This document shows positions 1 through 64,000 of a stretch of 64,000 nucleotides of DNA, in pieces. The DNA lies in assembly GCA_022750115.1 (NCBI GenBank), contig JAKIWI010000001.1:83490-147489 (forward strand). Direction: 5' to 3'. Under the pieces are notes generated by a model, which did no database searches, was not told where the DNA came from, and saw nothing but the letters and a program-made list of their open reading frames with translations. The position numbers and the translations under genes were made by a program. This stretch comes from Thermoplasmata archaeon (GTDB lineage Archaea; Thermoplasmatota; Thermoplasmata; Lutacidiplasmatales; UBA184). The first letter of the stretch is position 1. Every line of letters begins with the position of its first letter.

Positions 1-59
1 CCGTCGATGTGGACGCGGAGGTTCCACAGGCCGTGCGTCATGGGGTGTTGCGGCCCCAT
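1..59 (-). CDS. nuoD: NADH-quinone oxidoreductase subunit D (49 kDa), N-terminal fragment running off the window edge
   Basis: The reverse translation from an ATG at 59..57 begins MGPQHPMTHGLWNLRVHIDG. That matches the conserved NuoD N-terminal GPQHPxxHGxLRL motif. The gene starts 16 nt downstream of the nuoC stop. Confidence 0.6.
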   Translation of the reverse strand, partial: MGPQHPMTHGLWNLRVHID

Positions 60-72
60 GTTGATCCACATG

Positions 73-549
73 TCAGACATGACGCACCTTCACCTCGAGC
101 TCCTCGGGCTCGTGCAGCTTGAACGCGCGCTGCAGCGGATGGAAATCGTAGCCGTCCGGCATGAGGAGATGCCGGAGGTCCGGGTGGTGGTCGAACCCGA
201 TACCGACGAGCTCCCACGCCTCGCGCTCGTGCCAGTTCGCGGACGGCCAGGTCGACGACGCGGTCTCGATGTGCGGCGCCTTCGCGTCGAGGTCGGCCGA
301 GAGGAGCAGGTAGGTCTTCGCGGTGTCCGACCAGAGCAGGTAGAACACCTCGTAGCGCTCGACCCAATCGATCCCGCCGACCGTCGAGAGGTGCGGGAAG
401 CCGAGGGCGTCGCGGACGATCGGAAACAGGGGGGCGGCAGAATCCGGGGAAAAGCGAACCCGAGCCGCGACCCCCGGGAACGGGTCGACCGAAAGGATAC
501 CGGGGGCGCCGGCACCCGTGAGCTTCGCCCGGACCTCGTCGGCGTCCAT
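73..549 (-). CDS. nuoC: NADH-quinone oxidoreductase subunit C (30 kDa)
   Basis: 158 aa ORF. Family resemblance to NuoC/complex I 30 kDa subunit (..FDHHPDLRHLLMPDGYDFHPLQ..). It sits in a nuoA-B-C-D gene order. Confidence 0.8.
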   Translation of the reverse strand: MDADEVRAKLTGAGAPGILSVDPFPGVAARVRFSPDSAAPLFPIVRDALGFPHLSTVGGIDWVERYEVFYLLWSDTAKTYLLLSADLDAKAPHIETASSTWPSANWHEREAWELVGIGFDHHPDLRHLLMPDGYDFHPLQRAFKLHEPEELEVKVRHV

Positions 550-585
550 CTCCGTCCCCCAGGTCCGGTCCGGCGCGGGCCGGGC

Positions 586-1203
586 CTACGCTCCGCGCTC
601 CCGGATCAGCTCTTCGAGTCGAAGGATTCCGTCGAGCATCGCTTCGGGCCGGGGCGGGCAGCCGGCGATGTACACATCGACGGGGACGAGCTTGTCGACG
701 CCCGGGACCACCGAATAGGCGGTGCGGAACGGTCCGCCGCCGGTCGCACAGTTCCCCATCGCGATCACCCACTTCGGCTCGGGCATCTGCTCGTAGAGGG
801 TGACGAGCTTGTGAGCGACCTTCCAGGTGACCGTCCCGTTGACGATCATCAGGTCGCACTGACGCGGCGAGGAGCGGGGTACGACTCCGAACCGCTCCGC
901 ATCCCAGCGGGCTCCGAACGCGGCGGCGAACTCGATGGCGCAGCAGGCGAGGCCCCAGTGGAGGGGGAACAACGAGTTGCGACCGGCCCAGTTGAAGAGC
1001 GGGCGGATCAGCGTCCCCTCGGCCTGCTCCTTGACGAGCGCGCTGAGCGCCTCCTTCGCCGCCGGCAGGAACTGTTGGGAGCGGAGCGCCTCGATCTCGA
1101 TGAACGAGACGTCGGGCGAAAGGACCGGTAGCTGGCCCCCGGGGCCGACGGCGGGAGCCATCGGCTTCGTCGCCGGGGGCACGGTGGGCTGGGCCGCGCT
1201 CAT
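586..1203 (-). CDS. nuoB: NADH-quinone oxidoreductase subunit B (20 kDa, PSST)
   Basis: An internal Met (MSAAQPTV..) gives a 205 aa protein. It has the CCxxE and GxCxxxGG...CPPRP FeS-cluster N2 motifs typical of NuoB. Its ATG overlaps the nuoA stop (ATGA). Confidence 0.85.
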
Positions 1204-1565
1204 ACGACCCACTTCTTCTCGCCCGACAGGGCGTAGTAGATCCCCGCGAGGGCGAGCGCGGTGAAGCCGACCGCGACGAGGATCGGGATCGCCGCGTCGT
1301 TGACGGTCCGGAACGTGAGAGCCCAGAGGGCCAGGACGAACCCGATCACGTCGACCGCGACGAACACGATCGCGAAGGTGTAGTGTTGCGTGGGGAAGTC
1401 GATCTGGGCCTCTCCTTCCGGCTCCTCCCCGCACTCGTACGTCGTGTATTGGAGGTAGGACTTGCGCGACTTGGCGCCGAACATTCGGTTCGCGATGATC
1501 GAACCGACCCCGAACGCGGTGGCGATCGCGCCGAAGACGAGGAACGTATCGATCCCGGCTCCCAT
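1200..1565 (-). CDS. nuoA: NADH-quinone oxidoreductase subunit A
   Basis: 121 aa protein with 3 TM helices and NuoA-like sequence. It is the first gene of the operon. Confidence 0.8.
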
Positions 1566-1610
1566 CGACCCCTCCTTCGGCTCGCGCTAATCAATCCCAA
1601 CGACCTCGGC

Positions 1611-1622
1611 GCGTTATTTAAG
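1611..1622 (-). promoter_or_regulatory. TATA-like box (GCTTAAATAA on minus strand) for the nuo operon; a GGAGG box lies 5 nt before the nuoA ATG
   Basis: AT-rich octamer in otherwise 70% GC DNA, about 48 nt upstream of the nuoA ATG. A GAAGGAGGGG box lies between them. Confidence 0.4.
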
Positions 1623-1701
1623 CCCTGCCCGACGAGGCGCGGTTCCGAGGAGAAACGGGCCGCCCGGCCACCGTTATCCACGTCTCGGTCACGGTCGGCC
1701 A

Positions 1702-2334
1702 ATGGGCCCTGAGTTCCAGCCTCCGGTCACTCTGGAGGGCGCACGGATCCAGCTCGTCCCGCTCGACCCGGCCCACGCCCCAGCGTTGGTCCCGGTCGCT
1801 GCCGACCGCCAAGTGTTCGAGTTCCTGAGCTACGGCCCGTACGAGGGCGTGGAGGCCGTACGCGGCCACATTCACGAGCTGCTTCGCCGGCAAGCCCTCG
1901 GCACCGACCTCGCGTTCACGGTCGTCCGCCGACGCGACGGGGCGCCGGTCGGGATGACCCGGTACCTGAACATCGAGCGCGAGAACGAGGCGGTCGAGAT
2001 CGGGGGGACCTGGTTCGACCGCCGGTTTTGGCGAGGGCCCTACAACACCGAATCGAAACGTCTCCTCCTCGCCTATGCGTTCGAGGTCGAGCGGGTGCAT
2101 CGCGTCGCGATCCAGACCGACCTACGGAACGAGCGCAGTCAGCGGGCGATCGAACGCATCGGGGGTCGCCGCGAGGGCGTTCTGCGCGAGAACCGGATCG
2201 TCCGAGACGGCTACCGACGGTCGAGCGTCGTCTACTCCATCCTCGCGGAGGAGTGGCCGGAGCTCCGAACGCGGCTCGATGGCTGGATTTCGCGGTCGTG
2301 GGAAGAGCCCGCCGCGACTCCGTCTCGGTCGTGA
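1702..2334 (+). CDS. GNAT family N-acetyltransferase (RimL-like)
   Basis: 210 aa. Shows the acetyl-CoA-binding motif region typical of RimJ/RimL-type GNATs (..RVAIQTDLRNERSQRAIERIGG..). Confidence 0.65.
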   Translation: MGPEFQPPVTLEGARIQLVPLDPAHAPALVPVAADRQVFEFLSYGPYEGVEAVRGHIHELLRRQALGTDLAFTVVRRRDGAPVGMTRYLNIERENEAVEIGGTWFDRRFWRGPYNTESKRLLLAYAFEVERVHRVAIQTDLRNERSQRAIERIGGRREGVLRENRIVRDGYRRSSVVYSILAEEWPELRTRLDGWISRSWEEPAATPSRS

Positions 2335-2382
2335 CCCTCGCGCTGGCGGAAACCCCAGCGATTCGGTCCTCGACTCCGCCCG

Positions 2383-3393
2383 TTACGAGCCGGCTGCCAA
2401 ATCGGAAAACGCCCGGAGTGGGTGTCCGTGGGCGTATCGATACCGCAGCAGTCGCTCGAGGAGCGTCGGACCGTCGGCGGTCCAGTCCCAACTTTGGCTC
2501 AATCGGTCCACGTAGGGGATGTCGTCGAACCCGAGGTATCGGGTCATGCTCTCGTGGGCCCGGATGTCGGCCGCGATGCGCAATCGAGCTTCTCGGTCTC
2601 CGGGCGGGAGCGACTCCTCGTACCGCAGCCGAACCATGCCGTAGCTCCAGATGAAACGGGCCGACCGCGGGCTCAGGGTGGAGAGGCCATTCCGGACCGT
2701 CTCGGCCCCCAGCCGGACTCGGGCGGCGACCGGGGAGAGCGGGCGGAGGGTCCGGGGTCTCACCCCGCCATCGGCGGAGGGGACCGAATCCGACGCCGTG
2801 CCCGGGCCGGCCGACCCGGCCGAGCGAGCTTCCTCCGCGAACGGCCGTTCGTACGACTCGACCCCGACGTACCGGCGCGCACGGCCCCCTCCGGCAGAGT
2901 AGTCGCGAAAGTCGGCGCGATGAACGATCCGCTCGGCCCTCGGAAGGACACGAACCGTCCCTCGAATCCTCGGGTGGGCGTACGCCGGTGCGGCCGGGGC
3001 GTACGCGGCGGTTCGGAAGAGGCGAAGTTGCAGGGTGATGGTGCGCAACTGGGCTTCCCAACGGGGGACGAGGTAGGCATCCTCGGCTCCGAGGGATCGC
3101 AGTCGCGCGAGGAGGGCGTCGGAGACGTCCTCATCGGTGTCCAGTCGAAGGGTCCACTCCGACGACACATGCGCCACGCCGTACGGGTGGAATACGTCGG
3201 CATACCCAGTCGGTAGCACCCGCGAGACGTGAACGGGTACGGCCGTGGGTGCGCTCCCCCGCGTCGCCTCCCACTCGCGTGGGTCGGAGCTGTCGACGAC
3301 CACCACCTCGTCGACCGAACCAGCCAAGGAGCGAATCTGCTCCCATGCGGCGGGGAGGTCGTTCCGAGTGAAGAGCAGGAGCGCGACCCTCAT
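2383..3393 (-). CDS. hypothetical protein, possible nucleotide-diphospho-sugar transferase fold
   Basis: Called from an internal Met (MRVALLLFTRND..VVVVDSS..). The upstream 75 codons of the ORF are Arg-rich low complexity and likely non-coding. Function uncertain. Confidence 0.4.
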   Translation of the reverse strand: MRVALLLFTRNDLPAAWEQIRSLAGSVDEVVVVDSSDPREWEATRGSAPTAVPVHVSRVLPTGYADVFHPYGVAHVSSEWTLRLDTDEDVSDALLARLRSLGAEDAYLVPRWEAQLRTITLQLRLFRTAAYAPAAPAYAHPRIRGTVRVLPRAERIVHRADFRDYSAGGGRARRYVGVESYERPFAEEARSAGSAGPGTASDSVPSADGGVRPRTLRPLSPVAARVRLGAETVRNGLSTLSPRSARFIWSYGMVRLRYEESLPPGDREARLRIAADIRAHESMTRYLGFDDIPYVDRLSQSWDWTADGPTLLERLLRYRYAHGHPLRAFSDLAAGS

Positions 3394-3455
3394 CGGCTTC
3401 GCGCCGAGGGCCCGGTCGGCGGTCGACACCTCGTAGTCCTCCGGCCCGCCCCGGC

Positions 3456-4250
3456 CTAGGTCGGCGGCCGGAACCTGGGGCGGCGCTTCTCTCGGAATGC
3501 CTGAATTCCTTCCGGTAGCTCGGGGCGTCGCGTGGCCTCGACCGCCCCGAGCCGCTCGTCCGCGAGCTGGCGCTCGAGCGGCCCGGAGAAGGCGGAGAGC
3601 AACAGTCGTTTCATCCATCCGTACGCGAACGTCGGACCCTCCGCGAGCTCCCGCGCGCGGGCCCAGGCGCGGTCGGAGAGCGACTCGGCGGAGACTACCT
3701 CGTGAACGAGTCCGAGCTCCCGGGCGTGCGCCGCGGGGATCTTGGCATTGGTGAACAGGAACTCCTGGGCGAGGCCGAGCCCGAGGTAGTGCGGGAGGAA
3801 GTACGTGAGCCCCCCATCGGGGACGGCGCCGAGGGCCGGGAACGCAGGCACGAGGGTCGCGCTGTCCACCGCGATCCGCCAGTCGGCGGCAAGTGCGAGC
3901 GACAGACCGCCTCCGGCGGCCACCCCGGGGAGCGCGGCCACGACGGGTTTCGGCATCCCGACGAGGGTTCGGACCGAGCGTTCCTGTTCTCCCGTGAGGT
4001 CATGAAAGAAGGTCGGGAGGGTGCCCGCGACCCGGGCCTCCTCCATCGCCGCGACGTCGCCGCCGGCGCAGAACGCCCGTCCGGACCCGGTCACGATGAC
4101 GGCCCGGACGGTCCCGTCGTGGGCGACCTCCTCGAGCGCGCGGCGGAACCGCTCGAACGATGGGACATCAAACGCGTTGAGCCGCTCCGGTCGATTCAGA
4201 CGCAGCTCGACGATGGGTCCGTCCCGCCGGAGAAGCAGTGTTTCGGGCAT
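3456..4250 (-). CDS. enoyl-CoA hydratase/isomerase (crotonase family)
   Basis: 264 aa with crotonase signature region (..AVIVTGSGRAFCAGGDVAAMEE..). Confidence 0.8.
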   Translation of the reverse strand: MPETLLLRRDGPIVELRLNRPERLNAFDVPSFERFRRALEEVAHDGTVRAVIVTGSGRAFCAGGDVAAMEEARVAGTLPTFFHDLTGEQERSVRTLVGMPKPVVAALPGVAAGGGLSLALAADWRIAVDSATLVPAFPALGAVPDGGLTYFLPHYLGLGLAQEFLFTNAKIPAAHARELGLVHEVVSAESLSDRAWARARELAEGPTFAYGWMKRLLLSAFSGPLERQLADERLGAVEATRRPELPEGIQAFREKRRPRFRPPT

Positions 4251-4317
4251 GGCGCCCGGGCGACGCTCGCACCGCGATTAAGCCGTTGGCGAAGGAGATC
4301 GGCCCGCCAAGGGCCCC

Positions 4318-4545
4318 CTAGTTCCCGTTCGGGTACAACTCGGAGATGAGGCGGAGCGAGCCCGGCGCAGAGTAGCCCGCCCGCGCGACGATCCGGTCCG
4401 CCGTCACGATCCGCTTGAACCCGACGAACGCATGGGTGACGAAGAACAGGTAGGAGTAGCGTTTCATCGTGAACGCGACGACCGCGCCCTGCGGTTCTAC
4501 GAGCACCTTGACCGTGTGGTGCTCCGAGATCCACTTCCGCCCCAT
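4318..4545 (-). CDS. small hypothetical protein (75 aa)
   Basis: Normal amino-acid composition (MGRKWISEHHTVKVLVEPQGAVVAFTMKRYSYLFFV..), unlike the surrounding Arg-rich spurious frames. It overlaps the 3' end of the upstream gene by about 49 nt in another frame, so it may not be real. Confidence 0.3.
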   Translation of the reverse strand: MGRKWISEHHTVKVLVEPQGAVVAFTMKRYSYLFFVTHAFVGFKRIVTADRIVARAGYSAPGSLRLISELYPNGN

Positions 4546-5882
4546 CGAACCGCCGACGCCGGAGCGACGAGATATAGGCTTCCCGAATTCCCAGCCGCCC
4601 CGATCCCGGGCGGGGAGTGGGCGGCGGGGCTCCCGTCGGATGCGGCGGAGGCCGACCCGGCGTCGAGCGGGACAGGGCTCGGGAGGAACAGCGGGGGTGT
4701 GCGAGGCCCCCCGAACGCGAAGGCGCCGGTCAGCTCGGAGGCTCCCGCGACCCTGGGATTGAGGAACGGGAGCCCCCAGTTCTCGTCCACGAACTTCAGG
4801 AGCGCGGCCGGATCGAGCGGTTCGTCCAGGACGGTGCCCGACGGGGTCCAGGGAGAGAGTACGAGCAGTGGCACCCGGAATCCGTCGCCATCCGGGCCGG
4901 TCACGGGGGGCGTGACCGGGTCCCAGAATCCTCCCGCCTCGTCGAAGAACAGGAAGATCGCCGAAGAACTGCCCACCGGGCTCGCGAAGATCTCGTTGAC
5001 GACGGTCGCGCTCCAGTCGACCCCGAGCGTCACGTTTCCCTGAGGGTGCTCGCTCACGAGCGGGTCGTTCGACGGGTCGATGAAGGTCACGGCCGGGGCA
5101 TGGGAGAGATTCAACTGGTCGGGGAGCGCCCCGACGGGGACGATCCGATGGAGCTCGCACGGACTCGCCGCGATGGACGCGACCAGGTCCGGAGCCAGGT
5201 TCTGCGGAACTCCGGCGTAGTCGTAGGCCCAGCCGATGCCATAGCTCTCGAGTTGGTCAATGATCGTCGTGACGTGGAACGAGCCTCCCGGCGGGGGAGC
5301 GTCTCCGGTCCAGTTCCCGTCGGTGGCCGCGAGGTCGAACACCCGGTTGGGCAGTGTCGGGCCGAGTACTCCCGCGAAAAACCGGTCCGCGAGCGCGTAG
5401 TGGTCGGCGTACGCGCCGTACGGCGCGATGGCCGCAGGTGGGTAGTACCCAACCGCGTCGTTCGGTGCGCTCGCGCCGAGCGCGGACGCTTCGGCGACGA
5501 AGTTGTCGAGTTTCCCGCCGTTCAAGTCCATTATCTCGGCGTCGTGGGAGTGAGGGAGGTCGGGCGTGTTGTCCGCCGTGAGCGGAAACGGGGAGATTCG
5601 CTGAGTCGAGCCGAACGAGACGGGGAAGGACCCCGCGGGCGGGTAGCCGAGCACCCCGGGCCGGTCGCCGAAATAGTTCTCGAAGGCGTGGTTCTCCTTG
5701 ACCAGGAAGAAGACGTGCTGGATCGGCGACCGCGCGGAGGAGGATCCAATCTCCAGCGTGGGGCAGGTTGGCGGAAACTGGCTCGCGTGGATCCCGAGCA
5801 GTCCGGCTGTACCCGCCGCGATGAGGACGGCGAGCACGACGGCGCCCGCACCCTGGTAGCCCGCGCGTTCGTTCTCGATCAT
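4497..5882 (-). CDS. secreted or membrane-anchored phosphoesterase family protein (phospholipase C / acid phosphatase family)
   Basis: Starts at an internal Met (MIENERAGYQGAGAVVLAVLIAAG..) that gives a signal anchor. Conserved phosphoesterase N-terminal block FFLVKENHAFENYFG. Its ATG overlaps the upstream methyltransferase stop (ATGA). Confidence 0.65.
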   Translation of the reverse strand: MIENERAGYQGAGAVVLAVLIAAGTAGLLGIHASQFPPTCPTLEIGSSSARSPIQHVFFLVKENHAFENYFGDRPGVLGYPPAGSFPVSFGSTQRISPFPLTADNTPDLPHSHDAEIMDLNGGKLDNFVAEASALGASAPNDAVGYYPPAAIAPYGAYADHYALADRFFAGVLGPTLPNRVFDLAATDGNWTGDAPPPGGSFHVTTIIDQLESYGIGWAYDYAGVPQNLAPDLVASIAASPCELHRIVPVGALPDQLNLSHAPAVTFIDPSNDPLVSEHPQGNVTLGVDWSATVVNEIFASPVGSSSAIFLFFDEAGGFWDPVTPPVTGPDGDGFRVPLLVLSPWTPSGTVLDEPLDPAALLKFVDENWGLPFLNPRVAGASELTGAFAFGGPRTPPLFLPSPVPLDAGSASAASDGSPAAHSPPGIGAAGNSGSLYLVAPASAVRWGGSGSRSTTRSRCS

Positions 5883-7021
5883 TCCGACCGTCCCGATCTC
5901 TCGAAGACCGCGAGGAACTGATCGGCGAGCTCCACGAACGGCGGGCGCGATGCGACCCGCCGGTCCCACTGGTCGAGCCGGTCCCACCGAACCCCCCATC
6001 TCTCCAACTTCGCGGCGAGGTTGGGAGGGGGCAGGATCAAACCGAGCCCGAACACCGCGCGCAGCTGGAATCGAGTCGCGAATGCGGCCCGGACCTCCCC
6101 GATCGAACGGAGATACACGTCGGTCGAGAATCGATGGGACCCGACGGGCGAGGGTCGCCGGCGGCGCGCGATCGCGCGCCCGGGGTGTCCGCTCAGAGCC
6201 GCGGCGGCTGGCTCGACAAGCGCCCGCCGGTTGAACACACCGGCCACAAAGCGCGCGCCGGGGCGAAGCAGGTATCCTAGGCCATCGACGACCGGCGCGA
6301 GGTCGGGTTCGAGGTTCATCGCCCCGAACGTAGAGAATCCTCCGTCGAACGAACCCGCACCGAACTCGCGGACGAGGGTTCCCACGTCTCGGGCTCTCAA
6401 TTCGCGCGCGGCAAGCGCGTCGCCCAACGAATCGCGCGCGGCATTTTTCTCGAGTTCGTTGAGCATGGCTCGCGAGACATCGATGACGACGACCCGATGG
6501 CCCGCGCGCAACATGGGGATCGTCTCGGCGCCGCTCCCGCCACCGAGTTCGACGAGGCGCCCGGGCCGGGGGAACTCTCCCTGGAGCACCTCGAGTGAAC
6601 GTATCCGAAACCGACGTTCGACCGGGTTGCGATCGAGCCGCGCAGCGTACTCCGGCGCGGCGGAGTCAAACTCCGCCTGGACCCAGCGGCCATACGAGTC
6701 CCCCCGAGCCGAGGCTGCCTCCGGTCGAATTGCGATCAGGGGCCCTGGCGCGCCGAACCAGCGATCCGCCCGCGCAGCGCCCGCTCCGTCCCGGAACCGT
6801 CGGAGGACTCGCTCGCGAACGATCGAGTCGCTCACGAGGGAGGCGGACCCGTCGGTCCGTTCGCCGCTCTGGATCAGCGTGGCGCGACCCGCCCGAAGCA
6901 CCGCTGCGGGCCAGGTCGCCGTCGGCTCCGAGGCCAGGAGGTAGATGTTGGGGGGTTCGGATACGAACCGGAGCCGGACCCGTTCACGATCGGTCCAGAG
7001 CTCCAGCGTCTCATCGGGCAT
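5879..7021 (-). CDS. class I SAM-dependent methyltransferase
   Basis: The six-frame ORF 5879..7738 is a fusion artefact. A real start at Met240 (MPDETLELW..) gives a 380 aa protein with SAM-binding motif I (LVELGGGSGAETIPML) and a DxS post-I motif. Confidence 0.6.
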   Translation of the reverse strand: MPDETLELWTDRERVRLRFVSEPPNIYLLASEPTATWPAAVLRAGRATLIQSGERTDGSASLVSDSIVRERVLRRFRDGAGAARADRWFGAPGPLIAIRPEAASARGDSYGRWVQAEFDSAAPEYAARLDRNPVERRFRIRSLEVLQGEFPRPGRLVELGGGSGAETIPMLRAGHRVVVIDVSRAMLNELEKNAARDSLGDALAARELRARDVGTLVREFGAGSFDGGFSTFGAMNLEPDLAPVVDGLGYLLRPGARFVAGVFNRRALVEPAAAALSGHPGRAIARRRRPSPVGSHRFSTDVYLRSIGEVRAAFATRFQLRAVFGLGLILPPPNLAAKLERWGVRWDRLDQWDRRVASRPPFVELADQFLAVFERSGRSE

Positions 7022-7031
7022 GGCTCGGTGC

Positions 7032-8081
7032 TCATGCGAGAGCGCCCTCGTTCCGACGGCGCGCCCCCTCCGTACTCCCCGACCCGTCGCCCGTCCTGGG
7101 CGGACCAGGGATCCGTTCCGGCGAGTCGCCGCCCGTTCGTAGCTCACCGTCGGGCGGAACGTACGCCGTGCGCCAGACTCCGCTGCGGAGTTCCACCGTC
7201 TGCCCGCACGACCTGCACTCGAACACCCAGTCGGAATCCCCCTGCGGAGCCTCGATCGGCGCGTGGCAGCGCGGACAGGCGAGGATCTCACGGAGCGGAG
7301 GGAGGACTCCACCAATCGGCCCGATCCGGCGCGCGAGCAAGAATCGCGTCGGAAACAGGAAGGAGGCGGGAAAGACCGACGGAGCCCCCGCGGCCGATTC
7401 GCTCGCGAACCAAGGGGCGAATCGCTCGGGCCCTTCGGCGAATTCTCGCACGACCTCGAAACCCGCGGCCCGGACATCGCCGTGAACCTGACGGCGGGTC
7501 GAAACCACGATCGGGAACGGTTCCGGGACGCAGGCGACCGACGCGCGTCGGTCGAACGTGACGCGACCCGGGCGGCCGGCGAGGAACCGTCGGACATCCT
7601 GGTGGAACGTCGCGATCGTCGGCTTCGGGGCGTAGCTGAGCAACAGGAGACCCCCCGGGGCCAGGACGCGTCCGAGCTCGCGGAGGAACGCCGGAGCGTC
7701 GACGATGTGGTGGTGCACCCGTACCGAGACGACAACACGGAATGTCGCGTTCCCGAAGGGGAGATGGAAGAGATTGGCCACGGCGAGCAGCTCGGGCGGC
7801 CGGCCGCGGGTCGCTGCTACCGTGTCGCGTACCGACCCCAATTGCGTGGGGTCGAGGTCCACCCCGACGTACTCTTCCGTCAGCGATGCGAGTGCTCCGG
7901 AGAGTCGGCCGAAACCGGTGCCCGCTTCGAGGAGGCGCGAGCCCCCGCACCCCGCCAAGGCGCTCCGGATCAGTCGTACCTCGAGCCGGGTGACGGCCTC
8001 TCGGCCCGTCCAGAGCTGTCGGAAGTCGAAGCCCTCGTACGAGGTAGCCGTCTCGGCCAGCGGCGCCGCCGACGTCGTCAC
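7032..8081 (-). CDS. class I SAM-dependent methyltransferase with C-terminal Trm112-like zinc ribbon
   Basis: 349 aa. Motif I is LLEAGTGFGRLSG. The C-terminus has a CPRC..x17..CRSC zinc ribbon resembling a Trm112/zinc-ribbon fusion. Confidence 0.6.
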   Translation of the reverse strand: MTTSAAPLAETATSYEGFDFRQLWTGREAVTRLEVRLIRSALAGCGGSRLLEAGTGFGRLSGALASLTEEYVGVDLDPTQLGSVRDTVAATRGRPPELLAVANLFHLPFGNATFRVVVSVRVHHHIVDAPAFLRELGRVLAPGGLLLLSYAPKPTIATFHQDVRRFLAGRPGRVTFDRRASVACVPEPFPIVVSTRRQVHGDVRAAGFEVVREFAEGPERFAPWFASESAAGAPSVFPASFLFPTRFLLARRIGPIGGVLPPLREILACPRCHAPIEAPQGDSDWVFECRSCGQTVELRSGVWRTAYVPPDGELRTGGDSPERIPGPPRTGDGSGSTEGARRRNEGALA

Positions 8082-8165
8082 CTACTCCCAGCGACGGTCT
8101 CCGGGGTATTAATCCCCGGAGCGATTCTTGGCCCTCTCGGCTCGGGGGCGGAGGCCGATCGAACC

Positions 8166-9095
8166 ATGACACAACCCGTTCCGTTCGAGGAGGTGAGTGT
8201 GCTCATCGTCACGCACGAGCGCCCCCAACTCCTCCATGCGCTGCTCGAAAGCCTCGTCCAGCAGGCCGCGAACCGGTGGGCCCGCGTCGTGGTCGTGGAC
8301 GACTCGCACGAACCGTCTCCCGCGAACACGCGGTTTCCCGGCCTCGCGCTCGATTATCAGGTGCTCGCGGAGCGGGTCCACATCACGCGGGCGAAGAACC
8401 TCGGCCTGGCAGCGATCCAATCTCCGTTCGTCCTGATCATCGACGACGACAACACCGTGACCGATTCCACGTTCGAGCGGCCGCTCCGTCGCCTCGCCGA
8501 GGACTCGAAGCTCGGGGCGGTGATGCCCTCGGTGCTGTATCGTGACGTTCCCGACCTGGTCTGGGTCTACGCGACCCCGTTCCTTCGCGGTCGCTGGGGG
8601 TTCGACCTCGTGGGTCGAAACCGCGCTCGCGACCCCGCGCTCGAGGGACGCTCGCTCCCGACCGATGCACTTCCGAACGCGGCGTTCTTCCGGACCACAG
8701 CGCTCCAGTCGGTCAGGGGGTACGACGAGCGGTACCCCGTCAACAGTTCCGCGGACCTGTGCCAGCGCCTCAAGAAGGCGGGCTGGCGGGTCGAGGCCGA
8801 CACCGGCGCCTTCGTGCTGCACGCCGTCGAAGCGCCCGGACGCCCCGGCTACTGGGCCGCCCACACTTCGACGGACCCGGCGAGGACCTACCACGAGACG
8901 CGCGACTGGTTTCGGTTCGAGTACGCCATGCACGCGGGAGACCGGATTCTGACCCTCCGCGCGATCTACCACGCTTCCGGCTGGATCCTACCGCTCCTGT
9001 TGGCGCTCGCGATCCGAAGGGGAGCGAGCCGGAGGGCGACCACCGCGGCTCTCCTCCGAGGGGTCCGTGATGCTGTCCGAGCAAGGGCCGGTTGA
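8166..9095 (+). CDS. glycosyltransferase family 2
   Basis: The ATG at 8166 gives 309 aa. GT-A fold motifs are present (VLIVTHERPQLL..VVVVDDSH..LIIDDDN). Confidence 0.75.
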   Translation: MTQPVPFEEVSVLIVTHERPQLLHALLESLVQQAANRWARVVVVDDSHEPSPANTRFPGLALDYQVLAERVHITRAKNLGLAAIQSPFVLIIDDDNTVTDSTFERPLRRLAEDSKLGAVMPSVLYRDVPDLVWVYATPFLRGRWGFDLVGRNRARDPALEGRSLPTDALPNAAFFRTTALQSVRGYDERYPVNSSADLCQRLKKAGWRVEADTGAFVLHAVEAPGRPGYWAAHTSTDPARTYHETRDWFRFEYAMHAGDRILTLRAIYHASGWILPLLLALAIRRGASRRATTAALLRGVRDAVRARAG

Positions 9096-9270
9096 ACGTG
9101 GCTGTCGGCGGCTTCGATAAGGGCGGCCTGGAAACGGGGCGGCACGACGCGCAGCCCGCCGAGACCGGGGCGCGAAGCGGCGCAACCCCGGCCCCCCCGA
9201 GAGGCCGGGTGCGGCCCGGCGGTCCACGGAACCTGCGGCTTCTTCTCAGATTCGGGAACGGCGAACGCCG

Positions 9271-9280
9271 CCATATATGG
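9271..9280 (+). promoter_or_regulatory. TATA-like box (CCATATATGG)
   Basis: Palindromic AT-rich decamer about 20 nt upstream of the second in-frame ATG of the next gene. The first ATG of the ORF lies inside the TATA element itself, so it is probably not the start. Confidence 0.35.
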
Positions 9281-10260
9281 TCCCCCGGCTCGGGACGATG
9301 GGTCCGAACTCGATGGTGAGCGACTGGAGCCGGCGGGACGCCGACCTCGTGGAACATCGGATCGACAGCGTGTTGCGAGCGGCCCGCGAGAGCCGCACTT
9401 CGGTGGGCCTCGACAGCCTCTCGGAACTGCTGCCAACCCCAGGGCCCGAGGGTTCCGCGGAGGTCTCGGAATGGCTGGTCGCCCATCCAGACGTGGGGCG
9501 GCTCGTCGGTGACCGCGCCGCCGCCGGTCCGGTCCCTTCCCTCGAGGAAAGCCGTCGGCGGCAGGAACGCGGGCGACGGTTCATGGACGAGGCTGCGGCC
9601 GTGGTCGTCGGTCCCCTCGCCGATGTGTCTTCGCTGGTCCGTTGCGTCGCGGTGACGGGCTCGGCCGCCTACGGCGAACCGGCGCCCCAGGACGACCTCG
9701 ACTTCTTGGTCGTCACGCGGCCGGGATCCGTGTGGCCGTTCCTTCTCTACAGCTATCTCGCGGCGCGCCGCCGCCCCGCCCACGGACGCGACGACGGCCC
9801 CTCCCACTGGTGCTTCAACTACATCCTCGACGAACGCGCCGCGCGAGAGGAGTTCGTCAACTCGCGGGGATTCCTGTTCGCGCGGGAGGCCCTCACGGCC
9901 CGGCCCGTCGCCGGCGAACCCTACTACCGCGGCTTGATCGGCTCGGCAGGCTGGCTCGCGGAGGAGGTCCCGCGTCTCTATCAGCGTTGGAGTGTCGGGG
10001 GCCTTCCGCCGCTTCCCCCCCAGTCGGCCGCACCCTTGGCGCTCCGCATCGCGAACGCCGCCCTGTTCCCGCTGCTCGCCACTTACCTGACGTTGATCGC
10101 GCTCGTTCGCAACCGCCGGCTCACCCGGGAGGGGCGCTCTACGAAGCGGTTCCGAGTCAACGCCCACCTGGACCGACTGACGTACGAGACCGAACGATTC
10201 GAGGAGTTGCGAACCCTTTACACGCCCGCGAACTTGCTGCATCGTCAGGAGGCGCCGTGA
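9277..10260 (+). CDS. putative minimal nucleotidyltransferase-fold protein (pol-beta-like NTase)
   Basis: The G[S]x11DhDh motif is present (VTGSAAYGEPAPQDDLDFLVV). It is embedded in a glycosyltransferase cluster. The true start is probably the second ATG (near 9298). Its stop overlaps the next GT2 start (GTGA). Confidence 0.5.
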   Translation: MVPRLGTMGPNSMVSDWSRRDADLVEHRIDSVLRAARESRTSVGLDSLSELLPTPGPEGSAEVSEWLVAHPDVGRLVGDRAAAGPVPSLEESRRRQERGRRFMDEAAAVVVGPLADVSSLVRCVAVTGSAAYGEPAPQDDLDFLVVTRPGSVWPFLLYSYLAARRRPAHGRDDGPSHWCFNYILDERAAREEFVNSRGFLFAREALTARPVAGEPYYRGLIGSAGWLAEEVPRLYQRWSVGGLPPLPPQSAAPLALRIANAALFPLLATYLTLIALVRNRRLTREGRSTKRFRVNAHLDRLTYETERFEELRTLYTPANLLHRQEAP

Positions 10261-11243
10261 CCGGTTCGGCGGGGAGCCGGGTGCTCACGGGGGGGATCGT
10301 CGCCTACAACGAGCGCGACCGAATTGCCGGCGCGGTCGGCTCTCTCCTGAACCAGCGTCTGCCGCGCGGCGCCTTCTGGGCGCGGATCATCGTCGTCGTC
10401 AGCGGGAGCACGGATGGGACCGAGTCGGTTGTGCGGGAGCTGGCGGCTCGCGACCCGCGGATCCAGCTGGTCGTACAACCCGAGCGCGAGGGGAAGTCTT
10501 CGGCCCTCGCCGAGGTGTTCCGCCACGCCACGGGAGACTATCTGGTCCTCCTGAACGGTGACGCGCGCGCCGGGCGCGGCGCCGTGCGCGCGCTGTTGGC
10601 GGCGGCGCCCTCGCCGACGGAGCGGTTCGCGGTCATGGGACGACCCGTGCCCCCCGAGGGAGACCCGGGGCGCTTCTCCTCGGCCGTCTCGCTGCTCTGG
10701 GCAATCCACAACTCCCTGCATTCGGCGGTGCTCGCCGATGGGTCCGGCAACCACCTGTCGGACGAACTGCTCCTGCTCCCCGTGCGCCAGCTTCCTCCGC
10801 TCGAACGGGGCATCATCAACGACGGGTCCTTCGTCGGCGGCTGGCTCGTCCAGAATCACGGGGAGCTCCGGTACGCCCCCAAGGCCGCCGCCGCGATCAC
10901 CTCGCCGCGGACGTTCCGGGAGCACATACGGCAGCGGAGGAGAATCGTGTTCGGCCATCGCCAGATCCGAGACGAGCTCGCCGTGGAGCCGCTCACGATC
11001 GGCCGATACGCCCGCAGCAGCCCTCGGCGAGCGATCCGGATCATCGCCCGCGAGACCCGACGGCCCGGTGGGGTGTACGCGTTGGGGATCCTGCTCGCCG
11101 GCGAGACGCTCGCCGTCACGCTCGCGATGGTCGACGCCCGGTCGACGGGGCAAGATCACGTTCGATGGAACCCGATCCGGGGGCTCTCCCCCGACGGGAT
11201 CGTCGAGGCCGCCGTCCCGAGCCTATCGGCCGAAGGGTTGTAG
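10257..11243 (+). CDS. glycosyltransferase family 2
   Basis: GTG start with an AGGAGG box 4 nt upstream. GT2 motifs present (IVAYNERDRI..IIVVVSGSTDGT..NGDARAG). Confidence 0.7.
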   Translation: MTGSAGSRVLTGGIVAYNERDRIAGAVGSLLNQRLPRGAFWARIIVVVSGSTDGTESVVRELAARDPRIQLVVQPEREGKSSALAEVFRHATGDYLVLLNGDARAGRGAVRALLAAAPSPTERFAVMGRPVPPEGDPGRFSSAVSLLWAIHNSLHSAVLADGSGNHLSDELLLLPVRQLPPLERGIINDGSFVGGWLVQNHGELRYAPKAAAAITSPRTFREHIRQRRRIVFGHRQIRDELAVEPLTIGRYARSSPRRAIRIIARETRRPGGVYALGILLAGETLAVTLAMVDARSTGQDHVRWNPIRGLSPDGIVEAAVPSLSAEGL

Positions 11244-11307
11244 AGGAGCCGAGCCCGCGCATCCGCCTCCTCAGGGTGGACCGGCGTGGTGACGGTGACG
11301 CCGTGAT

Positions 11308-12786
11308 ATGGACCTCCCACGTCGGACGCGGCATCCTCGCTCCATCTCGACGTCCGGCGAGCGGCCCGAGTTGGCGGACCGGGTCCTCCTGGGGAGTACG
11401 GTTGCGTTGACGGACTTGCGCGTGTGGTTCGGAGCTCGACCGGGCCGGTCGATCGCCGTCGTGCTATTCGTCGGTCTGGCGATCCGGGAAGCGTTCTCGT
11501 TCTGGACGGGACATCCGTACGACCTCGAGGTGTGGATCCGAACGGGGCACGCGGCGGCCGGCGGCGCGAGCCCGTACGCTCAGGCGTGGCCGGCGGTGCC
11601 CGGGGTCAGCTTCGGGTACACGAACCAGCCGCTGTACTCGGCAGCGTACCTCCCCTTCTGGCCGGACATCTTCGGAGGATCGTACCTGGTGTGGGAGCAC
11701 ATCGGGGGAGGCAATCGGTTCGTCCTCTACTTCCTCCTCAAGCAGGGGCCGATCGCCGGCGACCTCGCGGTCGCCGGGCTCCTCTACCGCTACGTACTCC
11801 GGGAAACGGGCGACGTTCGCGCGGCCCTCAGCGCGATGTCGTTCTGGGCATTCTTCCCCTACGACATCGCCATCACGGCGATCTGGGGGCAGCTCGATTC
11901 CGTCACCACCGTGTTGATCTTGGCCGTCCTCCTCGCGGAGGAGGCCCGCGCCGGCTGGCGGAGCATGGTCTGGGGCGTCGGGACCTTCGTGAAGTGGATC
12001 ACGGTCGTTTTCCTGCCGCTCGAGTTCTTTCGGAATCGCGGCCTCCAGCGCCTGTGGCCCTTGGTGGGACTGGGTGTCACTGGCGCGCTGACGCTCGTCG
12101 CATTCGATGTTCCTCACTGGCCGATCAGCATCCTCCTCCCATCGACGACCTCGTCGAGCGCGGGGGGAGGGGGCGGCATGAACTATGCTCAGCTCGCGAA
12201 CCTCTGGTTCCTCGCCGAACCGCTCAATGCGAACTCCGGGGTCACCTGGGTGCTGTCGCGGCTGTGGATCCCAGCGGTCGTGGCGGCGGGTTGGTATGCG
12301 GCGCGTTGGTTCCGGACTCCGGACTCGGGTCGAACACTCCGGGCGCTGTTGTTCGTCCTCACCACCCTGCTGCTGTTCCGCTGGGGGCTCTACGAACAGT
12401 ACATGCTGTACCCGTTCGCCCTGCTCGCCGCGGACGTCTACACGCTCCACCCGAAGCGGCGAGAGTTCCTCTACTTCCTCATCGTGCTCGCCACGGGGTT
12501 CTTTCTCGTCAACAATGTGCTCGGGATCTGGTTCGCGACCCCCGCGTACCCGAACGCGTTCGTGCTCGTGCAGAACTTCGACAGCTCGGCGACCTGGGGC
12601 ACGATCCGCTACGACCTTCTCGATGTGTTCGCCGTCTTGATGACGGCGACCCTGGTGCAGCTGCTCGTGGTCCTCGTGCGGGACGACCCGGCCCCGCGGC
12701 CCTGGATCTTCTGGCCCTGGCGACTCCGCCCCCGCGCGCCGGATCTCGCGACGCCGCCGAGCCCCGCCGCTTCGGGCGAGTCGTAA
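11308..12786 (+). CDS. polytopic membrane protein, GT-C-like (DUF2029 / mannosyltransferase-like) putative glycosyltransferase
   Basis: Roughly 11 predicted TM helices. Conserved periplasmic-loop region (..FWTGHPYDLEVWIRTG..) as in the DUF2029/GT87-type family. Start codon uncertain. Confidence 0.5.
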   Translation: MDLPRRTRHPRSISTSGERPELADRVLLGSTVALTDLRVWFGARPGRSIAVVLFVGLAIREAFSFWTGHPYDLEVWIRTGHAAAGGASPYAQAWPAVPGVSFGYTNQPLYSAAYLPFWPDIFGGSYLVWEHIGGGNRFVLYFLLKQGPIAGDLAVAGLLYRYVLRETGDVRAALSAMSFWAFFPYDIAITAIWGQLDSVTTVLILAVLLAEEARAGWRSMVWGVGTFVKWITVVFLPLEFFRNRGLQRLWPLVGLGVTGALTLVAFDVPHWPISILLPSTTSSSAGGGGGMNYAQLANLWFLAEPLNANSGVTWVLSRLWIPAVVAAGWYAARWFRTPDSGRTLRALLFVLTTLLLFRWGLYEQYMLYPFALLAADVYTLHPKRREFLYFLIVLATGFFLVNNVLGIWFATPAYPNAFVLVQNFDSSATWGTIRYDLLDVFAVLMTATLVQLLVVLVRDDPAPRPWIFWPWRLRPRAPDLATPPSPAASGES

Positions 12787-12789
12787 GGG

Positions 12790-13929
12790 ATGCGCGTCCT
12801 CGAGGTCACGCATCGGTATCCTCCCGCCCTCGGTGGCGTCGAGCGCCAGGTGCAGGGGCTGGCCCGGGGCCTCGTCGTCCGCGGGCATTCCGTGGAGGTG
12901 GTGACCACCGACCTCTCCCGCGACCGGCCGTTCGCCCGGCTGCCCCCCGGACCGTTCGAGGACGCAGTCCCGGTGCGCCGGCACCGGGTCGTTCGTACGC
13001 TCCCCGCGCCCCATGGCCTCGGACTCATCGCCCCGGGGATGGCAAGGGACGTGTACCGATCGTCCGCGGACGTGGTTCACGCGCACGCCTTCGGGATGGC
13101 ACCGACGTGGATGTCGGCCCTCGTGCGGCGCGTGAAGCGGACCCCGCTGGTCATCGAGACCCACTTCGACGCCGGACGTGGGACGTCCGGGTGGAGAACC
13201 TACGCCCGCGCCGTCGCGCGACTCACTCTCGCGCCGGCCGACCGAATTGTCGCGCACACGAAGATCGAGTCCGAGCTCCTCGTCTCGATCGGGGTCGATG
13301 CGGATCGCATCACCCAAATTCCGGCGGGGATCGACGTCGCGGAATTTGCGGGCCTCCCCGCCCGGACGCCCACGCAAGGTCGGCTCACCGCCCTGTTCGT
13401 GGGCCGGCTCGATCCGGAACGGAAGGGACTTGATTCAATGGTTCGCGCCCTCGCGAAGGTACCCGAGGGCCACCGACCCCGGCTCCGACTGGTCGGGGAG
13501 GATTGGGGCGGGAAGGACCCCGCCATCCGCCTCGCGGGCGAGTTGGGAGTCGGGGAGTGGGTGACGGCGACCGGACCGCTCCCCCGCGATCAGGTGGTGC
13601 GCGAGTACGGCCGCGCCGACCTGTTCGTACTTCCGTCGCTGTTCGAGTGCACCCCCGCGGTCCTGATGGAGGCGATGGCAGCGGGACTCCCGATCGTGAC
13701 GACACGGGTGGGTGGTGTCGCCGAGGTCGTCCTCGAGGGCCAGACCGCGCTGCTGTGTCCGCCCAACGACCCGGAGTCCCTCGCCGCCGCGGTGAGCCGA
13801 CTCGTCGAGGACGCGTCCCTCCGCGACCGATTTGGGCGGGCGGGGGTCGATCGGGCGCAGCTGTTCGGCTGGGACCAAGTCGTTCCCAAGTGGATCCGAC
13901 TGTTCGACGGCCTCGGCCGGGCGGGGTGA
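12790..13929 (+). CDS. glycosyltransferase family 4
   Basis: 379 aa with GT-B fold and the GT4 EX7E region (..FVLPSLFECTPAVLMEAMAAGLPIVTTRVGGVAEVV..). Confidence 0.8.
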   Translation: MRVLEVTHRYPPALGGVERQVQGLARGLVVRGHSVEVVTTDLSRDRPFARLPPGPFEDAVPVRRHRVVRTLPAPHGLGLIAPGMARDVYRSSADVVHAHAFGMAPTWMSALVRRVKRTPLVIETHFDAGRGTSGWRTYARAVARLTLAPADRIVAHTKIESELLVSIGVDADRITQIPAGIDVAEFAGLPARTPTQGRLTALFVGRLDPERKGLDSMVRALAKVPEGHRPRLRLVGEDWGGKDPAIRLAGELGVGEWVTATGPLPRDQVVREYGRADLFVLPSLFECTPAVLMEAMAAGLPIVTTRVGGVAEVVLEGQTALLCPPNDPESLAAAVSRLVEDASLRDRFGRAGVDRAQLFGWDQVVPKWIRLFDGLGRAG

Positions 13930-13986
13930 CCGGATCCGGGCGAGGGCCCGGATCGCAACCGACGCGATCGCCGCCGGCGGCCGGCC

Positions 13987-15234
13987 CTACGGCGGAGGCG
14001 GCGGTGGGGTCTTCTTCTTGGAGTCGGGCCCGCCGAACGCGGGCGGCGCCGAGGTCGGGTCGGCCGCGTGCTTGGCCGAACCGACGTCCATCCCTTCGGG
14101 GGGACCGAGCCGCGGGGGGGCCACGACGGGGCCGCCTCGCCCACTCTCGTCGATCGAGCCGCCGACCATCGCGGTGGACTCGTCGGTCTCCGCCTTGATC
14201 TCGTCTTCGATGCTCTTGATCTCGGTCAGGAGCTCCTCCTGCCGGGGGATCGGACCGAGCACGTCGTCGATCTTCCCGATGCGGCTCTCGAGCTCGTCGA
14301 GCGTGCTGAGGCTGCGGTCGGGGACGGTCCGCGACGTTCCGAGATACTCGCTCGCGCCTTCCATCAGGCGGGTGAACTCGAACGGGAACAGGATCTTGGT
14401 CGCTTGCCCGTTGCCGAGGTTCGAGACCGTGTCCAGCGAGAGGACGGTGAGGGCCTTGGCATCGAGCGTGCCGGCTCCGAGCGCGAGGATCCGCAGTCGC
14501 TGCGATTCTCCCTGGGCTTCCAGGATGGTCGCCATCCGGCCGCCCTCGGCCTCGAGGATCTTCGACTGCCGGGAGCCTTCGGCCTGCAGGATGCGAGAGC
14601 GCTTCTGCCCCTCGGCGACTAGGATCGCGGAGCGCTTCTCACCGTCCGCCCGGAGGACCGCGGCGCGCCGCTGCCGTTCCGCGGAGGTCTGCTCCTCCAT
14701 CGCGGCCTTGACCGGTCCGACGGGGTCGACCTCCTTGATCTCGACCGCCTCGACGCGGACCCCCCATCGGTCGGTCGCCTCGTCGAGGATGTCCCGGAGC
14801 CGGGTGTTGATCCGCTCGCGGTTGTAGAGCACCTCGTCGAGCTCCATGTCGCCGATGATCGACCGCAGGGTCGTCTGGGCGAGGGCGACGGTCGCGACGT
14901 GGTAGTCCTGGACCTGGAAGATCGCCTTGGGGGCGTCGACGACCTTGATGTAGATGATCGCGTCGACGTTCGTCGGCGAGTTGTCCTTCGTGATGACCTC
15001 CTGGCGGGGGACCTCGAGCACCTGCGTCCGCAGGTCGATGCGGACGACCTTGGCGAGCGGATTGAGGAACGTCAGTCCCGGGTTGATCATGCCCTTGTAG
15101 GACCCGAACAGGGTCACGACGCCCTGCTGGTAGGGATTGATCGACCAGGCGGAGCGGATCAGGAGGATGATGAAGATGAATCCGAAGACGGTGATGGCGA
15201 GGCTGATCCCGACCAGCGTTCCTGCGTCGACCAT
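13987..15234 (-). CDS. SPFH/band 7 (stomatin-like) protein with long coiled-coil and Pro-rich C-terminal tail
   Basis: N-terminal TM helix followed by an SPFH domain (..ITKDNSPTNVDAIIYIKVVDAPKAIFQV..). C-terminal extension ends KKKTPPPPPP. Confidence 0.8.
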   Translation of the reverse strand: MVDAGTLVGISLAITVFGFIFIILLIRSAWSINPYQQGVVTLFGSYKGMINPGLTFLNPLAKVVRIDLRTQVLEVPRQEVITKDNSPTNVDAIIYIKVVDAPKAIFQVQDYHVATVALAQTTLRSIIGDMELDEVLYNRERINTRLRDILDEATDRWGVRVEAVEIKEVDPVGPVKAAMEEQTSAERQRRAAVLRADGEKRSAILVAEGQKRSRILQAEGSRQSKILEAEGGRMATILEAQGESQRLRILALGAGTLDAKALTVLSLDTVSNLGNGQATKILFPFEFTRLMEGASEYLGTSRTVPDRSLSTLDELESRIGKIDDVLGPIPRQEELLTEIKSIEDEIKAETDESTAMVGGSIDESGRGGPVVAPPRLGPPEGMDVGSAKHAADPTSAPPAFGGPDSKKKTPPPPPP

Positions 15235-15270
15235 GTGATCCGTGATTCCTGTGAATGCCGTTCGGTCGAA

Positions 15271-15741
15271 CTACGATCCCGCGGCCTCGGTGAGCGGCGC
15301 GACGCGGACCGAAGTGCCTTCTCCGCCCAGCACGCGGACCTTCGTGCCCTCCGGGATGCGTTGGTCGGCCCGCGCCGACCAGATCTCCGACTGGACCCGG
15401 ACCTTGCCGCGCATGTTGTCCGGCTCGACCGCGGTCGTCACGATGCCCGTCTGGCCCTCGAGGGAGGAGGGGATGGTCGTCATCGGCCGGTGGACGGGCG
15501 CAATGTGCCGGTAGTACGGAATGGTCGCGAGGGTCGCCCCGAGGGCGACGAGGATGACGATCGCCGGCCCGAAGATCGAGTCGACCAGGAGCGGGGGGGA
15601 GACGAGGTAGACGACGCCCGCCGCGAGGAGGATCGAGCCGGGGATCAGCAGGAACGCCCCGGGGTGGATGATCTCGACGATGAAGAAGGCGGCCCCGATG
15701 AGGATCAGGGGCACGCCGACCACGAGACCTGCGTCGACCAT
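15271..15741 (-). CDS. NfeD-family short membrane protein (stomatin operon partner)
   Basis: 156 aa with 3 N-terminal TM helices and a C-terminal OB-like beta domain (..GKVRVQSEIWSARADQRIPEGTKVRVLGGEGTSVRV..). Lies immediately upstream of the stomatin gene. Confidence 0.75.
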   Translation of the reverse strand: MVDAGLVVGVPLILIGAAFFIVEIIHPGAFLLIPGSILLAAGVVYLVSPPLLVDSIFGPAIVILVALGATLATIPYYRHIAPVHRPMTTIPSSLEGQTGIVTTAVEPDNMRGKVRVQSEIWSARADQRIPEGTKVRVLGGEGTSVRVAPLTEAAGS

Positions 15742-15772
15742 CGGGAACCTCCGCCCATCACCGGCCCGCCGC

Positions 15773-15780
15773 GGATAAGG
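15773..15780 (-). promoter_or_regulatory. TATA-like box (CCTTATCC on minus strand) plus GGAGG box for the NfeD-stomatin operon
   Basis: TATA-like element about 31 nt upstream of the NfeD start, then a GGAGG box 7 nt before the ATG. Confidence 0.35.
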
Positions 15781-15801
15781 ATTGGGCCGAGCCCGCTGAG
15801 G

Positions 15802-16380
15802 TCAGCGGATGTAGGACGCGGTACTTTCGCGGTCGAAGCCGCGGACGACGCGGACCGAACGACCGTCACCGCCCGGCGCCTCTTGGAGGAACGGGTACAG
15901 CTTCCAAAGGTCTCCCTCCGCGAGGGACGTGGCGAGGTGTCCGGGGCCGAACGCCGCGCGCGTCACCCAGGCGGTCGCGCGTCGCACCTCGGGCTCGCCT
16001 AGGTAGCCGAGCGAATGGAGGTACTCGTGGGCCAGGACGACGTAGACGAACGCGTTGAACTCGAGCGTCGACTTGGCGTGCGAGCGCATCGCGGCGACCA
16101 GTCCCTCGTTCAGGACGATCAGGTTGCCGGTCACCGGCCAGTACGCGCCGACGGTGGGCGGCAGGCTCGAAAGCCCGAGTCCCAGGCCCGGCCGGTCGAG
16201 GCCGAGAGTGCGTCGAACCGCCTCCCGGACGATGGCGAACACGCCGTCGTAGTCGAGGGAGCGCGAGAGTCGGGCCCCGAGGTCCCGTGGCCCGGAGTCG
16301 GCGACGACCGAGGGGGCCGGGGGCCGAGCGGCGTCGGACGAAGGAGTCAGGGCCGGGCCCGGCAGGTAGACCGTCGTCAT
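15802..16380 (-). CDS. putative zinc metallopeptidase (HEXXH motif), hypothetical
   Basis: HEYLH motif in a predicted helix (VVLAHEYLHSLGYLG). Called from an internal Met (MTTVYLPG..) that sits about 25 nt downstream of a TATA box (CTTATACC at 16406..16413 on the minus strand), consistent with a leaderless start. Confidence 0.4.
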   Translation of the reverse strand: MTTVYLPGPALTPSSDAARPPAPSVVADSGPRDLGARLSRSLDYDGVFAIVREAVRRTLGLDRPGLGLGLSSLPPTVGAYWPVTGNLIVLNEGLVAAMRSHAKSTLEFNAFVYVVLAHEYLHSLGYLGEPEVRRATAWVTRAAFGPGHLATSLAEGDLWKLYPFLQEAPGGDGRSVRVVRGFDRESTASYIR

Positions 16381-16503
16381 CGAACTCACCAGGGCCCTCG
16401 GGGGGCTTATACCCGAGGTTACGCGCGCGCCACCTCCGACACGACGGGGCGCCATCGTCCCGTGACGGGCGCGACCCTATCTTGGGGCGCGGCTAGGACG
16501 CCG

Positions 16504-17292
16504 ATGTTCATGCCCGATGTCGAGGAAGCGCTCTTTCCGCGCCGGAAGGAGCGGTTCGAGGACCGCCGCAAGGAGAAGGACCAGAGGAAGCTCCTCGACG
16601 AGTTCTTCGACCACGCGACGCTCCTCGCGGTGTCGCGGCTGATCACCCAGGGACAGTTCGCCCAGCTCGACTACCCGATCTCCACCGGGAAGGAGGGCGG
16701 CGTGTTCCGGGCCACCGTCCCCGACGGGTTCCGGGCGGTCAAGGTCTACCGGATCGGCAACGCCGTGTTCAAGCGACTGCCGGCGTACGCCCTGGAGGCC
16801 CTGAAGCGAGAGGCCGGCGTGGGCAACTACGGGCGACTCGTGAGCGCCTGGACGCGGCGCGAGCACACCGTGCTCCGTCGTCTGTTCGCCGCCGGGGTTC
16901 GGTGCCCCGAACCGTTCGGCTACCTTCGCAACGTCCTCGTGATGGATTTCGTCGGGGACGAAGGACTGCCCTCGCCCCGTCTCCAGACGGTCACGCTCGA
17001 GGACCCGACCGCCATCCACGACGACCTCGTGGTCCAGGTCCGGCGGATGGTGAACGACGCGCGGCTCGTGCACGGTGACCTCTCCCCCTACAATGTCCTG
17101 CTCCGAGACGGCCTCCCCGTGCTCATCGACGTCGCGCAGTCGATCGAGGCCGAACATCCGCAGGCACGTGCCCTCCTCGATCGCGACATCGCCAACTTCG
17201 CCCGGTATTTCGAGCGACTCGGCGTCGACACGTCGACCGAACGATTCCTCGAGGCGGTCGGCCCCGTGCAGCTCGGACCGAAGGACAGCTGA
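16504..17292 (+). CDS. rio1: RIO-type serine/threonine protein kinase (Rio1)
   Basis: RIO kinase domain with catalytic loop LVHGDLSPYNVL and the ISTGKEGGVF nucleotide-binding loop. The archaeal/eukaryal-type RIO domain. It is followed by a KH protein, as in many archaea. Confidence 0.85.
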   Translation: MFMPDVEEALFPRRKERFEDRRKEKDQRKLLDEFFDHATLLAVSRLITQGQFAQLDYPISTGKEGGVFRATVPDGFRAVKVYRIGNAVFKRLPAYALEALKREAGVGNYGRLVSAWTRREHTVLRRLFAAGVRCPEPFGYLRNVLVMDFVGDEGLPSPRLQTVTLEDPTAIHDDLVVQVRRMVNDARLVHGDLSPYNVLLRDGLPVLIDVAQSIEAEHPQARALLDRDIANFARYFERLGVDTSTERFLEAVGPVQLGPKDS

Positions 17293-17294
17293 CG

Positions 17295-17867
17295 ATGCCG
17301 GTGCTCTACGTCCGAGTTCCGGACGACCGGCTCGGCGTCTTGATCGGCCCCGGCGGCGCGACGAAGCGACGGATCGAGGAACGGACGAAGACCACGATCA
17401 ACATCGACCGGGAGGACGGCTCGATCGAGGTCGCCGGGCCCGACGAGGGGGACCCGATCGGCGTGCTGAAAGCGCGCGACGTCGCGCTCGCGATCGGCCG
17501 GGGGTTCTCCCCGGCGCGCGCCGACCGGTTGTTCCGCGACGATACCTACCTGGGCGTGATCGACATCAAGAACGTCACCGGACGCCACGCGAAGAGCTCG
17601 CTCTGGCGGATCCGCTCGCGTCTCATCGGGACCGACGGGAAGGCCCGCAGCCGGATCGAGGAGTTGTCGGGCTGCTCGATGAGCGTCTACGGTTCCACGG
17701 TCGCCCTGATCGGTCAGGAACGCCAGCTCGAGCGCGCCACCCGCGCGGTCGAACTCCTGCTCCGCGGGAGCGAGCACGCGGCGGTGTTCCACCTGCTCGC
17801 CCGACAGCGCCGGGACGACGCCCGCGACGACGCGAGAACGCCGGTCGAGGTCCCGGGGGAGGAGTAG
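17295..17867 (+). CDS. KH-domain RNA-binding protein (Dim2/Pno1-like)
   Basis: Two KH-like modules (..LGVLIGPGGATKRRIEE.. and ..RLIGTDGKARSRIEE..). Located 2 nt after rio1. Confidence 0.75.
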   Translation: MPVLYVRVPDDRLGVLIGPGGATKRRIEERTKTTINIDREDGSIEVAGPDEGDPIGVLKARDVALAIGRGFSPARADRLFRDDTYLGVIDIKNVTGRHAKSSLWRIRSRLIGTDGKARSRIEELSGCSMSVYGSTVALIGQERQLERATRAVELLLRGSEHAAVFHLLARQRRDDARDDARTPVEVPGEE

Positions 17868-18012
17868 GATCGGCGCCACGGTCCGCCTCGAGGGGCCCGC
17901 CCTCGCGTGGGCCCGGGGCCATTTCCAAAGCTACTACCGGTCGACGGAGGTCCCTCCCCCGCTCCGGTTCGCCCGTCGGGAGTTCGCTTCGTTCCCGTTC
18001 AACTCGGAGACA

Positions 18013-19116
18013 ATGATGCGCCGGCACGCCGCCTTCCGAACGCCCGAGGAGTTCCGCGACTACCTCGCGCGCGAGACCCCGCGCCACGTGTACTACTCGT
18101 CCGCCTACTACCGATACCCCGACCATCCGACGATGCCCGGGAAGGAATGGCTCGGCGCCGACGTCATCTTCGACCTCGATGCGGACCACCTTCGGGGGGC
18201 GGGCCAGCTGGACTACGCCGGCCAACTCGCGCTCGTGCGCCGTCGGGTCCGCGACCTCCTCGACGATTTCCTGTTCCGCGATTTCGGGATCGACCCCGCA
18301 AAGACCTCGCTCGTCTTCTCGGGTGGGCGAGGCTACCACGTCCACATCCAGGACGACGCCTTCGCCATCCTGACAAGTCCGGAGCGCCGCGAGCTCGTCG
18401 ACTACATCATGGGCTCCGGGTTCGATGCGCGCAGCGTCATTTCCTCCGAGCGCCCGGGAGCGCCCGCCGCCGAGGACGACGTGGAAGCTCCCTCGCGGCG
18501 GAGTCCCTCCCCCTCGTTCGCCCGACTCCCCGAGCCCGACGCCCCCGGTTGGAGCGGTCGCACGTCGCGCGCCGTCCTCGCCATGCTCGAGCGATTGGAG
18601 CGGGAGGGCCCCGCGGCCGCCACCCAGGAGCTGGTCGACGCCGGACTCACGCCGAAGAGGGCGCGGCACCTCGCCAAGCTCCTCGTGGAAGACGGACTTG
18701 GCCGAAAGATCCACGATTCGCACAGCCTCGACGTCCGTCTGCGGGACCTTCCCCCCGAGTTTCTCGACGTGGTGGTCGCCCGGGCCGCGCTCGCCGTCCA
18801 GGGCGAGACCGACGCTCCGGTGACGACCGACATCCATCGGCTGATCCGCCTTCCGGGGTCGCTCCACGGGGGCACGGGATTCCGAGTTCTCCCCATCGCC
18901 ATCGATCGCCTCGAGGAGTTCGACCCGTTCACCGTCGCTCTTCCTCCCGCCGCCGACGGCGAGACAACGGTCGTGCGGACGACGGCCGACGTGCACTATC
19001 CGTTCCCGCCAAAGCCGGTCGACGCTCACGCGGGCGCGGAGCTCGAGCTCGCGGACCCCGTGGCGCTGTTCCTCGTGCTCAGGGGGGAGGCGGAACTTCC
19101 GCTTTCAACGGGATGA
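18013..19116 (+). CDS. priS: DNA primase small (catalytic) subunit PriS
   Basis: Archaeo-eukaryotic primase catalytic motifs present (..DVIFDLDADHL.., ..LVFSGGRGYHVHI..). Confidence 0.85.
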   Translation: MMRRHAAFRTPEEFRDYLARETPRHVYYSSAYYRYPDHPTMPGKEWLGADVIFDLDADHLRGAGQLDYAGQLALVRRRVRDLLDDFLFRDFGIDPAKTSLVFSGGRGYHVHIQDDAFAILTSPERRELVDYIMGSGFDARSVISSERPGAPAAEDDVEAPSRRSPSPSFARLPEPDAPGWSGRTSRAVLAMLERLEREGPAAATQELVDAGLTPKRARHLAKLLVEDGLGRKIHDSHSLDVRLRDLPPEFLDVVVARAALAVQGETDAPVTTDIHRLIRLPGSLHGGTGFRVLPIAIDRLEEFDPFTVALPPAADGETTVVRTTADVHYPFPPKPVDAHAGAELELADPVALFLVLRGEAELPLSTG

Positions 19117-20056
19117 CGAGCCGTCCGATCTTCTCGATCGACGCCTCGACCTGCTCGCCCGCCTTCAGCCGGCGGCTCTCCTTGCCGAACTCGAACCCCG
19201 GGGTTCCGCCGAGGCTCCCGAGAGAGATCACGTCGCCCGGCTCGAGCGTGACGCCGCGCGACAGGTGCTCCAGGATCTGCGGAAGTCGGAACACGTAGTC
19301 GTCGGTCGTGCCCGACTGTCGGACGGTGCCTCCGACCTTGAGTTCCATCTTGAGAGGGTACACTTCCCCGACTTCCTCCTTGGGCACGACCCAGGGCCCG
19401 ACGGCCATCGTCGAATCGAACCCCTTCCCCATCACCCAGTCGACAGCGGAGTCGGGGGGATACTGGAGGTCGCGGTAGCCCATGTCGAGGGAGATCGTGT
19501 AGCCGGCGACATGGTCGATCGCCTGACCCGCGGGAATGTGCTTGCCCCGCTTGCCGATGATCGCCGCGAGCTCGACCTCGACGTCCGGGAACTTCCCGGC
19601 GTCGTGCAGGATCAACGGCTCGCTCGGGCCGACGAGGCTGTTGAAGAACCGCGTGAACAGGTACGGATGGCTCGGGATCGGTTTGTTCTGCTCCGCGAGG
19701 TGGCTCTTCGAATTCGCGGCGAGGCAGTAGATCTTCGCTCCGTTCACCACGGGCGCGAGGAGCCGGATGCCCTCGGCGGGCTGAAACAGGAGACGCGCAC
19801 CGGTCGCCGCGCGCGGGGTCCATCCCGCCCGTCGGCGCCGCTCGATGTACTCCAGGATCTTCTTGGTGATCTCGACCGACTCAGCGCCGCCCGCGAAGAA
19901 CGCGCGCATGTCGCGGAACCGGCTGGGGTCGGCGCCCTTGATCGGGTTGACCCCGAAGTAGTCGCGGCAGGCGGTATCGAGGTCGATGTACTCGTTCGCA
20001 TCGGTGACCATCCCGAAGTGGAACTGGTCGGCGAGGACGAAGTGGACGAGCTTCAC
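19079..20056 (-). CDS. fumarylacetoacetate hydrolase (FAH) family protein
   Basis: 325 aa with an FAH-fold C-terminal domain (..VELAAIIGKRGKHIPAGQAIDHVAGYTISLDMGYRDLQ..). Confidence 0.75.
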   Translation of the reverse strand: MKLVHFVLADQFHFGMVTDANEYIDLDTACRDYFGVNPIKGADPSRFRDMRAFFAGGAESVEITKKILEYIERRRRAGWTPRAATGARLLFQPAEGIRLLAPVVNGAKIYCLAANSKSHLAEQNKPIPSHPYLFTRFFNSLVGPSEPLILHDAGKFPDVEVELAAIIGKRGKHIPAGQAIDHVAGYTISLDMGYRDLQYPPDSAVDWVMGKGFDSTMAVGPWVVPKEEVGEVYPLKMELKVGGTVRQSGTTDDYVFRLPQILEHLSRGVTLEPGDVISLGSLGGTPGFEFGKESRRLKAGEQVEASIEKIGRLVIPLKAEVPPPP

Positions 20057-20778
20057 GGCGGCGCTCCCGGAGGGCGAGCAGAGGCGCCGTCAGATAAGGG
20101 TCGCGGCGCGCCGGGGACCGAGGCGCCCGGAAGGTACGTGACGAGGACCCCGTCGTCGATCGGCTCCGCGCTCACGAACCGCAGGCGCGCGGCGTCCGCG
20201 TCGCCGACGGTCTCCGGCCCCCGCATCATCGGGGGGGCGGTGGCACCCCCGATCGCGACCGGCGCCACGTAGACCGTGAAGCGGTCGAACCAACCCCCGC
20301 GGACGAACGAGGCGATCACCTCGCCGCCGCCCTCGACCAGGATCTTTCGGATCCCGGCCCTCTGCAACTGCTGGAGGAGCGTCGGGATGTCGACGCGAAC
20401 GCCGCCACTGCGAAGCACCGTCACGTTCGGAGGGAACGTCCGCGTGCACGACTCCGAGACCGCGAGGATCGTCGGGATCGAGCCGTCCAGGACCCGGGCC
20501 GACATCGGCGTCCGGCCGGAGGAGTCGAGCACGATCCGGGCGGGCGACCGGACCATGGGCCGGTCGATCATCTCGGCGTGGACGCGGAGGGACGGATCGT
20601 CCAGGAGAACGGTCCCGATGCCCACCAGGATCCCGTCGACATCGGCGCGGAGCCATTGGACCCGGGCCAAGTCCTGTGGGCCGGACAGTCGGGCCCTCCT
20701 CCCTCCCGCAAAGGCGAGCCGGCCGTCGGCGGAGACGGCGCAGTTGATGTGGATGTCCGGTCGGTCGTGGGGGGCCAT
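20053..20778 (-). CDS. arfC: 2,5-diamino-6-(ribosylamino)-4(3H)-pyrimidinone 5'-phosphate reductase (RibD C-terminal-type, archaeal ArfC)
   Basis: 241 aa with a dihydrofolate-reductase-like reductase domain (..IHINCAVSADGRLA.., ..ILVEGGGEVIASF..). Confidence 0.75.
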   Translation of the reverse strand: MAPHDRPDIHINCAVSADGRLAFAGGRRARLSGPQDLARVQWLRADVDGILVGIGTVLLDDPSLRVHAEMIDRPMVRSPARIVLDSSGRTPMSARVLDGSIPTILAVSESCTRTFPPNVTVLRSGGVRVDIPTLLQQLQRAGIRKILVEGGGEVIASFVRGGWFDRFTVYVAPVAIGGATAPPMMRGPETVGDADAARLRFVSAEPIDDGVLVTYLPGASVPGAPRPLSDGASARPPGAPP

Positions 20779-20784
20779 GGCTCG

Positions 20785-22260
20785 CTACCCGCTCGCCAGC
20801 GCCGCCGCCTCGTCCCGGATCGCCCGCCCGTCGCCGCCGGTTCGCTCGAGGTCGGGGAGGTTGATCGCCACGTTCGCCAGCGCACCGGTCACGGCGGCCC
20901 TCAGCAGGGCGAGCGCGGTCTCGGCATCGCTCGCGATCGTCGCCTTGACCTTCGGTCGGAGTCCTTCCAGCAGTCGCGCCGTTTCCCGCGCGGTTCGGGC
21001 CGTGTCCAGGGGGACCTGCGTAGCGCGGAGGGTCGCGCTCGCGAGTCGCTGACGCGCTTCGCCGTCCTCTGGAGCGGCCTTGAGCGCGCGCCGCGCCGCA
21101 CGGAGCGACTCGAATGCGAGGGTGTCGTCATCGACGCCGGTCAGGAGCGCGCGGCGCGCGATCGTCAGCGTCGCGATCCCCGCGGCGAGCTCCTCGTCCG
21201 GATGCGTCGGGTCCAGCGAGTAGCGGAGCACCATCTCACCGAGCGCCGCCCCCATCGCGGCCGCTGCGGCCGAGGCGCTCCCTCCGCCCGGAGTCGGGGT
21301 GCGGTCGGCCAGGCGCTGGCTGAAATCGCTCACGCTGAGGGATACGAGGGCTCCACCGGAGGAGGCCGCCGCGAGCCTCCGCTCGAGCACCTGCTTGCGG
21401 TCGAACGAGCGGAGCTGGAGGTACGATTCGGCCGCCTCGAACAGCGCGTCCTCGGGGACCAGCCCCACGATCTCCGACTCCTCGGTCCCTGCCCCGAGCT
21501 TCTGGGCCTCCGCCCGCACGGCCTCGAACGCTTTCGAGACCGACGTCCGGTGGTAGTCCGTGAGGTTCATCGAGACCTGGGCGCGGTTTCGTTCCTTGAT
21601 CTCGAAGCCGAGGGCCTTCACCTCCGGAAGGCCCCCGTCCCGCGCCCGCACCGCCTTCGCGATCTTCTTCGCGATCGCCACATCCGGCGTGTCGAGATAG
21701 ACGTTGTAGGCGATCAGAACCGGTCGGGCTCCGATCGCGACCGCTCCGGCGCTCGGATGGACCTTCTTCTCCCCGAAGTCGGGCGCCCGGATCGGGTCGG
21801 AGGCGATCGTGTCGCGGATGCCCTCGAACTGTCCCCGGCGGACGAAGGCGAGGTCGGAGCGCTCGGGAACTCGGGCGCTCGCCCCGTACAGGTAGACCGG
21901 GACGCCGAGCTCGCGGGCGACGCGTTCGCCGAGCCTCTCCGAAAGGCGGATCGCCTCGGCCATGGTCGCTTCCCCGAGCGGCACGAACGGAACCACGTCG
22001 ACCGCGCCCATCCGGGGATGCTCGCCGGTGTGCGTACGGAGGTCGATCGTCTCGACGGCGACCCGCATCATCCGGAACACCGCGTCGAGGAGCGGGTCCC
22101 CCTCGCCAGCCAACGAGATCACGCACCGGTTGTGGTCGGCGTTCCGCTCCACATCGAGGACCGTGACACCGGACACCCCCCGTGCCGCGGCCGCGATCGC
22201 CTCGACCTTGCGATCGTCCCGGCCCTCGGAGAAATTCGGGACCGACTCGAAGCGGCTCAC
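20785..22260 (-). CDS. ftcD: glutamate formimidoyltransferase / formiminotetrahydrofolate cyclodeaminase (FtcD-like, two domains)
   Basis: N-terminal block MSRFESVPNFSEGRD...GEHPRMGAVDVVPFVPL closely matches the FtcD formiminotransferase domain. The C-terminal helical domain resembles the cyclodeaminase domain. Confidence 0.8.
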   Translation of the reverse strand: MSRFESVPNFSEGRDDRKVEAIAAAARGVSGVTVLDVERNADHNRCVISLAGEGDPLLDAVFRMMRVAVETIDLRTHTGEHPRMGAVDVVPFVPLGEATMAEAIRLSERLGERVARELGVPVYLYGASARVPERSDLAFVRRGQFEGIRDTIASDPIRAPDFGEKKVHPSAGAVAIGARPVLIAYNVYLDTPDVAIAKKIAKAVRARDGGLPEVKALGFEIKERNRAQVSMNLTDYHRTSVSKAFEAVRAEAQKLGAGTEESEIVGLVPEDALFEAAESYLQLRSFDRKQVLERRLAAASSGGALVSLSVSDFSQRLADRTPTPGGGSASAAAAAMGAALGEMVLRYSLDPTHPDEELAAGIATLTIARRALLTGVDDDTLAFESLRAARRALKAAPEDGEARQRLASATLRATQVPLDTARTARETARLLEGLRPKVKATIASDAETALALLRAAVTGALANVAINLPDLERTGGDGRAIRDEAAALASG

Positions 22261-23291
22261 GAGGCCTCCCCGCCGAACGTCTCGAGCGACGTCTGGCGGC
22301 CGCGTTCGACCGGCGTCAAGGTCGTCCCCGTCGGTCGCTGCTTGGCTCGCTCCAGCGCGGCATCCACCCGCGGCGTGGAGAACCCGTGGCGGTCGACGAG
22401 GATCCGAAGCACCGCATCTCGGTCCAGCGGGCGCAGGGCGACCGACGGTACGTCGATGGTCTCCGGGTGGCGGAACAGCTCGGCGACCGGCTCCACTTCG
22501 GCGGGGTCGAGTCCAGCGTGGCGCAGCGTCGCCTCCCAGCCGAGATGCTCTTGGACGAGCTTGAGAGCCTTCTTGGGGCCGTACCCCCGGACCCCATCCG
22601 AAAAGTCCGTCCCGACCAGGAGCCCGATCAGGAGCAGCTCCTCGTCGGAGATGCCGAGCCGCTCGAGGAGCTTCGCCCGGTCGACGATCTGCGCGGCGGG
22701 AGCCCGACCCTTGGAGACGCGGGCGGCGAGCCCGCGGACGAGGCGCGGGGCGCGGAACAGCAGGCTATCGTAGTCCTCCGAGGCCGACGCCCATACGACC
22801 CCCTGGGCGGCCATCGCGGCGGCCTGAGCCTCGCCCTCCGAGGGCGCTCGGACGGTCGGAACTCCGAGTGCCGTGAGCAGCTCGATCGTCTCGTCGGCCA
22901 TCGAGCGCGAGAACCGGCTCGTCTGCGCGGCTTTGCGACGGGCCGTCTCGAGGTCGCCGGCGGCGAGCGCCTCCTTCCACGCCGACTCGGCGCGCTCCTT
23001 CGCCTGGAATCGCTCCCGAAGGGTGCCGGCCTTGAGGTCGGGAGGTTTCCCGTCGAAGACCCAGACGGGCAAAACGCCCTGACCAAGCAATGAGGTGGTC
23101 CGGTAGAGGACGCCCATCAAGTGGCTCGTGACCCGACCATCGGGGTCGCTGAACGGCTGACCGTCCCGCTGTCGGATGGTCGCGAGGAACTGGTAGACGG
23201 CGTTGTAGGCATCGACTGCGACCGAGCGGCCGGCGAGCGCCTCCCACGGAAGCTCCTCGAACGTCACCAGGTCGCGGAACGGGAGCCCCAC
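22257..23291 (-). CDS. fen: flap endonuclease 1 (FEN-1)
   Basis: 344 aa with XPG N- and I-domains (..AVDAYNAVYQFL.., ..ASEDYDSLLF.., ..GTDFSDGVRGYGPKKALKL..). GTG start. Confidence 0.9.
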   Translation of the reverse strand: MGLPFRDLVTFEELPWEALAGRSVAVDAYNAVYQFLATIRQRDGQPFSDPDGRVTSHLMGVLYRTTSLLGQGVLPVWVFDGKPPDLKAGTLRERFQAKERAESAWKEALAAGDLETARRKAAQTSRFSRSMADETIELLTALGVPTVRAPSEGEAQAAAMAAQGVVWASASEDYDSLLFRAPRLVRGLAARVSKGRAPAAQIVDRAKLLERLGISDEELLLIGLLVGTDFSDGVRGYGPKKALKLVQEHLGWEATLRHAGLDPAEVEPVAELFRHPETIDVPSVALRPLDRDAVLRILVDRHGFSTPRVDAALERAKQRPTGTTLTPVERGRQTSLETFGGEAS

Positions 23292-23451
23292 GTGCCTCGT
23301 CGAGCGGCGCGAAGTACTTGGTTCTTGGGGGCGGACGGAACGCCGACCGGGAATGCCGGCGATGCGAACGTTCGGCGAGGTCGCCCGCGAGCCAACTCCG
23401 GGGAACGGCGTGCTTACCTAGCGGCGCTCGCTCCGACCCGACGGGATTGCG

Positions 23452-24237
23452 ATGACGCTGACGTGGCGCGACACCGGGACCGAGTCGGAGCCGCTCACCG
23501 ACGGAGGGATCGTCCTGTCGAGCTTTCCCTCGGCGGGGTTGGCCGCGACGATCGCGGGCCACTACATCGTCAAGACCCTGAAGCTCCCGCGCGTCGGGGT
23601 CTTCGAGGGGACCGAGGCGCAGCCGATCGCGGTCGTCCAAGGCGGTGTCGTGCACCCGCCCATTCGTGTGTACGGACGCGCCAACCTGTCCATCGTCCTG
23701 TCGGAGCTGCCGGTCGCCCAGGACACGGCGAACTCCGTGGCCCGGGCGATCCTCGATGGGGCCGCGAAGCGAACGGCGCGCCTCGTCGTCGGTCTCGAGG
23801 GCGTCGTGCCCCACCCCTACGAGGCGGAAGGAGATGCGGCCGACGGCCCGTCGACCGACGAGACCGTTTGGTTCGCTGCGGCTCGGGAAGACAAGACCAC
23901 CTCCGCGGAGTTTCGGACCGCCGGCATGCGCCGACTCGACGACGGGATCATCGGAGGGGTCTCGGGTGCGCTCCTCGTCGAGGGGATCACGAGTCCGACC
24001 GCCGTCTCGGTGCTCCTGGTGAGCGCTCGCCACGCGCCGCAGGGGCTCGCGGACCACCTCGCCGGTGCGAGCTTGATCGAGGCGCTGGACCGCCTCCTTC
24101 CGGACCTCAAGATCGACACGGCGCCGCTGCGCACGCAGGCGGCGATGATCGAGAAGGCGATCCGGCAGGCCCTGAAGACCCGTCCTCGGGGCGCGGAGTC
24201 GGAACCCGACCCCAACTCGCCCACGATCTACGGCTGA
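23452..24237 (+). CDS. PAC2-family proteasome assembly chaperone
   Basis: 261 aa resembling the PAC2/PbaA family (..IVLSSFPSAGLAATIAGHYIV.., ..IGGVSGALLVEG..). Confidence 0.65.
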   Translation: MTLTWRDTGTESEPLTDGGIVLSSFPSAGLAATIAGHYIVKTLKLPRVGVFEGTEAQPIAVVQGGVVHPPIRVYGRANLSIVLSELPVAQDTANSVARAILDGAAKRTARLVVGLEGVVPHPYEAEGDAADGPSTDETVWFAAAREDKTTSAEFRTAGMRRLDDGIIGGVSGALLVEGITSPTAVSVLLVSARHAPQGLADHLAGASLIEALDRLLPDLKIDTAPLRTQAAMIEKAIRQALKTRPRGAESEPDPNSPTIYG

Positions 24238-24260
24238 ATCGGGCCCCCGAGGGGAAACCG

Positions 24261-24443
24261 CTACGCGGTGGAACTCTCGCCGAACGACTCCGGGTAGGTC
24301 AGGAGGTACAACGAACCCCCGATCATGACCAGGACGAGGAACAGGATCGACAGCGGGTTCGAGGCGAATTGCCAGACCGTGACCGCCAGCAGGATCGCCG
24401 GAAGCACGATGGTGAGAGCGACCGTCAGCAGCCGGCCATCCAT
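24261..24443 (-). CDS. small two-helix membrane protein (60 aa)
   Basis: Two predicted TM helices. A TATA-like GCTTAAAC lies about 26 nt upstream of its ATG on the minus strand (24469..24477). Confidence 0.4.
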   Translation of the reverse strand: MDGRLLTVALTIVLPAILLAVTVWQFASNPLSILFLVLVMIGGSLYLLTYPESFGESSTA

Positions 24444-24507
24444 GACGGGAGTTCCGAGCCGGCTCGGGGTTTAAGCATTCCTCAGCGGCGCGACGTCACA
24501 GCGAGGC

Positions 24508-25092
24508 GTGATAGCCGCCCGGTCCGTCCGCCGCGGCGGAACCGCGATGTCCGAGCCCGAGCGTCGTTTCACCCGGTGGCGACGGGAGCCCGATCCAGGA
24601 CCCGGCTACACCCAAATCCCCGCCGATGGGGCGTGCCTCTCCGTCTTCTTGATCATTCGCGAAGCCAGCGGCTCCCCGCGTCTGCTCCTCGGCACGCCCC
24701 ACCCCTCGGCCGATTGGGGTCGGATCGGAGGGCTCGAACCCGCCCGACTCGCCCGCCTGGCCGGGCACCTGATGCTCCCATCTTCCCACCTCATCGAGTA
24801 CGAGTCCCCGCAGGAGGGCGCGGCTCGGATCGCGAGCGAGCAGCTCGGCCTCGTCGACCTCCCTCTCGCCGGTCCCGAGGTCGTCTCGGACGCCTACGGC
24901 CGACCCGGGGCTCCGGACCGGCACTGGGACCTCGACTTCCTCTTCCGGGCGAACTGGCCGGCCGGACGACCGCTCTCGTCCCCTAACTGGTCCCGCCTCG
25001 AGTTCGCGGACCCCCAGACGCTCCTGCGGGCCCGGTTCGGCCGTGCGCACGACGACATCCTGCGCTTCGCCGGCTTCGCGACCGCCGACTAG
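24508..25092 (+). CDS. hypothetical protein, NUDIX-fold-like with a degenerate Nudix box
   Basis: The beta-strand GACLSVFLIIRE is followed by a degenerate Nudix-box-like segment (ESPQEGAARIASEQLGL) that lacks the catalytic REUxEE glutamates. Confidence 0.35.
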   Translation: MIAARSVRRGGTAMSEPERRFTRWRREPDPGPGYTQIPADGACLSVFLIIREASGSPRLLLGTPHPSADWGRIGGLEPARLARLAGHLMLPSSHLIEYESPQEGAARIASEQLGLVDLPLAGPEVVSDAYGRPGAPDRHWDLDFLFRANWPAGRPLSSPNWSRLEFADPQTLLRARFGRAHDDILRFAGFATAD

Positions 25093-25129
25093 GCGGGCGC
25101 CCGCGATGGCGGGCGGAGCCGGGTCCCGC

Positions 25130-26053
25130 TCAGCGAAGTTCGGGGCGGCCCGGGATCGGCACGACGACCTCGAACGTGAGCTCGACGTCGTCGGTCGCTG
25201 CCGCCAGGGGGGGGGAAGCTCTCGGGAGGGGGAGGGGAGCGGGCGGTGGCCCCGCGGGTCCGATCGACGACGGGGTCGAGTGGGCGGTCCGCGCCATCGA
25301 CTCGCCGATGTCGAGGGCCGCGATCCGCTCGGCGTCCACGAGCGCTTCGACCGGGTTGAGCATCGACTCTTCGATGTGGGTCGCGATGTGCTCGGCCCAG
25401 ATGCCCGCAACCTCGCGGAAGCGGGTCTGGCGGTCGGTCGCGAGCAGCTCCTCGTTGTCGAGGACCGTCAGTGTCGCTTGCCGACGAAGGCGCTTTTCCA
25501 CGAAGGCGTCGAGGAAATGGAGCCCGGCGATCGCGCGGTCCGCGACCGCGCGCCGTTCCGCCTCGGCGGCGAACGGCTTGATGACGAAGACGCTCAGCAC
25601 CTCGGCCGAGCGGCTCGCGGCGTCGAGCACCGGCCCGAGGATCCCGGTGCCGCTCCCGCCGCCCAGCGAGGCGACGACCGTCACGAAGGTGGCGCCCTCG
25701 AAGACCCGGTCGAGCGCAGGGCCGGCGGCGCGGGCGAGCTGCCCAGCGGCCGCGACCGAGGTCGGGATGCCGAACCCCGAGCCGTCCTCCGCTCCGAGAC
25801 AGATCCGGCGGTCGAAGTCCTCGGCCTCCGCGACCCGCGGGTCGCAGTTGATCGCGACGGTCTCGACGAAGCGAAGGTGGCGACGGGCGATCTCCCGGCC
25901 GACCCGGACGCCCCCGCCGCCGACGGCGACGAGGAGGAACCGGACGTCCTGACCTAGTCGGACGCTCGGCTCCCAGAGCCCTGCGTCGACGTCGTCCGTC
26001 CGGCGAATCGTTCGGTCTCGGTCGGTTCCCTGTTGTTCGTTGGCCTCGCGCAC
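25130..26053 (-). CDS. FtsZ/tubulin-superfamily GTPase, short non-canonical form (lacks most of the FtsZ C-terminal domain)
   Basis: N-terminal nucleotide-binding motifs are present: DVRFLLVAVGGGGVRVG (G-box 1) and VVASLGGGSGTGILGPVLD (tubulin signature GGGTGSG variant), followed by VFVIKPFAAE. It is about 307 aa from a GTG at 26053; the start is uncertain. It ends about 60 aa after the T7-loop region. Confidence 0.6.
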   Translation of the reverse strand: MREANEQQGTDRDRTIRRTDDVDAGLWEPSVRLGQDVRFLLVAVGGGGVRVGREIARRHLRFVETVAINCDPRVAEAEDFDRRICLGAEDGSGFGIPTSVAAAGQLARAAGPALDRVFEGATFVTVVASLGGGSGTGILGPVLDAASRSAEVLSVFVIKPFAAEAERRAVADRAIAGLHFLDAFVEKRLRRQATLTVLDNEELLATDRQTRFREVAGIWAEHIATHIEESMLNPVEALVDAERIAALDIGESMARTAHSTPSSIGPAGPPPAPLPLPRASPPLAAATDDVELTFEVVVPIPGRPELR

Positions 26054-26088
26054 CGCCACCACCCCCGCCGTGAATCCTGACCCCTCGG

Positions 26089-26592
26089 CTACCGGCCGAG
26101 GACCCCCTTCCGCTCGAGCTCCTGCGACGTGTCGCGGAGCTCGCGCAACCTCTCGCGGTTGGCATCGGCGCCTCGAACGGCCGTCCGCGCCCGGTCGACC
26201 AGCTCTTGGACCTTCGCCTCGAGCTCGCCGCGACGGACGAGCTCGGCGAGGACGTCCGCAAGGTCGCGGCCGTTCCCGTTCAGCTCGCCGTAGACGCGGA
26301 GCGTCTCCACCTCGTCGACCCGGAGCCGGACCGGCACCTCGATCAGTTCCCGGGTCGGACGAGGGGTGGCGCTCGCAACGGCCGTGAGGGCCCGCGCCCG
26401 GAGGAATTCCCGGAGCGCGGAGCGCATCAGATCCGACCGGCTGCGGAACTCGCCACTGGCGACAAACGAGTCGACCAGCTGAAGCTCGCGGCGGTGGCAC
26501 CTGAGCGCAATGCGCTCATCCTCGGGGCCGATCCGTGTCGTGGACGGGGCACCGGCTCCGTCCGAATCGAGTTGCGGGGGTTTGTCGAACAC
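26089..26592 (-). CDS. tandem ribbon-helix-helix (CopG/Arc/MetJ-like) DNA-binding protein
   Basis: GTG start. First RHH unit is ERIALRCHRRELQLVDSFVASGEFRSRSDLMRSALREFL. Second RHH-like unit is IEVPVRLRVDEVETLRVYGELNGNGRDLADVLAELVRRG. It sits 36 nt upstream of the FtsZ-like gene. Confidence 0.6.
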   Translation of the reverse strand: MFDKPPQLDSDGAGAPSTTRIGPEDERIALRCHRRELQLVDSFVASGEFRSRSDLMRSALREFLRARALTAVASATPRPTRELIEVPVRLRVDEVETLRVYGELNGNGRDLADVLAELVRRGELEAKVQELVDRARTAVRGADANRERLRELRDTSQELERKGVLGR

Positions 26593-26912
26593 GGCTGGCG
26601 CGAGCTATGCAAAATCATCATACTTATAGTATGGGCCGGCCGCGCGACGAGAACGGGTTCTCGCGATTCGATCGGAGCTTCCCGGCGTTGTCGAACAAAT
26701 TTTCCGGACGCTTCGCGCGCGAAAATCGTTCGCGAGCTGCGTATAACCGGCCCGTTTTTTCGCGCGCGGAGTCGGTCCCAACTGCGGCCCGGGTGCGACG
26801 CGCATCCATACGTGTGTTGGCGCCGCTAGGGTCGCTCCGACGAGCCGCGCGGAGAACGTTCAAATACGCGACCCCGCCAGTACTACGACGGGCCCCCTGC
26901 CCTGAGAGGTTT

Positions 26913-29135
26913 GTGACCGCAGTTGCTCCCCGAGGCCGCCGCATCCGATCGTCTCGATTTCGCCGCTCGGGCGCCCACCGCAACCAGCGGGGAGTGTCCG
27001 ACGTGGTCGCCACGATCCTGCTCCTCGCGCTCACGGTGACGCTGTTCGCCTCGGTGTTCTTCTTCATCAACACTTTCCCGCACCCGCCGGCACAGCCGGC
27101 CAACCAGTTCTCGGCGTCGCTCGCTTACAACGGCGCGAACATCATCTCGGTTCACGTCCTCCACCTCGCCGGCCCGACCATCGCTGGTGTCTCGACGACT
27201 CAGACCGCGATCTACCTCCAGTCCGCCGCCAAGCCGGCGTTGTTCGCCACTCCGTTCACCATCGCCCAGGGCCTGAACGGCTCGTCGGTCTGGTCGCTCG
27301 GCCAGACCTGGACCCTCAACCTGACGTCGTACGGCTTGACGGTCGGCGACAACCTGACGATCTCCATCATCACGCAGTCGCAGCTGCTGTTCCGCATCAC
27401 CCTCCCCGGCTCGAACCCGAACATGCCGCCGATCTTCTCGCAGGCGGGCATCAACCCGGCGAGCCCCGGCCCCAACCAGGCGTTCACGGTGTTCGTCGGC
27501 ATCACCGACAACAACCTCCGGTTCAGCTCGGTGTTCGTGAACCTCTCCCAGATCCCTGGAGTTGTGGGGAGCGGCCTCCACCAGATGGCCCTGCTCGCGA
27601 CGTCCGGCCTGTGGATCTACACGCTCGCCGCCGGTTCGATCTCGACCGGCACCTACTACGTGTTCGTGAACGCGACCGACAACTCGAGCCTGCACAACTC
27701 GATCGCGATCCCCGTCTTCATCTCGAACACCGGCGGCGGCTCCTCCGCGCTCCAGGTCCAGGTCGGCGCGAACAACACGGCGCCCGTCGCGGGACTGCCC
27801 GTCTTGCTCCAAGCCGAAGTCACCAACACGGGCGGCTCGGCCGCGACCGTCGTCGTTCAGTTCTACGTTGGCGGCAACACCGTCGGCGGCCCGCAATCGC
27901 AGGCGATCCTGGGCGGCGGCACCGCGCTCTACACGCAGGCGTGGACTCCGGCGGCCGTCGGAACGTCCTCGGTCCAGGCGCTTGCCACGATGACCGGCTC
28001 CTCGGCGGAGAGCGGGATCTCGATTACGGTCTTCCCGAAGATCCTGTTCATCGCCCACGCCTACCCGGCGGCCTCGTTCCCCGCGTCGAACACGAGCGCG
28101 AACATCGCCCAGATGCTCACCGCCGACGGGGTCCCGTACACCGCGATGTCCGTCGCCTGCGGTTCGACCCTCCCGGCCACGGCGACGCTGAGGTTGTACG
28201 GCGTCGTGATCATCGATTTCGGGAGCGCGACGGGCCTCGCCTGCGCCCAAGTCCCGCCCGGCGCCGCGGAACAGACGAAGATCACCGGCGCCGCCACGAC
28301 GACCAACTTCTGGTTGATCGGCTCGAACGCGTTCACCGCGACGGCGTGCACGAGCTACTCCGCGGCGTTCCAGACCCAATTCGGCCTGGCGACCTCGGGG
28401 ACTTGCACGACCTCGAAGTCGGCGAGCACGTCGCTCACCTACACCTCGTCCGCGACGTCCCCCGCGCTGCGGTCCGACGGGATCACCGCGGGGACACTCT
28501 CCCTCAACCAGACGTACGCGGCCTCGGCGGCGTTCCAGCCGTACTTCGCGCTGACCCTCCAAGCCTCCGGCCACGCCTGGCTGAAGGACTCCGGAGCGCT
28601 GACCGTAGGCGCGTACACGAACGCCTCGACCGACCATCAGCAGCTGATCCTCGCCACCGACCCGACGCTGATCGCGACCAAGACCCCGAACAACCAGGCG
28701 TGGGGTACGGGGACGGGCGCCGACGCGGCCGTGCTCTACAACGGCGTCAACTTCCTTTGCGGGCTGTCCACCACGACGAACGCCGGCCGTGGTCTCCTCG
28801 ACCAAGGCGTCGCCGGCGTCGTGACGATCGGCTTGAAGCACAACCTCCCCACGCAGTTCTACGTGGCGGTCCGGACGAATGGACCGTCGGGCGGGGGCGT
28901 CTTCGCGACCCTGTACGTCGGCGGCTCGCCGGCGTACTATCTCGGGTCCCTCGTCACGGGGCTCGGCACGCCCGGCGGCGCCGGCGCGTGGACGTGGATC
29001 GCATTCAACTGGAGCGCGCCGGCCGCGGGCAACTTCGTGCTGTCGGTGGGGATCACGACGGAGAACCCTGACTACTATGCGGCGAACAACCTGATCGCGA
29101 TCTCGTTCTACAACACCGCGACCGTGTTCACGTAG
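26913..29135 (+). CDS. large secreted pilin-like surface protein with archaeal class III (type IV prepilin-like) signal peptide
   Basis: The start upstream of the hydrophobic helix is uncertain. A GTG at 26913 would give a basic 27 aa leader (VTAVAPRGRRIRSSRFRRSGAHRNQRG) before the predicted cleavage site G|VSDVVATILLLALTVTLFASVFFFINTF. About 700 aa follow, beta-rich with dense NxS/T sequons. The upstream 125 codons of the ORF are probably non-coding. Confidence 0.55.
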   Translation: MTAVAPRGRRIRSSRFRRSGAHRNQRGVSDVVATILLLALTVTLFASVFFFINTFPHPPAQPANQFSASLAYNGANIISVHVLHLAGPTIAGVSTTQTAIYLQSAAKPALFATPFTIAQGLNGSSVWSLGQTWTLNLTSYGLTVGDNLTISIITQSQLLFRITLPGSNPNMPPIFSQAGINPASPGPNQAFTVFVGITDNNLRFSSVFVNLSQIPGVVGSGLHQMALLATSGLWIYTLAAGSISTGTYYVFVNATDNSSLHNSIAIPVFISNTGGGSSALQVQVGANNTAPVAGLPVLLQAEVTNTGGSAATVVVQFYVGGNTVGGPQSQAILGGGTALYTQAWTPAAVGTSSVQALATMTGSSAESGISITVFPKILFIAHAYPAASFPASNTSANIAQMLTADGVPYTAMSVACGSTLPATATLRLYGVVIIDFGSATGLACAQVPPGAAEQTKITGAATTTNFWLIGSNAFTATACTSYSAAFQTQFGLATSGTCTTSKSASTSLTYTSSATSPALRSDGITAGTLSLNQTYAASAAFQPYFALTLQASGHAWLKDSGALTVGAYTNASTDHQQLILATDPTLIATKTPNNQAWGTGTGADAAVLYNGVNFLCGLSTTTNAGRGLLDQGVAGVVTIGLKHNLPTQFYVAVRTNGPSGGGVFATLYVGGSPAYYLGSLVTGLGTPGGAGAWTWIAFNWSAPAAGNFVLSVGITTENPDYYAANNLIAISFYNTATVFT

Positions 29136-29219
29136 CGACCGGCGCCTCGCCGTCGCGACGCGGCTCCCGCGGCCCGCCCGGGCGCACCGTTACAAGCCGA
29201 AAGGGCCTCCCGGCCCGCG

Positions 29220-31841
29220 GTGTCGCGCCACGCCCTGGTCTTCCTCGCGGTCGTCCTCGTCGCGCTCCCGACGCTCACCACCTCCGGATGGGACCAGCGG
29301 CTCTCCGGGGCCTTCCCATCGCCTTCGGAATCGGTGGGGCATGACCGCGCGCTCTCCGCCCGACCTGCGGCTTCGAGCTCGCTCGGCGGGAACTGGTCGA
29401 CGTACCTGCAAAACCCGGGACGGACGGCCGCCAACCTCGCCGAACGCACCCTGAGCCCATCGAACGCCTCGCGGCTCGCCATCGAATGGAGGATCAAGTC
29501 GAACGGTTCGGACTTCGGCTCCCCGACGATCGTCAACGGCACCGTCTATGCCGGCTCGTGGGACGGAAGCGAGTACGCGATGAACGCGACGACCGGCCAC
29601 ATCCTCTGGAAGACGTTCCTCAGCACCGACCCGAACTGCAGCTGGGGGGACCCGATGGGCATCGACGGGAGCGCGGCGGTGTGGAACGGCACGGTGTTCG
29701 TCGGGGGCGGGAACGACTACTGGTACGCCCTCAACGCGACCAACGGCGCGGTCGATTGGAAGGTGAAGGTCACCGACACGACGTCCGCCGGTGGCGGGTT
29801 CAATTGGGCGAGCCCGCTCCTCTACCACGGTTACGAGTACATCGGCATCGCGAGCTGCATCGATAGCCCCCTCGTCCAGGGCCGCATGCTGATGGTGAAC
29901 CTCACTGGGAACCACTCGATCGTCCACCGGTTCAACTTCACGCCCGGCGGCGAGTTGGGAGCGACGATCTGGACGACACCCGCCGTGGACACGGCGACGA
30001 ACACTGTCTGGGTGGCGACGGGCAACGACGACGGAGTCCACTCGCAGCCGCTTTCCCAGTCGATCGTGGCGCTGAACGCGACCAACCTGAGCCTGTTGGG
30101 TTCTTGGATGGTTCCCGGCGTAAACGGAACGGATTCGGACTTCGGCGGCGGCGTGATCCTGTTCCACGACGCTTCCGGCCGAGAGCTCGTGGGGGCGGAG
30201 AACAAGAACGGCGTCTTCTACGCGCTCAACCGGTCGAACGTCACGTCGAACGGCTCGTGGGGACCGGTGTGGAACATCCCGACCGCGAGCGGCTTCTCTC
30301 CGGCCTCGTTCGATGGGACGACGCTCTACCTCGGCGGCGCCGGGGCCACGTTGAACGGCACGTCCTACGCGGGAACGGTCGAGGCGATCGACCCATCGGA
30401 CGGGTCGGTGAAGTGGACGCAGGGAACGGGAGGTCCGATCGACGCGGGTCTCGCGTACGCGAACGGCCTCGTCGCGGAGGGTTCAGGAGGCACCCTCGAG
30501 GTCATGAACGCCTCTTCGGGGGGGATTCTCTCCACCCTCGCGGTCCCCTCGGGCCAGTCCATCGAGGGCGCCGCGAGCATCGAGAACGGCCAGGTGTTCT
30601 TCGAGTCGGGCGATTTCTCGAGCCACGGGACGTTCCTCGCCGCGGGCATCCCGCTGGCGTCCGCGTCCCTCGTCGCCCAACCGCCGAATGGGAGCGCTCC
30701 CCTCAACATCTCCTTCGTCGGCGTCGTCGCAGGAGGGCTTCCGCCCTACAATTTCAGCTGGTCGTTCGGCGATGGCCAGACGGGATACGGGGCGGCTCCG
30801 GTCCACGCGTACCCCGCCATGGGGAGCTACAACGTCTCGGTCGTGGTACGGGATATGCGGAACGCGACCCAGACGGCGAACTCCAATGTGATCGTGACCC
30901 CCCCGCTTTCGGCGTCGTCCGCAGCAGTCCCCTCGATAGGGCCCGCACCCCTTACCGTGACGTTCACGGGGACGGCGGCGAACGGAGCCGGCGGCCCCTA
31001 CCGGTACACCTGGTCGTTCTCCGACCAGGGCGCGACGGCCACCGGGAGCGTGGTCACCCACACGTTCCACTCCGCGGGGACCTACTCCGTCGTCCTGACC
31101 GTGCACGACCTCTCGAACGGCACGATCACGAGCTCGGTCCAGGTCGTGGCGACCTCGGCGTTCCTCGCGAGCGCCCTCGCCACACCGACGACCGGCACGG
31201 TCCCCCTCCAGGTCGCTTTTCAAGCGCTCGGCAGCTTCGGCCAGGCGCCGTACCAGTTCCAGTGGGCGTTCGGAGACGGCAGCGCGAACTCCACCGGCCG
31301 GTTCGCGAACCACACCTACCTGAGCACGGGGTCGTTCAATGCCACGCTCCAGGCGAGCGATGCGCTCGGGACCGAGCACAACCTCAGCGTCCCGATCGTC
31401 GTGACCGCGGTTCCCCCGGCGCTCTTCACGTCGTACACGGAGGTGAACTCCTCGATCACCACGTGTCCGGGCCCGTCGTTCACGGTGCATCTCGTGGCGG
31501 TCTCGAGCGGCGGCACTCCGCCGTATGTCGACACCTGGACGTTCGGGGACAGCTCCCCACTCCAGCGGGGTGGGACGGCGAACCACACCTACACCAGCGC
31601 CGGCACCTTCGAGCTCACGCTGACCACGAACGACTCGGCCGGAGGCTCCACGACGGCGTCCGGCGTGGTCACGGTCCAGCTGGCGACGTGTCCGGTCGGG
31701 ACACACCCGCTCCCGCACTCCACGCCCCAGGGCGGGCTCCTCGCCTGGCAGTATGCGCTCGCGGGCGGCCTCGCCGTCGTCGTCCTCGCCGCGGCGGTCG
31801 TCGTCCTGTGGCGACGGCGCCGCGCGCCGCCGCCGAGCTAG
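29220..31841 (+). CDS. secreted PQQ-like beta-propeller protein with four PKD domains and C-terminal TM anchor
   Basis: Signal peptide present. PQQ-type repeats occur (..TIVNGTVYAGSWDGSEYAMNATTGHILWK..). Four PKD-like repeats each carry a WSFGDG/WTFGD core. C-terminal TM helix plus RRRR stop-transfer. Very dense N-glycosylation sequons. Confidence 0.7.
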   Translation: MSRHALVFLAVVLVALPTLTTSGWDQRLSGAFPSPSESVGHDRALSARPAASSSLGGNWSTYLQNPGRTAANLAERTLSPSNASRLAIEWRIKSNGSDFGSPTIVNGTVYAGSWDGSEYAMNATTGHILWKTFLSTDPNCSWGDPMGIDGSAAVWNGTVFVGGGNDYWYALNATNGAVDWKVKVTDTTSAGGGFNWASPLLYHGYEYIGIASCIDSPLVQGRMLMVNLTGNHSIVHRFNFTPGGELGATIWTTPAVDTATNTVWVATGNDDGVHSQPLSQSIVALNATNLSLLGSWMVPGVNGTDSDFGGGVILFHDASGRELVGAENKNGVFYALNRSNVTSNGSWGPVWNIPTASGFSPASFDGTTLYLGGAGATLNGTSYAGTVEAIDPSDGSVKWTQGTGGPIDAGLAYANGLVAEGSGGTLEVMNASSGGILSTLAVPSGQSIEGAASIENGQVFFESGDFSSHGTFLAAGIPLASASLVAQPPNGSAPLNISFVGVVAGGLPPYNFSWSFGDGQTGYGAAPVHAYPAMGSYNVSVVVRDMRNATQTANSNVIVTPPLSASSAAVPSIGPAPLTVTFTGTAANGAGGPYRYTWSFSDQGATATGSVVTHTFHSAGTYSVVLTVHDLSNGTITSSVQVVATSAFLASALATPTTGTVPLQVAFQALGSFGQAPYQFQWAFGDGSANSTGRFANHTYLSTGSFNATLQASDALGTEHNLSVPIVVTAVPPALFTSYTEVNSSITTCPGPSFTVHLVAVSSGGTPPYVDTWTFGDSSPLQRGGTANHTYTSAGTFELTLTTNDSAGGSTTASGVVTVQLATCPVGTHPLPHSTPQGGLLAWQYALAGGLAVVVLAAAVVVLWRRRRAPPPS

Positions 31842-31849
31842 GCGCGCGC

Positions 31850-34162
31850 CTACCGGTCCATCCGACGGACCACGACGATGGCGACCGCGATCATCGCGGC
31901 GCCCCCGAGGACCGCGAGCGCCACGACGGCCGTGTCCGCGCCGATCGAGCTCGACGAGCCGCCGTTGGTGCTCGGGTGGGTCGTCTCGTTGTTGCTCGCG
32001 GCGGCCGCACTGACGGAGACGTGGAACTGCTGGCTCACGGAGATCCCGCGGTGGTCGACGACGGTGAACGTCGCATCGTACGAACCGGCGGACGCGTAGG
32101 CGTGGGTCGCGTCGATGGTCGCCGCGGCGTGCTGGTCCCCGAAGTCCCAGACCGAGGTGTACGGAGCCTCGCCGCCATTGACGGTTCCCGAGAACGAGAC
32201 GCTCGAGTTCGCGACGGCGGTCGGCGGGGCCGTCCCGCTCGCGCTCAGGCCCGGCCCGACGGTGATGTTGACCCAGGAGGTGTGCAGGATCCCGCGCGCG
32301 TCGGTGACGGTGAAGGTCGTGGTGAGCGCGCCGGGGATCGTGAACGTGTGGTTCACGGCCGTTCCGGTCGCGGTCGACCCGTCGCCGAACGCCCACGCCG
32401 TCGTGTACGGCAGCACGCCGCCGGACATCGATGAACTGAACCAGACCTGGAGCGGGGCCGCTCCGTCGGTGGCCGACGCCACGACGCCGCTCCCCAGAGG
32501 CGCGATGACCAGAGGCTCCGCCACGATCGTGAACGTGTCGTTCCAGCTCGCCCCGGCCGAGTCCGTGACGTTCACGGTGGCGGTGAACGTTCCGGACGCC
32601 CCGTAGACGAACGACGTCGTGTCCGACGTGCTGGTGTTCGTCCCGGCGCCGGCCGACCACAGGACGTCGTAGGGCGCGCTGCCGCCCGACGCGGCGAAGG
32701 AGCATTGGACCGTGAGCGGCACGACCCCGGTCGTCGGGAACGCCTGCGCCGACGCCGTCAAGGGCGCGATCACGCGGACGAAGAACGACGTGCTGGCGGA
32801 GCTACCGTTCGCATCGTTCGCCCAGACCGTCGCCATGTAGCGTCCGGGAGTCCCGTAGAAGTTGCTGGTCGCGGGCTCGGTCGAGGAGTTGCCGTCGCCG
32901 AACTCCCACAGGTAGCTGATGGTGCCGCTTCCGCCGACCGCGGTGGCGTCAAACCCGACCCGGATCGACCCGGTGGAGTACGACGCCGTGTCGTTCGCCG
33001 TGAGGTTGACCCCCGCATACACCCAGGTGTCGGTGAGGTCGCCGAGCGCGCCAGATCCTCCCCAGAGAATGACCTGTGCGGCGGACGGGTCGTAGGCCAT
33101 CTCGCCGAAGAATCGGGGGAGCGGTGCGTCGTTCGGGTGGCTGGGGGTCCACTGGTCGCCGGAGAACAGCCAGGTGTCCCCGAACGTCTGGGCGCCGCTT
33201 CCTCCGAACAGAACCAGGGAGGAGATGGCCACGTCATAGGAGAAGCTCGCCATCGACCGAGCGCTCGGGTGAACCGATTCGGTGAGCTGGGTCCAGTTGT
33301 TGGCGTGGAACGCCCAGGTGTCGGAGTCGGTCCCGGCGGCGTAGTCGTCGCCGCCGAACAGGATGACTTGGTTGTCCGCCGCATCGTAGCGGAGCGCGAC
33401 GTTCTCCCGGGCCGACGGAGCGGAGCTGAGGCTGACCTGGGTCCAGTTCCCGCCAACGAACGTCCACGTGTCGCCAATGGCGCTCCCGGCGCAGCCACCG
33501 AAGAGGACCATCTCGTTGTCGGCCCCGTCCCAGGTCATCGCCGACGCCCAGCGGGCCGACGGATGGGTCGAGGGGGTGAGTTGCGTCCAATTGCCGTGGA
33601 GGAACGTCCAGGTGTCGCCGTAGTCGCCGCCGTTGCCCGAGCCGCCGAACAGCAGGACGTAGCCGTCGATCGGGTCCCAGGCGAGCGTGGAGTGGTCGCG
33701 AGCGGTCGGGGAGGCCTTCGGGTGGATCTGGGTCCAGCTCCCGTTCGCGTAGGTCCACGTGTCGCCGAGGTAGCCGCCTCCCGACCCGTAGCCGCCGAAC
33801 ATGAGCAGGTAGTGGTCGATGGGGTCGTAGGCGAACGAGCGGCCGTAACTTCGCGGAGCGGGGGACTTCCCCGAGGTGTTCGTCACGTTGTCCCACCCGG
33901 GAACGCCGGTGGCGGTCGCGTTTTGGCCCGGGCCGATCGCGCCCGTGGCGGAGCGGAGCGAAGCATGGGAGATCGCGGGGGACGGAGCAGCGAGGGCCGA
34001 GGCCGCCGCCAGTCGGGCGGGGGCCCCCGTCACGATGGAGTGAGCTGCCGAGTGGGGGATGGGCGCGAACGCCGAGGCCCCGAGCAGCGTGCCGAGCGCG
34101 AGGAGGACAAGAACCGAGGTCGACCAGGCAAGAGTTCGTCGGCCAAAGATCGATGTCGTCAC
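31850..34162 (-). CDS. secreted Kelch-repeat beta-propeller protein with PKD domains and C-terminal TM anchor
   Basis: Signal peptide present. Five or six Kelch-like repeats (..LFGGxGxxxxxGDTWTF..NWTQ..). Four PKD-like repeats (..WEFGDGN.., ..WAFGDGS.., ..WDFGDQ..). C-terminal TM helix. Confidence 0.7.
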   Translation of the reverse strand: MTTSIFGRRTLAWSTSVLVLLALGTLLGASAFAPIPHSAAHSIVTGAPARLAAASALAAPSPAISHASLRSATGAIGPGQNATATGVPGWDNVTNTSGKSPAPRSYGRSFAYDPIDHYLLMFGGYGSGGGYLGDTWTYANGSWTQIHPKASPTARDHSTLAWDPIDGYVLLFGGSGNGGDYGDTWTFLHGNWTQLTPSTHPSARWASAMTWDGADNEMVLFGGCAGSAIGDTWTFVGGNWTQVSLSSAPSARENVALRYDAADNQVILFGGDDYAAGTDSDTWAFHANNWTQLTESVHPSARSMASFSYDVAISSLVLFGGSGAQTFGDTWLFSGDQWTPSHPNDAPLPRFFGEMAYDPSAAQVILWGGSGALGDLTDTWVYAGVNLTANDTASYSTGSIRVGFDATAVGGSGTISYLWEFGDGNSSTEPATSNFYGTPGRYMATVWANDANGSSASTSFFVRVIAPLTASAQAFPTTGVVPLTVQCSFAASGGSAPYDVLWSAGAGTNTSTSDTTSFVYGASGTFTATVNVTDSAGASWNDTFTIVAEPLVIAPLGSGVVASATDGAAPLQVWFSSSMSGGVLPYTTAWAFGDGSTATGTAVNHTFTIPGALTTTFTVTDARGILHTSWVNITVGPGLSASGTAPPTAVANSSVSFSGTVNGGEAPYTSVWDFGDQHAAATIDATHAYASAGSYDATFTVVDHRGISVSQQFHVSVSAAAASNNETTHPSTNGGSSSSIGADTAVVALAVLGGAAMIAVAIVVVRRMDR

Positions 34163-34259
34163 GGCTACTCCCCGTTCGGCGATGCCGCGGGGGTAGTTCC
34201 GTCTTTGGACCGCCCACCGAGCCGGTCGGCGTCGTCCGGACGAACCGGGCGAGCCCCGG

Positions 34260-35354
34260 TCAGCTCCCGCCGGACTTCAGGGGGGTGCCGGCGCCGGGGC
34301 TCAGCGGAGCTCCGCACTTCCAGCAGTTCTTCTCATCCGGGTACACGACAGCGCCGCACTTGGGACAACTCGACTCGGCCCGACGGGCCGCTCCGGTTAC
34401 GGCGGGCGAGGCGCTCGGCGGGGGAGTCCCCCCGGTCGAGCTCGGCGGGGCTCCGGTCGTCGGAGGGATCATCTCCGCGTCCGAGGCGGCCCGCTGCGCT
34501 TTGCGACGCGCTTCGCGGCTCTTCAGGAATACGTAGACGAGGAGGGCGAGGAAGAAAACGATCCCCGGATAGAACAGGATGTCGATGGCGGTCTGGGGCA
34601 GCAGGAGCTGGTACGTCGTCGCCCACGTGCCGGTGATCGGGCCCTGCACCGCCCCGTAGGCGTTCGGGACGGCGAGGAAGATCCACTGGTAGGTCGTGTT
34701 CGTCTTGTTGGCGCTCGCGTTGAACGTCGTCGCGCGCGCGAGGAGCCCCATCTGCCACCACCAGATGTTCGGGCCAGGGAGGTTCACGTGGAACGTCACG
34801 GGCGTCGGGGACGCGCTCACCGTCGTGACGTTCTGACCGACCGGGTAGAACGGGTAGCCGGAGCCGCAGAACGGAGAGGAGTTCCCCGTCGCGCCTGGGC
34901 AGGTACTGACGTAGACCCACAGTTGGTACGGCGTGTAGTTCGTCGGAAGTCGATTCGGATACAGGTCGACGGTGAACGCGAAAGCCGAGCCGCCGGCCCC
35001 GTTGTAGGGCGTGGCGGTGGCGTTGGTCAGAACCGGTGCACCGGTGGAGGTGTTGCCGTGATCCGTCGAGGAGTTCACGGCGGGGCTCGGCGTCATCGCC
35101 TCGGATGTGAGGCCGTAGTTGACGATCGGCGCCGCGAGGAGCAGCGCGGCGATACCCAGGATCGCGAGGTGCTTGGGGACCTTCCAGCCGAGGTAGATCG
35201 GAAGCCCGAGCCCGGCAAGGAGGAACGTCGGGATCGCGAAGTACGGCCCGAGGTAGAAGAACGACGCCGCGAGGGTCGCGAGGGCGATCAGGAACAGGAC
35301 GATCTTGCCGGCGCGGGTCTGCACCAGCGCCTTCAAGCTGACCGCTCGCGGCAC
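34260..35354 (-). CDS. membrane protein with extracytoplasmic sequon-rich domain and C-terminal cytoplasmic zinc ribbon
   Basis: Start reassigned to a GTG at 35354, which lies 26 nt downstream of a TATA box. Two N-terminal TM helices, an external domain, a C-terminal TM helix, then a CPKCGAVVYPDEKNCWKCGAPL zinc ribbon. Confidence 0.5.
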   Translation of the reverse strand: MPRAVSLKALVQTRAGKIVLFLIALATLAASFFYLGPYFAIPTFLLAGLGLPIYLGWKVPKHLAILGIAALLLAAPIVNYGLTSEAMTPSPAVNSSTDHGNTSTGAPVLTNATATPYNGAGGSAFAFTVDLYPNRLPTNYTPYQLWVYVSTCPGATGNSSPFCGSGYPFYPVGQNVTTVSASPTPVTFHVNLPGPNIWWWQMGLLARATTFNASANKTNTTYQWIFLAVPNAYGAVQGPITGTWATTYQLLLPQTAIDILFYPGIVFFLALLVYVFLKSREARRKAQRAASDAEMIPPTTGAPPSSTGGTPPPSASPAVTGAARRAESSCPKCGAVVYPDEKNCWKCGAPLSPGAGTPLKSGGS

Positions 35355-35380
35355 GGAACGGCCTCCGAGCGGGCCACGGC

Positions 35381-35390
35381 ATATAAGGGA
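35381..35390. promoter_or_regulatory. shared bidirectional TATA element (ATATAAGGGA / TCCCTTATAT)
   Basis: This is the only AT-rich element in the 56 bp gap between divergent genes. It lies 26-28 nt from the minus-strand GTG (35354) and 20-22 nt from the plus-strand TTG (35410). Confidence 0.4.
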
Positions 35391-35409
35391 ACCGCGAGTC
35401 GCCGGCTCG

Positions 35410-36705
35410 TTGGCCGCAGATCGGTTCGCTCTGATCATCCTCGACGGACTCGGCGACCGCCCGCACCCGGCGACCGGGGGGGTCAGCCCGGTGGAGGCGG
35501 CGAGCACGCCGAATCTGGACCGGCTGGTGGCGCAAGGGTCGATCGGCCGCGTCACGGTCGTCGGTCCGGGAATCGCGCCCGAGTCGGACGCCGGTGTGTT
35601 CGCGCTCCTGGGCTACGACCCGGTGCACGACTCGCCCGGTCGCGGGGTGTTGGAGGCGCTGGGGGTCGGAGTGGACCTCGTTCCCGGGGACGTGGCGCTC
35701 CGGCTCAACTTCGCGACGGCCGACGGTTCCGGGGCGATCCTCGACTCCCGGGTCGGGAGGACTCTTACGACCGAACACTCGCGGGCGTTGGCCGAGGCGT
35801 TGACGCAAGCGGACCTGCTGGCCGATCAGGGGATCCGTGCCGAGGTCCGGGCCACCGTCGGTCACCGCGGCGTCCTGTGGCTCCATTCGATGGACGGGCG
35901 AGCGCTCTCGCCCGAAGTGTCGAATTCCGACCCGTACTACGAGCGAGTCGGCGGCATGGGGCGCGCTCGGATGCCGACCGACGCTCGACCGATTCCCGTG
36001 CGAGCCCTGGACGGCTCGGACGCGGCGAAACGGACGGCGGCGGCCATCGACCAGTGGCTCGCGCGCGCGGCCGCTCGACTCGCCGGGCACTCGGTCAACG
36101 CCCGCCGGGCCGTGGCGGGGCAGAAGGTCGCCAACACCATCCTGGTCCGCAACGCCGGTTCGCTTCCGAAGACGCCGCCCCTCTCGTTCGAGCAGAAGCA
36201 CGGTCTCCGCGGCGCAGCCGTCACGGAAATGCCGGTCGAACGAGGGATCGCCCGATGCCTCGGGCTTCAGGACCGGTTCGTGGGCCCGATGGGACGCGAC
36301 CGCGACGCCTCCTTGGCGGAGCGATCGGTCGTCACGCTCGACGCGCTCCGCGAGTCTCCGTTCGTCTACCTCCACCTGAAGGGGCCCGATGAGCCCGGCC
36401 ACGACGGCGACGCCCCGGCGAAGAAATCGGTCGTCGAAGCGCTGGACCGGTCGTTCTTTGGTCCCTTCCTCGCGGGTGTCGATTGGTCGCGGACCCGGGT
36501 CGCTGTGACGGCCGACCACGCCACGCCATGCTCGCTCAAGGGGCACGCCGACGACCCGGTTCCGTTCGTGCTGGCGGGGGCCGGCGTCGCTCCCTCTCCG
36601 CCGAGCGGGAAGTTCGGGGAGAGCCTCGCGGCTCGTGGGGCTCTGGGGGACCACCGGGGCGCCGAGGTGGTCGACCTGTTGCTCGGGCGCCCTGCCCGTT
36701 CATGA
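35410..36705 (+). CDS. apgM: 2,3-bisphosphoglycerate-independent phosphoglycerate mutase, archaeal type (aPGM)
   Basis: N-terminal RFALIILDGLGDRP metal-site motif. Resembles the archaeal iPGM/phosphopentomutase superfamily. TTG start inferred from the TATA position. Its stop overlaps the trm5 ATG. Confidence 0.8.
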   Translation: MAADRFALIILDGLGDRPHPATGGVSPVEAASTPNLDRLVAQGSIGRVTVVGPGIAPESDAGVFALLGYDPVHDSPGRGVLEALGVGVDLVPGDVALRLNFATADGSGAILDSRVGRTLTTEHSRALAEALTQADLLADQGIRAEVRATVGHRGVLWLHSMDGRALSPEVSNSDPYYERVGGMGRARMPTDARPIPVRALDGSDAAKRTAAAIDQWLARAAARLAGHSVNARRAVAGQKVANTILVRNAGSLPKTPPLSFEQKHGLRGAAVTEMPVERGIARCLGLQDRFVGPMGRDRDASLAERSVVTLDALRESPFVYLHLKGPDEPGHDGDAPAKKSVVEALDRSFFGPFLAGVDWSRTRVAVTADHATPCSLKGHADDPVPFVLAGAGVAPSPPSGKFGESLAARGALGDHRGAEVVDLLLGRPARS

Positions 36706-37724
36706 GGTCGCTCGGGGCCGTCGTCGCCCGAGCCGAGGCGGAGCGGGTCCGCCGCGCGCTCTCGGATTCCGGGGTGCTCCGGGGGGAGCTGGTGGTCGCC
36801 CGAGACGGCGACGAGGTGATTTTCCCGGTCTCCGGGCCGCCGATCGACCCGGTCCCCGGCGCCCGGTTCGAGGAGCGAGAATTCGTCGAGCGGACGCCGG
36901 CAGCCCCGTCGTCCTACCGGGATCTCGCCCAGGTTCCCGAAGAGCTGCGCGACTCTCTGCCGCGGTCGTTCGACGTCATCGGCGACATCGTGCTCGTTCG
37001 GATCCCCGACGAACTGCTTCCCCACTCGGTCGCCATCGGGGCCGCGCTGCTCGAGTTCGTCCCCGGAGCCCGCTTGGTCGGGCGCGACGGCGGGGTCCAC
37101 GGCGAATCGCGGCTCCGTCAGCTCGAACGGCTCGCCGGCTCCGGAGGATGGACGACGGTCCACCGGGAGAACGGCGTGCACTTGGAGACCGACCTCGAGC
37201 GCGCGTACTTTTCACCGCGGCTCGCGCGCGAACACGCCCGGGTCGCCGAGGAGGTGCGCTCCGGCGAGCGGGTCATCGACTTCGCGTGCGGGATCGCACC
37301 GTTCGGTGCCCACATCGTCCGCGACGGCCGGGCGCGCGAACTCGTCGCCGTCGACTCCAACCCGGCCGCCACGGAGCTCGCGCAGCGCAACCTCGCCAGC
37401 GCGGGTCCGGCCCGGCCGTGGCGGGTCCTGACCGACTCGATCGAGCGGTTCGCGCCCGTCGCAGGGACGTGCGAACGCGCGATCCTGAATCTCCCTCACG
37501 GAGGGGTTAAGTATCTACCCTCGGTCGGAGCGACGTTGGAGCGCGAGGGCACGCTCCACTACTACGAACGGACGGAGCGTTCGAGGCTCCGGAACCGTCC
37601 AGGGGAGCTCGTGCAGACCGTAGGGACGATCGTCCCGGGGACGTGGTCGGTGCCCGAGGTCCACGTGGTCCACCCCTACTCTCCGACCGAGGACATCGTC
37701 GCGTACCGGATCGTTCGAGGGTAG
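36702..37724 (+). CDS. trm5: tRNA (guanine37-N1)-methyltransferase Trm5 / TYW2 family (Met-10+ like)
   Basis: 340 aa with the class I MTase motif VIDFACGIAPFG and the NLP motif (AILNLPHGG) characteristic of the Trm5/Taw2 family. Confidence 0.75.
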   Translation: MRSLGAVVARAEAERVRRALSDSGVLRGELVVARDGDEVIFPVSGPPIDPVPGARFEEREFVERTPAAPSSYRDLAQVPEELRDSLPRSFDVIGDIVLVRIPDELLPHSVAIGAALLEFVPGARLVGRDGGVHGESRLRQLERLAGSGGWTTVHRENGVHLETDLERAYFSPRLAREHARVAEEVRSGERVIDFACGIAPFGAHIVRDGRARELVAVDSNPAATELAQRNLASAGPARPWRVLTDSIERFAPVAGTCERAILNLPHGGVKYLPSVGATLEREGTLHYYERTERSRLRNRPGELVQTVGTIVPGTWSVPEVHVVHPYSPTEDIVAYRIVRG

Positions 37725-37731
37725 GAGGACA

Positions 37732-40101
37732 ATGCCGCTCGTCGTGAACCTCGCCGACGTCTCCGACTCGGACCTCCCGCTCGTCGGCGGAAAGGCGAGC
37801 AAACTCGGCGAGGTCGTCCGGCAGGGGCTCCCAGTCCCCCCCGGGATCATCGTCACGACCGAGGCGTACCAGTCGTTCGTCGACCAGACTCCCGTGAAGG
37901 CGGAGCTCGCCGCCGCGCTGGCGACGATCGAACCGTCGCGCCCGGAGACGATCGAGGCGGCGTCGCGCCGGATCCGGGAATCGTTCGAGTCGACGCCATT
38001 CCCCCCGGACCTCCGGACCGCGATCGTCGCGAGCTTCGAGCGGTTCTCGGCGGACGAGGGCGTCCGGTTCGTCGCGGTCCGTTCGTCGGCCACGGCCGAG
38101 GACCTCGAAGGAGCGTCGTTCGCGGGTCTCCAGGAGACGTACCTCAACGTGCGGGGCACCGAAGCGGTGCTTGACGGGATCCGGCGCTGCTGGGGCTCGT
38201 TGTTCACGCCGCGGGTACTCGTTTACCGGGCGCGCAAGGGGTTCGACCACTCCGACGTGCGGCTCGCGGTCCTCATCCAGAAGATGGTCGACTCGGTCGT
38301 CAGCGGCATCCTGTTCACCCGCGACCCGAACACCGGGGAGAACCACATGATCATCGAGGCCGGGCTCGGCCTCGGAGAAGCGATCGTCGGGGGCGAGGTG
38401 ACCCCCGACCACTACGTCGTCGACGGCGCCTCGCACCGGATCGTCCACAAGCAGCTGAGCGAGCAGGCGTTCATGCTGGTCCGCAACGAGGAAGGGGGGA
38501 ACAAACGGGTCGACCTCCCGGAGGCGGACCGCCGCAAGCAGAAGCTCTCGGACGAGAAGATCCACCGGCTCGCGTCCCTCGCGCGCGTCATCGAATCTCA
38601 CTACCGCCGCCCGATGGACGTCGAGTGGTGCGCCGACGACCGGTCGATCTACGTCGTCCAGGCCCGGCCTGTCACGACGATCCCGCCGGCGAACGCTCCG
38701 GCCGCCGACGGCCGCGATGAGCGGGCGATGCCCCACACCACGGGCGCCCCCGCTTCGTCCAGCCCACCCTCGGAGCCGATCGTCCGCGGGTTCGGGGCGA
38801 GCCCCGGCGTCGCGGGCGGTACCGCACGGCTGCTTCGCACGTCGGCGGAGATGGACCACCTGAAGGCCGGCGAGGTGCTCGTCACGACGATGACGACGCC
38901 GGACATGGTTCCGGCGATGGCGCAGGCCGCCGCGATCGTCACCGACGAGGGCGGGATGACGTGCCATGCCGCGATCGTCTCGCGGGAGCTTGGCGTGCCC
39001 TGCGTCGTCGGGACGCGAGATGCGACGAAGCTCATCGCCGACGGCGAGCATATCAGCGTCGACGGAAAGACCGGCTCGGTCTACCGGGGCCTCGCGTTCG
39101 CGAAGGCCGCCGCGGCGGCCGCTCCGGCGGCTTCGTCGGGGTCGTCGGGAGGAGGAGACGGCGGCCACGGACACGTCCCGGTCACCGCGACCCGGATCTA
39201 CGTCAACGTCGGCGTGCCGGAGAAGGCCGCCGAGTACGCCCGACTCCCGGTGCAGGGCGTCGGCCTGATGCGAATCGAGTTCATCTTCACCGCCCACGTC
39301 CGTGACCACCCACTCGCGCTGCTGAAGCAGGGGAAGCACGACCAATTGGTCGAGCGCCTCGTCGAGGGGATCGCGAAGGTCTGCCAGGCGTTCCACCCGC
39401 GCCCGGTCATCATCCGGACGTCCGACTTCAAGACGAACGAGTACCGCGGCATGCCGGGCGGCGAGGAGTTCGAGCCGCACGAGGAGAACCCGATGATCGG
39501 CTGGCGGGGCTGCTCGCGCTACATCTCCCCGATCTACAAGCCCGCCTTCCTCTGCGAGCTCGAGGCGATCGAGAAGGTCCGCTCCCAGAAGGGCCTGAAG
39601 AACGCGATGGTCATGCTGCCGTTCGTTCGCAACACTTGGGAGCTCGAGGAGATCGCCGGGATGATGCGGGACAAGGGTCTCCGAAGGTCGCGGGACTTCC
39701 AGCTGTACCTGATGGCCGAGGTTCCTTCGACGGTCCTCCTCGCGCGCGAGTTCTCCGCCCACTGCGACGGCTTCTCGATCGGGTCGAACGACCTCACGCA
39801 GCTCGTCCTCGGCGCCGACCGCGACTCCGAGACCCTCGGGCGCATGGGGTATTTCGACGAGCGCGACCCCGCCGTCAAGCGGGCCATCGAGATGCTGATC
39901 GACGGCGCCCACGCCGAGGGGCGGACGGTCGGGATCTGCGGCCAAGGTCCCAGCGTCTACCCCGAGTTCGCCGAGTTCCTCGTCCGGCGCGGCATCGACT
40001 CGATCAGCCTGAACGCCGACACGGTTGTGCCGACGATCCGCACGATCGCCTCCCTCGAGCAACGCCTGAAGCTCGACGGGGTCCGACGCGGCGCGGCCTG
40101 A
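37732..40101 (+). CDS. ppsA: phosphoenolpyruvate synthase (pyruvate, water dikinase)
   Basis: 789 aa. N-terminal ATP-grasp region (LVGGKASKLGE). Central phosphohistidine domain (..GGMTCHAAIVSRELGVPCVVG..). C-terminal PEP-utilising TIM barrel. It carries an Ala/Ser/Gly-rich linker insertion around 39090..39180. Confidence 0.9.
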   Translation: MPLVVNLADVSDSDLPLVGGKASKLGEVVRQGLPVPPGIIVTTEAYQSFVDQTPVKAELAAALATIEPSRPETIEAASRRIRESFESTPFPPDLRTAIVASFERFSADEGVRFVAVRSSATAEDLEGASFAGLQETYLNVRGTEAVLDGIRRCWGSLFTPRVLVYRARKGFDHSDVRLAVLIQKMVDSVVSGILFTRDPNTGENHMIIEAGLGLGEAIVGGEVTPDHYVVDGASHRIVHKQLSEQAFMLVRNEEGGNKRVDLPEADRRKQKLSDEKIHRLASLARVIESHYRRPMDVEWCADDRSIYVVQARPVTTIPPANAPAADGRDERAMPHTTGAPASSSPPSEPIVRGFGASPGVAGGTARLLRTSAEMDHLKAGEVLVTTMTTPDMVPAMAQAAAIVTDEGGMTCHAAIVSRELGVPCVVGTRDATKLIADGEHISVDGKTGSVYRGLAFAKAAAAAAPAASSGSSGGGDGGHGHVPVTATRIYVNVGVPEKAAEYARLPVQGVGLMRIEFIFTAHVRDHPLALLKQGKHDQLVERLVEGIAKVCQAFHPRPVIIRTSDFKTNEYRGMPGGEEFEPHEENPMIGWRGCSRYISPIYKPAFLCELEAIEKVRSQKGLKNAMVMLPFVRNTWELEEIAGMMRDKGLRRSRDFQLYLMAEVPSTVLLAREFSAHCDGFSIGSNDLTQLVLGADRDSETLGRMGYFDERDPAVKRAIEMLIDGAHAEGRTVGICGQGPSVYPEFAEFLVRRGIDSISLNADTVVPTIRTIASLEQRLKLDGVRRGAA

Positions 40102-40177
40102 ACGACGCCCAACTTCGCGCGATCCCCTTCGGGATCGATCCTGCCGCCCTCCCGGAGGCGTCCTCGGCCTGCGGATA

Positions 40178-41038
40178 TTACGGAGTGCCGGGGGACGGAG
40201 CCCGCGGCGGGCGCCACCGCGCCGGTTGGGCCGGGCCAGGGTCCGGCATCGTCAGCTGGGCGTCGGCAGCGAGCTCGTACTCGACGTACCGCCGAAGAGG
40301 AACGAATCCCGACCGAGTCAACTGGGACTCGAGCGAGACCCGGTCGGACGCCACGACGACCGCCCCCATCTCCTGGGTCTCCGGGAGGCGGAGGGCGAGA
40401 CTGAGGAGGGACGACAGGACGCCCGCGGCGTGGGACCCCGGCCGGGCGGCGAGGCCGTGCAGCGAGGCGACCGCGTCCCGGACCAGAACGACGATGCTGC
40501 CGACCGACTCCCCCTCACTCTCCGCGAGGAGCGGGATCAGCCGTTCCTCAGGAGTTGGGCGGGACCAGGCGACCTCCAAGGCCCGACGAAGTTCCGCGCG
40601 ATGGGGGCCGTCCGTCCAGAATCCCAACACCAGGTCCAACTCCTCGGGCTCGGCTCGCCGGACCTCGATACCGGACGCCGGTTCCTCTCCCGAACGCGGT
40701 CGGCTCCAGAGGAGGGTATGGGGCTCGGGGCGCGGATGGAACGCCAATCCACGCACCGTCTTGTCAACGTACTCGGGAACCGGCCAGGCAACGCGGATGG
40801 AGGGGCGGAGCGCCCGTTGGAAGTAATGGTCGAGCGCGCGCTCGAAGATCGCGGTCTGGCGGTCCGCGCCGACACGACCGACGGAGATGAAGTTGAACCG
40901 GGGAACCGGGATCCGCTCGTGCGTGACCAGCGACGCGCCCGAGATCTCGAGCGAGTAGCCGCCGGTCGCGAGAACGAACGCCCGTTCGGTGCCGACCGCA
41001 CGGTCCCTGAGCGTGTCGAGCGGCGGCTCACCGTCCAC
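40178..41038 (-). CDS. hypothetical protein
   Basis: 286 aa with a GTG start. A GAATAATA TATA-like element lies about 24 nt upstream, on the minus strand at 41059..41068. No confident family assignment; it may be acetyltransferase-like. Confidence 0.35.
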   Translation of the reverse strand: MDGEPPLDTLRDRAVGTERAFVLATGGYSLEISGASLVTHERIPVPRFNFISVGRVGADRQTAIFERALDHYFQRALRPSIRVAWPVPEYVDKTVRGLAFHPRPEPHTLLWSRPRSGEEPASGIEVRRAEPEELDLVLGFWTDGPHRAELRRALEVAWSRPTPEERLIPLLAESEGESVGSIVVLVRDAVASLHGLAARPGSHAAGVLSSLLSLALRLPETQEMGAVVVASDRVSLESQLTRSGFVPLRRYVEYELAADAQLTMPDPGPAQPARWRPPRAPSPGTP

Positions 41039-41269
41039 GTGCGGGCGGAGGCCTTAGGGTATTATTCGCGTCCCCCCACACCGGGCCGTGCCGCGAGGGG
41101 GGTGAGCCGCACGACGTTGCCGCCTCCGCGGCGATCGCCTGGTTGGCGGGGTCGTTGGCTCTCGGCTATGAGTTCACGCTGGCCAGTCGGCCGCCCGACG
41201 AACGATTAATACCAAGGGTCGACTCCCGCGGCTCTCGGGGGCAGATCGCCCCCAAGTTGAGGGGCATCG

Positions 41270-43177
41270 ATGGGGAAGGTCGGAATCGTTCCGCCCGCGA
41301 TCGTCGCCGTCCTCGGCGCGGGCAACATGGGGAGCGGCATCGCGCAGGCGTGCGCGCAGGCCGGCTACCGGGTCCGCCTGCGCGACCTCAACGATGCGAT
41401 GCTCGCGCGCGGCCGCTCGCTGATCGAGAAGACCCTCGATGGCGCGATCCAGCGCAAGAAGTCCACCCCGGCGAAGAAGGCCGAGGTGCTGGCGCGCATC
41501 GAGTTCACGACCGACGTCGCCACCGCGGTGAAGGGCGCCGCCCTCGTCGTCGAGGCGGTGTTCGAGGAGGAGGCGGTCAAGCGCGCACTGTTTGCCGAGG
41601 TCGCCCCGCACGTCGACGCGACCGCGATCGTGGCCACGAACACCTCCTCGCTGTCCGTCACGCGCCTCGCGGAGGGATTCCCGGACCCGAGCCGTTTCGC
41701 CGGCCTCCACTTCTTTTTCCCGGCCGCCGTGAACAAGCTCCTCGAGGTGATCGGCGGCGCCGACACGAGCGAGGAGACGCTTCAGAACCTCGAGCGGTTC
41801 GCCTACCGGATCAAGAAGGTCCCGATCCGCGTGAAGGACGCGGCGGGGTTCGCCGTCAACCGCTACTTCGTTCCGTACCTCAACGAGGCCGCTCGCATGG
41901 CCGGCGACGGCGTTGCCTCGCTCGCCACGATCGAAGAGGTCGGCCGGGAGGTGTTCGGGACAACGCTCGGCCCGTTCGAGCTGATGAACGTCACCGGGAT
42001 CCCGATCGCCCACCACTCGATGGGCTCGCTGGAAGCGGCGTTCGGCCGCGCCTACTCGGCCTCCCCCGGCCTCGTCCAGCAGTTCGAGAAGGGCCAGCCG
42101 TGGCCCTGGAAGGACACGGTCGTCGAGCCCGACAAGAAGGGCATCGTCCGCGACCGGTTCCTGGGCCTAGTCCTGGGGATCGCTACCCGGCTCGTCGAAG
42201 AGGGCGTCGCGACGCCCGAGGCAACCGACCGCGGCGCAGTCGTCGGGCTGCGATGGAAGCGGGGCCCCTTCGCGATCCTCAACGAGATGGGACTGCGGCC
42301 GGCGGTCGTCACCGTCGAGGTGTACGCGGCCCAATGGGGGGACGCGTTCCCCGTCTCGCGGGACCTCACCGACCGCGCTCAGCGCGGGGAAAAGTCATGG
42401 ACGTTACGGCTCGTCCGGATCGAGCGGAATGGTCCAGTGGCCTGGGTACTCCTGGACAGGCCCGAGGCGTTGAACTCGCTCAACTCGACCGTCCTCGGGC
42501 AGCTCGACGCCGCGTTCCTCGAGCTCGAGGGCGACCGGGAGATTCGCTGCGTGGTCCTCGCGGGCGCGTCGCCGGTGTTCGCGGCCGGCGCCGACATCGC
42601 AGAGATGGCGAAGAAGGACCTCGCCGACGGCCGCGCGTTCGGCTTCGTCGGTCAGGCCGTCTGCAAACGGATCGAGGAGTTCCGAGCACCCGTCATCGCC
42701 CTCGTCGAAGGATACGCCCTCGGCGGGGGGCTCGAGATCGCGCTCTCGGCGGACTTTATCGTCGCGGCGGACGGGGCGCAGCTCGGGCTCCCGGAGACGA
42801 CCGTCGGGATCCACCCGGGGTTTGGCGGCGCGAGCCGGCTCACCCGCCTGATCGGTCGTGCCCGCACGAAGCTCCTCATCTTCACCGGCGTGCCCGTGAG
42901 CGCCGAAGAGGCGGCCCGGCTCGGGTTCGTCGTACGCGTCTACCCGGCCGACCGGGCTCGGGAGGAGGTGGCCGCGCTCGCGGCGACGATCGCGGAGCGC
43001 GCGCCGCTCGCGATCTCGTGGGCCAAGGCGGTCGTGAATCGCGGCGAGGACTCGACTCTCGATGCCGCGCTCCGCCTCGAGGGCGAGTCGGCCGGCCACA
43101 CCTTCGGGACGTCCGACCGGACCGAGGGGATGAACGCGTTCCTCGAACGACGCAAGCCCAAGTTCGAGGGGCGTTAG
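41270..43177 (+). CDS. bifunctional 3-hydroxyacyl-CoA dehydrogenase / enoyl-CoA hydratase (dehydrogenase N-terminal, crotonase C-terminal)
   Basis: N-terminal Rossmann motif VAVLGAGNMGSGIA. C-terminal crotonase region (..VVLAGASPVFAAGADIAEM..). 635 aa. Confidence 0.85.
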   Translation: MGKVGIVPPAIVAVLGAGNMGSGIAQACAQAGYRVRLRDLNDAMLARGRSLIEKTLDGAIQRKKSTPAKKAEVLARIEFTTDVATAVKGAALVVEAVFEEEAVKRALFAEVAPHVDATAIVATNTSSLSVTRLAEGFPDPSRFAGLHFFFPAAVNKLLEVIGGADTSEETLQNLERFAYRIKKVPIRVKDAAGFAVNRYFVPYLNEAARMAGDGVASLATIEEVGREVFGTTLGPFELMNVTGIPIAHHSMGSLEAAFGRAYSASPGLVQQFEKGQPWPWKDTVVEPDKKGIVRDRFLGLVLGIATRLVEEGVATPEATDRGAVVGLRWKRGPFAILNEMGLRPAVVTVEVYAAQWGDAFPVSRDLTDRAQRGEKSWTLRLVRIERNGPVAWVLLDRPEALNSLNSTVLGQLDAAFLELEGDREIRCVVLAGASPVFAAGADIAEMAKKDLADGRAFGFVGQAVCKRIEEFRAPVIALVEGYALGGGLEIALSADFIVAADGAQLGLPETTVGIHPGFGGASRLTRLIGRARTKLLIFTGVPVSAEEAARLGFVVRVYPADRAREEVAALAATIAERAPLAISWAKAVVNRGEDSTLDAALRLEGESAGHTFGTSDRTEGMNAFLERRKPKFEGR

Positions 43178-44328
43178 CTCCGCTTCCCAGCCGCGCTCCG
43201 CGGCCAGAGGTGGGCGGCGGCGACCCGCGACAAGACCTCGCTCGGGCCATGCGCGATCGCGCCGCTGCGGACGTCGCGGAACCGTCGCTCGTGGGGGAGT
43301 CCCCCCGAGTATCCACGGCCGCCGTGGAACTGGATCGCATGGTCGATCGCGCGCAACGCGACCTCGACTGCCATGTTCTTCGCGAGCGCTGCCTCGGCCG
43401 CGACGTCTTCGCCGACCTCGAGCCGGGCCAGTCCGCGCTCGACGTAGAGCCACGTCGAGTCGAGACGCGCCCAATCGTCGGCGAGCGGAAACGAAACGGA
43501 CTGCTGGGCCGAGAGCGGGCGACCGAACGCCTCGCGCTCGCCGACGTGGTCGACGGTTTCCTCGAAGGAGGCCCGGCCGACCCCGAGGTAGATCGCCGCG
43601 AGGAGCAGACGCTCGCGCGTCAGCTCACCCTTCAGCGCCTCGAACGCCCCGCCCTCCGGACCGAGTCGGGCCGAGGCGGGCAGGTGGACCGACGTGTAGC
43701 GGACCGTGCCACGTCGCATCCAACGCTCCCCGAGGTCTGGGGGAGCGACCGACCGCTCGATGCCGTCGAGGTCTTGTGGGACCAAGAACGCGGACACTTG
43801 CGGACCGTCGGTCTTCGCGTACACGATCGCCTCGTCGGCGTCGGCCGCGAAGGCCGCCTCGGACTTGGTTCCGTCGAGGACGAAGCCGTCTCCTTCGGCT
43901 CGGGCCGTCGCCGACAGGGCGGCGGCGTCGGAGCCCGCCGACGGCTCGGTGATGTGATTGCCGACGAGCCGGCGACCCTCGGTGAGGGGACGGAACGATC
44001 GCTCGCGCTGCTCGGCCGACCCAAATTCGGCAAGAAGTTGGCAGAACTCCGGCTGCAGGGAGAGCTTCGCGAACGTCGTCCCGCTCCGATAGGCGACTGC
44101 ATGGAGGCCGACGGCGGCATCGAGCAGGGGGAGGCCCCGGCCCCCGAGGGCCACTGGCGTTCGGAGAGCGAGCATGTGACGCTCGCCGAGCGCACGGAAC
44201 TCTTCGCGGGGAAACCGGGGGCTTCGGTCGAGCTCGACCGCCTGCTCCGCCAGATGAAGCTCCGCGACCGCCGCCTCCACCTCGTCGACGATGGGCCGGC
44301 GCGGCACCGCGGAAGATGGACGTGCCAT
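43174..44328 (-). CDS. acyl-CoA dehydrogenase
   Basis: Start moved to the internal Met (MARPSSAV..). ACAD fold with FAD/substrate motifs (..ITEPSAGSDAAAL.., ..QFHGGRGY..). Confidence 0.75.
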   Translation of the reverse strand: MARPSSAVPRRPIVDEVEAAVAELHLAEQAVELDRSPRFPREEFRALGERHMLALRTPVALGGRGLPLLDAAVGLHAVAYRSGTTFAKLSLQPEFCQLLAEFGSAEQRERSFRPLTEGRRLVGNHITEPSAGSDAAALSATARAEGDGFVLDGTKSEAAFAADADEAIVYAKTDGPQVSAFLVPQDLDGIERSVAPPDLGERWMRRGTVRYTSVHLPASARLGPEGGAFEALKGELTRERLLLAAIYLGVGRASFEETVDHVGEREAFGRPLSAQQSVSFPLADDWARLDSTWLYVERGLARLEVGEDVAAEAALAKNMAVEVALRAIDHAIQFHGGRGYSGGLPHERRFRDVRSGAIAHGPSEVLSRVAAAHLWPRSAAGKRS

Positions 44329-44335
44329 CGGACTT

Positions 44336-45631
44336 CTAGGCTCCTTCGGGCGAACGGGCAACCGCTGGCGGGCACTCCCCGATGACGCCGGCAGCTCGCA
44401 GTCGCCCGATCCGGTCCGCGGGGTAGCCGAGGAGCCCCCCGAGGACGGCGTCGTTGTCCTGTCCCAGCCACGGGGCCCCTCGCCAAACCTTTCCCGGCGT
44501 GGCGGAGAATCGAGGCGCGATACCGGCCCCCCGAACTTTGCCCGCGATCGGGTCCATCCACTCGGCGAACATGTCGCGCGCCTTGTAGTGGGGATCTCGC
44601 GCAATTTGTGAAATGTCGAGGACCCGGGCGATGGCGAGATCGTGCTGCCTGGCGAGCGCTTCGAGCTCTTCCCCGCTGCGCGTGCGGCAGAACTCGGCGA
44701 TCGCGCGATCGACCTCCGCGCGGTGCTCGCGTCGGTAGCCCGGATCCTGCCACTCCTTGGGTACGGGCCCCATCACGGAGGCGAGCCGCGTCCAGGCGGA
44801 ATCCGTCGGCGCGGCCACGACGACCCAGCCGTCGCGCGCCGCGTGAACGTCATACGGGTGGAGCCTCGGATGCGCGGTCCCGTGACGTCCGCGTACCACC
44901 CCCCGCGCGAAGTAGTCGAGCGCCAGGTTCTCGAGGAGAATGAAGAACATCTCGTACTGCGCCACGTCGACGGCTTGGCCCTCTCCTGTGCGGGTTGCGT
45001 GGACGTAGGCCATCAGCGCGGCCGTGGCCGCGCCGAGCCCGGTCACGGTGTCGTTCAGGGCTGTGCCGGACCGCATGGGCGGATCCGGGTCGGGTCGCCC
45101 CTGCAGCGATAGGTAGCCGCTGAACGCCTGGCCGATCAGGTCGTAGGACGGGGCGCCGATCCTCTCTGGGTCCCCCGACTGGCCGAACCCCGAGACGTGG
45201 ACGATGACCAATTTGGGATTCGCCTCCCACGCGACGCGATCGCCCAGCCCGAGCCGGTCGTACGTCCCCGGCCGGGACGACTCGATCCAGATGTCCGATC
45301 GAGCGAGCAGGTCGAGGAACGCGCTCCGACCCTCCGGCGTCCGAATGTCGAGTCCGATCGAGAGCTTGTTGCGGGAGTACTGGACCCACGACTCCGAGAC
45401 GCCCGTCGCGGCGTCGGCTCCCGGGGGCAAGAGCGGGAACAGCGTCCGCGTAGGATCCGCGTACGGAGGGGCGAACGGCGGGCCCTCGACGTGGATCACC
45501 TCGGCACCGAACTCCCCCAGGTACGTCGCCGCCCAGGGACCCGCCACGAACCGCGCCGAATCGACGACGCGCACTCCCGCGAGCGGCCCGAACGGCGGCA
45601 CGACCGGCGATGGGGCATCCCGACGTTCCAC
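44336..45631 (-). CDS. CoA-transferase family III (CaiB/BaiF-like)
   Basis: 431 aa with the family III N-terminal region (..LAGVRVVDSARFVAGPWAATYLGEFGAEVIHVE..). Confidence 0.8.
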   Translation of the reverse strand: MERRDAPSPVVPPFGPLAGVRVVDSARFVAGPWAATYLGEFGAEVIHVEGPPFAPPYADPTRTLFPLLPPGADAATGVSESWVQYSRNKLSIGLDIRTPEGRSAFLDLLARSDIWIESSRPGTYDRLGLGDRVAWEANPKLVIVHVSGFGQSGDPERIGAPSYDLIGQAFSGYLSLQGRPDPDPPMRSGTALNDTVTGLGAATAALMAYVHATRTGEGQAVDVAQYEMFFILLENLALDYFARGVVRGRHGTAHPRLHPYDVHAARDGWVVVAAPTDSAWTRLASVMGPVPKEWQDPGYRREHRAEVDRAIAEFCRTRSGEELEALARQHDLAIARVLDISQIARDPHYKARDMFAEWMDPIAGKVRGAGIAPRFSATPGKVWRGAPWLGQDNDAVLGGLLGYPADRIGRLRAAGVIGECPPAVARSPEGA

Positions 45632-45757
45632 CGTCGAGATTCGGGTCGTTCGAGATTAACTCGGGAGGTTCACATCATAACCGCCCAAGACCGCGCCTGC
45701 GCGGCGGAGACGTCCGCCCAGAGCGATATCTAGCTCCGAGCGCGTGAGCGATTTCGC

Positions 45758-47650
45758 ATGGACCCCGCGGTCGAGAAGGTCGCCGCGGAGAACGTCGAGG
45801 CGCTTCGCGACCCGGAGTCGTACTGGCGGTCCGCCGCGGATGAGCTCGATTGGTATGATCGCGTGGGCCCCGTGTTCGAGCCGCTCGAGGACCCGCCCTT
45901 CGGCCGGTGGTTCGCGGGTTGGACGACGAACCTCTCGGCGAACGCGACGGACCGAGTCCTCCGCGCCGGGGGGGGAGATCGGGTCGCGTACTTCTGGGAG
46001 GGCGAGAACGGCGACCGTCGAACGGTCCGCTACCGAGAGCTTCACACCGACGTCCTGCGGTGGGCCGCCCTCCTCCGCGACAGCGGCGTGAGCGCCGGCT
46101 CGCGGGTCACGATCTACCTGCCGATGATCCCAGAGCTGCCGGCGGCGATGCTCGCGTGCGCCCGGCTCGGGGCGATCCACTCCGTCGTCTTCGCGGGATT
46201 CGCCGAGTCGGCGCTCGTCGACCGGATCCAGGACTCGGCGAGCACGGTCGTCGTGACGGCGGACGGGGGCTACCGCCGCGGGAAGGTCGTGCCGCTCAAG
46301 GCGATCGTCGACGGGGCCGTGGCCCGCTGTCCGACGGTCCGGGCGGTACTCGTGGTCCGAAGGACCGGTCAGCCCGTCGAGATGCGGGACGGGCGAGACC
46401 GGATGTACGACCCGACAGCGACCCCGCCGGAGATCGCCCCGGTCCCTCGCGCGGGGGCCGACCCGACGTTCATCCTGTACACTTCCGGAACGACCGGCCG
46501 CCCGAAGGGGGTCACCCACGGCACCGGCGGCTACATGGTGTGGGTGCACCGCACGATGCAGCGCGTCTTCGGGACCACCGACCAGGATGTCTTCTGGTGC
46601 GCCGCCGACATCGGGTGGGTCACCGGTCACTCGTACATCGTCTACGGGCCGCTTCTGGTCGGTGCCACTTCGATCCTCTACGAGGGCGCGCCCGACCATC
46701 CCACGCCGAGCCGCTGGTGGGAGATCATCGAACGATACGGCGTCACGATCCTCTACACGTCGCCGACCGCGATCCGCCTCCACATGCGGAACGGGGAAAG
46801 CTGGCTCCGCGGCCACAACCTGGGCTCGCTCCGCCTCCTGGGGAGCGTGGGGGAGGCGATCAACCCCGAAGCGTGGCGGTGGTACCACGCCCACATCGGC
46901 GTTTCGCGGTGCCCGGTCGTCGACACCTGGTGGCAAACCGAGACGGGCGCGGCGATGGTCTCACCGCAGGCCGGCGGGACCCTCGTCGCCCAGAGGCCGG
47001 GCTCCGCGACGCTCCCCTTGCCGGGCGCCGACGTCCAAGTCGTGCGACCGGACGGGACCCCGACGGACCCGGACGAACGGGGAGTCGTTGTGATCGCCCG
47101 GCCGTGGCCCGGCGAGATGTTGGGTCTCTGGAACGACGCCGACCGGTTCCGTTCCGCCTACTTCGAGAAGTTCCCGGGGCGATATTCGGCCGGCGACTAC
47201 GCACGGGTCGATCCGGACGGCTACTTCTGGTTCCTCGGACGGGCGGACGAGGTTCTGAAGGTCGCGGGCCACCGACTCGGAACGATCGAGCTGGAGAACG
47301 TGCTGATCGGCCACCCATCGGTCGCCGAGTCCGCGGTCGTCGGCGTGCCGGACGAGCTGAAGGGCGAAGTCCCGTTCGCCGTCGTCGTCCTACGGCCGGG
47401 CTCTGTCCCGAGCCCCGAGCTCGAGGCCGAGCTCCGACGGCGGGTGCGCGAGGCGATCGGGGGCTTGGCGGAGCCCCGGACCGTCCGGTTCGTTCGTCAG
47501 CTCCCGAAGACCCGGTCCGGAAAGATCATGCGGCGAGTGGTCGCCGCGGTCGCCCGAGGAGGCGACATCGGCGACGTGAGCACGCTCGAGGATGACGCTA
47601 CGGTCGATGAGGTGCGCGCGGCGGTCGCGACCCTCCAGCACGAGGTCTAA
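45758..47650 (+). CDS. acs: acetyl-CoA / short-chain acyl-CoA synthetase (AMP-forming)
   Basis: 630 aa with the AMP-binding motif YTSGTTGRPKGV and ACS-like N- and C-terminal regions. Confidence 0.85.
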   Translation: MDPAVEKVAAENVEALRDPESYWRSAADELDWYDRVGPVFEPLEDPPFGRWFAGWTTNLSANATDRVLRAGGGDRVAYFWEGENGDRRTVRYRELHTDVLRWAALLRDSGVSAGSRVTIYLPMIPELPAAMLACARLGAIHSVVFAGFAESALVDRIQDSASTVVVTADGGYRRGKVVPLKAIVDGAVARCPTVRAVLVVRRTGQPVEMRDGRDRMYDPTATPPEIAPVPRAGADPTFILYTSGTTGRPKGVTHGTGGYMVWVHRTMQRVFGTTDQDVFWCAADIGWVTGHSYIVYGPLLVGATSILYEGAPDHPTPSRWWEIIERYGVTILYTSPTAIRLHMRNGESWLRGHNLGSLRLLGSVGEAINPEAWRWYHAHIGVSRCPVVDTWWQTETGAAMVSPQAGGTLVAQRPGSATLPLPGADVQVVRPDGTPTDPDERGVVVIARPWPGEMLGLWNDADRFRSAYFEKFPGRYSAGDYARVDPDGYFWFLGRADEVLKVAGHRLGTIELENVLIGHPSVAESAVVGVPDELKGEVPFAVVVLRPGSVPSPELEAELRRRVREAIGGLAEPRTVRFVRQLPKTRSGKIMRRVVAAVARGGDIGDVSTLEDDATVDEVRAAVATLQHEV

Positions 47651-47864
47651 CTCTCGCTGAGCACCGGCGGGGCGAGAACGGGTGCGGATTCGGCGCCAAG
47701 CCGAGCGAACTGCAGGACGTGCGAGGACCAGAGGGCAGCTAGTCGACCAGCTCCGGGCGCCGAGGTTCGCCCCACGGGATCCGGTGATCGGTCCCGGAAC
47801 TCCGGCCCGGAATGCTGGGCGGCCGCCGCCCGGGGCCGGAGCGAGACCTAGATGAATCCGCGCC

Positions 47865-48989
47865 ATGTCGGAGGCCCTCGAAGGAGGGAGCGTGTTGGGT
47901 CGGGGGGAAGCGGCGATCGATGGACCGAGCCTTGGAATCCTGATGACGGTGTTCCACCGCGCGGGGTTCTATCGCGACGCGCTCGAGAGCGTTGCCGCCC
48001 AATCCGGTTCGCTTCCGCCCGTCGAGCTGGTCGTGGTCTCGAGCTCGGACATGTCGGTCGATGTGCCCGCGACGCTTCGAGCGCGAGGCTGGAAGTGCCA
48101 GGTCCTGAAGAACGACTCCGTGGGGGAAGGGCCGTTCCTCGCTCCAGGGTTGGAGCGACTTGGAAGCGACTTCATCCTCCCGCTCGACGACGATGACATC
48201 TGGGAGCCGGGGCGACTTGCGCACGTCGCGGAGGTCCTTCGGCAACACCCCCGGGCTTCGTACTATCACAACGGGCAGTCGTTCGTGGACGCGCTGGGAG
48301 CCCCCTTGCCCCCGGACCGGGCGCTGCGAGGGCTGCGCCGGCTCTCGGGCGTGCCGCAAGGAGGCCTTCGGGCCTTGAGTCGCGAAGACCTCCGACGTCA
48401 CCGCGGTGGGCTGAGTCGGTGGGGATCGGTGTTCAACAACAGCTCCGTCGCCATCCGTCGACGCGCGCTCACCTCCTGCCTCGACGAGCTGAGCCGAGCC
48501 GAATGGTTGTTCGACCTGTTCATGTTCTATGCTGGAGTCTGCGATTGCGAACAGGTCCTGTTCGACTCGTCCCCCCAGACACGGTATCGCATCCACGCCT
48601 GGAACCGCTCGCGGGGGGCGCAGACTCTCGGGCGATTCGAGTCGGCGACCCCCTCGCGCAGCCGGGAGGGTCGGCTCGCGACGCTGGGGGTCCTTCACGA
48701 GATGGTCGCGCGCAGGGGTCCGTCGTGGCTCCTCGACTGGGTCGAACACGATCAGGTCTACTTCGACGCCCTCGAGGCGCTCCGGGAGGGAGACTCCGAC
48801 CGACTGGAGACTGCGCGCCGGGTCGGCCGACTGATTCGATACGTGGGCTACTCGGACCCACTCATGAACCTCGTTCTGAGTCTCACCTCGCTCGCCCAGC
48901 TCGCGGCGCCTCAGTTGGTCAGTCGAGCGTATTGGACGAAACACGGGGTCGACCGTCGCGCCGGCTCGCCCGCCTCGGAAGCCAGGTGA
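47865..48989 (+). CDS. glycosyltransferase family 2-like protein
   Basis: GT-A N-terminus (LGILMTVFHRAGFYRDALESV) with a DDDD acidic motif (ILPLDDDDIWEP). Confidence 0.55.
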   Translation: MSEALEGGSVLGRGEAAIDGPSLGILMTVFHRAGFYRDALESVAAQSGSLPPVELVVVSSSDMSVDVPATLRARGWKCQVLKNDSVGEGPFLAPGLERLGSDFILPLDDDDIWEPGRLAHVAEVLRQHPRASYYHNGQSFVDALGAPLPPDRALRGLRRLSGVPQGGLRALSREDLRRHRGGLSRWGSVFNNSSVAIRRRALTSCLDELSRAEWLFDLFMFYAGVCDCEQVLFDSSPQTRYRIHAWNRSRGAQTLGRFESATPSRSREGRLATLGVLHEMVARRGPSWLLDWVEHDQVYFDALEALREGDSDRLETARRVGRLIRYVGYSDPLMNLVLSLTSLAQLAAPQLVSRAYWTKHGVDRRAGSPASEAR

Positions 48990-51900
48990 GGACGACCAGG
49001 ACCGCGATCAAGCCCACCCCTTGGACCCAGGATGCCTCAAGGCCCAGGATCAGGTAGGTCCGAAAGTGGAACGTGACCACGGCTCCGGGATCCCCACCGA
49101 CGAGTTCCACGACGTTCGCAAGCGGGGTACCCGACAGCACGCGGACCGCCGCGCCTGACGTGGCGGACGGGACCCAGAGGGAGTTCTCGGGGAATCCCAG
49201 TACGGCGAACTCTGGACTGCTCTTATTCGCACCGCCAGCGGCCGACACCACGACGTCTCCGCTGGGAGTCACCCGACCGTCGACCGACACCGCCGGCGCC
49301 GAGGTGGGAGAGGTGCCGGCCGAGTCGATCAAGAGTCGCACCGACGGTGGGCGGACGACCTGGGCCGATGCGATGCACGAAGTTCCGCCGACGATGCCGA
49401 CGGAGACATTCGCCACGGGAATGCGGGTCTCGCCCGGTGGCACGGCGCTGGCGTTGAAGCCGGGATTCGACTCGTCGGTGCTCGAGTTCCCGAAGAGGAT
49501 GGCACTCGAGGAGGTGGAACCGCCCGCGCTGACCGTCGCGCCTGCCGAGCTGGCATTCCACGTGAGGACCAAGGCGAACGATTGGTTCGGCGCGAGCGAG
49601 GCCGGCAGAAACACGTTCTCCCAGGCGAACGGCACCGAGTCCGAGCTCGCGCTGAGGCTGAGGCTCGCGGTGCCACCCGCACCGGGCTGGAACACCTCCG
49701 CCAACAGACCGAGGCGGCCGACCGAGAGCTGGATATTGACCCAATCTTGGGAAGCGAGCGACGAGAACGAGCCGTTCAACCCGACGAAGGCGGGAGCCGA
49801 GTCCATGCCAGTCGCGTAGAGTGCCGGAAAGGTGCCGTCGGCGGTACAGAACCCGCTCGCGCTCCGATTCGTCGCGCTCCCCCAATCTTGGGCGCTGTCG
49901 GTTGAGCGTTCGACATCGCCGCTGATGATGACGGTGTTGGCGCCCCAGGCGTACTGCGTGCCGTTGGACGTGCAGAAGCCCGATCGACACGGCACGGCGG
50001 ACCAGGATCCGTCGGCATCGACGACGCTCGCCGCGCTTCCGGCGGGCGCCGAAATCGTCGACGACGGGCCGGCGACGACGGTAGGGTGGAGTCGCCAGCC
50101 GGGGAGCGATGAGTTGGGGTCCCAAACGGCGCTCGCCAGGCTTGCCGCCCAGCTCGGGGGCCCACTCCGAACGCTTCCGAGAAGCGCGAACGCCGTGGCC
50201 GGATCCGAAGTGTCAATCGAGGTGATCGAGCTCGTGGCCCATCCGAGGGGCAGCGCGTGGGGCACAGAGTAGACCGTGAACCTGCCCACGGCCGATCCGG
50301 GGCCGAGCTGGGTGGGAAGGGCCGCGAGGAACGCCCGCCAGTCGATGGGGGCCCCGTTGGGCGCCTCGTTCATCGCGGGTGCGGAGACGTTGGCAAACGG
50401 GTTCACGACGACGGACGCGACGTGGAGGCTGTCGAGCAGCGCCGAGAGGTTGGTCGGTGTCCCGAGGGCAAGGTCCTCCTCCAACGCGGCGGCCAGGATC
50501 CCGGTGTCCGCCTCGACGATCGGGTACGGGATGTACGAGGCCAAGAGGTTCGAGGTATCCAGGAACTGCCGGCCGCCCAGGTTCAGGAACGGACCCTCCT
50601 GCGAGCTCATCGGAACGATGAGAACGAAGGAGTTGGGCCCGTTCGCCGGCGTTCCGAAATACCGGGCGAGGGCGGAGAATGACGGAGGAACCGCCACGGT
50701 GTCGGCGTTCGGCCCGGAGGTTTGGTAGACGTCCCCGACCACGAACGGTGCGGCGCTGAGGAGGAGGAGCACGATGACGGCGGCGGCAACTAGGACGGAC
50801 GGGCTCCGAGTCGCGGGGCGCGACCCGATCGCCTCAGCGGATGGGGGCGACGCCGGGCTACGCCCCGCCGGCACACGTTCGCGCAGGGTCTCGTACAGTC
50901 CGACGACGGGAACAAGGAGGTAGACGGGTCCGATGATGTAGTACGCTGCAACGAGGACGAGGAAGGGCCCGCCGAGAGCGAGCAGCCTGAGATTCCAGCT
51001 GGCGATCGGTTCTGTCCCGGCACCGATCAAGAACGGAACGGCGAAGAGCCCGACCGTGTAGACGAACAACGACCCCGGGCTCGTGCGGAGGCGCACGGCC
51101 CCGAGCACGATGAGGAGCGGGAACACGACCGCTGCCGCCGCGACGACCGGCAGGATCGCGACCCAGGGGTAGGCGGAGGGCGTGGCCCGCAGCCAGGAGA
51201 ATGCCGTCAGGGTCACGACCGGGTACGGTCCCCAGGTCCACGCGGCGGCGTGGTAGATCTGTACGAGATTCGTGGGATTGACGTAATTGTTGTTCGAGTA
51301 CGCTACTTTCGGAAGGGCCAGCAGCGGGACGAACCCCCACGCCTCGAGACCAAGGCCGACCCCGAGCAGCACCGCGGTCTTTCCCACGCGTCGGCGCAAG
51401 CGGACGAGCGGGGACGGTCGCCGGAGCCACACGGCGGCGACCCCGCCGAGTAGGATGAACGTCAACGGAACGGCAAACGACGAGACGACGCCGGGAGCGA
51501 GGTAGGTTCCCAAAAGCACGACCGCCGCGGCGAACCGAAGGGGAATTCGGGTCTCGAACGCGACCCGGACGACGAGGGCCATCGCCCAGGGCAGGAACGC
51601 CAGGAACGGCGCCCATCCTTCCACATGCCAAAACGTGACCGTCAGGGTGAACGGATTGTACACGTACACGAGCGCGGCCGCCCCGAACACCCATCCAGGC
51701 AGTGAGCGGGGGGTCCCGCGCAGCCCCTCGATGCTGCGGAGCAGAACGACGATCCCAGCGGCCGCAAGTCCGACGAAGATGGCGAGCAAAAATCTCTGGC
51801 TCACCCAGTCGGGTGAGCCGAGGGACTCGAACGCCCGAAGCGTCGCGTCGAGGTAGAAATTCGGGGTGAAATCTGGGACGGGGAAGCTGGAGGAATACAG

Positions 51901-52212
51901 GTAGCTGTACGGGACGAACGGAGTGTCGTTGAAGGAAAACGGCTGGACCGTTCGCACCGAATCCTGACCGTAGAGCAGCTCGCCGTACGGTCGGCCCCAC
52001 AGGAACGGCCCGACCGCGGCCACCACGACGTAGGTCCACGGCGAACGGGCAAAACTCGCCAGCGCGCCTATCAGGAGCGCAACGAGACGAGGGGTTGCGC
52101 GGCCAGAGTTTCCCGGATGCGGTTCCCCCACAGATTCGGTCGGCTCGTCCGAAGGTTCCGTCCCCGAGCGCGTGGGGCTGGAGGCCGGGGTGTCGGGGGA
52201 GCTGATTTCCAC
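48919..52212 (-). CDS. giant polytopic membrane protein, GT-C-like putative glycosyltransferase (AftD / DUF3367-like architecture)
   Basis: About 1100 aa. A block of about 11 N-terminal TM helices. A large extracytoplasmic sequon-rich C-terminal region of about 600 aa. A final C-terminal TM helix. Start reassigned to a GTG near 52212; the upstream 100 codons of the ORF are Arg-rich. Family assignment is from architecture only. Confidence 0.45.
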   Translation of the reverse strand: MEISSPDTPASSPTRSGTEPSDEPTESVGEPHPGNSGRATPRLVALLIGALASFARSPWTYVVVAAVGPFLWGRPYGELLYGQDSVRTVQPFSFNDTPFVPYSYLYSSSFPVPDFTPNFYLDATLRAFESLGSPDWVSQRFLLAIFVGLAAAGIVVLLRSIEGLRGTPRSLPGWVFGAAALVYVYNPFTLTVTFWHVEGWAPFLAFLPWAMALVVRVAFETRIPLRFAAAVVLLGTYLAPGVVSSFAVPLTFILLGGVAAVWLRRPSPLVRLRRRVGKTAVLLGVGLGLEAWGFVPLLALPKVAYSNNNYVNPTNLVQIYHAAAWTWGPYPVVTLTAFSWLRATPSAYPWVAILPVVAAAAVVFPLLIVLGAVRLRTSPGSLFVYTVGLFAVPFLIGAGTEPIASWNLRLLALGGPFLVLVAAYYIIGPVYLLVPVVGLYETLRERVPAGRSPASPPSAEAIGSRPATRSPSVLVAAAVIVLLLLSAAPFVVGDVYQTSGPNADTVAVPPSFSALARYFGTPANGPNSFVLIVPMSSQEGPFLNLGGRQFLDTSNLLASYIPYPIVEADTGILAAALEEDLALGTPTNLSALLDSLHVASVVVNPFANVSAPAMNEAPNGAPIDWRAFLAALPTQLGPGSAVGRFTVYSVPHALPLGWATSSITSIDTSDPATAFALLGSVRSGPPSWAASLASAVWDPNSSLPGWRLHPTVVAGPSSTISAPAGSAASVVDADGSWSAVPCRSGFCTSNGTQYAWGANTVIISGDVERSTDSAQDWGSATNRSASGFCTADGTFPALYATGMDSAPAFVGLNGSFSSLASQDWVNIQLSVGRLGLLAEVFQPGAGGTASLSLSASSDSVPFAWENVFLPASLAPNQSFALVLTWNASSAGATVSAGGSTSSSAILFGNSSTDESNPGFNASAVPPGETRIPVANVSVGIVGGTSCIASAQVVRPPSVRLLIDSAGTSPTSAPAVSVDGRVTPSGDVVVSAAGGANKSSPEFAVLGFPENSLWVPSATSGAAVRVLSGTPLANVVELVGGDPGAVVTFHFRTYLILGLEASWVQGVGLIAVLVVLTWLPRRASRRDGRPRVSSNTLD

Positions 52213-52240
52213 GGGACGACCCGAACACTCGGTCGCACGC

Positions 52241-52246
52241 TTATCA
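52241..52246. promoter_or_regulatory. shared bidirectional TATA-like element (TTATCA / TGATAA) between divergent genes
   Basis: It lies 27 nt from the minus-strand GTG (52212) and 34 nt from the plus-strand GTG (52281). Confidence 0.3.
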
Positions 52247-52280
52247 CGGTTCGGCCCGTCCGGAACTCCGGAGAACCCGC

Positions 52281-53288
52281 GTGCGTTTCGCCATCGTTTG
52301 TGACCCGCCCGAACGCGTGACCGGCGGCATCGAACGTCACGCTCGCAGCCTGTCGGAAGAGCTGGCGCGCAGGGGCCACACCACCGTCGGGATCGCCCCG
52401 GCTGAAGTGTCGAAGGACTCCCTTCGGGGGTTCGACTGGGTCGTCTTCGAGGGGGTACGAAGGCTCGTCTTGCTCCGTCACCTTCGGTCGATGCCCCGCG
52501 GGCAGCGTCTCGCACTGTTCACCCATGGTTCCTTCCTCGAGGAGACTCACCCGACCGAGATCCGGAACGCTGGAGGACGATCACCGAGCCCGACCGTGCG
52601 TGCTCGGGCCGCCTACGACCGCACACTCGGTCGGGCCGTGTTTGGGCGGTTCGACCGTGTGTTCGTTCTGACCGAGTCGGAACGCGACGACATCATCCCA
52701 TTCCTAGATCTCTCGCCAAGTCGCGTCCACGTCAACCCGCTCTTCATTTCGGCAGAATTCCAACACGCGGTCGGGAGCCCTCCCCTGCCATCTCCCGCGC
52801 CAACGCCCTACGTTTGCGCAGTCGGCCGCATTGAACCCCGCAAGAACTTTGCCCGACTTCTTTCGGCCGTCGCCCCACTTCCGGTTCGTCTTCTCCTGGC
52901 AGGTCAGGACCGGGGGGCGCTCGCGCAACTTCGAGAGTTCTCGACCGCCGCGCACCTCGACGAGCGGTGGCGCTATCTAGGACGGGTCAGCGAGACCGAG
53001 AAGGTCGCCCTGCTTCGAGGCGCACGATGCGTCGTCGTGTCCTCTTTCCTGGAGGGGGTGCCCACCGTCGCGCTCGAGGCTCGCTCCCTGGGTCGCATCG
53101 TAGTGCTCTCGGGGCTCGCGTACGGGCCGGAGGGACCGGGGGTGGTTCGGAGCCCCGCCACCGTCGAAGGGCTGCGGAGTGCGATCGGGCAGTCGATCCG
53201 AGCGGACGACGTCCCTCCATCCCGACCGCCCGGAGTGGAGGAGAGCACGGAGGCGTTCCTGCGTGATCTCCAGGCGCCGGCGTCGTAG
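52281..53288 (+). CDS. glycosyltransferase family 4
   Basis: 335 aa, GT-B fold with the EX7E region (..VVSSFLEGVPTVALEARSLGRIVV..). Confidence 0.75.
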   Translation: MRFAIVCDPPERVTGGIERHARSLSEELARRGHTTVGIAPAEVSKDSLRGFDWVVFEGVRRLVLLRHLRSMPRGQRLALFTHGSFLEETHPTEIRNAGGRSPSPTVRARAAYDRTLGRAVFGRFDRVFVLTESERDDIIPFLDLSPSRVHVNPLFISAEFQHAVGSPPLPSPAPTPYVCAVGRIEPRKNFARLLSAVAPLPVRLLLAGQDRGALAQLREFSTAAHLDERWRYLGRVSETEKVALLRGARCVVVSSFLEGVPTVALEARSLGRIVVLSGLAYGPEGPGVVRSPATVEGLRSAIGQSIRADDVPPSRPPGVEESTEAFLRDLQAPAS

Positions 53289-53407
53289 GTCGCTCCGGGG
53301 GCGGGATCCACGGCCGCCCCTGGCGGGGGCAAGATTCACGGTCCGTCTCGACGGGGCGTCCGCGCCGACGTATCTATAAGGGGCGACCAACCCTTGTTAT
53401 CGACGAC

Positions 53408-54307
53408 GTGACGGGCGACGGCGCTGGGTCGGCGTTCGAGAGCGTGCGAACCACCCCGTGGGTCGACGCTCACCGCCGAGTGGCCATGGGGCACGACACC
53501 ATCGGATTGAGCGCCCCTGGCGCACCGAGTACCCCCGGGAACGCGACCTCGGGGTTCAGCCTGATCATTCCCGCCTGGAACGAGGAGGTTCGGCTGATGA
53601 AAACGCTCCGTCGCTACATCCCGGTGCTTCTGGCGAGGGGTGCGCCAACCGAGCTCATCATTGTCACCGACGGTTCTCAAGACCGGACCGCGGAAGTTGC
53701 CGCGGGATGGTCGGATTCCGGGGTTCGCGTTGTGCGCGCCGACAATCGGCTCGGCAAGGGGGGCGCGATCCGAGCCGGAATCCAGGTCGCCCGGTTCGAC
53801 CGGGTCGGGTTCGTCGACGCCGACGGTCCGGTGCCGCCCGAGGAGGTCATCGCGATGTTCCGAGAGCTCGACAACTTCGACTGCGTGGTCGGCTCCCGCT
53901 GGCTCCCGAAGAGCCGGGTCGTTACCCCGCAGCCTCTGCTCCGCCGCGCGTTCAGCCGCGCTTGGAACCTGCTCGTTCGAGCGACCCTCGGGATGCCGTT
54001 GTCGGATACCCAGTGCGGAGCGAAGGTATTCCGTCGCGCCACCGTCGAACACGCGCTCCCGAACATGGTCGTCACCAACTGGGCGTTCGACATCGACCTC
54101 CTTCAGCAGATTCGAAACTCTGGCGCAACGACCTCCGAATTCCCCGTGACCTGGAGCGACGATGCCGACAGTCGGCTCGTCATCTCTCGCGCAGTCCCGG
54201 CGATGATGATGGCGCTGTTGTCGGTTCGACTCCGGACCAAACCGCTGGCCCGCCGGATCCCGCAGACGTGGCGGGACTGGTACCGGGAACGATGGGTCGC
54301 GGGCTGA
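53408..54307 (+). CDS. glycosyltransferase family 2, dolichyl-phosphate hexose synthase-like (Dpm1/AglD-like)
   Basis: FSLIIPAWNEE..VTDGSQDRT..FVDADGPVPPEE DxD-type motifs. C-terminal amphipathic/TM segment. The start may be the internal Met near 53486. Confidence 0.7.
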   Translation: MTGDGAGSAFESVRTTPWVDAHRRVAMGHDTIGLSAPGAPSTPGNATSGFSLIIPAWNEEVRLMKTLRRYIPVLLARGAPTELIIVTDGSQDRTAEVAAGWSDSGVRVVRADNRLGKGGAIRAGIQVARFDRVGFVDADGPVPPEEVIAMFRELDNFDCVVGSRWLPKSRVVTPQPLLRRAFSRAWNLLVRATLGMPLSDTQCGAKVFRRATVEHALPNMVVTNWAFDIDLLQQIRNSGATTSEFPVTWSDDADSRLVISRAVPAMMMALLSVRLRTKPLARRIPQTWRDWYRERWVAG

Positions 54308-54434
54308 CGGGGCGCGCGCAGGCGGGCTCCGCGCGGACCATTCCGCGCCCGGCGAATCCGCAGCGACCCCGCCCTTCGGAGGGGTTCGGCACCCCGAAAC
54401 CGTACCCGGCTCGACATCCGTACGTCGGGTAGCG

Positions 54435-55517
54435 ATGCGAATCCTCTGGCTGAACCATCGCGATCCGGAGCACCCCCTGGCCGGGGGTGCCGAGCGCACC
54501 CTGTACGAAGTCGGCCGAAGGTTCGTCCTTGCGGGCCACGCCGTCGACGTCGTGAGCGGAGGCTGGCCGGGAGCGCCGGCGCGTTCGCAGATCGCGGGGA
54601 TGTCCGTCCGGCGATTCCCCACCGCGCTGCTGCCGCATGCAGTGCTCCCGCTCGTCCTTCGATCGAGGCCGCGACCGGAGTTCGTGATCGACGACCTCGC
54701 GCATGTCCTGCCATGGGGAACCCCTCGGCTGTCGCATCTCGACGGGGCCGTCTTCTTCCGACACCTTCACGCCCGGACACTTCCGGGCCAAGTGGGCAAC
54801 GCCTCCGCGGCGCTCCTCACACGGATCGAACGGTCGTACGCTCGAATCTACGCCGAGCGGCCGTTCGTCACGGAGACGCCGGGTTCTGCGCGGGACCTGG
54901 AGTCGCTCGGAATCGTCAGGAGTCGCTGCCGGGTCATCCTCCCCGGGGTGGATGCCCACCGCTTCCAGCCGGGCGCGCGCGGCCTCCGACCTCGCATGGT
55001 CTACTTCGGCGGGATGCGGCCCTACAAGCGACCCGAGCACGCCCTCCGGGCATTCGGACTCGTACGGAGGACGCGACCCGACGCGGAGCTCTCGGTCGTC
55101 GGCGACGGTCCCGAGCTTCCGAGGCTTCAGCGGTCCGCGCGCGAGCTGGGACTCCAGTCGAACGTCACCTTTCACGGGCGGGTCCCCCCGGAGCAGCTCC
55201 CGTCGATTCTCCAGAGCAGTTGGGTCAACATCCATTGTGCCGTCGCCGAGGGGTGGGCCTATTCGATCCTCGAGGCGGCCGCCTGCGGAGTCCCGACCGT
55301 GGCGTACCGAGTCCCGCACCTCGAGGATTCGGTCGTCGAGGGCCAAACCGCGAGGCTCACGCCCGACGGGGATCCCGCAGGACTGGCGGCCGCATTGGAC
55401 GACGTCCTGGGAGACATCGAGACCTGGGCCCGCCGCGCGCGGGCGTACGCCGAGACACTCCCGTGGTCCAACACGGCCGACCAGTGGACCACCTCTCTGA
55501 ATCAGTTCGTGTCGTAG
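54435..55517 (+). CDS. glycosyltransferase family 4
   Basis: 360 aa, GT-B fold (..ILWLNHRDPEHPLAGGAERTLYEV.., ..CAVAEGWAYSILEAAACGVPTVAYRV..). Confidence 0.8.
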   Translation: MRILWLNHRDPEHPLAGGAERTLYEVGRRFVLAGHAVDVVSGGWPGAPARSQIAGMSVRRFPTALLPHAVLPLVLRSRPRPEFVIDDLAHVLPWGTPRLSHLDGAVFFRHLHARTLPGQVGNASAALLTRIERSYARIYAERPFVTETPGSARDLESLGIVRSRCRVILPGVDAHRFQPGARGLRPRMVYFGGMRPYKRPEHALRAFGLVRRTRPDAELSVVGDGPELPRLQRSARELGLQSNVTFHGRVPPEQLPSILQSSWVNIHCAVAEGWAYSILEAAACGVPTVAYRVPHLEDSVVEGQTARLTPDGDPAGLAAALDDVLGDIETWARRARAYAETLPWSNTADQWTTSLNQFVS

Positions 55518-55609
55518 CCACTGCCTCGCCACCCCTTCGACTCTCGGGCACCGGGCGGAACGAAGATCAATCGACGCGAGCGAGATTCTTGCGAGAATTC
55601 GGAGGCGGC

Positions 55610-56014
55610 CTAGTGACCTGGGCTGGCGACGGCGACGAACTTTCTGTACTCGTCGGCCGAAAGTGTCGCGACGTCTTGGCCGGGCGGTTGGACCCGGATC
55701 CGGAACAGCCATCCGTCGCCGTACGGGGCCCGATTGACCAATTCCGGGTGGGCCTTGAGCGAGTCGTTCACGGCGCTCACCGAACCGCCGAACGGGGCGT
55801 ACACGTCGGCGACCGTCTTGACGGATTCGATGACCATGACGGAACCGTCGGCGGTGACCGTCGCACCGAGCTTCGGGAGGTCGACGAACACGACGTCAGT
55901 CAACTCCTGCTGGGCGTGGTCGGTGATGCCCACGGTCGCCTCGTCCCCCACGATGCGGATCCATTCGTGGCTGCGGGTGTACCGCAGCTCCGGCGGAACC
56001 GCCCCTTCGGTCAC
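55610..56014 (-). CDS. gcvH: glycine cleavage system H protein (lipoyl carrier)
   Basis: Lipoyl-lysine motif ESVKTVADVYAPFGG. The N-terminus (PELRYTRSHEWIR) matches GcvH. GTG start with a GGAGG box 7 nt upstream. The six-frame ORF 55610..56704 is over-extended. Confidence 0.8.
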   Translation of the reverse strand: MTEGAVPPELRYTRSHEWIRIVGDEATVGITDHAQQELTDVVFVDLPKLGATVTADGSVMVIESVKTVADVYAPFGGSVSAVNDSLKAHPELVNRAPYGDGWLFRIRVQPPGQDVATLSADEYRKFVAVASPGH

Positions 56015-57243
56015 GAGCCTTCCTCCCACCCAGCGAGGTACTCGCGCTGGCCGGCCGTCAGGTCGTCGATGCCCGCGCCCAGCGGCGCTAAGGCGGCGAC
56101 CGCAACAGAGTGGTCGAGTTCGGGGGGGACAGGGTGGACCTTCGGGGGAAGTTCGCGGCCCCGTCGTGCGATCCACTCCGCCGACAGCGCCTGCAGGGAG
56201 AAACTCAGGTCCATGATCTCGACGGGGTGCCCCTGGCCGGTCGCGAGGTTGATCAGCCGACCTTCCGCGAGCAGATGGAAGGTTCGGCCATCCGCCATGC
56301 GGAACGCCTCGACCCCCGGGCGGACGGTCGATCGCGACTCCGCGAGTCCCGCGAGTTCGGTGATCGCGATTTCCACGTCGAAATGGCCCGCATTCGCCAG
56401 CAGGCACCCGTTCTTGAGGACGCGGAAATGTTCGCCCCGGACCACATCGCGATTTCCCGTCGCGGTGACGATCAGGTCGGCTTCGGGGGCGGCGTCCAGC
56501 ATCGGCATCACGCGGAATCCCTCGAGGCGGGCCTCGATCGCCTTGACGGGATCGACCTCCGTTATGATGACCTCTGCCCCGATGCCACGGAGTCGCGAGG
56601 CGATGCCTTTCCCGCACCAGCCGTAGCCGGCGACGACGGCGGTCCGTCCCGCGATGAGCAGGTTGGTGGCCCCGAAGAGCCCATCCAGAACGGACTGGCC
56701 GCACCCGAACCGATTGTCGAACAAGTGCTTCATCATCGCATCGTTGACATCGACGGCGGGAAACCGGAGCTTTCCCGCTCGCTCGAGGCTGCGTAGTCGG
56801 GTGACACCGGTGGTCGTCTCCTCGGTGGAACCGAGAATCTTGCCCCGGTCCGGTCGGTCGGTGTGCGCCAGAACCACCAGGTCGGCTCCGTCGTCGATCA
56901 GAACATCCGGTTGCGCGGCCAGCATCGCATGGAGCGCCGTACGGTACTCTCCCGTCGACTCTCCTCTCCGAGCGTGGGTGTCAACGCCGGCCTCTCGAAG
57001 GGCTGCGACGGCGTCGTCGTCGGTCGAGAGCGGGTTCCCGGCGGCGAGGTGGACCTCGGCTCCCCCCGCCTTCAGGGCCAACGCCAGCGCCGCCGTCTTG
57101 GCCTCGACGTGGAGGACGCAGGAGAGCGTCAATCCACGGAACGGTTGCTCGAGTTCGAACCGCTCGCGGATGCCGCGCAGGACCGGCATGTGCCGCTGAG
57201 CCCACGCGACCTTGAGGCGTCCGGTCTCGAGAGAGCCGACCAT
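56011..57243 (-). CDS. ahcY: adenosylhomocysteinase (S-adenosyl-L-homocysteine hydrolase)
   Basis: 410 aa. NAD-binding motif VVAGYGWCGKG. Conserved SAHH blocks (..HLFDNRFGCGQS..). Its stop overlaps the gcvH start. Confidence 0.9.
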   Translation of the reverse strand: MVGSLETGRLKVAWAQRHMPVLRGIRERFELEQPFRGLTLSCVLHVEAKTAALALALKAGGAEVHLAAGNPLSTDDDAVAALREAGVDTHARRGESTGEYRTALHAMLAAQPDVLIDDGADLVVLAHTDRPDRGKILGSTEETTTGVTRLRSLERAGKLRFPAVDVNDAMMKHLFDNRFGCGQSVLDGLFGATNLLIAGRTAVVAGYGWCGKGIASRLRGIGAEVIITEVDPVKAIEARLEGFRVMPMLDAAPEADLIVTATGNRDVVRGEHFRVLKNGCLLANAGHFDVEIAITELAGLAESRSTVRPGVEAFRMADGRTFHLLAEGRLINLATGQGHPVEIMDLSFSLQALSAEWIARRGRELPPKVHPVPPELDHSVAVAALAPLGAGIDDLTAGQREYLAGWEEGS

Positions 57244-57438
57244 CGATGGGACCGTGGCCCTCCACGGAGCGCGGCTTAAAACATCTGTTCGTTCGCGCCG
57301 TCGGAGCGCGGAGCGCCGGACTTTGGCCAGCGCCCGAACCTCTCGGGCGGATCCGACCCACGCTCGCGAGGCCCCCTGGCCCTCTGGTCCGGGCCGCTCG
57401 GCGCAAACCTACAAGTCCCCGTCGGTGGAAACCCTATC

Positions 57439-58209
57439 GTGACCGAATCGGTCCGGGTGGGCGGCGGGCGGACGATGGCCTATGGCCACCCGCACGACCT
57501 CGCGGGGATTCTCGAGGTGTTCGTCATGGACGTCTATCGCGCTGACGAGCTGCCCCGGGGGGCACTGGTGATCGACCTTGGCGCGGGCCTGGGGGATTAC
57601 ACGGTCGCCGCCGGACGTGCCGTCGGGCCGGGGGGCTTCGTAATCGCGCTCGAGCCGAGCCCGACGGACTTCGCCCGGCTCGCGGAAAACGTCCGAGACT
57701 CGGGTCTCGCCAACGTCGTGTGCGTTTGTGGGGCGCTGGGTCGAGAGGGGGAGCGCCTCCGCCTGCGATTCAAGGAGCTCGAGTTCGAGGCGGTCGCCCT
57801 CGGGCTCGAGACGCTTCTGCGGCAGGCGGGCCTCGACATCCCCCAGGCGCTCGGGCGCCGGATCTACCTCAAGATCGATATCGAAGGGGCGGAGGTCGAC
57901 GCGCTCGGGCGGCTCGAACCCCTCCTGCCCTCGGTCGAGCTGGTTGCCATCGAGCTCCACGGAACCAAGGCCGCGGTCGACCGCATCCTGCTCCCCCTTC
58001 GGTTCGAGTTCCGACGCCTCACCCGCTTCCAGTACCTCTCGCGCTCGCTTCGGTTCGTGGTCCGACATCCGGTCGCCGCGGTCGACCTGTGGCGCCGCTA
58101 CCGGGCCTCCGACGAGTTCTCCGGGATGGGCAAGATCCTGCGAGGGATCGAGATCTCGGCGTCCGACTCGCTCATCGTCGGAACGTACCAGCGCGCGGGT
58201 TCGCCCTGA
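57439..58209 (+). CDS. FkbM-family methyltransferase
   Basis: 256 aa with SAM motif I (VIDLGAGLGDYTV) and an FkbM-like C-terminus. Confidence 0.65.
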   Translation: MTESVRVGGGRTMAYGHPHDLAGILEVFVMDVYRADELPRGALVIDLGAGLGDYTVAAGRAVGPGGFVIALEPSPTDFARLAENVRDSGLANVVCVCGALGREGERLRLRFKELEFEAVALGLETLLRQAGLDIPQALGRRIYLKIDIEGAEVDALGRLEPLLPSVELVAIELHGTKAAVDRILLPLRFEFRRLTRFQYLSRSLRFVVRHPVAAVDLWRRYRASDEFSGMGKILRGIEISASDSLIVGTYQRAGSP

Positions 58210-58326
58210 GGCGGCGCGCCAACTCCCGAGATCGGGAGGATTCGCGGCGGGTCGTTCCGGAGGCCCGCAAACCCTGCCGCGCTACCGACGCCCCTTTATG
58301 GCGCGCCGCCGACAGGGAGCGTTCGT

Positions 58327-59100
58327 ATGTCCCCGAAGCGCTCGCATCCCCGGGACCCGCTCGTGATCGGGCAGGTCGCGGCGCGACTGGCACTCGAGTG
58401 GACATTTCGGCCGCTGCTCCGCCCCAGCCTCGACGAGTTCCGAGGCGCGGCCCGCACCCAAGACACCGTCGCCCACGGCTTGCTTGACGACCCCCGCGGG
58501 GAATCGACCCGAAACATCCCCCGGTACCGGGCGGAGTTCGACGAACTCGTCGCGTCGATGGCGGGTCCCTTGGCCGCGCACTATCCCCCTCACTGGCGGA
58601 TCGAGCCGGAGCCGGGGTTTCTCCTCTACGGTCTCGTTCGAAGCCGAAGCCCCTCCCTGGTGGTCGAGACTGGGGTGGCGGACGGCTTCTCGTCACGGTT
58701 GATCCTCGAAGCGCTGCGCCGGAACGGTTCGGGGAGGCTGGTGAGCGTGGACCGCCGAGACGACGTGGGGGCGCTTGTCCCGCCGAACCTGCGACCTTCC
58801 TGGGAGCTCACCATCCTCGGGCGGGGGCGCCGGTACTCCGGCCTACGGGCCTTGTTCTCAAGTACGGGGCCCGTCGACATGTTCCTACACGATAGCGCCC
58901 ACACCTACCGCCACCAGCTCCGTGAATACCGCGCCGCGTGGCCCAACCTGCGTCCCGCCGGGCTGCTCTTGTCGGACGATGCCGATGCCTCCTTCGCCTT
59001 CCTGGATTTCGCGCGCTCGGTGGGCGGTCGGCCCGACGTTCTGGTGAGCCGAACTCGAGTCTTCGGCGTACTGCCGCGCGCTGGGGCGGCTGCCACCTAG
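58327..59100 (+). CDS. class I SAM-dependent O-methyltransferase-like protein (CmcI/TylF-like)
   Basis: 257 aa. Motif I is LVVETGVADGFSS. The acidic HDSAHTY region is typical of the macrocin-O-methyltransferase / cephalosporin-hydroxylase-type family. Confidence 0.55.
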   Translation: MSPKRSHPRDPLVIGQVAARLALEWTFRPLLRPSLDEFRGAARTQDTVAHGLLDDPRGESTRNIPRYRAEFDELVASMAGPLAAHYPPHWRIEPEPGFLLYGLVRSRSPSLVVETGVADGFSSRLILEALRRNGSGRLVSVDRRDDVGALVPPNLRPSWELTILGRGRRYSGLRALFSSTGPVDMFLHDSAHTYRHQLREYRAAWPNLRPAGLLLSDDADASFAFLDFARSVGGRPDVLVSRTRVFGVLPRAGAAAT

Positions 59101-59143
59101 TCGTGGCCCGGGGGCCCCCGGGCCGGAGAGCGCGACGGTGGGC

Positions 59144-62100
59144 CTACTGGGTCACCGCTCCGCAGAACGGACAGACGAGGTACTCGGGCGGGATCTCCTT
59201 GCCGCAGTTCGAGCACGCCTTCATCGGCGCGACGGGCGGCGAGGGCGACGGGGCCCCCACGGCAGCGGCCGGGGTCGGCGGAGGAGCCAGCGTCGGGGTC
59301 GACGCGCCGGACTTCATGGGAGCGGCTCGAGCGGGTGCGGGAGCGGCGGGCGGGGCCCCGCCCGCGCTTGGTCCGCCGCCCTTCTTGGGGGTGGAGGCGG
59401 CGGTGGGTGCGGCGCCGCCGGGCGGCATCGCCTGGTCCGTGGTCTCCGACCCTTCGGGCGGGGCGGTCATCCCGGCGCGCGAACCCTGCGATTGCTGGGA
59501 CTTCCACTGGCTGAACGGAAGGTACGTCGGCTGGCGCTTCCACCAGTCCCAGAACGCGCCCTCGTTGTAGTTGGGCCCGAGCTCCTTGCGAGCGTCGCCG
59601 CGGAACCGCTCGACGAAGTCCCCGTACCCCTGGCGCTCCGGGTCCGTGGTCTCCGTCTCGCCCTTGCCGAGCAGCTGCGCAGCGCACTCGGGGCAGACCT
59701 GCGAAGTCGCCGGGATCGTGGAGCCGCACCGGCTGCAGCGGACGAGGTCGGACTCGAACTCCGCGCCGCACTTCGGGCACGTCGTCGCGTCCTCGGGGAT
59801 CAGGTTGCCGCACTCCCCGCACTCGACGAGCTTGCCCTTCGCCTGGCGGCGGAAGACGAACAGGATGCCGACGACCGCCGCGGCGGCCGCCGCGATGATG
59901 ACAATCAGCAGCCAGATCGGGATCAGACCGAGCAGCTTCTGCTCGTACCAGGGGAGCGGGCCGGCCGGGGGCGGCCCGACGGTGAACGCGTTGGTGACGT
60001 TGAGGGTCGCGATGCGGCCCTGGTGGTACGCCGTGACGGTCAGCGAGTAGACCCCGTTCGCCATCGATGACGGGAGCGCAAGCTCGACCACCTGGCCTTT
60101 CGAGGAGCTCGTCTGCGAGCTACTCAGGACGTACAGTCCGGCGGCCGATGACGCCGTGACGTTCAGCCACGCCGCCTGGCTGCCCGAATAGATCAGCGTC
60201 GCCGACGCGATGTAGCCGCTGCCCGGGGTGAGCTGTCCGCCGGGACCTGCGAACTTGAGCGTGATGTACGACGGCTCGATGATCTTGTTCGAGGCCGCCT
60301 CCGCAAGGCCCCCGATTGGGGCGATGCCGTGGTTCCAGATCACGATCGCCAGGAACGTCTGGTTGACCGGCGGGTGCGGGATGCCGGTGACGGACTCGTT
60401 CACGACCCAGGGGATCGTGACGTTCACGCTGGCACCGACCGCGAGGGGGGACTTCCCGGTGTGGTTGCCGAGGAGCGTCGTGTTCTCGGGGTGCGCCGTC
60501 GAACCGACCGCCTCGAGGGTGAGGCTGTAGTTCCCGACCGCGCCGGTCCCGATGTTCGAGATGAGGACGGTGAAGTTGGTGTACTCGCCGATCGCGAGCG
60601 TGTCGTTCGTGTTCGCAGTGCCGTTCCCGACCCCGACGCTCACGGTGGCGATCGCGGTCGAGAGCTCGGGCCGGTAGAGCGGGAAGACGGTCGGGGACTG
60701 GACGTCCGCCGACGCGGGGTTCATGACGGTCGGGTAGGGGGAGAGGCCGCCCGTGAACCACTCCGGCGCACCGGCGCGGCCACCCGAGACGGTCACCACG
60801 ACGTGGTAGCCGCCGAGGAACAGGCCGTCTTGGAGGGTGCCCAAGGTCAAGATGCCCGAGGCGAGGAGGAGGCCGGCGTAGCCCGTGTTCGGGTTCGTCT
60901 GACCGTACGCGGCGACGTTGTGCGCGGTATCCCACGCCGTGACGTAGCCCGCGAGCGCGGGGTCGGAGACCGCGAAGTTGTTGAGCGCGGTGGCGGTCGC
61001 GTTGTTCACCTGGCTCGCGTCGTAGGCGTAGAACGCCTCGGCGGTGCCGCCGGCGACCGGCTGGGATCCGGCGCCGAAGACGGGGATGAACATCCACCGG
61101 AACAGGTTCACGGTCGAGGTCGCGTCCGGCAGGATCGCCGAGATGTCGGTCGTGTTGGAGGGGTTCTCGGGCGTGCTGATCGAGAGGTTCCCGACGAACG
61201 CCTGGGCGTGGTTCTGGACGATGACCTTCTTCGAGGCCCACGGGAGCACGCCGGGCGGCGCGGTCGGGGGTCGCGGGAAGGGAGCGACCGGGTACCAGTT
61301 CACGTCGAGCGACGAGTCGACCGCCGTGAGCACGGTGCCCGTGCCGTCCGCGGTGACGTTGAACGAGGTGCCGGCGGTCAGGTCGATCTCGACGAGCGTG
61401 ATGGTGACCGGCGTGGCCGAGTTCGTGAATCCGAGGTCGACCGAGACGGCGCCGCTGGCCGCCCCCGCGAAGAACGCCGCGACGCCCTGGCTGTTGATCT
61501 GGGCGAGGGCGGCCGCGGGCAGCGCCACCGAGACGACGGTGCCGGCCGCGGGGTAGTCGATGGTGCCCAGGTTCACGGTCGGCGAGGTGAAGACGAACGA
61601 GTTCCCCGAGGTCGAGGACTCATCCACCGTCGCCGTGTAGTCGATCGTGACCGACCCCGCGGTGACGGTCCGGTAGAGCGAGTCGCGGAGGAGCGACAGC
61701 GGGTCGCTCGGCGTGGCGTACGACGCGAACGCATTGCTCTGGCCCGAGGAGATCGTGGCCGAGGTCGAGTCGTCGAGCGGGAGCGGCTCCGGGGCGCCCG
61801 ACTGCGTCCAGTTGTCGGCGTACGTGCGGGTCTCGCTCGTTCCGTCGAGGGTGAGTTGGCCGCCGGCGAGGACCGAGAGGGCGGGGGCGTACAGGCTGTC
61901 GTTCGTGGTGAGGGCGTTCTGGGGGATGCTCGTGTTCGGGAGGAGCGCGTTCTGAGGGTTCGGGCCGATGGTGGAGCTGTTGACCCACAGGCCGGCGCCG
62001 GCCCCGTAGACGTTGACCCAGCCGGCGAAGTCGAGGTTGCTCGCGTTGACGTACATCTGGCCGGGGGTCGAGACGTTCAGGGTCACCTTCGGGTAGGCGT

Positions 62101-62575
62101 TGAGGACCCCGAGGTCGTCCGTCAGGACGGAGCTCTCGAGCCAGACCGTCCCCTGGTCGCTGAACGTGTAGATGTGGCCGAGGCGGCTCGAGACCGAGCC
62201 GGTCGAGCCGATGTACTGGACGAAGGCGAACGTCGTCTGGAGGATGATGAGCTTGCCTCCGGGCAGGACCGTGACGTTCCCTCCCTGGTAGTAGAACTGG
62301 TGCGTGGCGGAGCCGGGGGCAATGACGTACGGCGAGTTCGCCGGGCCGACGATGAGGTCACCATGGGTGACCGCGGCCGCCCGCGGCGCGGCCGGAACGG
62401 CCGCGGAGGCGTGCGGGTACGGAACGCCGGTCGCGCCGGGCCCGTGGGCCGGGATGGCAAATAGGCTCGCGACGAGCACGAGGATCAGGAGCCCAAGAAC
62501 CCAGCGTCCGGTCGTTCGGCTGGTCGATAGCGCCGTCCCTCCCCCAAGTGGGGAGGGGACTGCAAAACGGTCCAC
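59144..62575 (-). CDS. giant cell-surface protein with signal peptide, sequon-rich ectodomain, one TM helix and cytoplasmic tail carrying three zinc ribbons
   Basis: 1143 aa. N-terminal signal peptide, then about 840 aa of beta-rich sequence with dense NxS/T sequons. A TM helix (LLGLIPIWLLIVIIAAAAAAVVGILFV). Cytoplasmic tail with CGECGx10CPKC, CSRCGx10CPEC and a terminal CSNCGx10CPFCG, plus a Pro/Ala-rich low-complexity spacer. Confidence 0.65.
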   Translation of the reverse strand: MDRFAVPSPLGGGTALSTSRTTGRWVLGLLILVLVASLFAIPAHGPGATGVPYPHASAAVPAAPRAAAVTHGDLIVGPANSPYVIAPGSATHQFYYQGGNVTVLPGGKLIILQTTFAFVQYIGSTGSVSSRLGHIYTFSDQGTVWLESSVLTDDLGVLNAYPKVTLNVSTPGQMYVNASNLDFAGWVNVYGAGAGLWVNSSTIGPNPQNALLPNTSIPQNALTTNDSLYAPALSVLAGGQLTLDGTSETRTYADNWTQSGAPEPLPLDDSTSATISSGQSNAFASYATPSDPLSLLRDSLYRTVTAGSVTIDYTATVDESSTSGNSFVFTSPTVNLGTIDYPAAGTVVSVALPAAALAQINSQGVAAFFAGAASGAVSVDLGFTNSATPVTITLVEIDLTAGTSFNVTADGTGTVLTAVDSSLDVNWYPVAPFPRPPTAPPGVLPWASKKVIVQNHAQAFVGNLSISTPENPSNTTDISAILPDATSTVNLFRWMFIPVFGAGSQPVAGGTAEAFYAYDASQVNNATATALNNFAVSDPALAGYVTAWDTAHNVAAYGQTNPNTGYAGLLLASGILTLGTLQDGLFLGGYHVVVTVSGGRAGAPEWFTGGLSPYPTVMNPASADVQSPTVFPLYRPELSTAIATVSVGVGNGTANTNDTLAIGEYTNFTVLISNIGTGAVGNYSLTLEAVGSTAHPENTTLLGNHTGKSPLAVGASVNVTIPWVVNESVTGIPHPPVNQTFLAIVIWNHGIAPIGGLAEAASNKIIEPSYITLKFAGPGGQLTPGSGYIASATLIYSGSQAAWLNVTASSAAGLYVLSSSQTSSSKGQVVELALPSSMANGVYSLTVTAYHQGRIATLNVTNAFTVGPPPAGPLPWYEQKLLGLIPIWLLIVIIAAAAAAVVGILFVFRRQAKGKLVECGECGNLIPEDATTCPKCGAEFESDLVRCSRCGSTIPATSQVCPECAAQLLGKGETETTDPERQGYGDFVERFRGDARKELGPNYNEGAFWDWWKRQPTYLPFSQWKSQQSQGSRAGMTAPPEGSETTDQAMPPGGAAPTAASTPKKGGGPSAGGAPPAAPAPARAAPMKSGASTPTLAPPPTPAAAVGAPSPSPPVAPMKACSNCGKEIPPEYLVCPFCGAVTQ

Positions 62576-62771
62576 GACCGAAATAAAGTGAAGGTCCCGG
62601 TATAAAAAACGTCGGGACGCGCCGGGCGAGGTTCCGCCCCCGTCGCGATGCGATTCCGACGACGACGGGAGAGCCCCAACGGCCGGCGACGTTCGGCTCT
62701 CGGCCGGGGAGCTGTATCTTTCGCGCCCGCCGATCGCGACGCTCCGTTCGGCGGCGCCCGTCGCTCGCGGG

Positions 62772-63806
62772 CTAGGGACCGCGGAGAACGATCTTTCCGA
62801 ACAGGTCCGGGGCGTCGATCCGGGCGAACGCCGCGGGGCCGTCGTCGAACGCCGACTCGCTGTCGAGGACCGCGCGCAGACGCCCCGCGCGGAGCTCCCC
62901 GAGTACCTCGTCGAACTCCGCGAACGACGCCATGGTGCTCCCGCGGATCGATGCCTGGCGCCAGAACAGCGTCCGAAGGTCGAGCGCGACCTGCGGGCCG
63001 GTCGTGGCCCCGATGACGACGACCCGGCCGCCGCGCGCGACGGCCTTCAGCGACCGGGGAACCGTCTCGGCGCCGGCCGAATCGAAGATGACGTCGACGC
63101 CACGCTTCCCCGACCACTCCCACAGGACCTTGTCGAGGGGCCGGTCCGGGCCCGTGAGGAGGACGTCATCGGCCCCGAGCGCCCGCGCCCGTTCGCCCTT
63201 GGCAGCGTCCCGGGTCGTGACCGCGACGCGCGCGCCCAGGCGCTTCGCCACCTGCACCGCCGCCGAGGAGGTTCCGCCGCCGGCGCCCACGATCGCCACG
63301 GAGTCGCCGGGCTTGGTCTCGCCGACCGTCTTGAGCGCCCGCCAGGTCGTTTGGAAAACCAGCGGCATCGCTGCGGCCTCCGAGAAACTCCAAGCCGCCG
63401 GAATCGGGTGCACGTTCGCCCGCGGGAGGATCACGAACTCGGTCGCGCTCCCTTGCGTGTGTTCGCCGAGGATTCGGAGCGAGCGGCACATCGCCTGGTC
63501 GCCGCGGCGACACGCCTCGCACGTCCCATCGGGGAGCCCAGGGTTCCCGAGCACGCGCGTCCCGACCGCCAGGTCGCGGACCCCGTCCCCGACCGAATCG
63601 ACCTCGCCGGCGACATCGGACCCCAACACATGGGGGAGAACGATCGGCACGCCGGGGATCCCGCCGAGTACGAACCGGTCCAAGCGATTGAACGCCGCGG
63701 CACGGACCCGGATCCGGACCTCGCCGGGACCGGCCGTCGGCTCCGGTGCTTCGATGAACGCGACCTGCTCGAGCCCTCCGTGGGCCGCGAAGCCCAGGCC
63801 TCTCAT
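62772..63806 (-). CDS. zinc-binding alcohol dehydrogenase / MDR-family oxidoreductase
   Basis: 344 aa. Rossmann motif VAIVGAGGGTSSAAVQ. Structural-zinc Cys cluster (..GTCEACRRGDQAMC..). Confidence 0.8.
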   Translation of the reverse strand: MRGLGFAAHGGLEQVAFIEAPEPTAGPGEVRIRVRAAAFNRLDRFVLGGIPGVPIVLPHVLGSDVAGEVDSVGDGVRDLAVGTRVLGNPGLPDGTCEACRRGDQAMCRSLRILGEHTQGSATEFVILPRANVHPIPAAWSFSEAAAMPLVFQTTWRALKTVGETKPGDSVAIVGAGGGTSSAAVQVAKRLGARVAVTTRDAAKGERARALGADDVLLTGPDRPLDKVLWEWSGKRGVDVIFDSAGAETVPRSLKAVARGGRVVVIGATTGPQVALDLRTLFWRQASIRGSTMASFAEFDEVLGELRAGRLRAVLDSESAFDDGPAAFARIDAPDLFGKIVLRGP

Positions 63807-64000
63807 CGCTCAGATCCGCGAAGGCGCCAGCGCGTGACACCACCGTGGTCTTCGACCACGATGCCGGCGGCGGCGAGCGCGTCCCGGATGCGATCCGCTT
63901 CGGGGAAGTCGCCCCGGTCGCGGGCCCGGGCCCGCGCGTCGAGCGACGCTTGGACGACCTCGGGGACCACGGAGGATTCGTCGAGCGGGATCCCACCGCA
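63803..64000 (-). CDS. cysS: cysteine--tRNA ligase, C-terminal fragment (continues beyond window)
   Basis: Reverse translation ends ..RDRGDFPEADRIRDALAAAGIVVEDHGGVTRWRLRGSER*. This matches the conserved CysRS C-terminal helical domain. Its stop overlaps the ADH ATG (ATGA). Confidence 0.55.
   Translation of the reverse strand, partial: CGGIPLDESSVVPEVVQASLDARARARDRGDFPEADRIRDALAAAGIVVEDHGGVTRWRLRGSER

Follow-up and report, generated by a model that had tools for sequence, protein, structure and literature searches.

The question raised by this locus is what a predicted surface protein of 1143 amino acids, encoded by a soil archaeon (Thermoplasmata, probably Lutacidiplasmatales-like), does with a tail of 233 residues that carries three zinc ribbons on what seems to be the inner side of the membrane. 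The original prediction regarded the ribbons as cytoplasmic and proposed that they couple the cell exterior to cytoskeletal or signalling partners. The gene is located in a stretch of 64,000 nucleotides, referred to here as the window, with a G+C content of 67–72%. The features discussed are compiled in Table 1.

Table 1. Features of the gene, of the encoded protein and of a second ribbon-bearing protein in the window.
Feature	Position in window	Strand	Description or evidence
TATA-like box TTTTTTATA, 9 nt	62601..62609	minus	Read directly from the sequence
CDS	59144..62575	minus	Complete, 1143 aa plus stop codon, GTG start
Residues 1–45, basic n-region followed by h-region 25–43	62441..62575	minus	Hydropathy scan; h-regions align in homologues
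Residues 46–880, beta-rich ectodomain	59936..62440	minus	AF2, Foldseek, sequon and Cys counts
Residues 881–908, single TM helix, followed by RRQAKGK	59852..59935	minus	Kyte-Doolittle up to 3.1; AF2 helix 887–912
Residues 916–968, double zinc ribbon (CGECG..CPKCG / CSRCG..CPECA)	59672..59830	minus	Pfam DZR
Residues 978–1040, Trp/aromatic-rich three-helix domain	59456..59644	minus	Alignments, AF2
Residues 1041–1117, Pro/Ala/Gly-rich tether	59225..59455	minus	Disordered, pLDDT 46–61
Residues 1118–1143, C-terminal C4 zinc ribbon KACSNCGKEIPPEYLVCPFCGAVTQ	59147..59224	minus	Pfam Zn_Ribbon_1
Second membrane protein, 364 aa, Pro-rich linker and C-terminal ribbon CPKCGAVVYPDEKNCWKCG	34260..35354	minus	E=2e-4

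Gene Structure and Predicted Membrane Topology

The TATA-like box, which precedes the GTG start codon by approximately 30 nt amid 69% G+C, implies a promoter belonging to this gene and a putatively leaderless or near-leaderless mRNA. The gene shares the highest GC3 value found for long ORFs in the window (0.94), which, together with its own strong TATA box, is consistent with the expression of an abundant envelope protein. The N-terminus agrees with that of the homologue P0002. An exact look-up of the 1143-aa protein retrieved no identical record; a neighbouring protein of the window shows 100% identity with one recorded at NCBI for Thermoplasmata MAGs (e.g., GCA_022750205.1). Furthermore, scanning the window for tRNAs and Rfam families detected no RNA genes.

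Only two hydrophobic segments were identified in the protein, namely residues 25–43, which lie within a predicted Sec-type signal peptide or signal anchor (residues 1–45), and residues 881–908. All 12 cysteines are located in the tail, none being present in the 840-aa ectodomain stretch that was counted. This stretch contains 22 NxS/T sequons, compared with a mean of 9.6 (sd 2.7) after shuffling, corresponding to a 2.3-fold excess; the tail contains none, and the ectodomain is probably glycosylated. Across 46 orthologues, lysine and arginine together averaged 0.65 in the 15 residues ahead of the TM helix, compared with 3.07 in the 15 residues behind it, sequons occurred at 2.8 per 100 aa in the outside part versus 0.39 in the inside part, and cysteines were, at median, restricted to the inside part. 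Because the charges flanking the TM helix (positive-inside rule) and the distributions of sequons and cysteines all point in the same direction, the protein is predicted to adopt an N-out/C-in topology. The architecture proposed originally, in which a signal peptide precedes an ectodomain (about 840 aa in that proposal, about 835 aa here), a single TM helix and a cytoplasmic, ribbon-bearing tail, was thus recovered.

It is extremely improbable that the cysteine-rich region is extracellular and disulfide-bonded, or that the ORF represents an artefactual fusion of two genes; nothing in favour of either reading was found. The former is contradicted by the charge bias at both hydrophobic segments, by the sequon split and by the CPxCG knuckles with their C-x2-C-x10-C-x2-C spacing, all of which favour a cytoplasmic, Zn-binding tail. 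The latter is excluded, as the same continuous architecture was encountered in more than 130 homologous proteins from independent assemblies, and GC3 ranges between 0.86 and 0.97 throughout the gene, with its minimum in the last 103 codons. Short stand-alone tail proteins encoded on long contigs turned out, on inspection, to be frameshift fragments from long-read assemblies.

The full-length AF2 model was of moderate quality (mean pLDDT of 64), with most ectodomain blocks reaching values of 70–90. It features a solenoid-like N-terminal part (residues ~74–250) and tandem beta-sandwich domains (residues ~640–866). Foldseek matches of this model to tandem Ig-like/MG domains reached E ~1e-8 with TM-scores of only ~0.1, and the top 50 PDB matches were generic tandem beta-sandwich proteins; in view of the low TM-scores, they were considered uninformative beyond the designation of a beta-sandwich stalk. 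A CARDB HMM matched residues 657–726 below its threshold (15.2 bits versus 22.7 bits, E=0.026).

Modules of the Predicted Cytoplasmic Tail

The cysteines of the tail (positions 919/922/933/936, 947/950/961/964 and 1121/1124/1135/1138) are arranged in three C-x2-C-x10-C-x2-C units. Residues 919–964 matched Pfam DZR with E=7e-11 (42.6 bits versus a cut-off of 27.3 bits), and three stretches together matched Zn_Ribbon_1 with E=1.4e-14 (53.7 bits versus a cut-off of 25 bits), the terminal ribbon alone yielding E=2.6e-7 (30.6 bits). These significant matches uphold the assignment of the three C4 units as predicted zinc ribbons. AF2 modelled the double ribbon with pLDDT values of about 80–87 and the terminal ribbon with values of 86–94. 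In each of the 46 orthologues, the TM helix and the start of the double ribbon are separated by 4–11 residues (median 8), and all eight cysteines of this ribbon are invariant across 43 diverse tails.

The region between the double and the terminal ribbon had been described as a Pro/Ala-rich spacer. This description holds for residues 1041–1117, which correspond in 45 orthologues to a tether of 37–103 aa (median 67) consisting of 27% Ala and 25% Pro, and fails for residues 978–1040, which form a conserved helical domain. In the latter, AF2 placed helices at residues 979–1002, 1005–1014 and 1021–1031 with pLDDT values of 88–96, and the consensus reads ..Y.DF..RFR..A.KELG.NY.EGAFWDWWKRQ.TY..FSQWK.QQ.., with invariant F and W residues. 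Neither a Pfam family (E<=10) nor a significant PDB sequence or fold match was found for this segment, and the Trp-rich three-helix domain is a new, previously undescribed conserved domain.

Searches with the tail as a whole returned little beyond the ribbons. When the tail profile was run against PDB sequences, it revealed generic ribbon likeness only, the best match being RPA12 (E=0.0023), and Foldseek of the tail model retrieved nothing at E<=0.001; NZF, ArnA and ribosomal-protein ribbons appearing at E>1 were judged to reflect generic knuckle similarity. The ribbons are plain C4 ribbons, and no Pfam domain of the HTH/OmpR-type DNA-binding or HxxxCxxC anti-sigma kind was matched in the tail. 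No meaningful matches were obtained in the NCBIfam search.

Conservation and Distribution of the Cassette

A profile built on the double ribbon together with the helical domain recovered 119 representative proteins at E<=1e-30, ranging in length between 113 and 3789 aa, the longest being extended by inserted CARDB repeats. In nearly all of them, the cassette directly follows the TM helix and is located 150–320 aa from the C-terminus, with two outliers attributable to gene calling. At least 269 loci were detected in GTDB species-representative genomes. The named matches were all assigned to Thermoplasmata, Methanomassiliicoccales or Thermoplasmatota and, wherever matches carry names, the superfamily appears confined to Thermoplasmatota. 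The suggestion that ribbon tails represent a feature of this lineage was therefore too narrow rather than wrong, since the cassette recurs across the Thermoplasmatota.

Pairwise identity was 0.83 for the double ribbon, 0.72 for the helical domain and 0.74 for the terminal ribbon, compared with values of 0.29–0.39 in the ectodomain and 0.29 in the tether. Judged from these alignments, evolution has been far slower in the modules of the tail than in the ectodomain throughout the superfamily, which argues for a specific interaction on the cytoplasmic side. Any specific protein–protein contact would fit such strong conservation, including a homotypic one, in which adjacent copies of the protein would bind each other's tails through their ribbons and helical domains and so be clustered into an ordered array from the inside. 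The best 80 of the genome matches each came from a different isolate, as would be expected of a single conserved copy, and the strong promoter and high codon bias would suit an abundant, array-forming protein. However, a flexible tether of 37–103 aa would be needless between immediate neighbours, and we consider self-association of this kind distinctly unlikely.

The homologues are recorded in the databases under names such as 'RNA polymerase subunit RPABC4/Spt4' and 'ribosomal protein L40E' (JGI) or 'zinc ribbon domain-containing protein', showing that proteins of this superfamily are under-annotated or mis-annotated. The complete cassette, i.e., double ribbon, helical domain, tether and terminal ribbon, is captured by no Pfam or NCBIfam model. 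Furthermore, it was not described in the literature searched on zinc ribbons, CARDB, Thermoplasmata, S-layers and cytoplasmic tails, nor mentioned in papers on Lutacidiplasmatales and on the surface of Thermoplasmatales.

Comparison with Known Systems

Archaeal S-layer and surface glycoproteins, e.g., those of haloarchaea, share with the protein studied here a signal peptide, a large ectodomain that is rich in beta structure and sequons and poor in cysteine, a single C-terminal TM helix, a strong promoter and a high codon bias. To our knowledge, known S-layer proteins expose only few residues to the cytoplasm, whereas the tail of the present protein is 233 aa long, structured and its most conserved part. 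No S-layer family was matched in Pfam or NCBIfam, and no solved S-layer protein was among the top sequence or fold matches.

The families DZR (PF12773) and Zn_Ribbon_1 (PF13240) represent generic prokaryotic zinc-ribbon domains that often adjoin TM segments. The ribbons of the window protein exceed the thresholds of both models; however, the models cover the ribbon only and not a fixed cassette on giant ectodomains.

Distant members of the superfamily are named 'CARDB domain-containing protein' by NCBI, and longer relatives indeed carry CARDB. Alignment of the family with a distant 1399-aa member (hhalign, probability 100%, E=2.8e-70) extended over ectodomain and tail, indicating homology with these Thermoplasmatota surface proteins, although the CARDB match of the window protein itself is sub-threshold. 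The third ribbon is positioned at the extreme C-terminus after the Pro/Ala-rich linker in the window protein, but directly after the helical domain in the distant CARDB members. The latter end in an E/K/P-rich stretch with a basic motif (RRIVRRPxEKK..PKK), which is missing from the clade of the window protein.

This basic motif, the weak likeness to RNA polymerase/TFS-type ribbons (see RPA12 above) and the RPABC4/Spt4 and L40E names would be in line with a membrane-tethered regulator, the tail of which would contact nucleic acid or the transcription apparatus either at the membrane or after regulated proteolysis triggered by the state of the ectodomain, the latter amounting to genuine outside-in signalling. 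However, the likeness is limited to generic C4 knuckles, no significant fold match was obtained, neither an HTH or other DNA-binding domain nor a linked protease was identified, and the clade of the window protein is devoid of the motif. Such a regulatory role is accordingly regarded as quite improbable.

With respect to layout, we infer that haloarchaeal CdpC is the closest analogue of the tail. CdpC of Haloferax volcanii (HVO_0399, Pfam DUF7093) is the membrane anchor of FtsZ1 and consists of a ribbon bound to the membrane, a linker that is disordered and, at the C-terminus, a C4 ribbon that binds FtsZ1; distant multi-ribbon relatives are reported from every class of the Thermoplasmatota (bioRxiv 10.64898/2026.07.16.738847). 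A membrane-proximal ribbon, an unstructured linker and a C4 ribbon at the C-terminus are common to both proteins. In contrast to the exported window protein with its 1143 aa and true TM helix, CdpC is small, wholly cytoplasmic and attached by an amphipathic helix; the double ribbon and the additional helical domain are features of the window protein. DUF7093 was absent from the Pfam matches listed for the whole protein (E<=1) and from the best 25 matches of the tail (E<=10), so that the resemblance to CdpC is restricted to layout.

Gene Neighbourhood and Other Surface Proteins in the Window

The neighbourhoods of 81 loci revealed conserved housekeeping synteny only, with a zinc-type alcohol dehydrogenase upstream in 44 out of 61 loci and an adenosylhomocysteinase downstream in 43 out of 45. 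A search for co-occurring cytoplasmic partners, as recommended with the original prediction, thus yielded no linked partner gene in these neighbourhoods. Two adjoining methyltransferases were considered as a conserved partner and dismissed as a sub-lineage insertion, homologues of the FkbM-type enzyme being present in two of the fetched loci; one locus (L001) carries the same methyltransferase pair as the window. A BlaR1/BlaI-like gene pair was noticed 5–6 kb upstream in approximately 40 loci.

A second membrane protein of the window had been thought to follow the same logic. It does possess a tethered terminal ribbon, which is kept in 65 out of 66 homologues and is single and weak, its match (E=2e-4) falling short of Pfam's cut-off. 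However, this protein contains no double ribbon and no helical domain, and is a member of a different family.

Four further large surface proteins of the window terminate in a C-terminal TM helix followed by only a short basic tail, so that a long tail is not needed for anchoring. This observation bears on another reading of the cassette, in which fast-folding zinc ribbons would merely plug transfer, keep the C-terminus inside and anchor the protein, with no partner involved. The constant placement of the double ribbon immediately behind the TM helix in the orthologues and the occurrence of the cassette always on very large exported ectodomains would agree with such a plug. On the other hand, a plug would require neither invariant residues other than cysteine, nor a conserved helical domain, nor a second conserved ribbon carried on a disordered tether of 37–103 aa, and we regard this reading as unlikely.

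Proposed Role of the Cassette

Taken together, we favour, with a probability of roughly 0.45, the interpretation that the ORF encodes a type I membrane-anchored envelope protein whose tail cassette docks an intracellular or peripheral-membrane partner. The signal peptide would direct the export of the beta-rich ectodomain, with its solenoid-like head and a stalk of Ig/CARDB-like domains, until the single TM helix stops transfer and leaves the tail in the cytoplasm. There, the double ribbon would be held within 4–11 residues of the inner membrane face, followed by the Trp-rich domain, the tether and the terminal ribbon. The cassette may dock a conserved partner, for example a scaffold or a filament of the cytoskeleton or divisome, with the tethered terminal ribbon possibly capturing it in the manner in which the C4 ribbon of CdpC binds FtsZ1. 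Through a connection of this kind, the surface layer of the cell would be coupled, mechanically or positionally, to its interior.

A bolder version, which we consider doubtful, holds that the cassette is a Thermoplasmatota-wide transmembrane coupler tying the principal envelope glycoproteins to FtsZ or another filament or scaffold, the link running from the double ribbon apposed to the membrane through the Trp-rich domain to the terminal ribbon on its tether. If true, it would represent a prokaryotic counterpart of the surface–cytoskeleton links of the integrin or band-3/ankyrin type and, in its logic, a TM-anchored relative of CdpC. If the tail is a mere anchoring plug, the finding shrinks to an improvement of annotation.

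Many Thermoplasmatota possess no rigid wall or ordered S-layer. For this group of archaea, the cassette may provide a handle on cell shape, the positioning of the divisome and the organization of the surface glycoprotein coat, and the tail module, being small, soluble and tractable in recombinant form, could serve as bait for the intracellular contacts of the envelope.

Architecture and Membrane Topology

The 1143-aa protein had been described as a signal peptide, an ectodomain of about 840 aa, a single transmembrane (TM) helix, and a cytoplasmic tail carrying three zinc ribbons. A hydropathy scan picked out residues 25-43 and 881-908 as the sole hydrophobic segments, and all 12 cysteines are located in the final 225 residues as three C-x2-C-x10-C-x2-C units. 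Since the Pfam domains Zn_Ribbon_1 (E = 1.4e-14, three stretches) and DZR (residues 919-964, E = 7e-11) were both matched well over threshold, the architecture is present and does not represent a chance pattern.

The 840-aa ectodomain stretch is devoid of cysteine and contains 22 NxS/T sequons, compared to 9.6 +/- 2.7 after shuffling, and none were found in the tail. Among 46 full-length orthologues from species-representative genomes, the mean number of Lys and Arg residues within 15 positions of the TM helix was 0.65 before and 3.07 after the helix, and the double ribbon started 4-11 residues past it, with a median of 8. In the ectodomains of these orthologues, the median was 0 for Cys and 2.8 per 100 aa for sequons, as against 12 and 0.39 in the tails. 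Because the charge bias, the distribution of cysteines and sequons, and the basic n-region on the N-terminal hydrophobic segment all agree, every indicator derived from the positive-inside rule and composition predicts an extracellular ectodomain and intracellular ribbons, in agreement with the original prediction.

A two-gene fusion artefact was excluded, because GC3 is high over the entire gene length (0.86-0.97), over 130 proteins, each assembled independently, share one arrangement (TM helix, then double ribbon, then helical domain, then ribbon), and short tail-only database entries on long contigs turned out to be fragments with visible frameshifts. The short 'zinc ribbon' entries P0034, P0203, P0221, P0238, P0242, and P0245, whose contigs measure 157 kb to 1.8 Mb and in some cases come from long-read assemblies, were rejected as stand-alone tail proteins; they are 3' pieces of a gene of this family, with internal frameshifts in at least two of them (P0238 and P0245).

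The gene is preceded by an A/T box (TTTTTTATA), which lies approximately 30 nt 5' of the start codon against a window G+C content of 67-72%, the position expected for the TATA box of an archaeal transcript with a short leader or none. Considering this box, the gap of 196 nt to the end of the upstream gene, and the convergent orientation of the downstream gene, the gene very probably forms a transcription unit of its own. The coordinates of all features are summarized in the table.

Coordinates of the surface protein gene and further features of the window
Feature	Position	Strand	Remarks
Three clustered large predicted surface proteins	26535-34162		
Archaeal pilin_N and CARDB protein	26535-29135	+	
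PQQ-like beta-propeller with 4 PKD domains	29220-31841	+	C-terminal TM helix, short basic tail RRRRAPPPS
Kelch propeller with 4 PKD domains	31850-34162	-	C-terminal TM helix, short basic tail RRMDR
Second ribbon protein	34260-35354	-	364 aa
1198-aa ORF	48919-52515	-	No Pfam match; C-terminal hydrophobic segment and basic tail
GT2 glycosyltransferase	53408-54307		
GT1/GT4 glycosyltransferase	54435-55517		
Adenosylhomocysteinase	56011-57243		
Two methyltransferases, FkbM-type Methyltransf_21 and Methyltransf_24	57439-59100	+	Between surface protein and adenosylhomocysteinase genes
Surface protein with ribbon tail	59144-62575	-	GTG start; 1143 aa
A/T box	62601-62609		9 nt

Tail Modules and Their Conservation

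The region between the ribbons had been interpreted as a Pro/Ala-rich spacer. Such a region exists; however, the stretch following the double ribbon is a conserved domain (residues 978-1040; DPERQGY.DF..RFR..A.KELG.NY.EGAFWDWWKRQ.TY..FSQWK.QQ.QG.R.GM.APP) that is near-invariant in an alignment of 18 homologues. AlphaFold2 modelling with 43 diverse tails as input placed helices at residues 979-1002, 1005-1014, and 1021-1031 (pLDDT 88-96), with values of 80-94 for the ribbons and 46-61 for the Pro/Ala segment, the latter meaning that this segment is predicted to be disordered. Searches with the helical segment yielded nothing in Pfam up to E<=10 and no significant PDB sequence, and the tail model had no Foldseek match at E<=0.001; the segment is therefore a small domain not described before.

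Within the 46 orthologues, mean pairwise identity was 0.83 for the double ribbon, 0.74 for the terminal ribbon, 0.72 for the helical domain, 0.47 for the TM helix, 0.29-0.39 for the three ectodomain thirds, and 0.29 for the Pro/Ala linker, which indicates that constraint acts much more strongly on the folded modules of the tail than on the exposed ectodomain. Owing to its variable length (37-103 aa, median 67) and its composition (27% Ala, 25% Pro, and 13% Gly), the linker bears the signature of an entropic tether joining conserved folded modules.

The ribbon spacing, present in all ribbons of the protein (residues 916-968 and 1118-1143), is common to NZF/RanBP2-type fingers. The tail matched zf_UBZ just under the Pfam cut-off (E = 8e-5), and the Trabid NZF appeared in the Foldseek list with an rmsd of 0.8 but E>1. 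This likeness is probably generic; the ribbons may nevertheless bind a ubiquitin-like (SAMP-type) protein.

Distribution of the Family

Direct homology searching yielded approximately 20 proteins of 990-1240 aa, all originating from Thermoplasmata MAGs and, except for one partial sequence, all featuring the same Pfam ribbon domains. When 1.84 billion representatives were searched with a profile restricted to the double ribbon and the helical domain, 331 proteins passed E<=1e-10 and 119 passed E<=1e-30; the matches had near-full coverage and lay near the C-terminus of proteins of up to 3789 aa. In the 137 sequences that passed a strict filter for the ribbon pattern, the cassette (double ribbon, helical domain, tether, and terminal ribbon) comes directly after a TM helix wherever the upstream sequence suffices, and nearly all possess a tail of 150-320 aa with three ribbons. 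Scanning one genome per GTDB species revealed at least 269 loci, the best 80 of which belong to 80 different isolates, including UBA184, a Candidatus Lutacidiplasmatales MAG, and two records labelled just 'bacterium'. Named cassette proteins were assigned to Thermoplasmata, Methanomassiliicoccales, Candidatus Natronoplasma, or 'Thermoplasmatota'; the cassette is a feature of this lineage, and a more widespread one than originally proposed. Databases name these proteins generically or wrongly ('CARDB domain-containing protein', 'zinc ribbon domain-containing protein', and, at JGI, 'RPABC4/Spt4' or 'ribosomal protein L40E'). Regarding the origin of the window, its G+C content of ~69% agrees with that reported for Lutacidiplasmatales (PMC9287336), and a neighbouring protein is 100% identical to one in NCBI Thermoplasmata MAG records, including GCA_022750205.1.

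Comparison of the window family with a 1399-aa member from a low-G+C lineage by hhalign (probability 100%, E = 2.8e-70) spanned the N-terminal ectodomain to the helical domain, the extra length being inserted CARDB repeats. The proteins therefore form one superfamily of envelope proteins and do not represent a mobile tail grafted on unrelated proteins. Two tail variants were distinguished: in the window clade, the third ribbon lies at the extreme C-terminus behind the tether, and in distant clades it directly follows the helical domain and precedes an E/K/P-rich end stretch. The distant-clade proteins (e.g., P0078, P0081, P0102, and P0113 in the tail alignment A3) close with a conserved basic motif, RRIVRRPxEKK..PKK, absent from the window clade, which may serve in binding, either as a short linear motif or as a patch for lipids or nucleic acids.

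Gene Neighborhood

A zinc-type alcohol dehydrogenase gene lies directly upstream in 44 of 61 loci with enough sequence, and adenosylhomocysteinase directly downstream in 43 of 45. This conserved synteny is uninformative, and no genetically linked candidate cytoplasmic partner was found at these loci. In most relatives the hydrolase gene follows directly, without the methyltransferases. FkbM-type homologues were found in only two of the fetched loci, and the same pair occurs in the related locus L001; the pair could have a lineage-specific function in glycan or protein methylation. A BlaR1-like M48/M56 peptidase and BlaI/Penicillinase_R-type repressor pair, located 5-6 kb upstream of the gene, is conserved in the wider neighborhood (L001, 3362-4637, and ~40 related loci).

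Ectodomain and Other Surface Proteins of the Window

The quality of the full-length AlphaFold2 model was moderate: its mean pLDDT was 64, and most blocks of the ectodomain scored 70-90. The model features regularly spaced short strands of solenoid-like look (residues 74-250), followed by mixed and beta-sandwich domains, the last being tandem sandwiches (640-866). Foldseek retrieved only generic tandem Ig/macroglobulin/FnIII-type proteins (E ~1e-8, TM-scores ~0.1), the Pfam match to CARDB was sub-threshold, and neither search disclosed a homologous characterised S-layer protein. The general look is that of an archaeal surface or S-layer-type glycoprotein, in line with the single locus that each isolate contributes to the best genome matches, the strong TATA box, and a GC3 that is joint-highest among the long ORFs of the window.

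The 1198-aa ORF adjoins the two glycosyltransferase genes and may represent a further envelope protein with its glycosylation genes. L001 encodes a similar 1096-aa protein, which lacks a Pfam match and lies beside glycosyltransferases.

The second ribbon protein, a membrane protein, was said to follow the same logic. This holds for the tethered terminal ribbon only, because the protein possesses a Pro-rich linker and one ribbon (CPKCGAVVYPDEKNCWKCG) at its C-terminus but neither the double ribbon nor the helical domain. The ribbon is weak in Pfam (E = 2e-4) and is kept in 65 of 66 homologues, the named ones originating from Thermoplasmata. The protein still deserves mention, as it points to tethered cytoplasmic ribbons as a device that this lineage uses repeatedly.

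Possible Function of the Tail

The protein is exported and held by its single TM helix, exposing to the cytoplasm two kinds of predicted folded zinc modules and the new helical domain, with one ribbon at the tip of a flexible tether. As the folded tail modules are far more constrained than the ectodomain and one ribbon is tethered, the simplest inference is a conserved and specific protein-protein contact made by the tail within the cell, the alternative being a contact between protein and membrane. Docking of an intracellular partner is accordingly our preferred reading, with a probability of roughly 0.45. An unlikely explanation is that the tail serves purely as a stop-transfer or anchoring plug. 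This is weakened by four other large surface proteins of the window, which manage with short basic tails (e.g., RRRRAPPPS and RRMDR of the propeller/PKD proteins versus the 233-aa tail studied here), and by the fact that non-ligand residues and the distal ribbon are conserved. Homotypic clustering through the tail appears less probable still, and a membrane-tethered nucleic-acid or transcription regulator is the most doubtful proposal.

For docking, the nearest worked example is CdpC of Haloferax volcanii (HVO_0399), the membrane anchor of FtsZ1, whose C-terminal ribbon binds FtsZ1 directly and requires its zinc ligands; its authors described distant multi-ribbon relatives in all Thermoplasmatota classes (bioRxiv 10.64898/2026.07.16.738847). 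The protein studied here repeats this layout logic but adds a true TM helix and an ectodomain. Since the CdpC family (DUF7093) is not among the Pfam matches listed for it, the relation is one of analogy, not membership. FtsZ or another cytoskeletal filament as the docked partner would seem improbable.

Thus, the observation underlying the original prediction was confirmed, and its interpretation was supported in part. Archaeal TM-anchored surface glycoproteins, C4 ribbons, and the CdpC-type ribbon-linker-ribbon layout are already known; no description of this cassette was found in the searchable literature. New are the fixed combination, the helical domain, its phylum-wide conservation, and its predicted placement in giant envelope proteins, on their cytoplasmic side.
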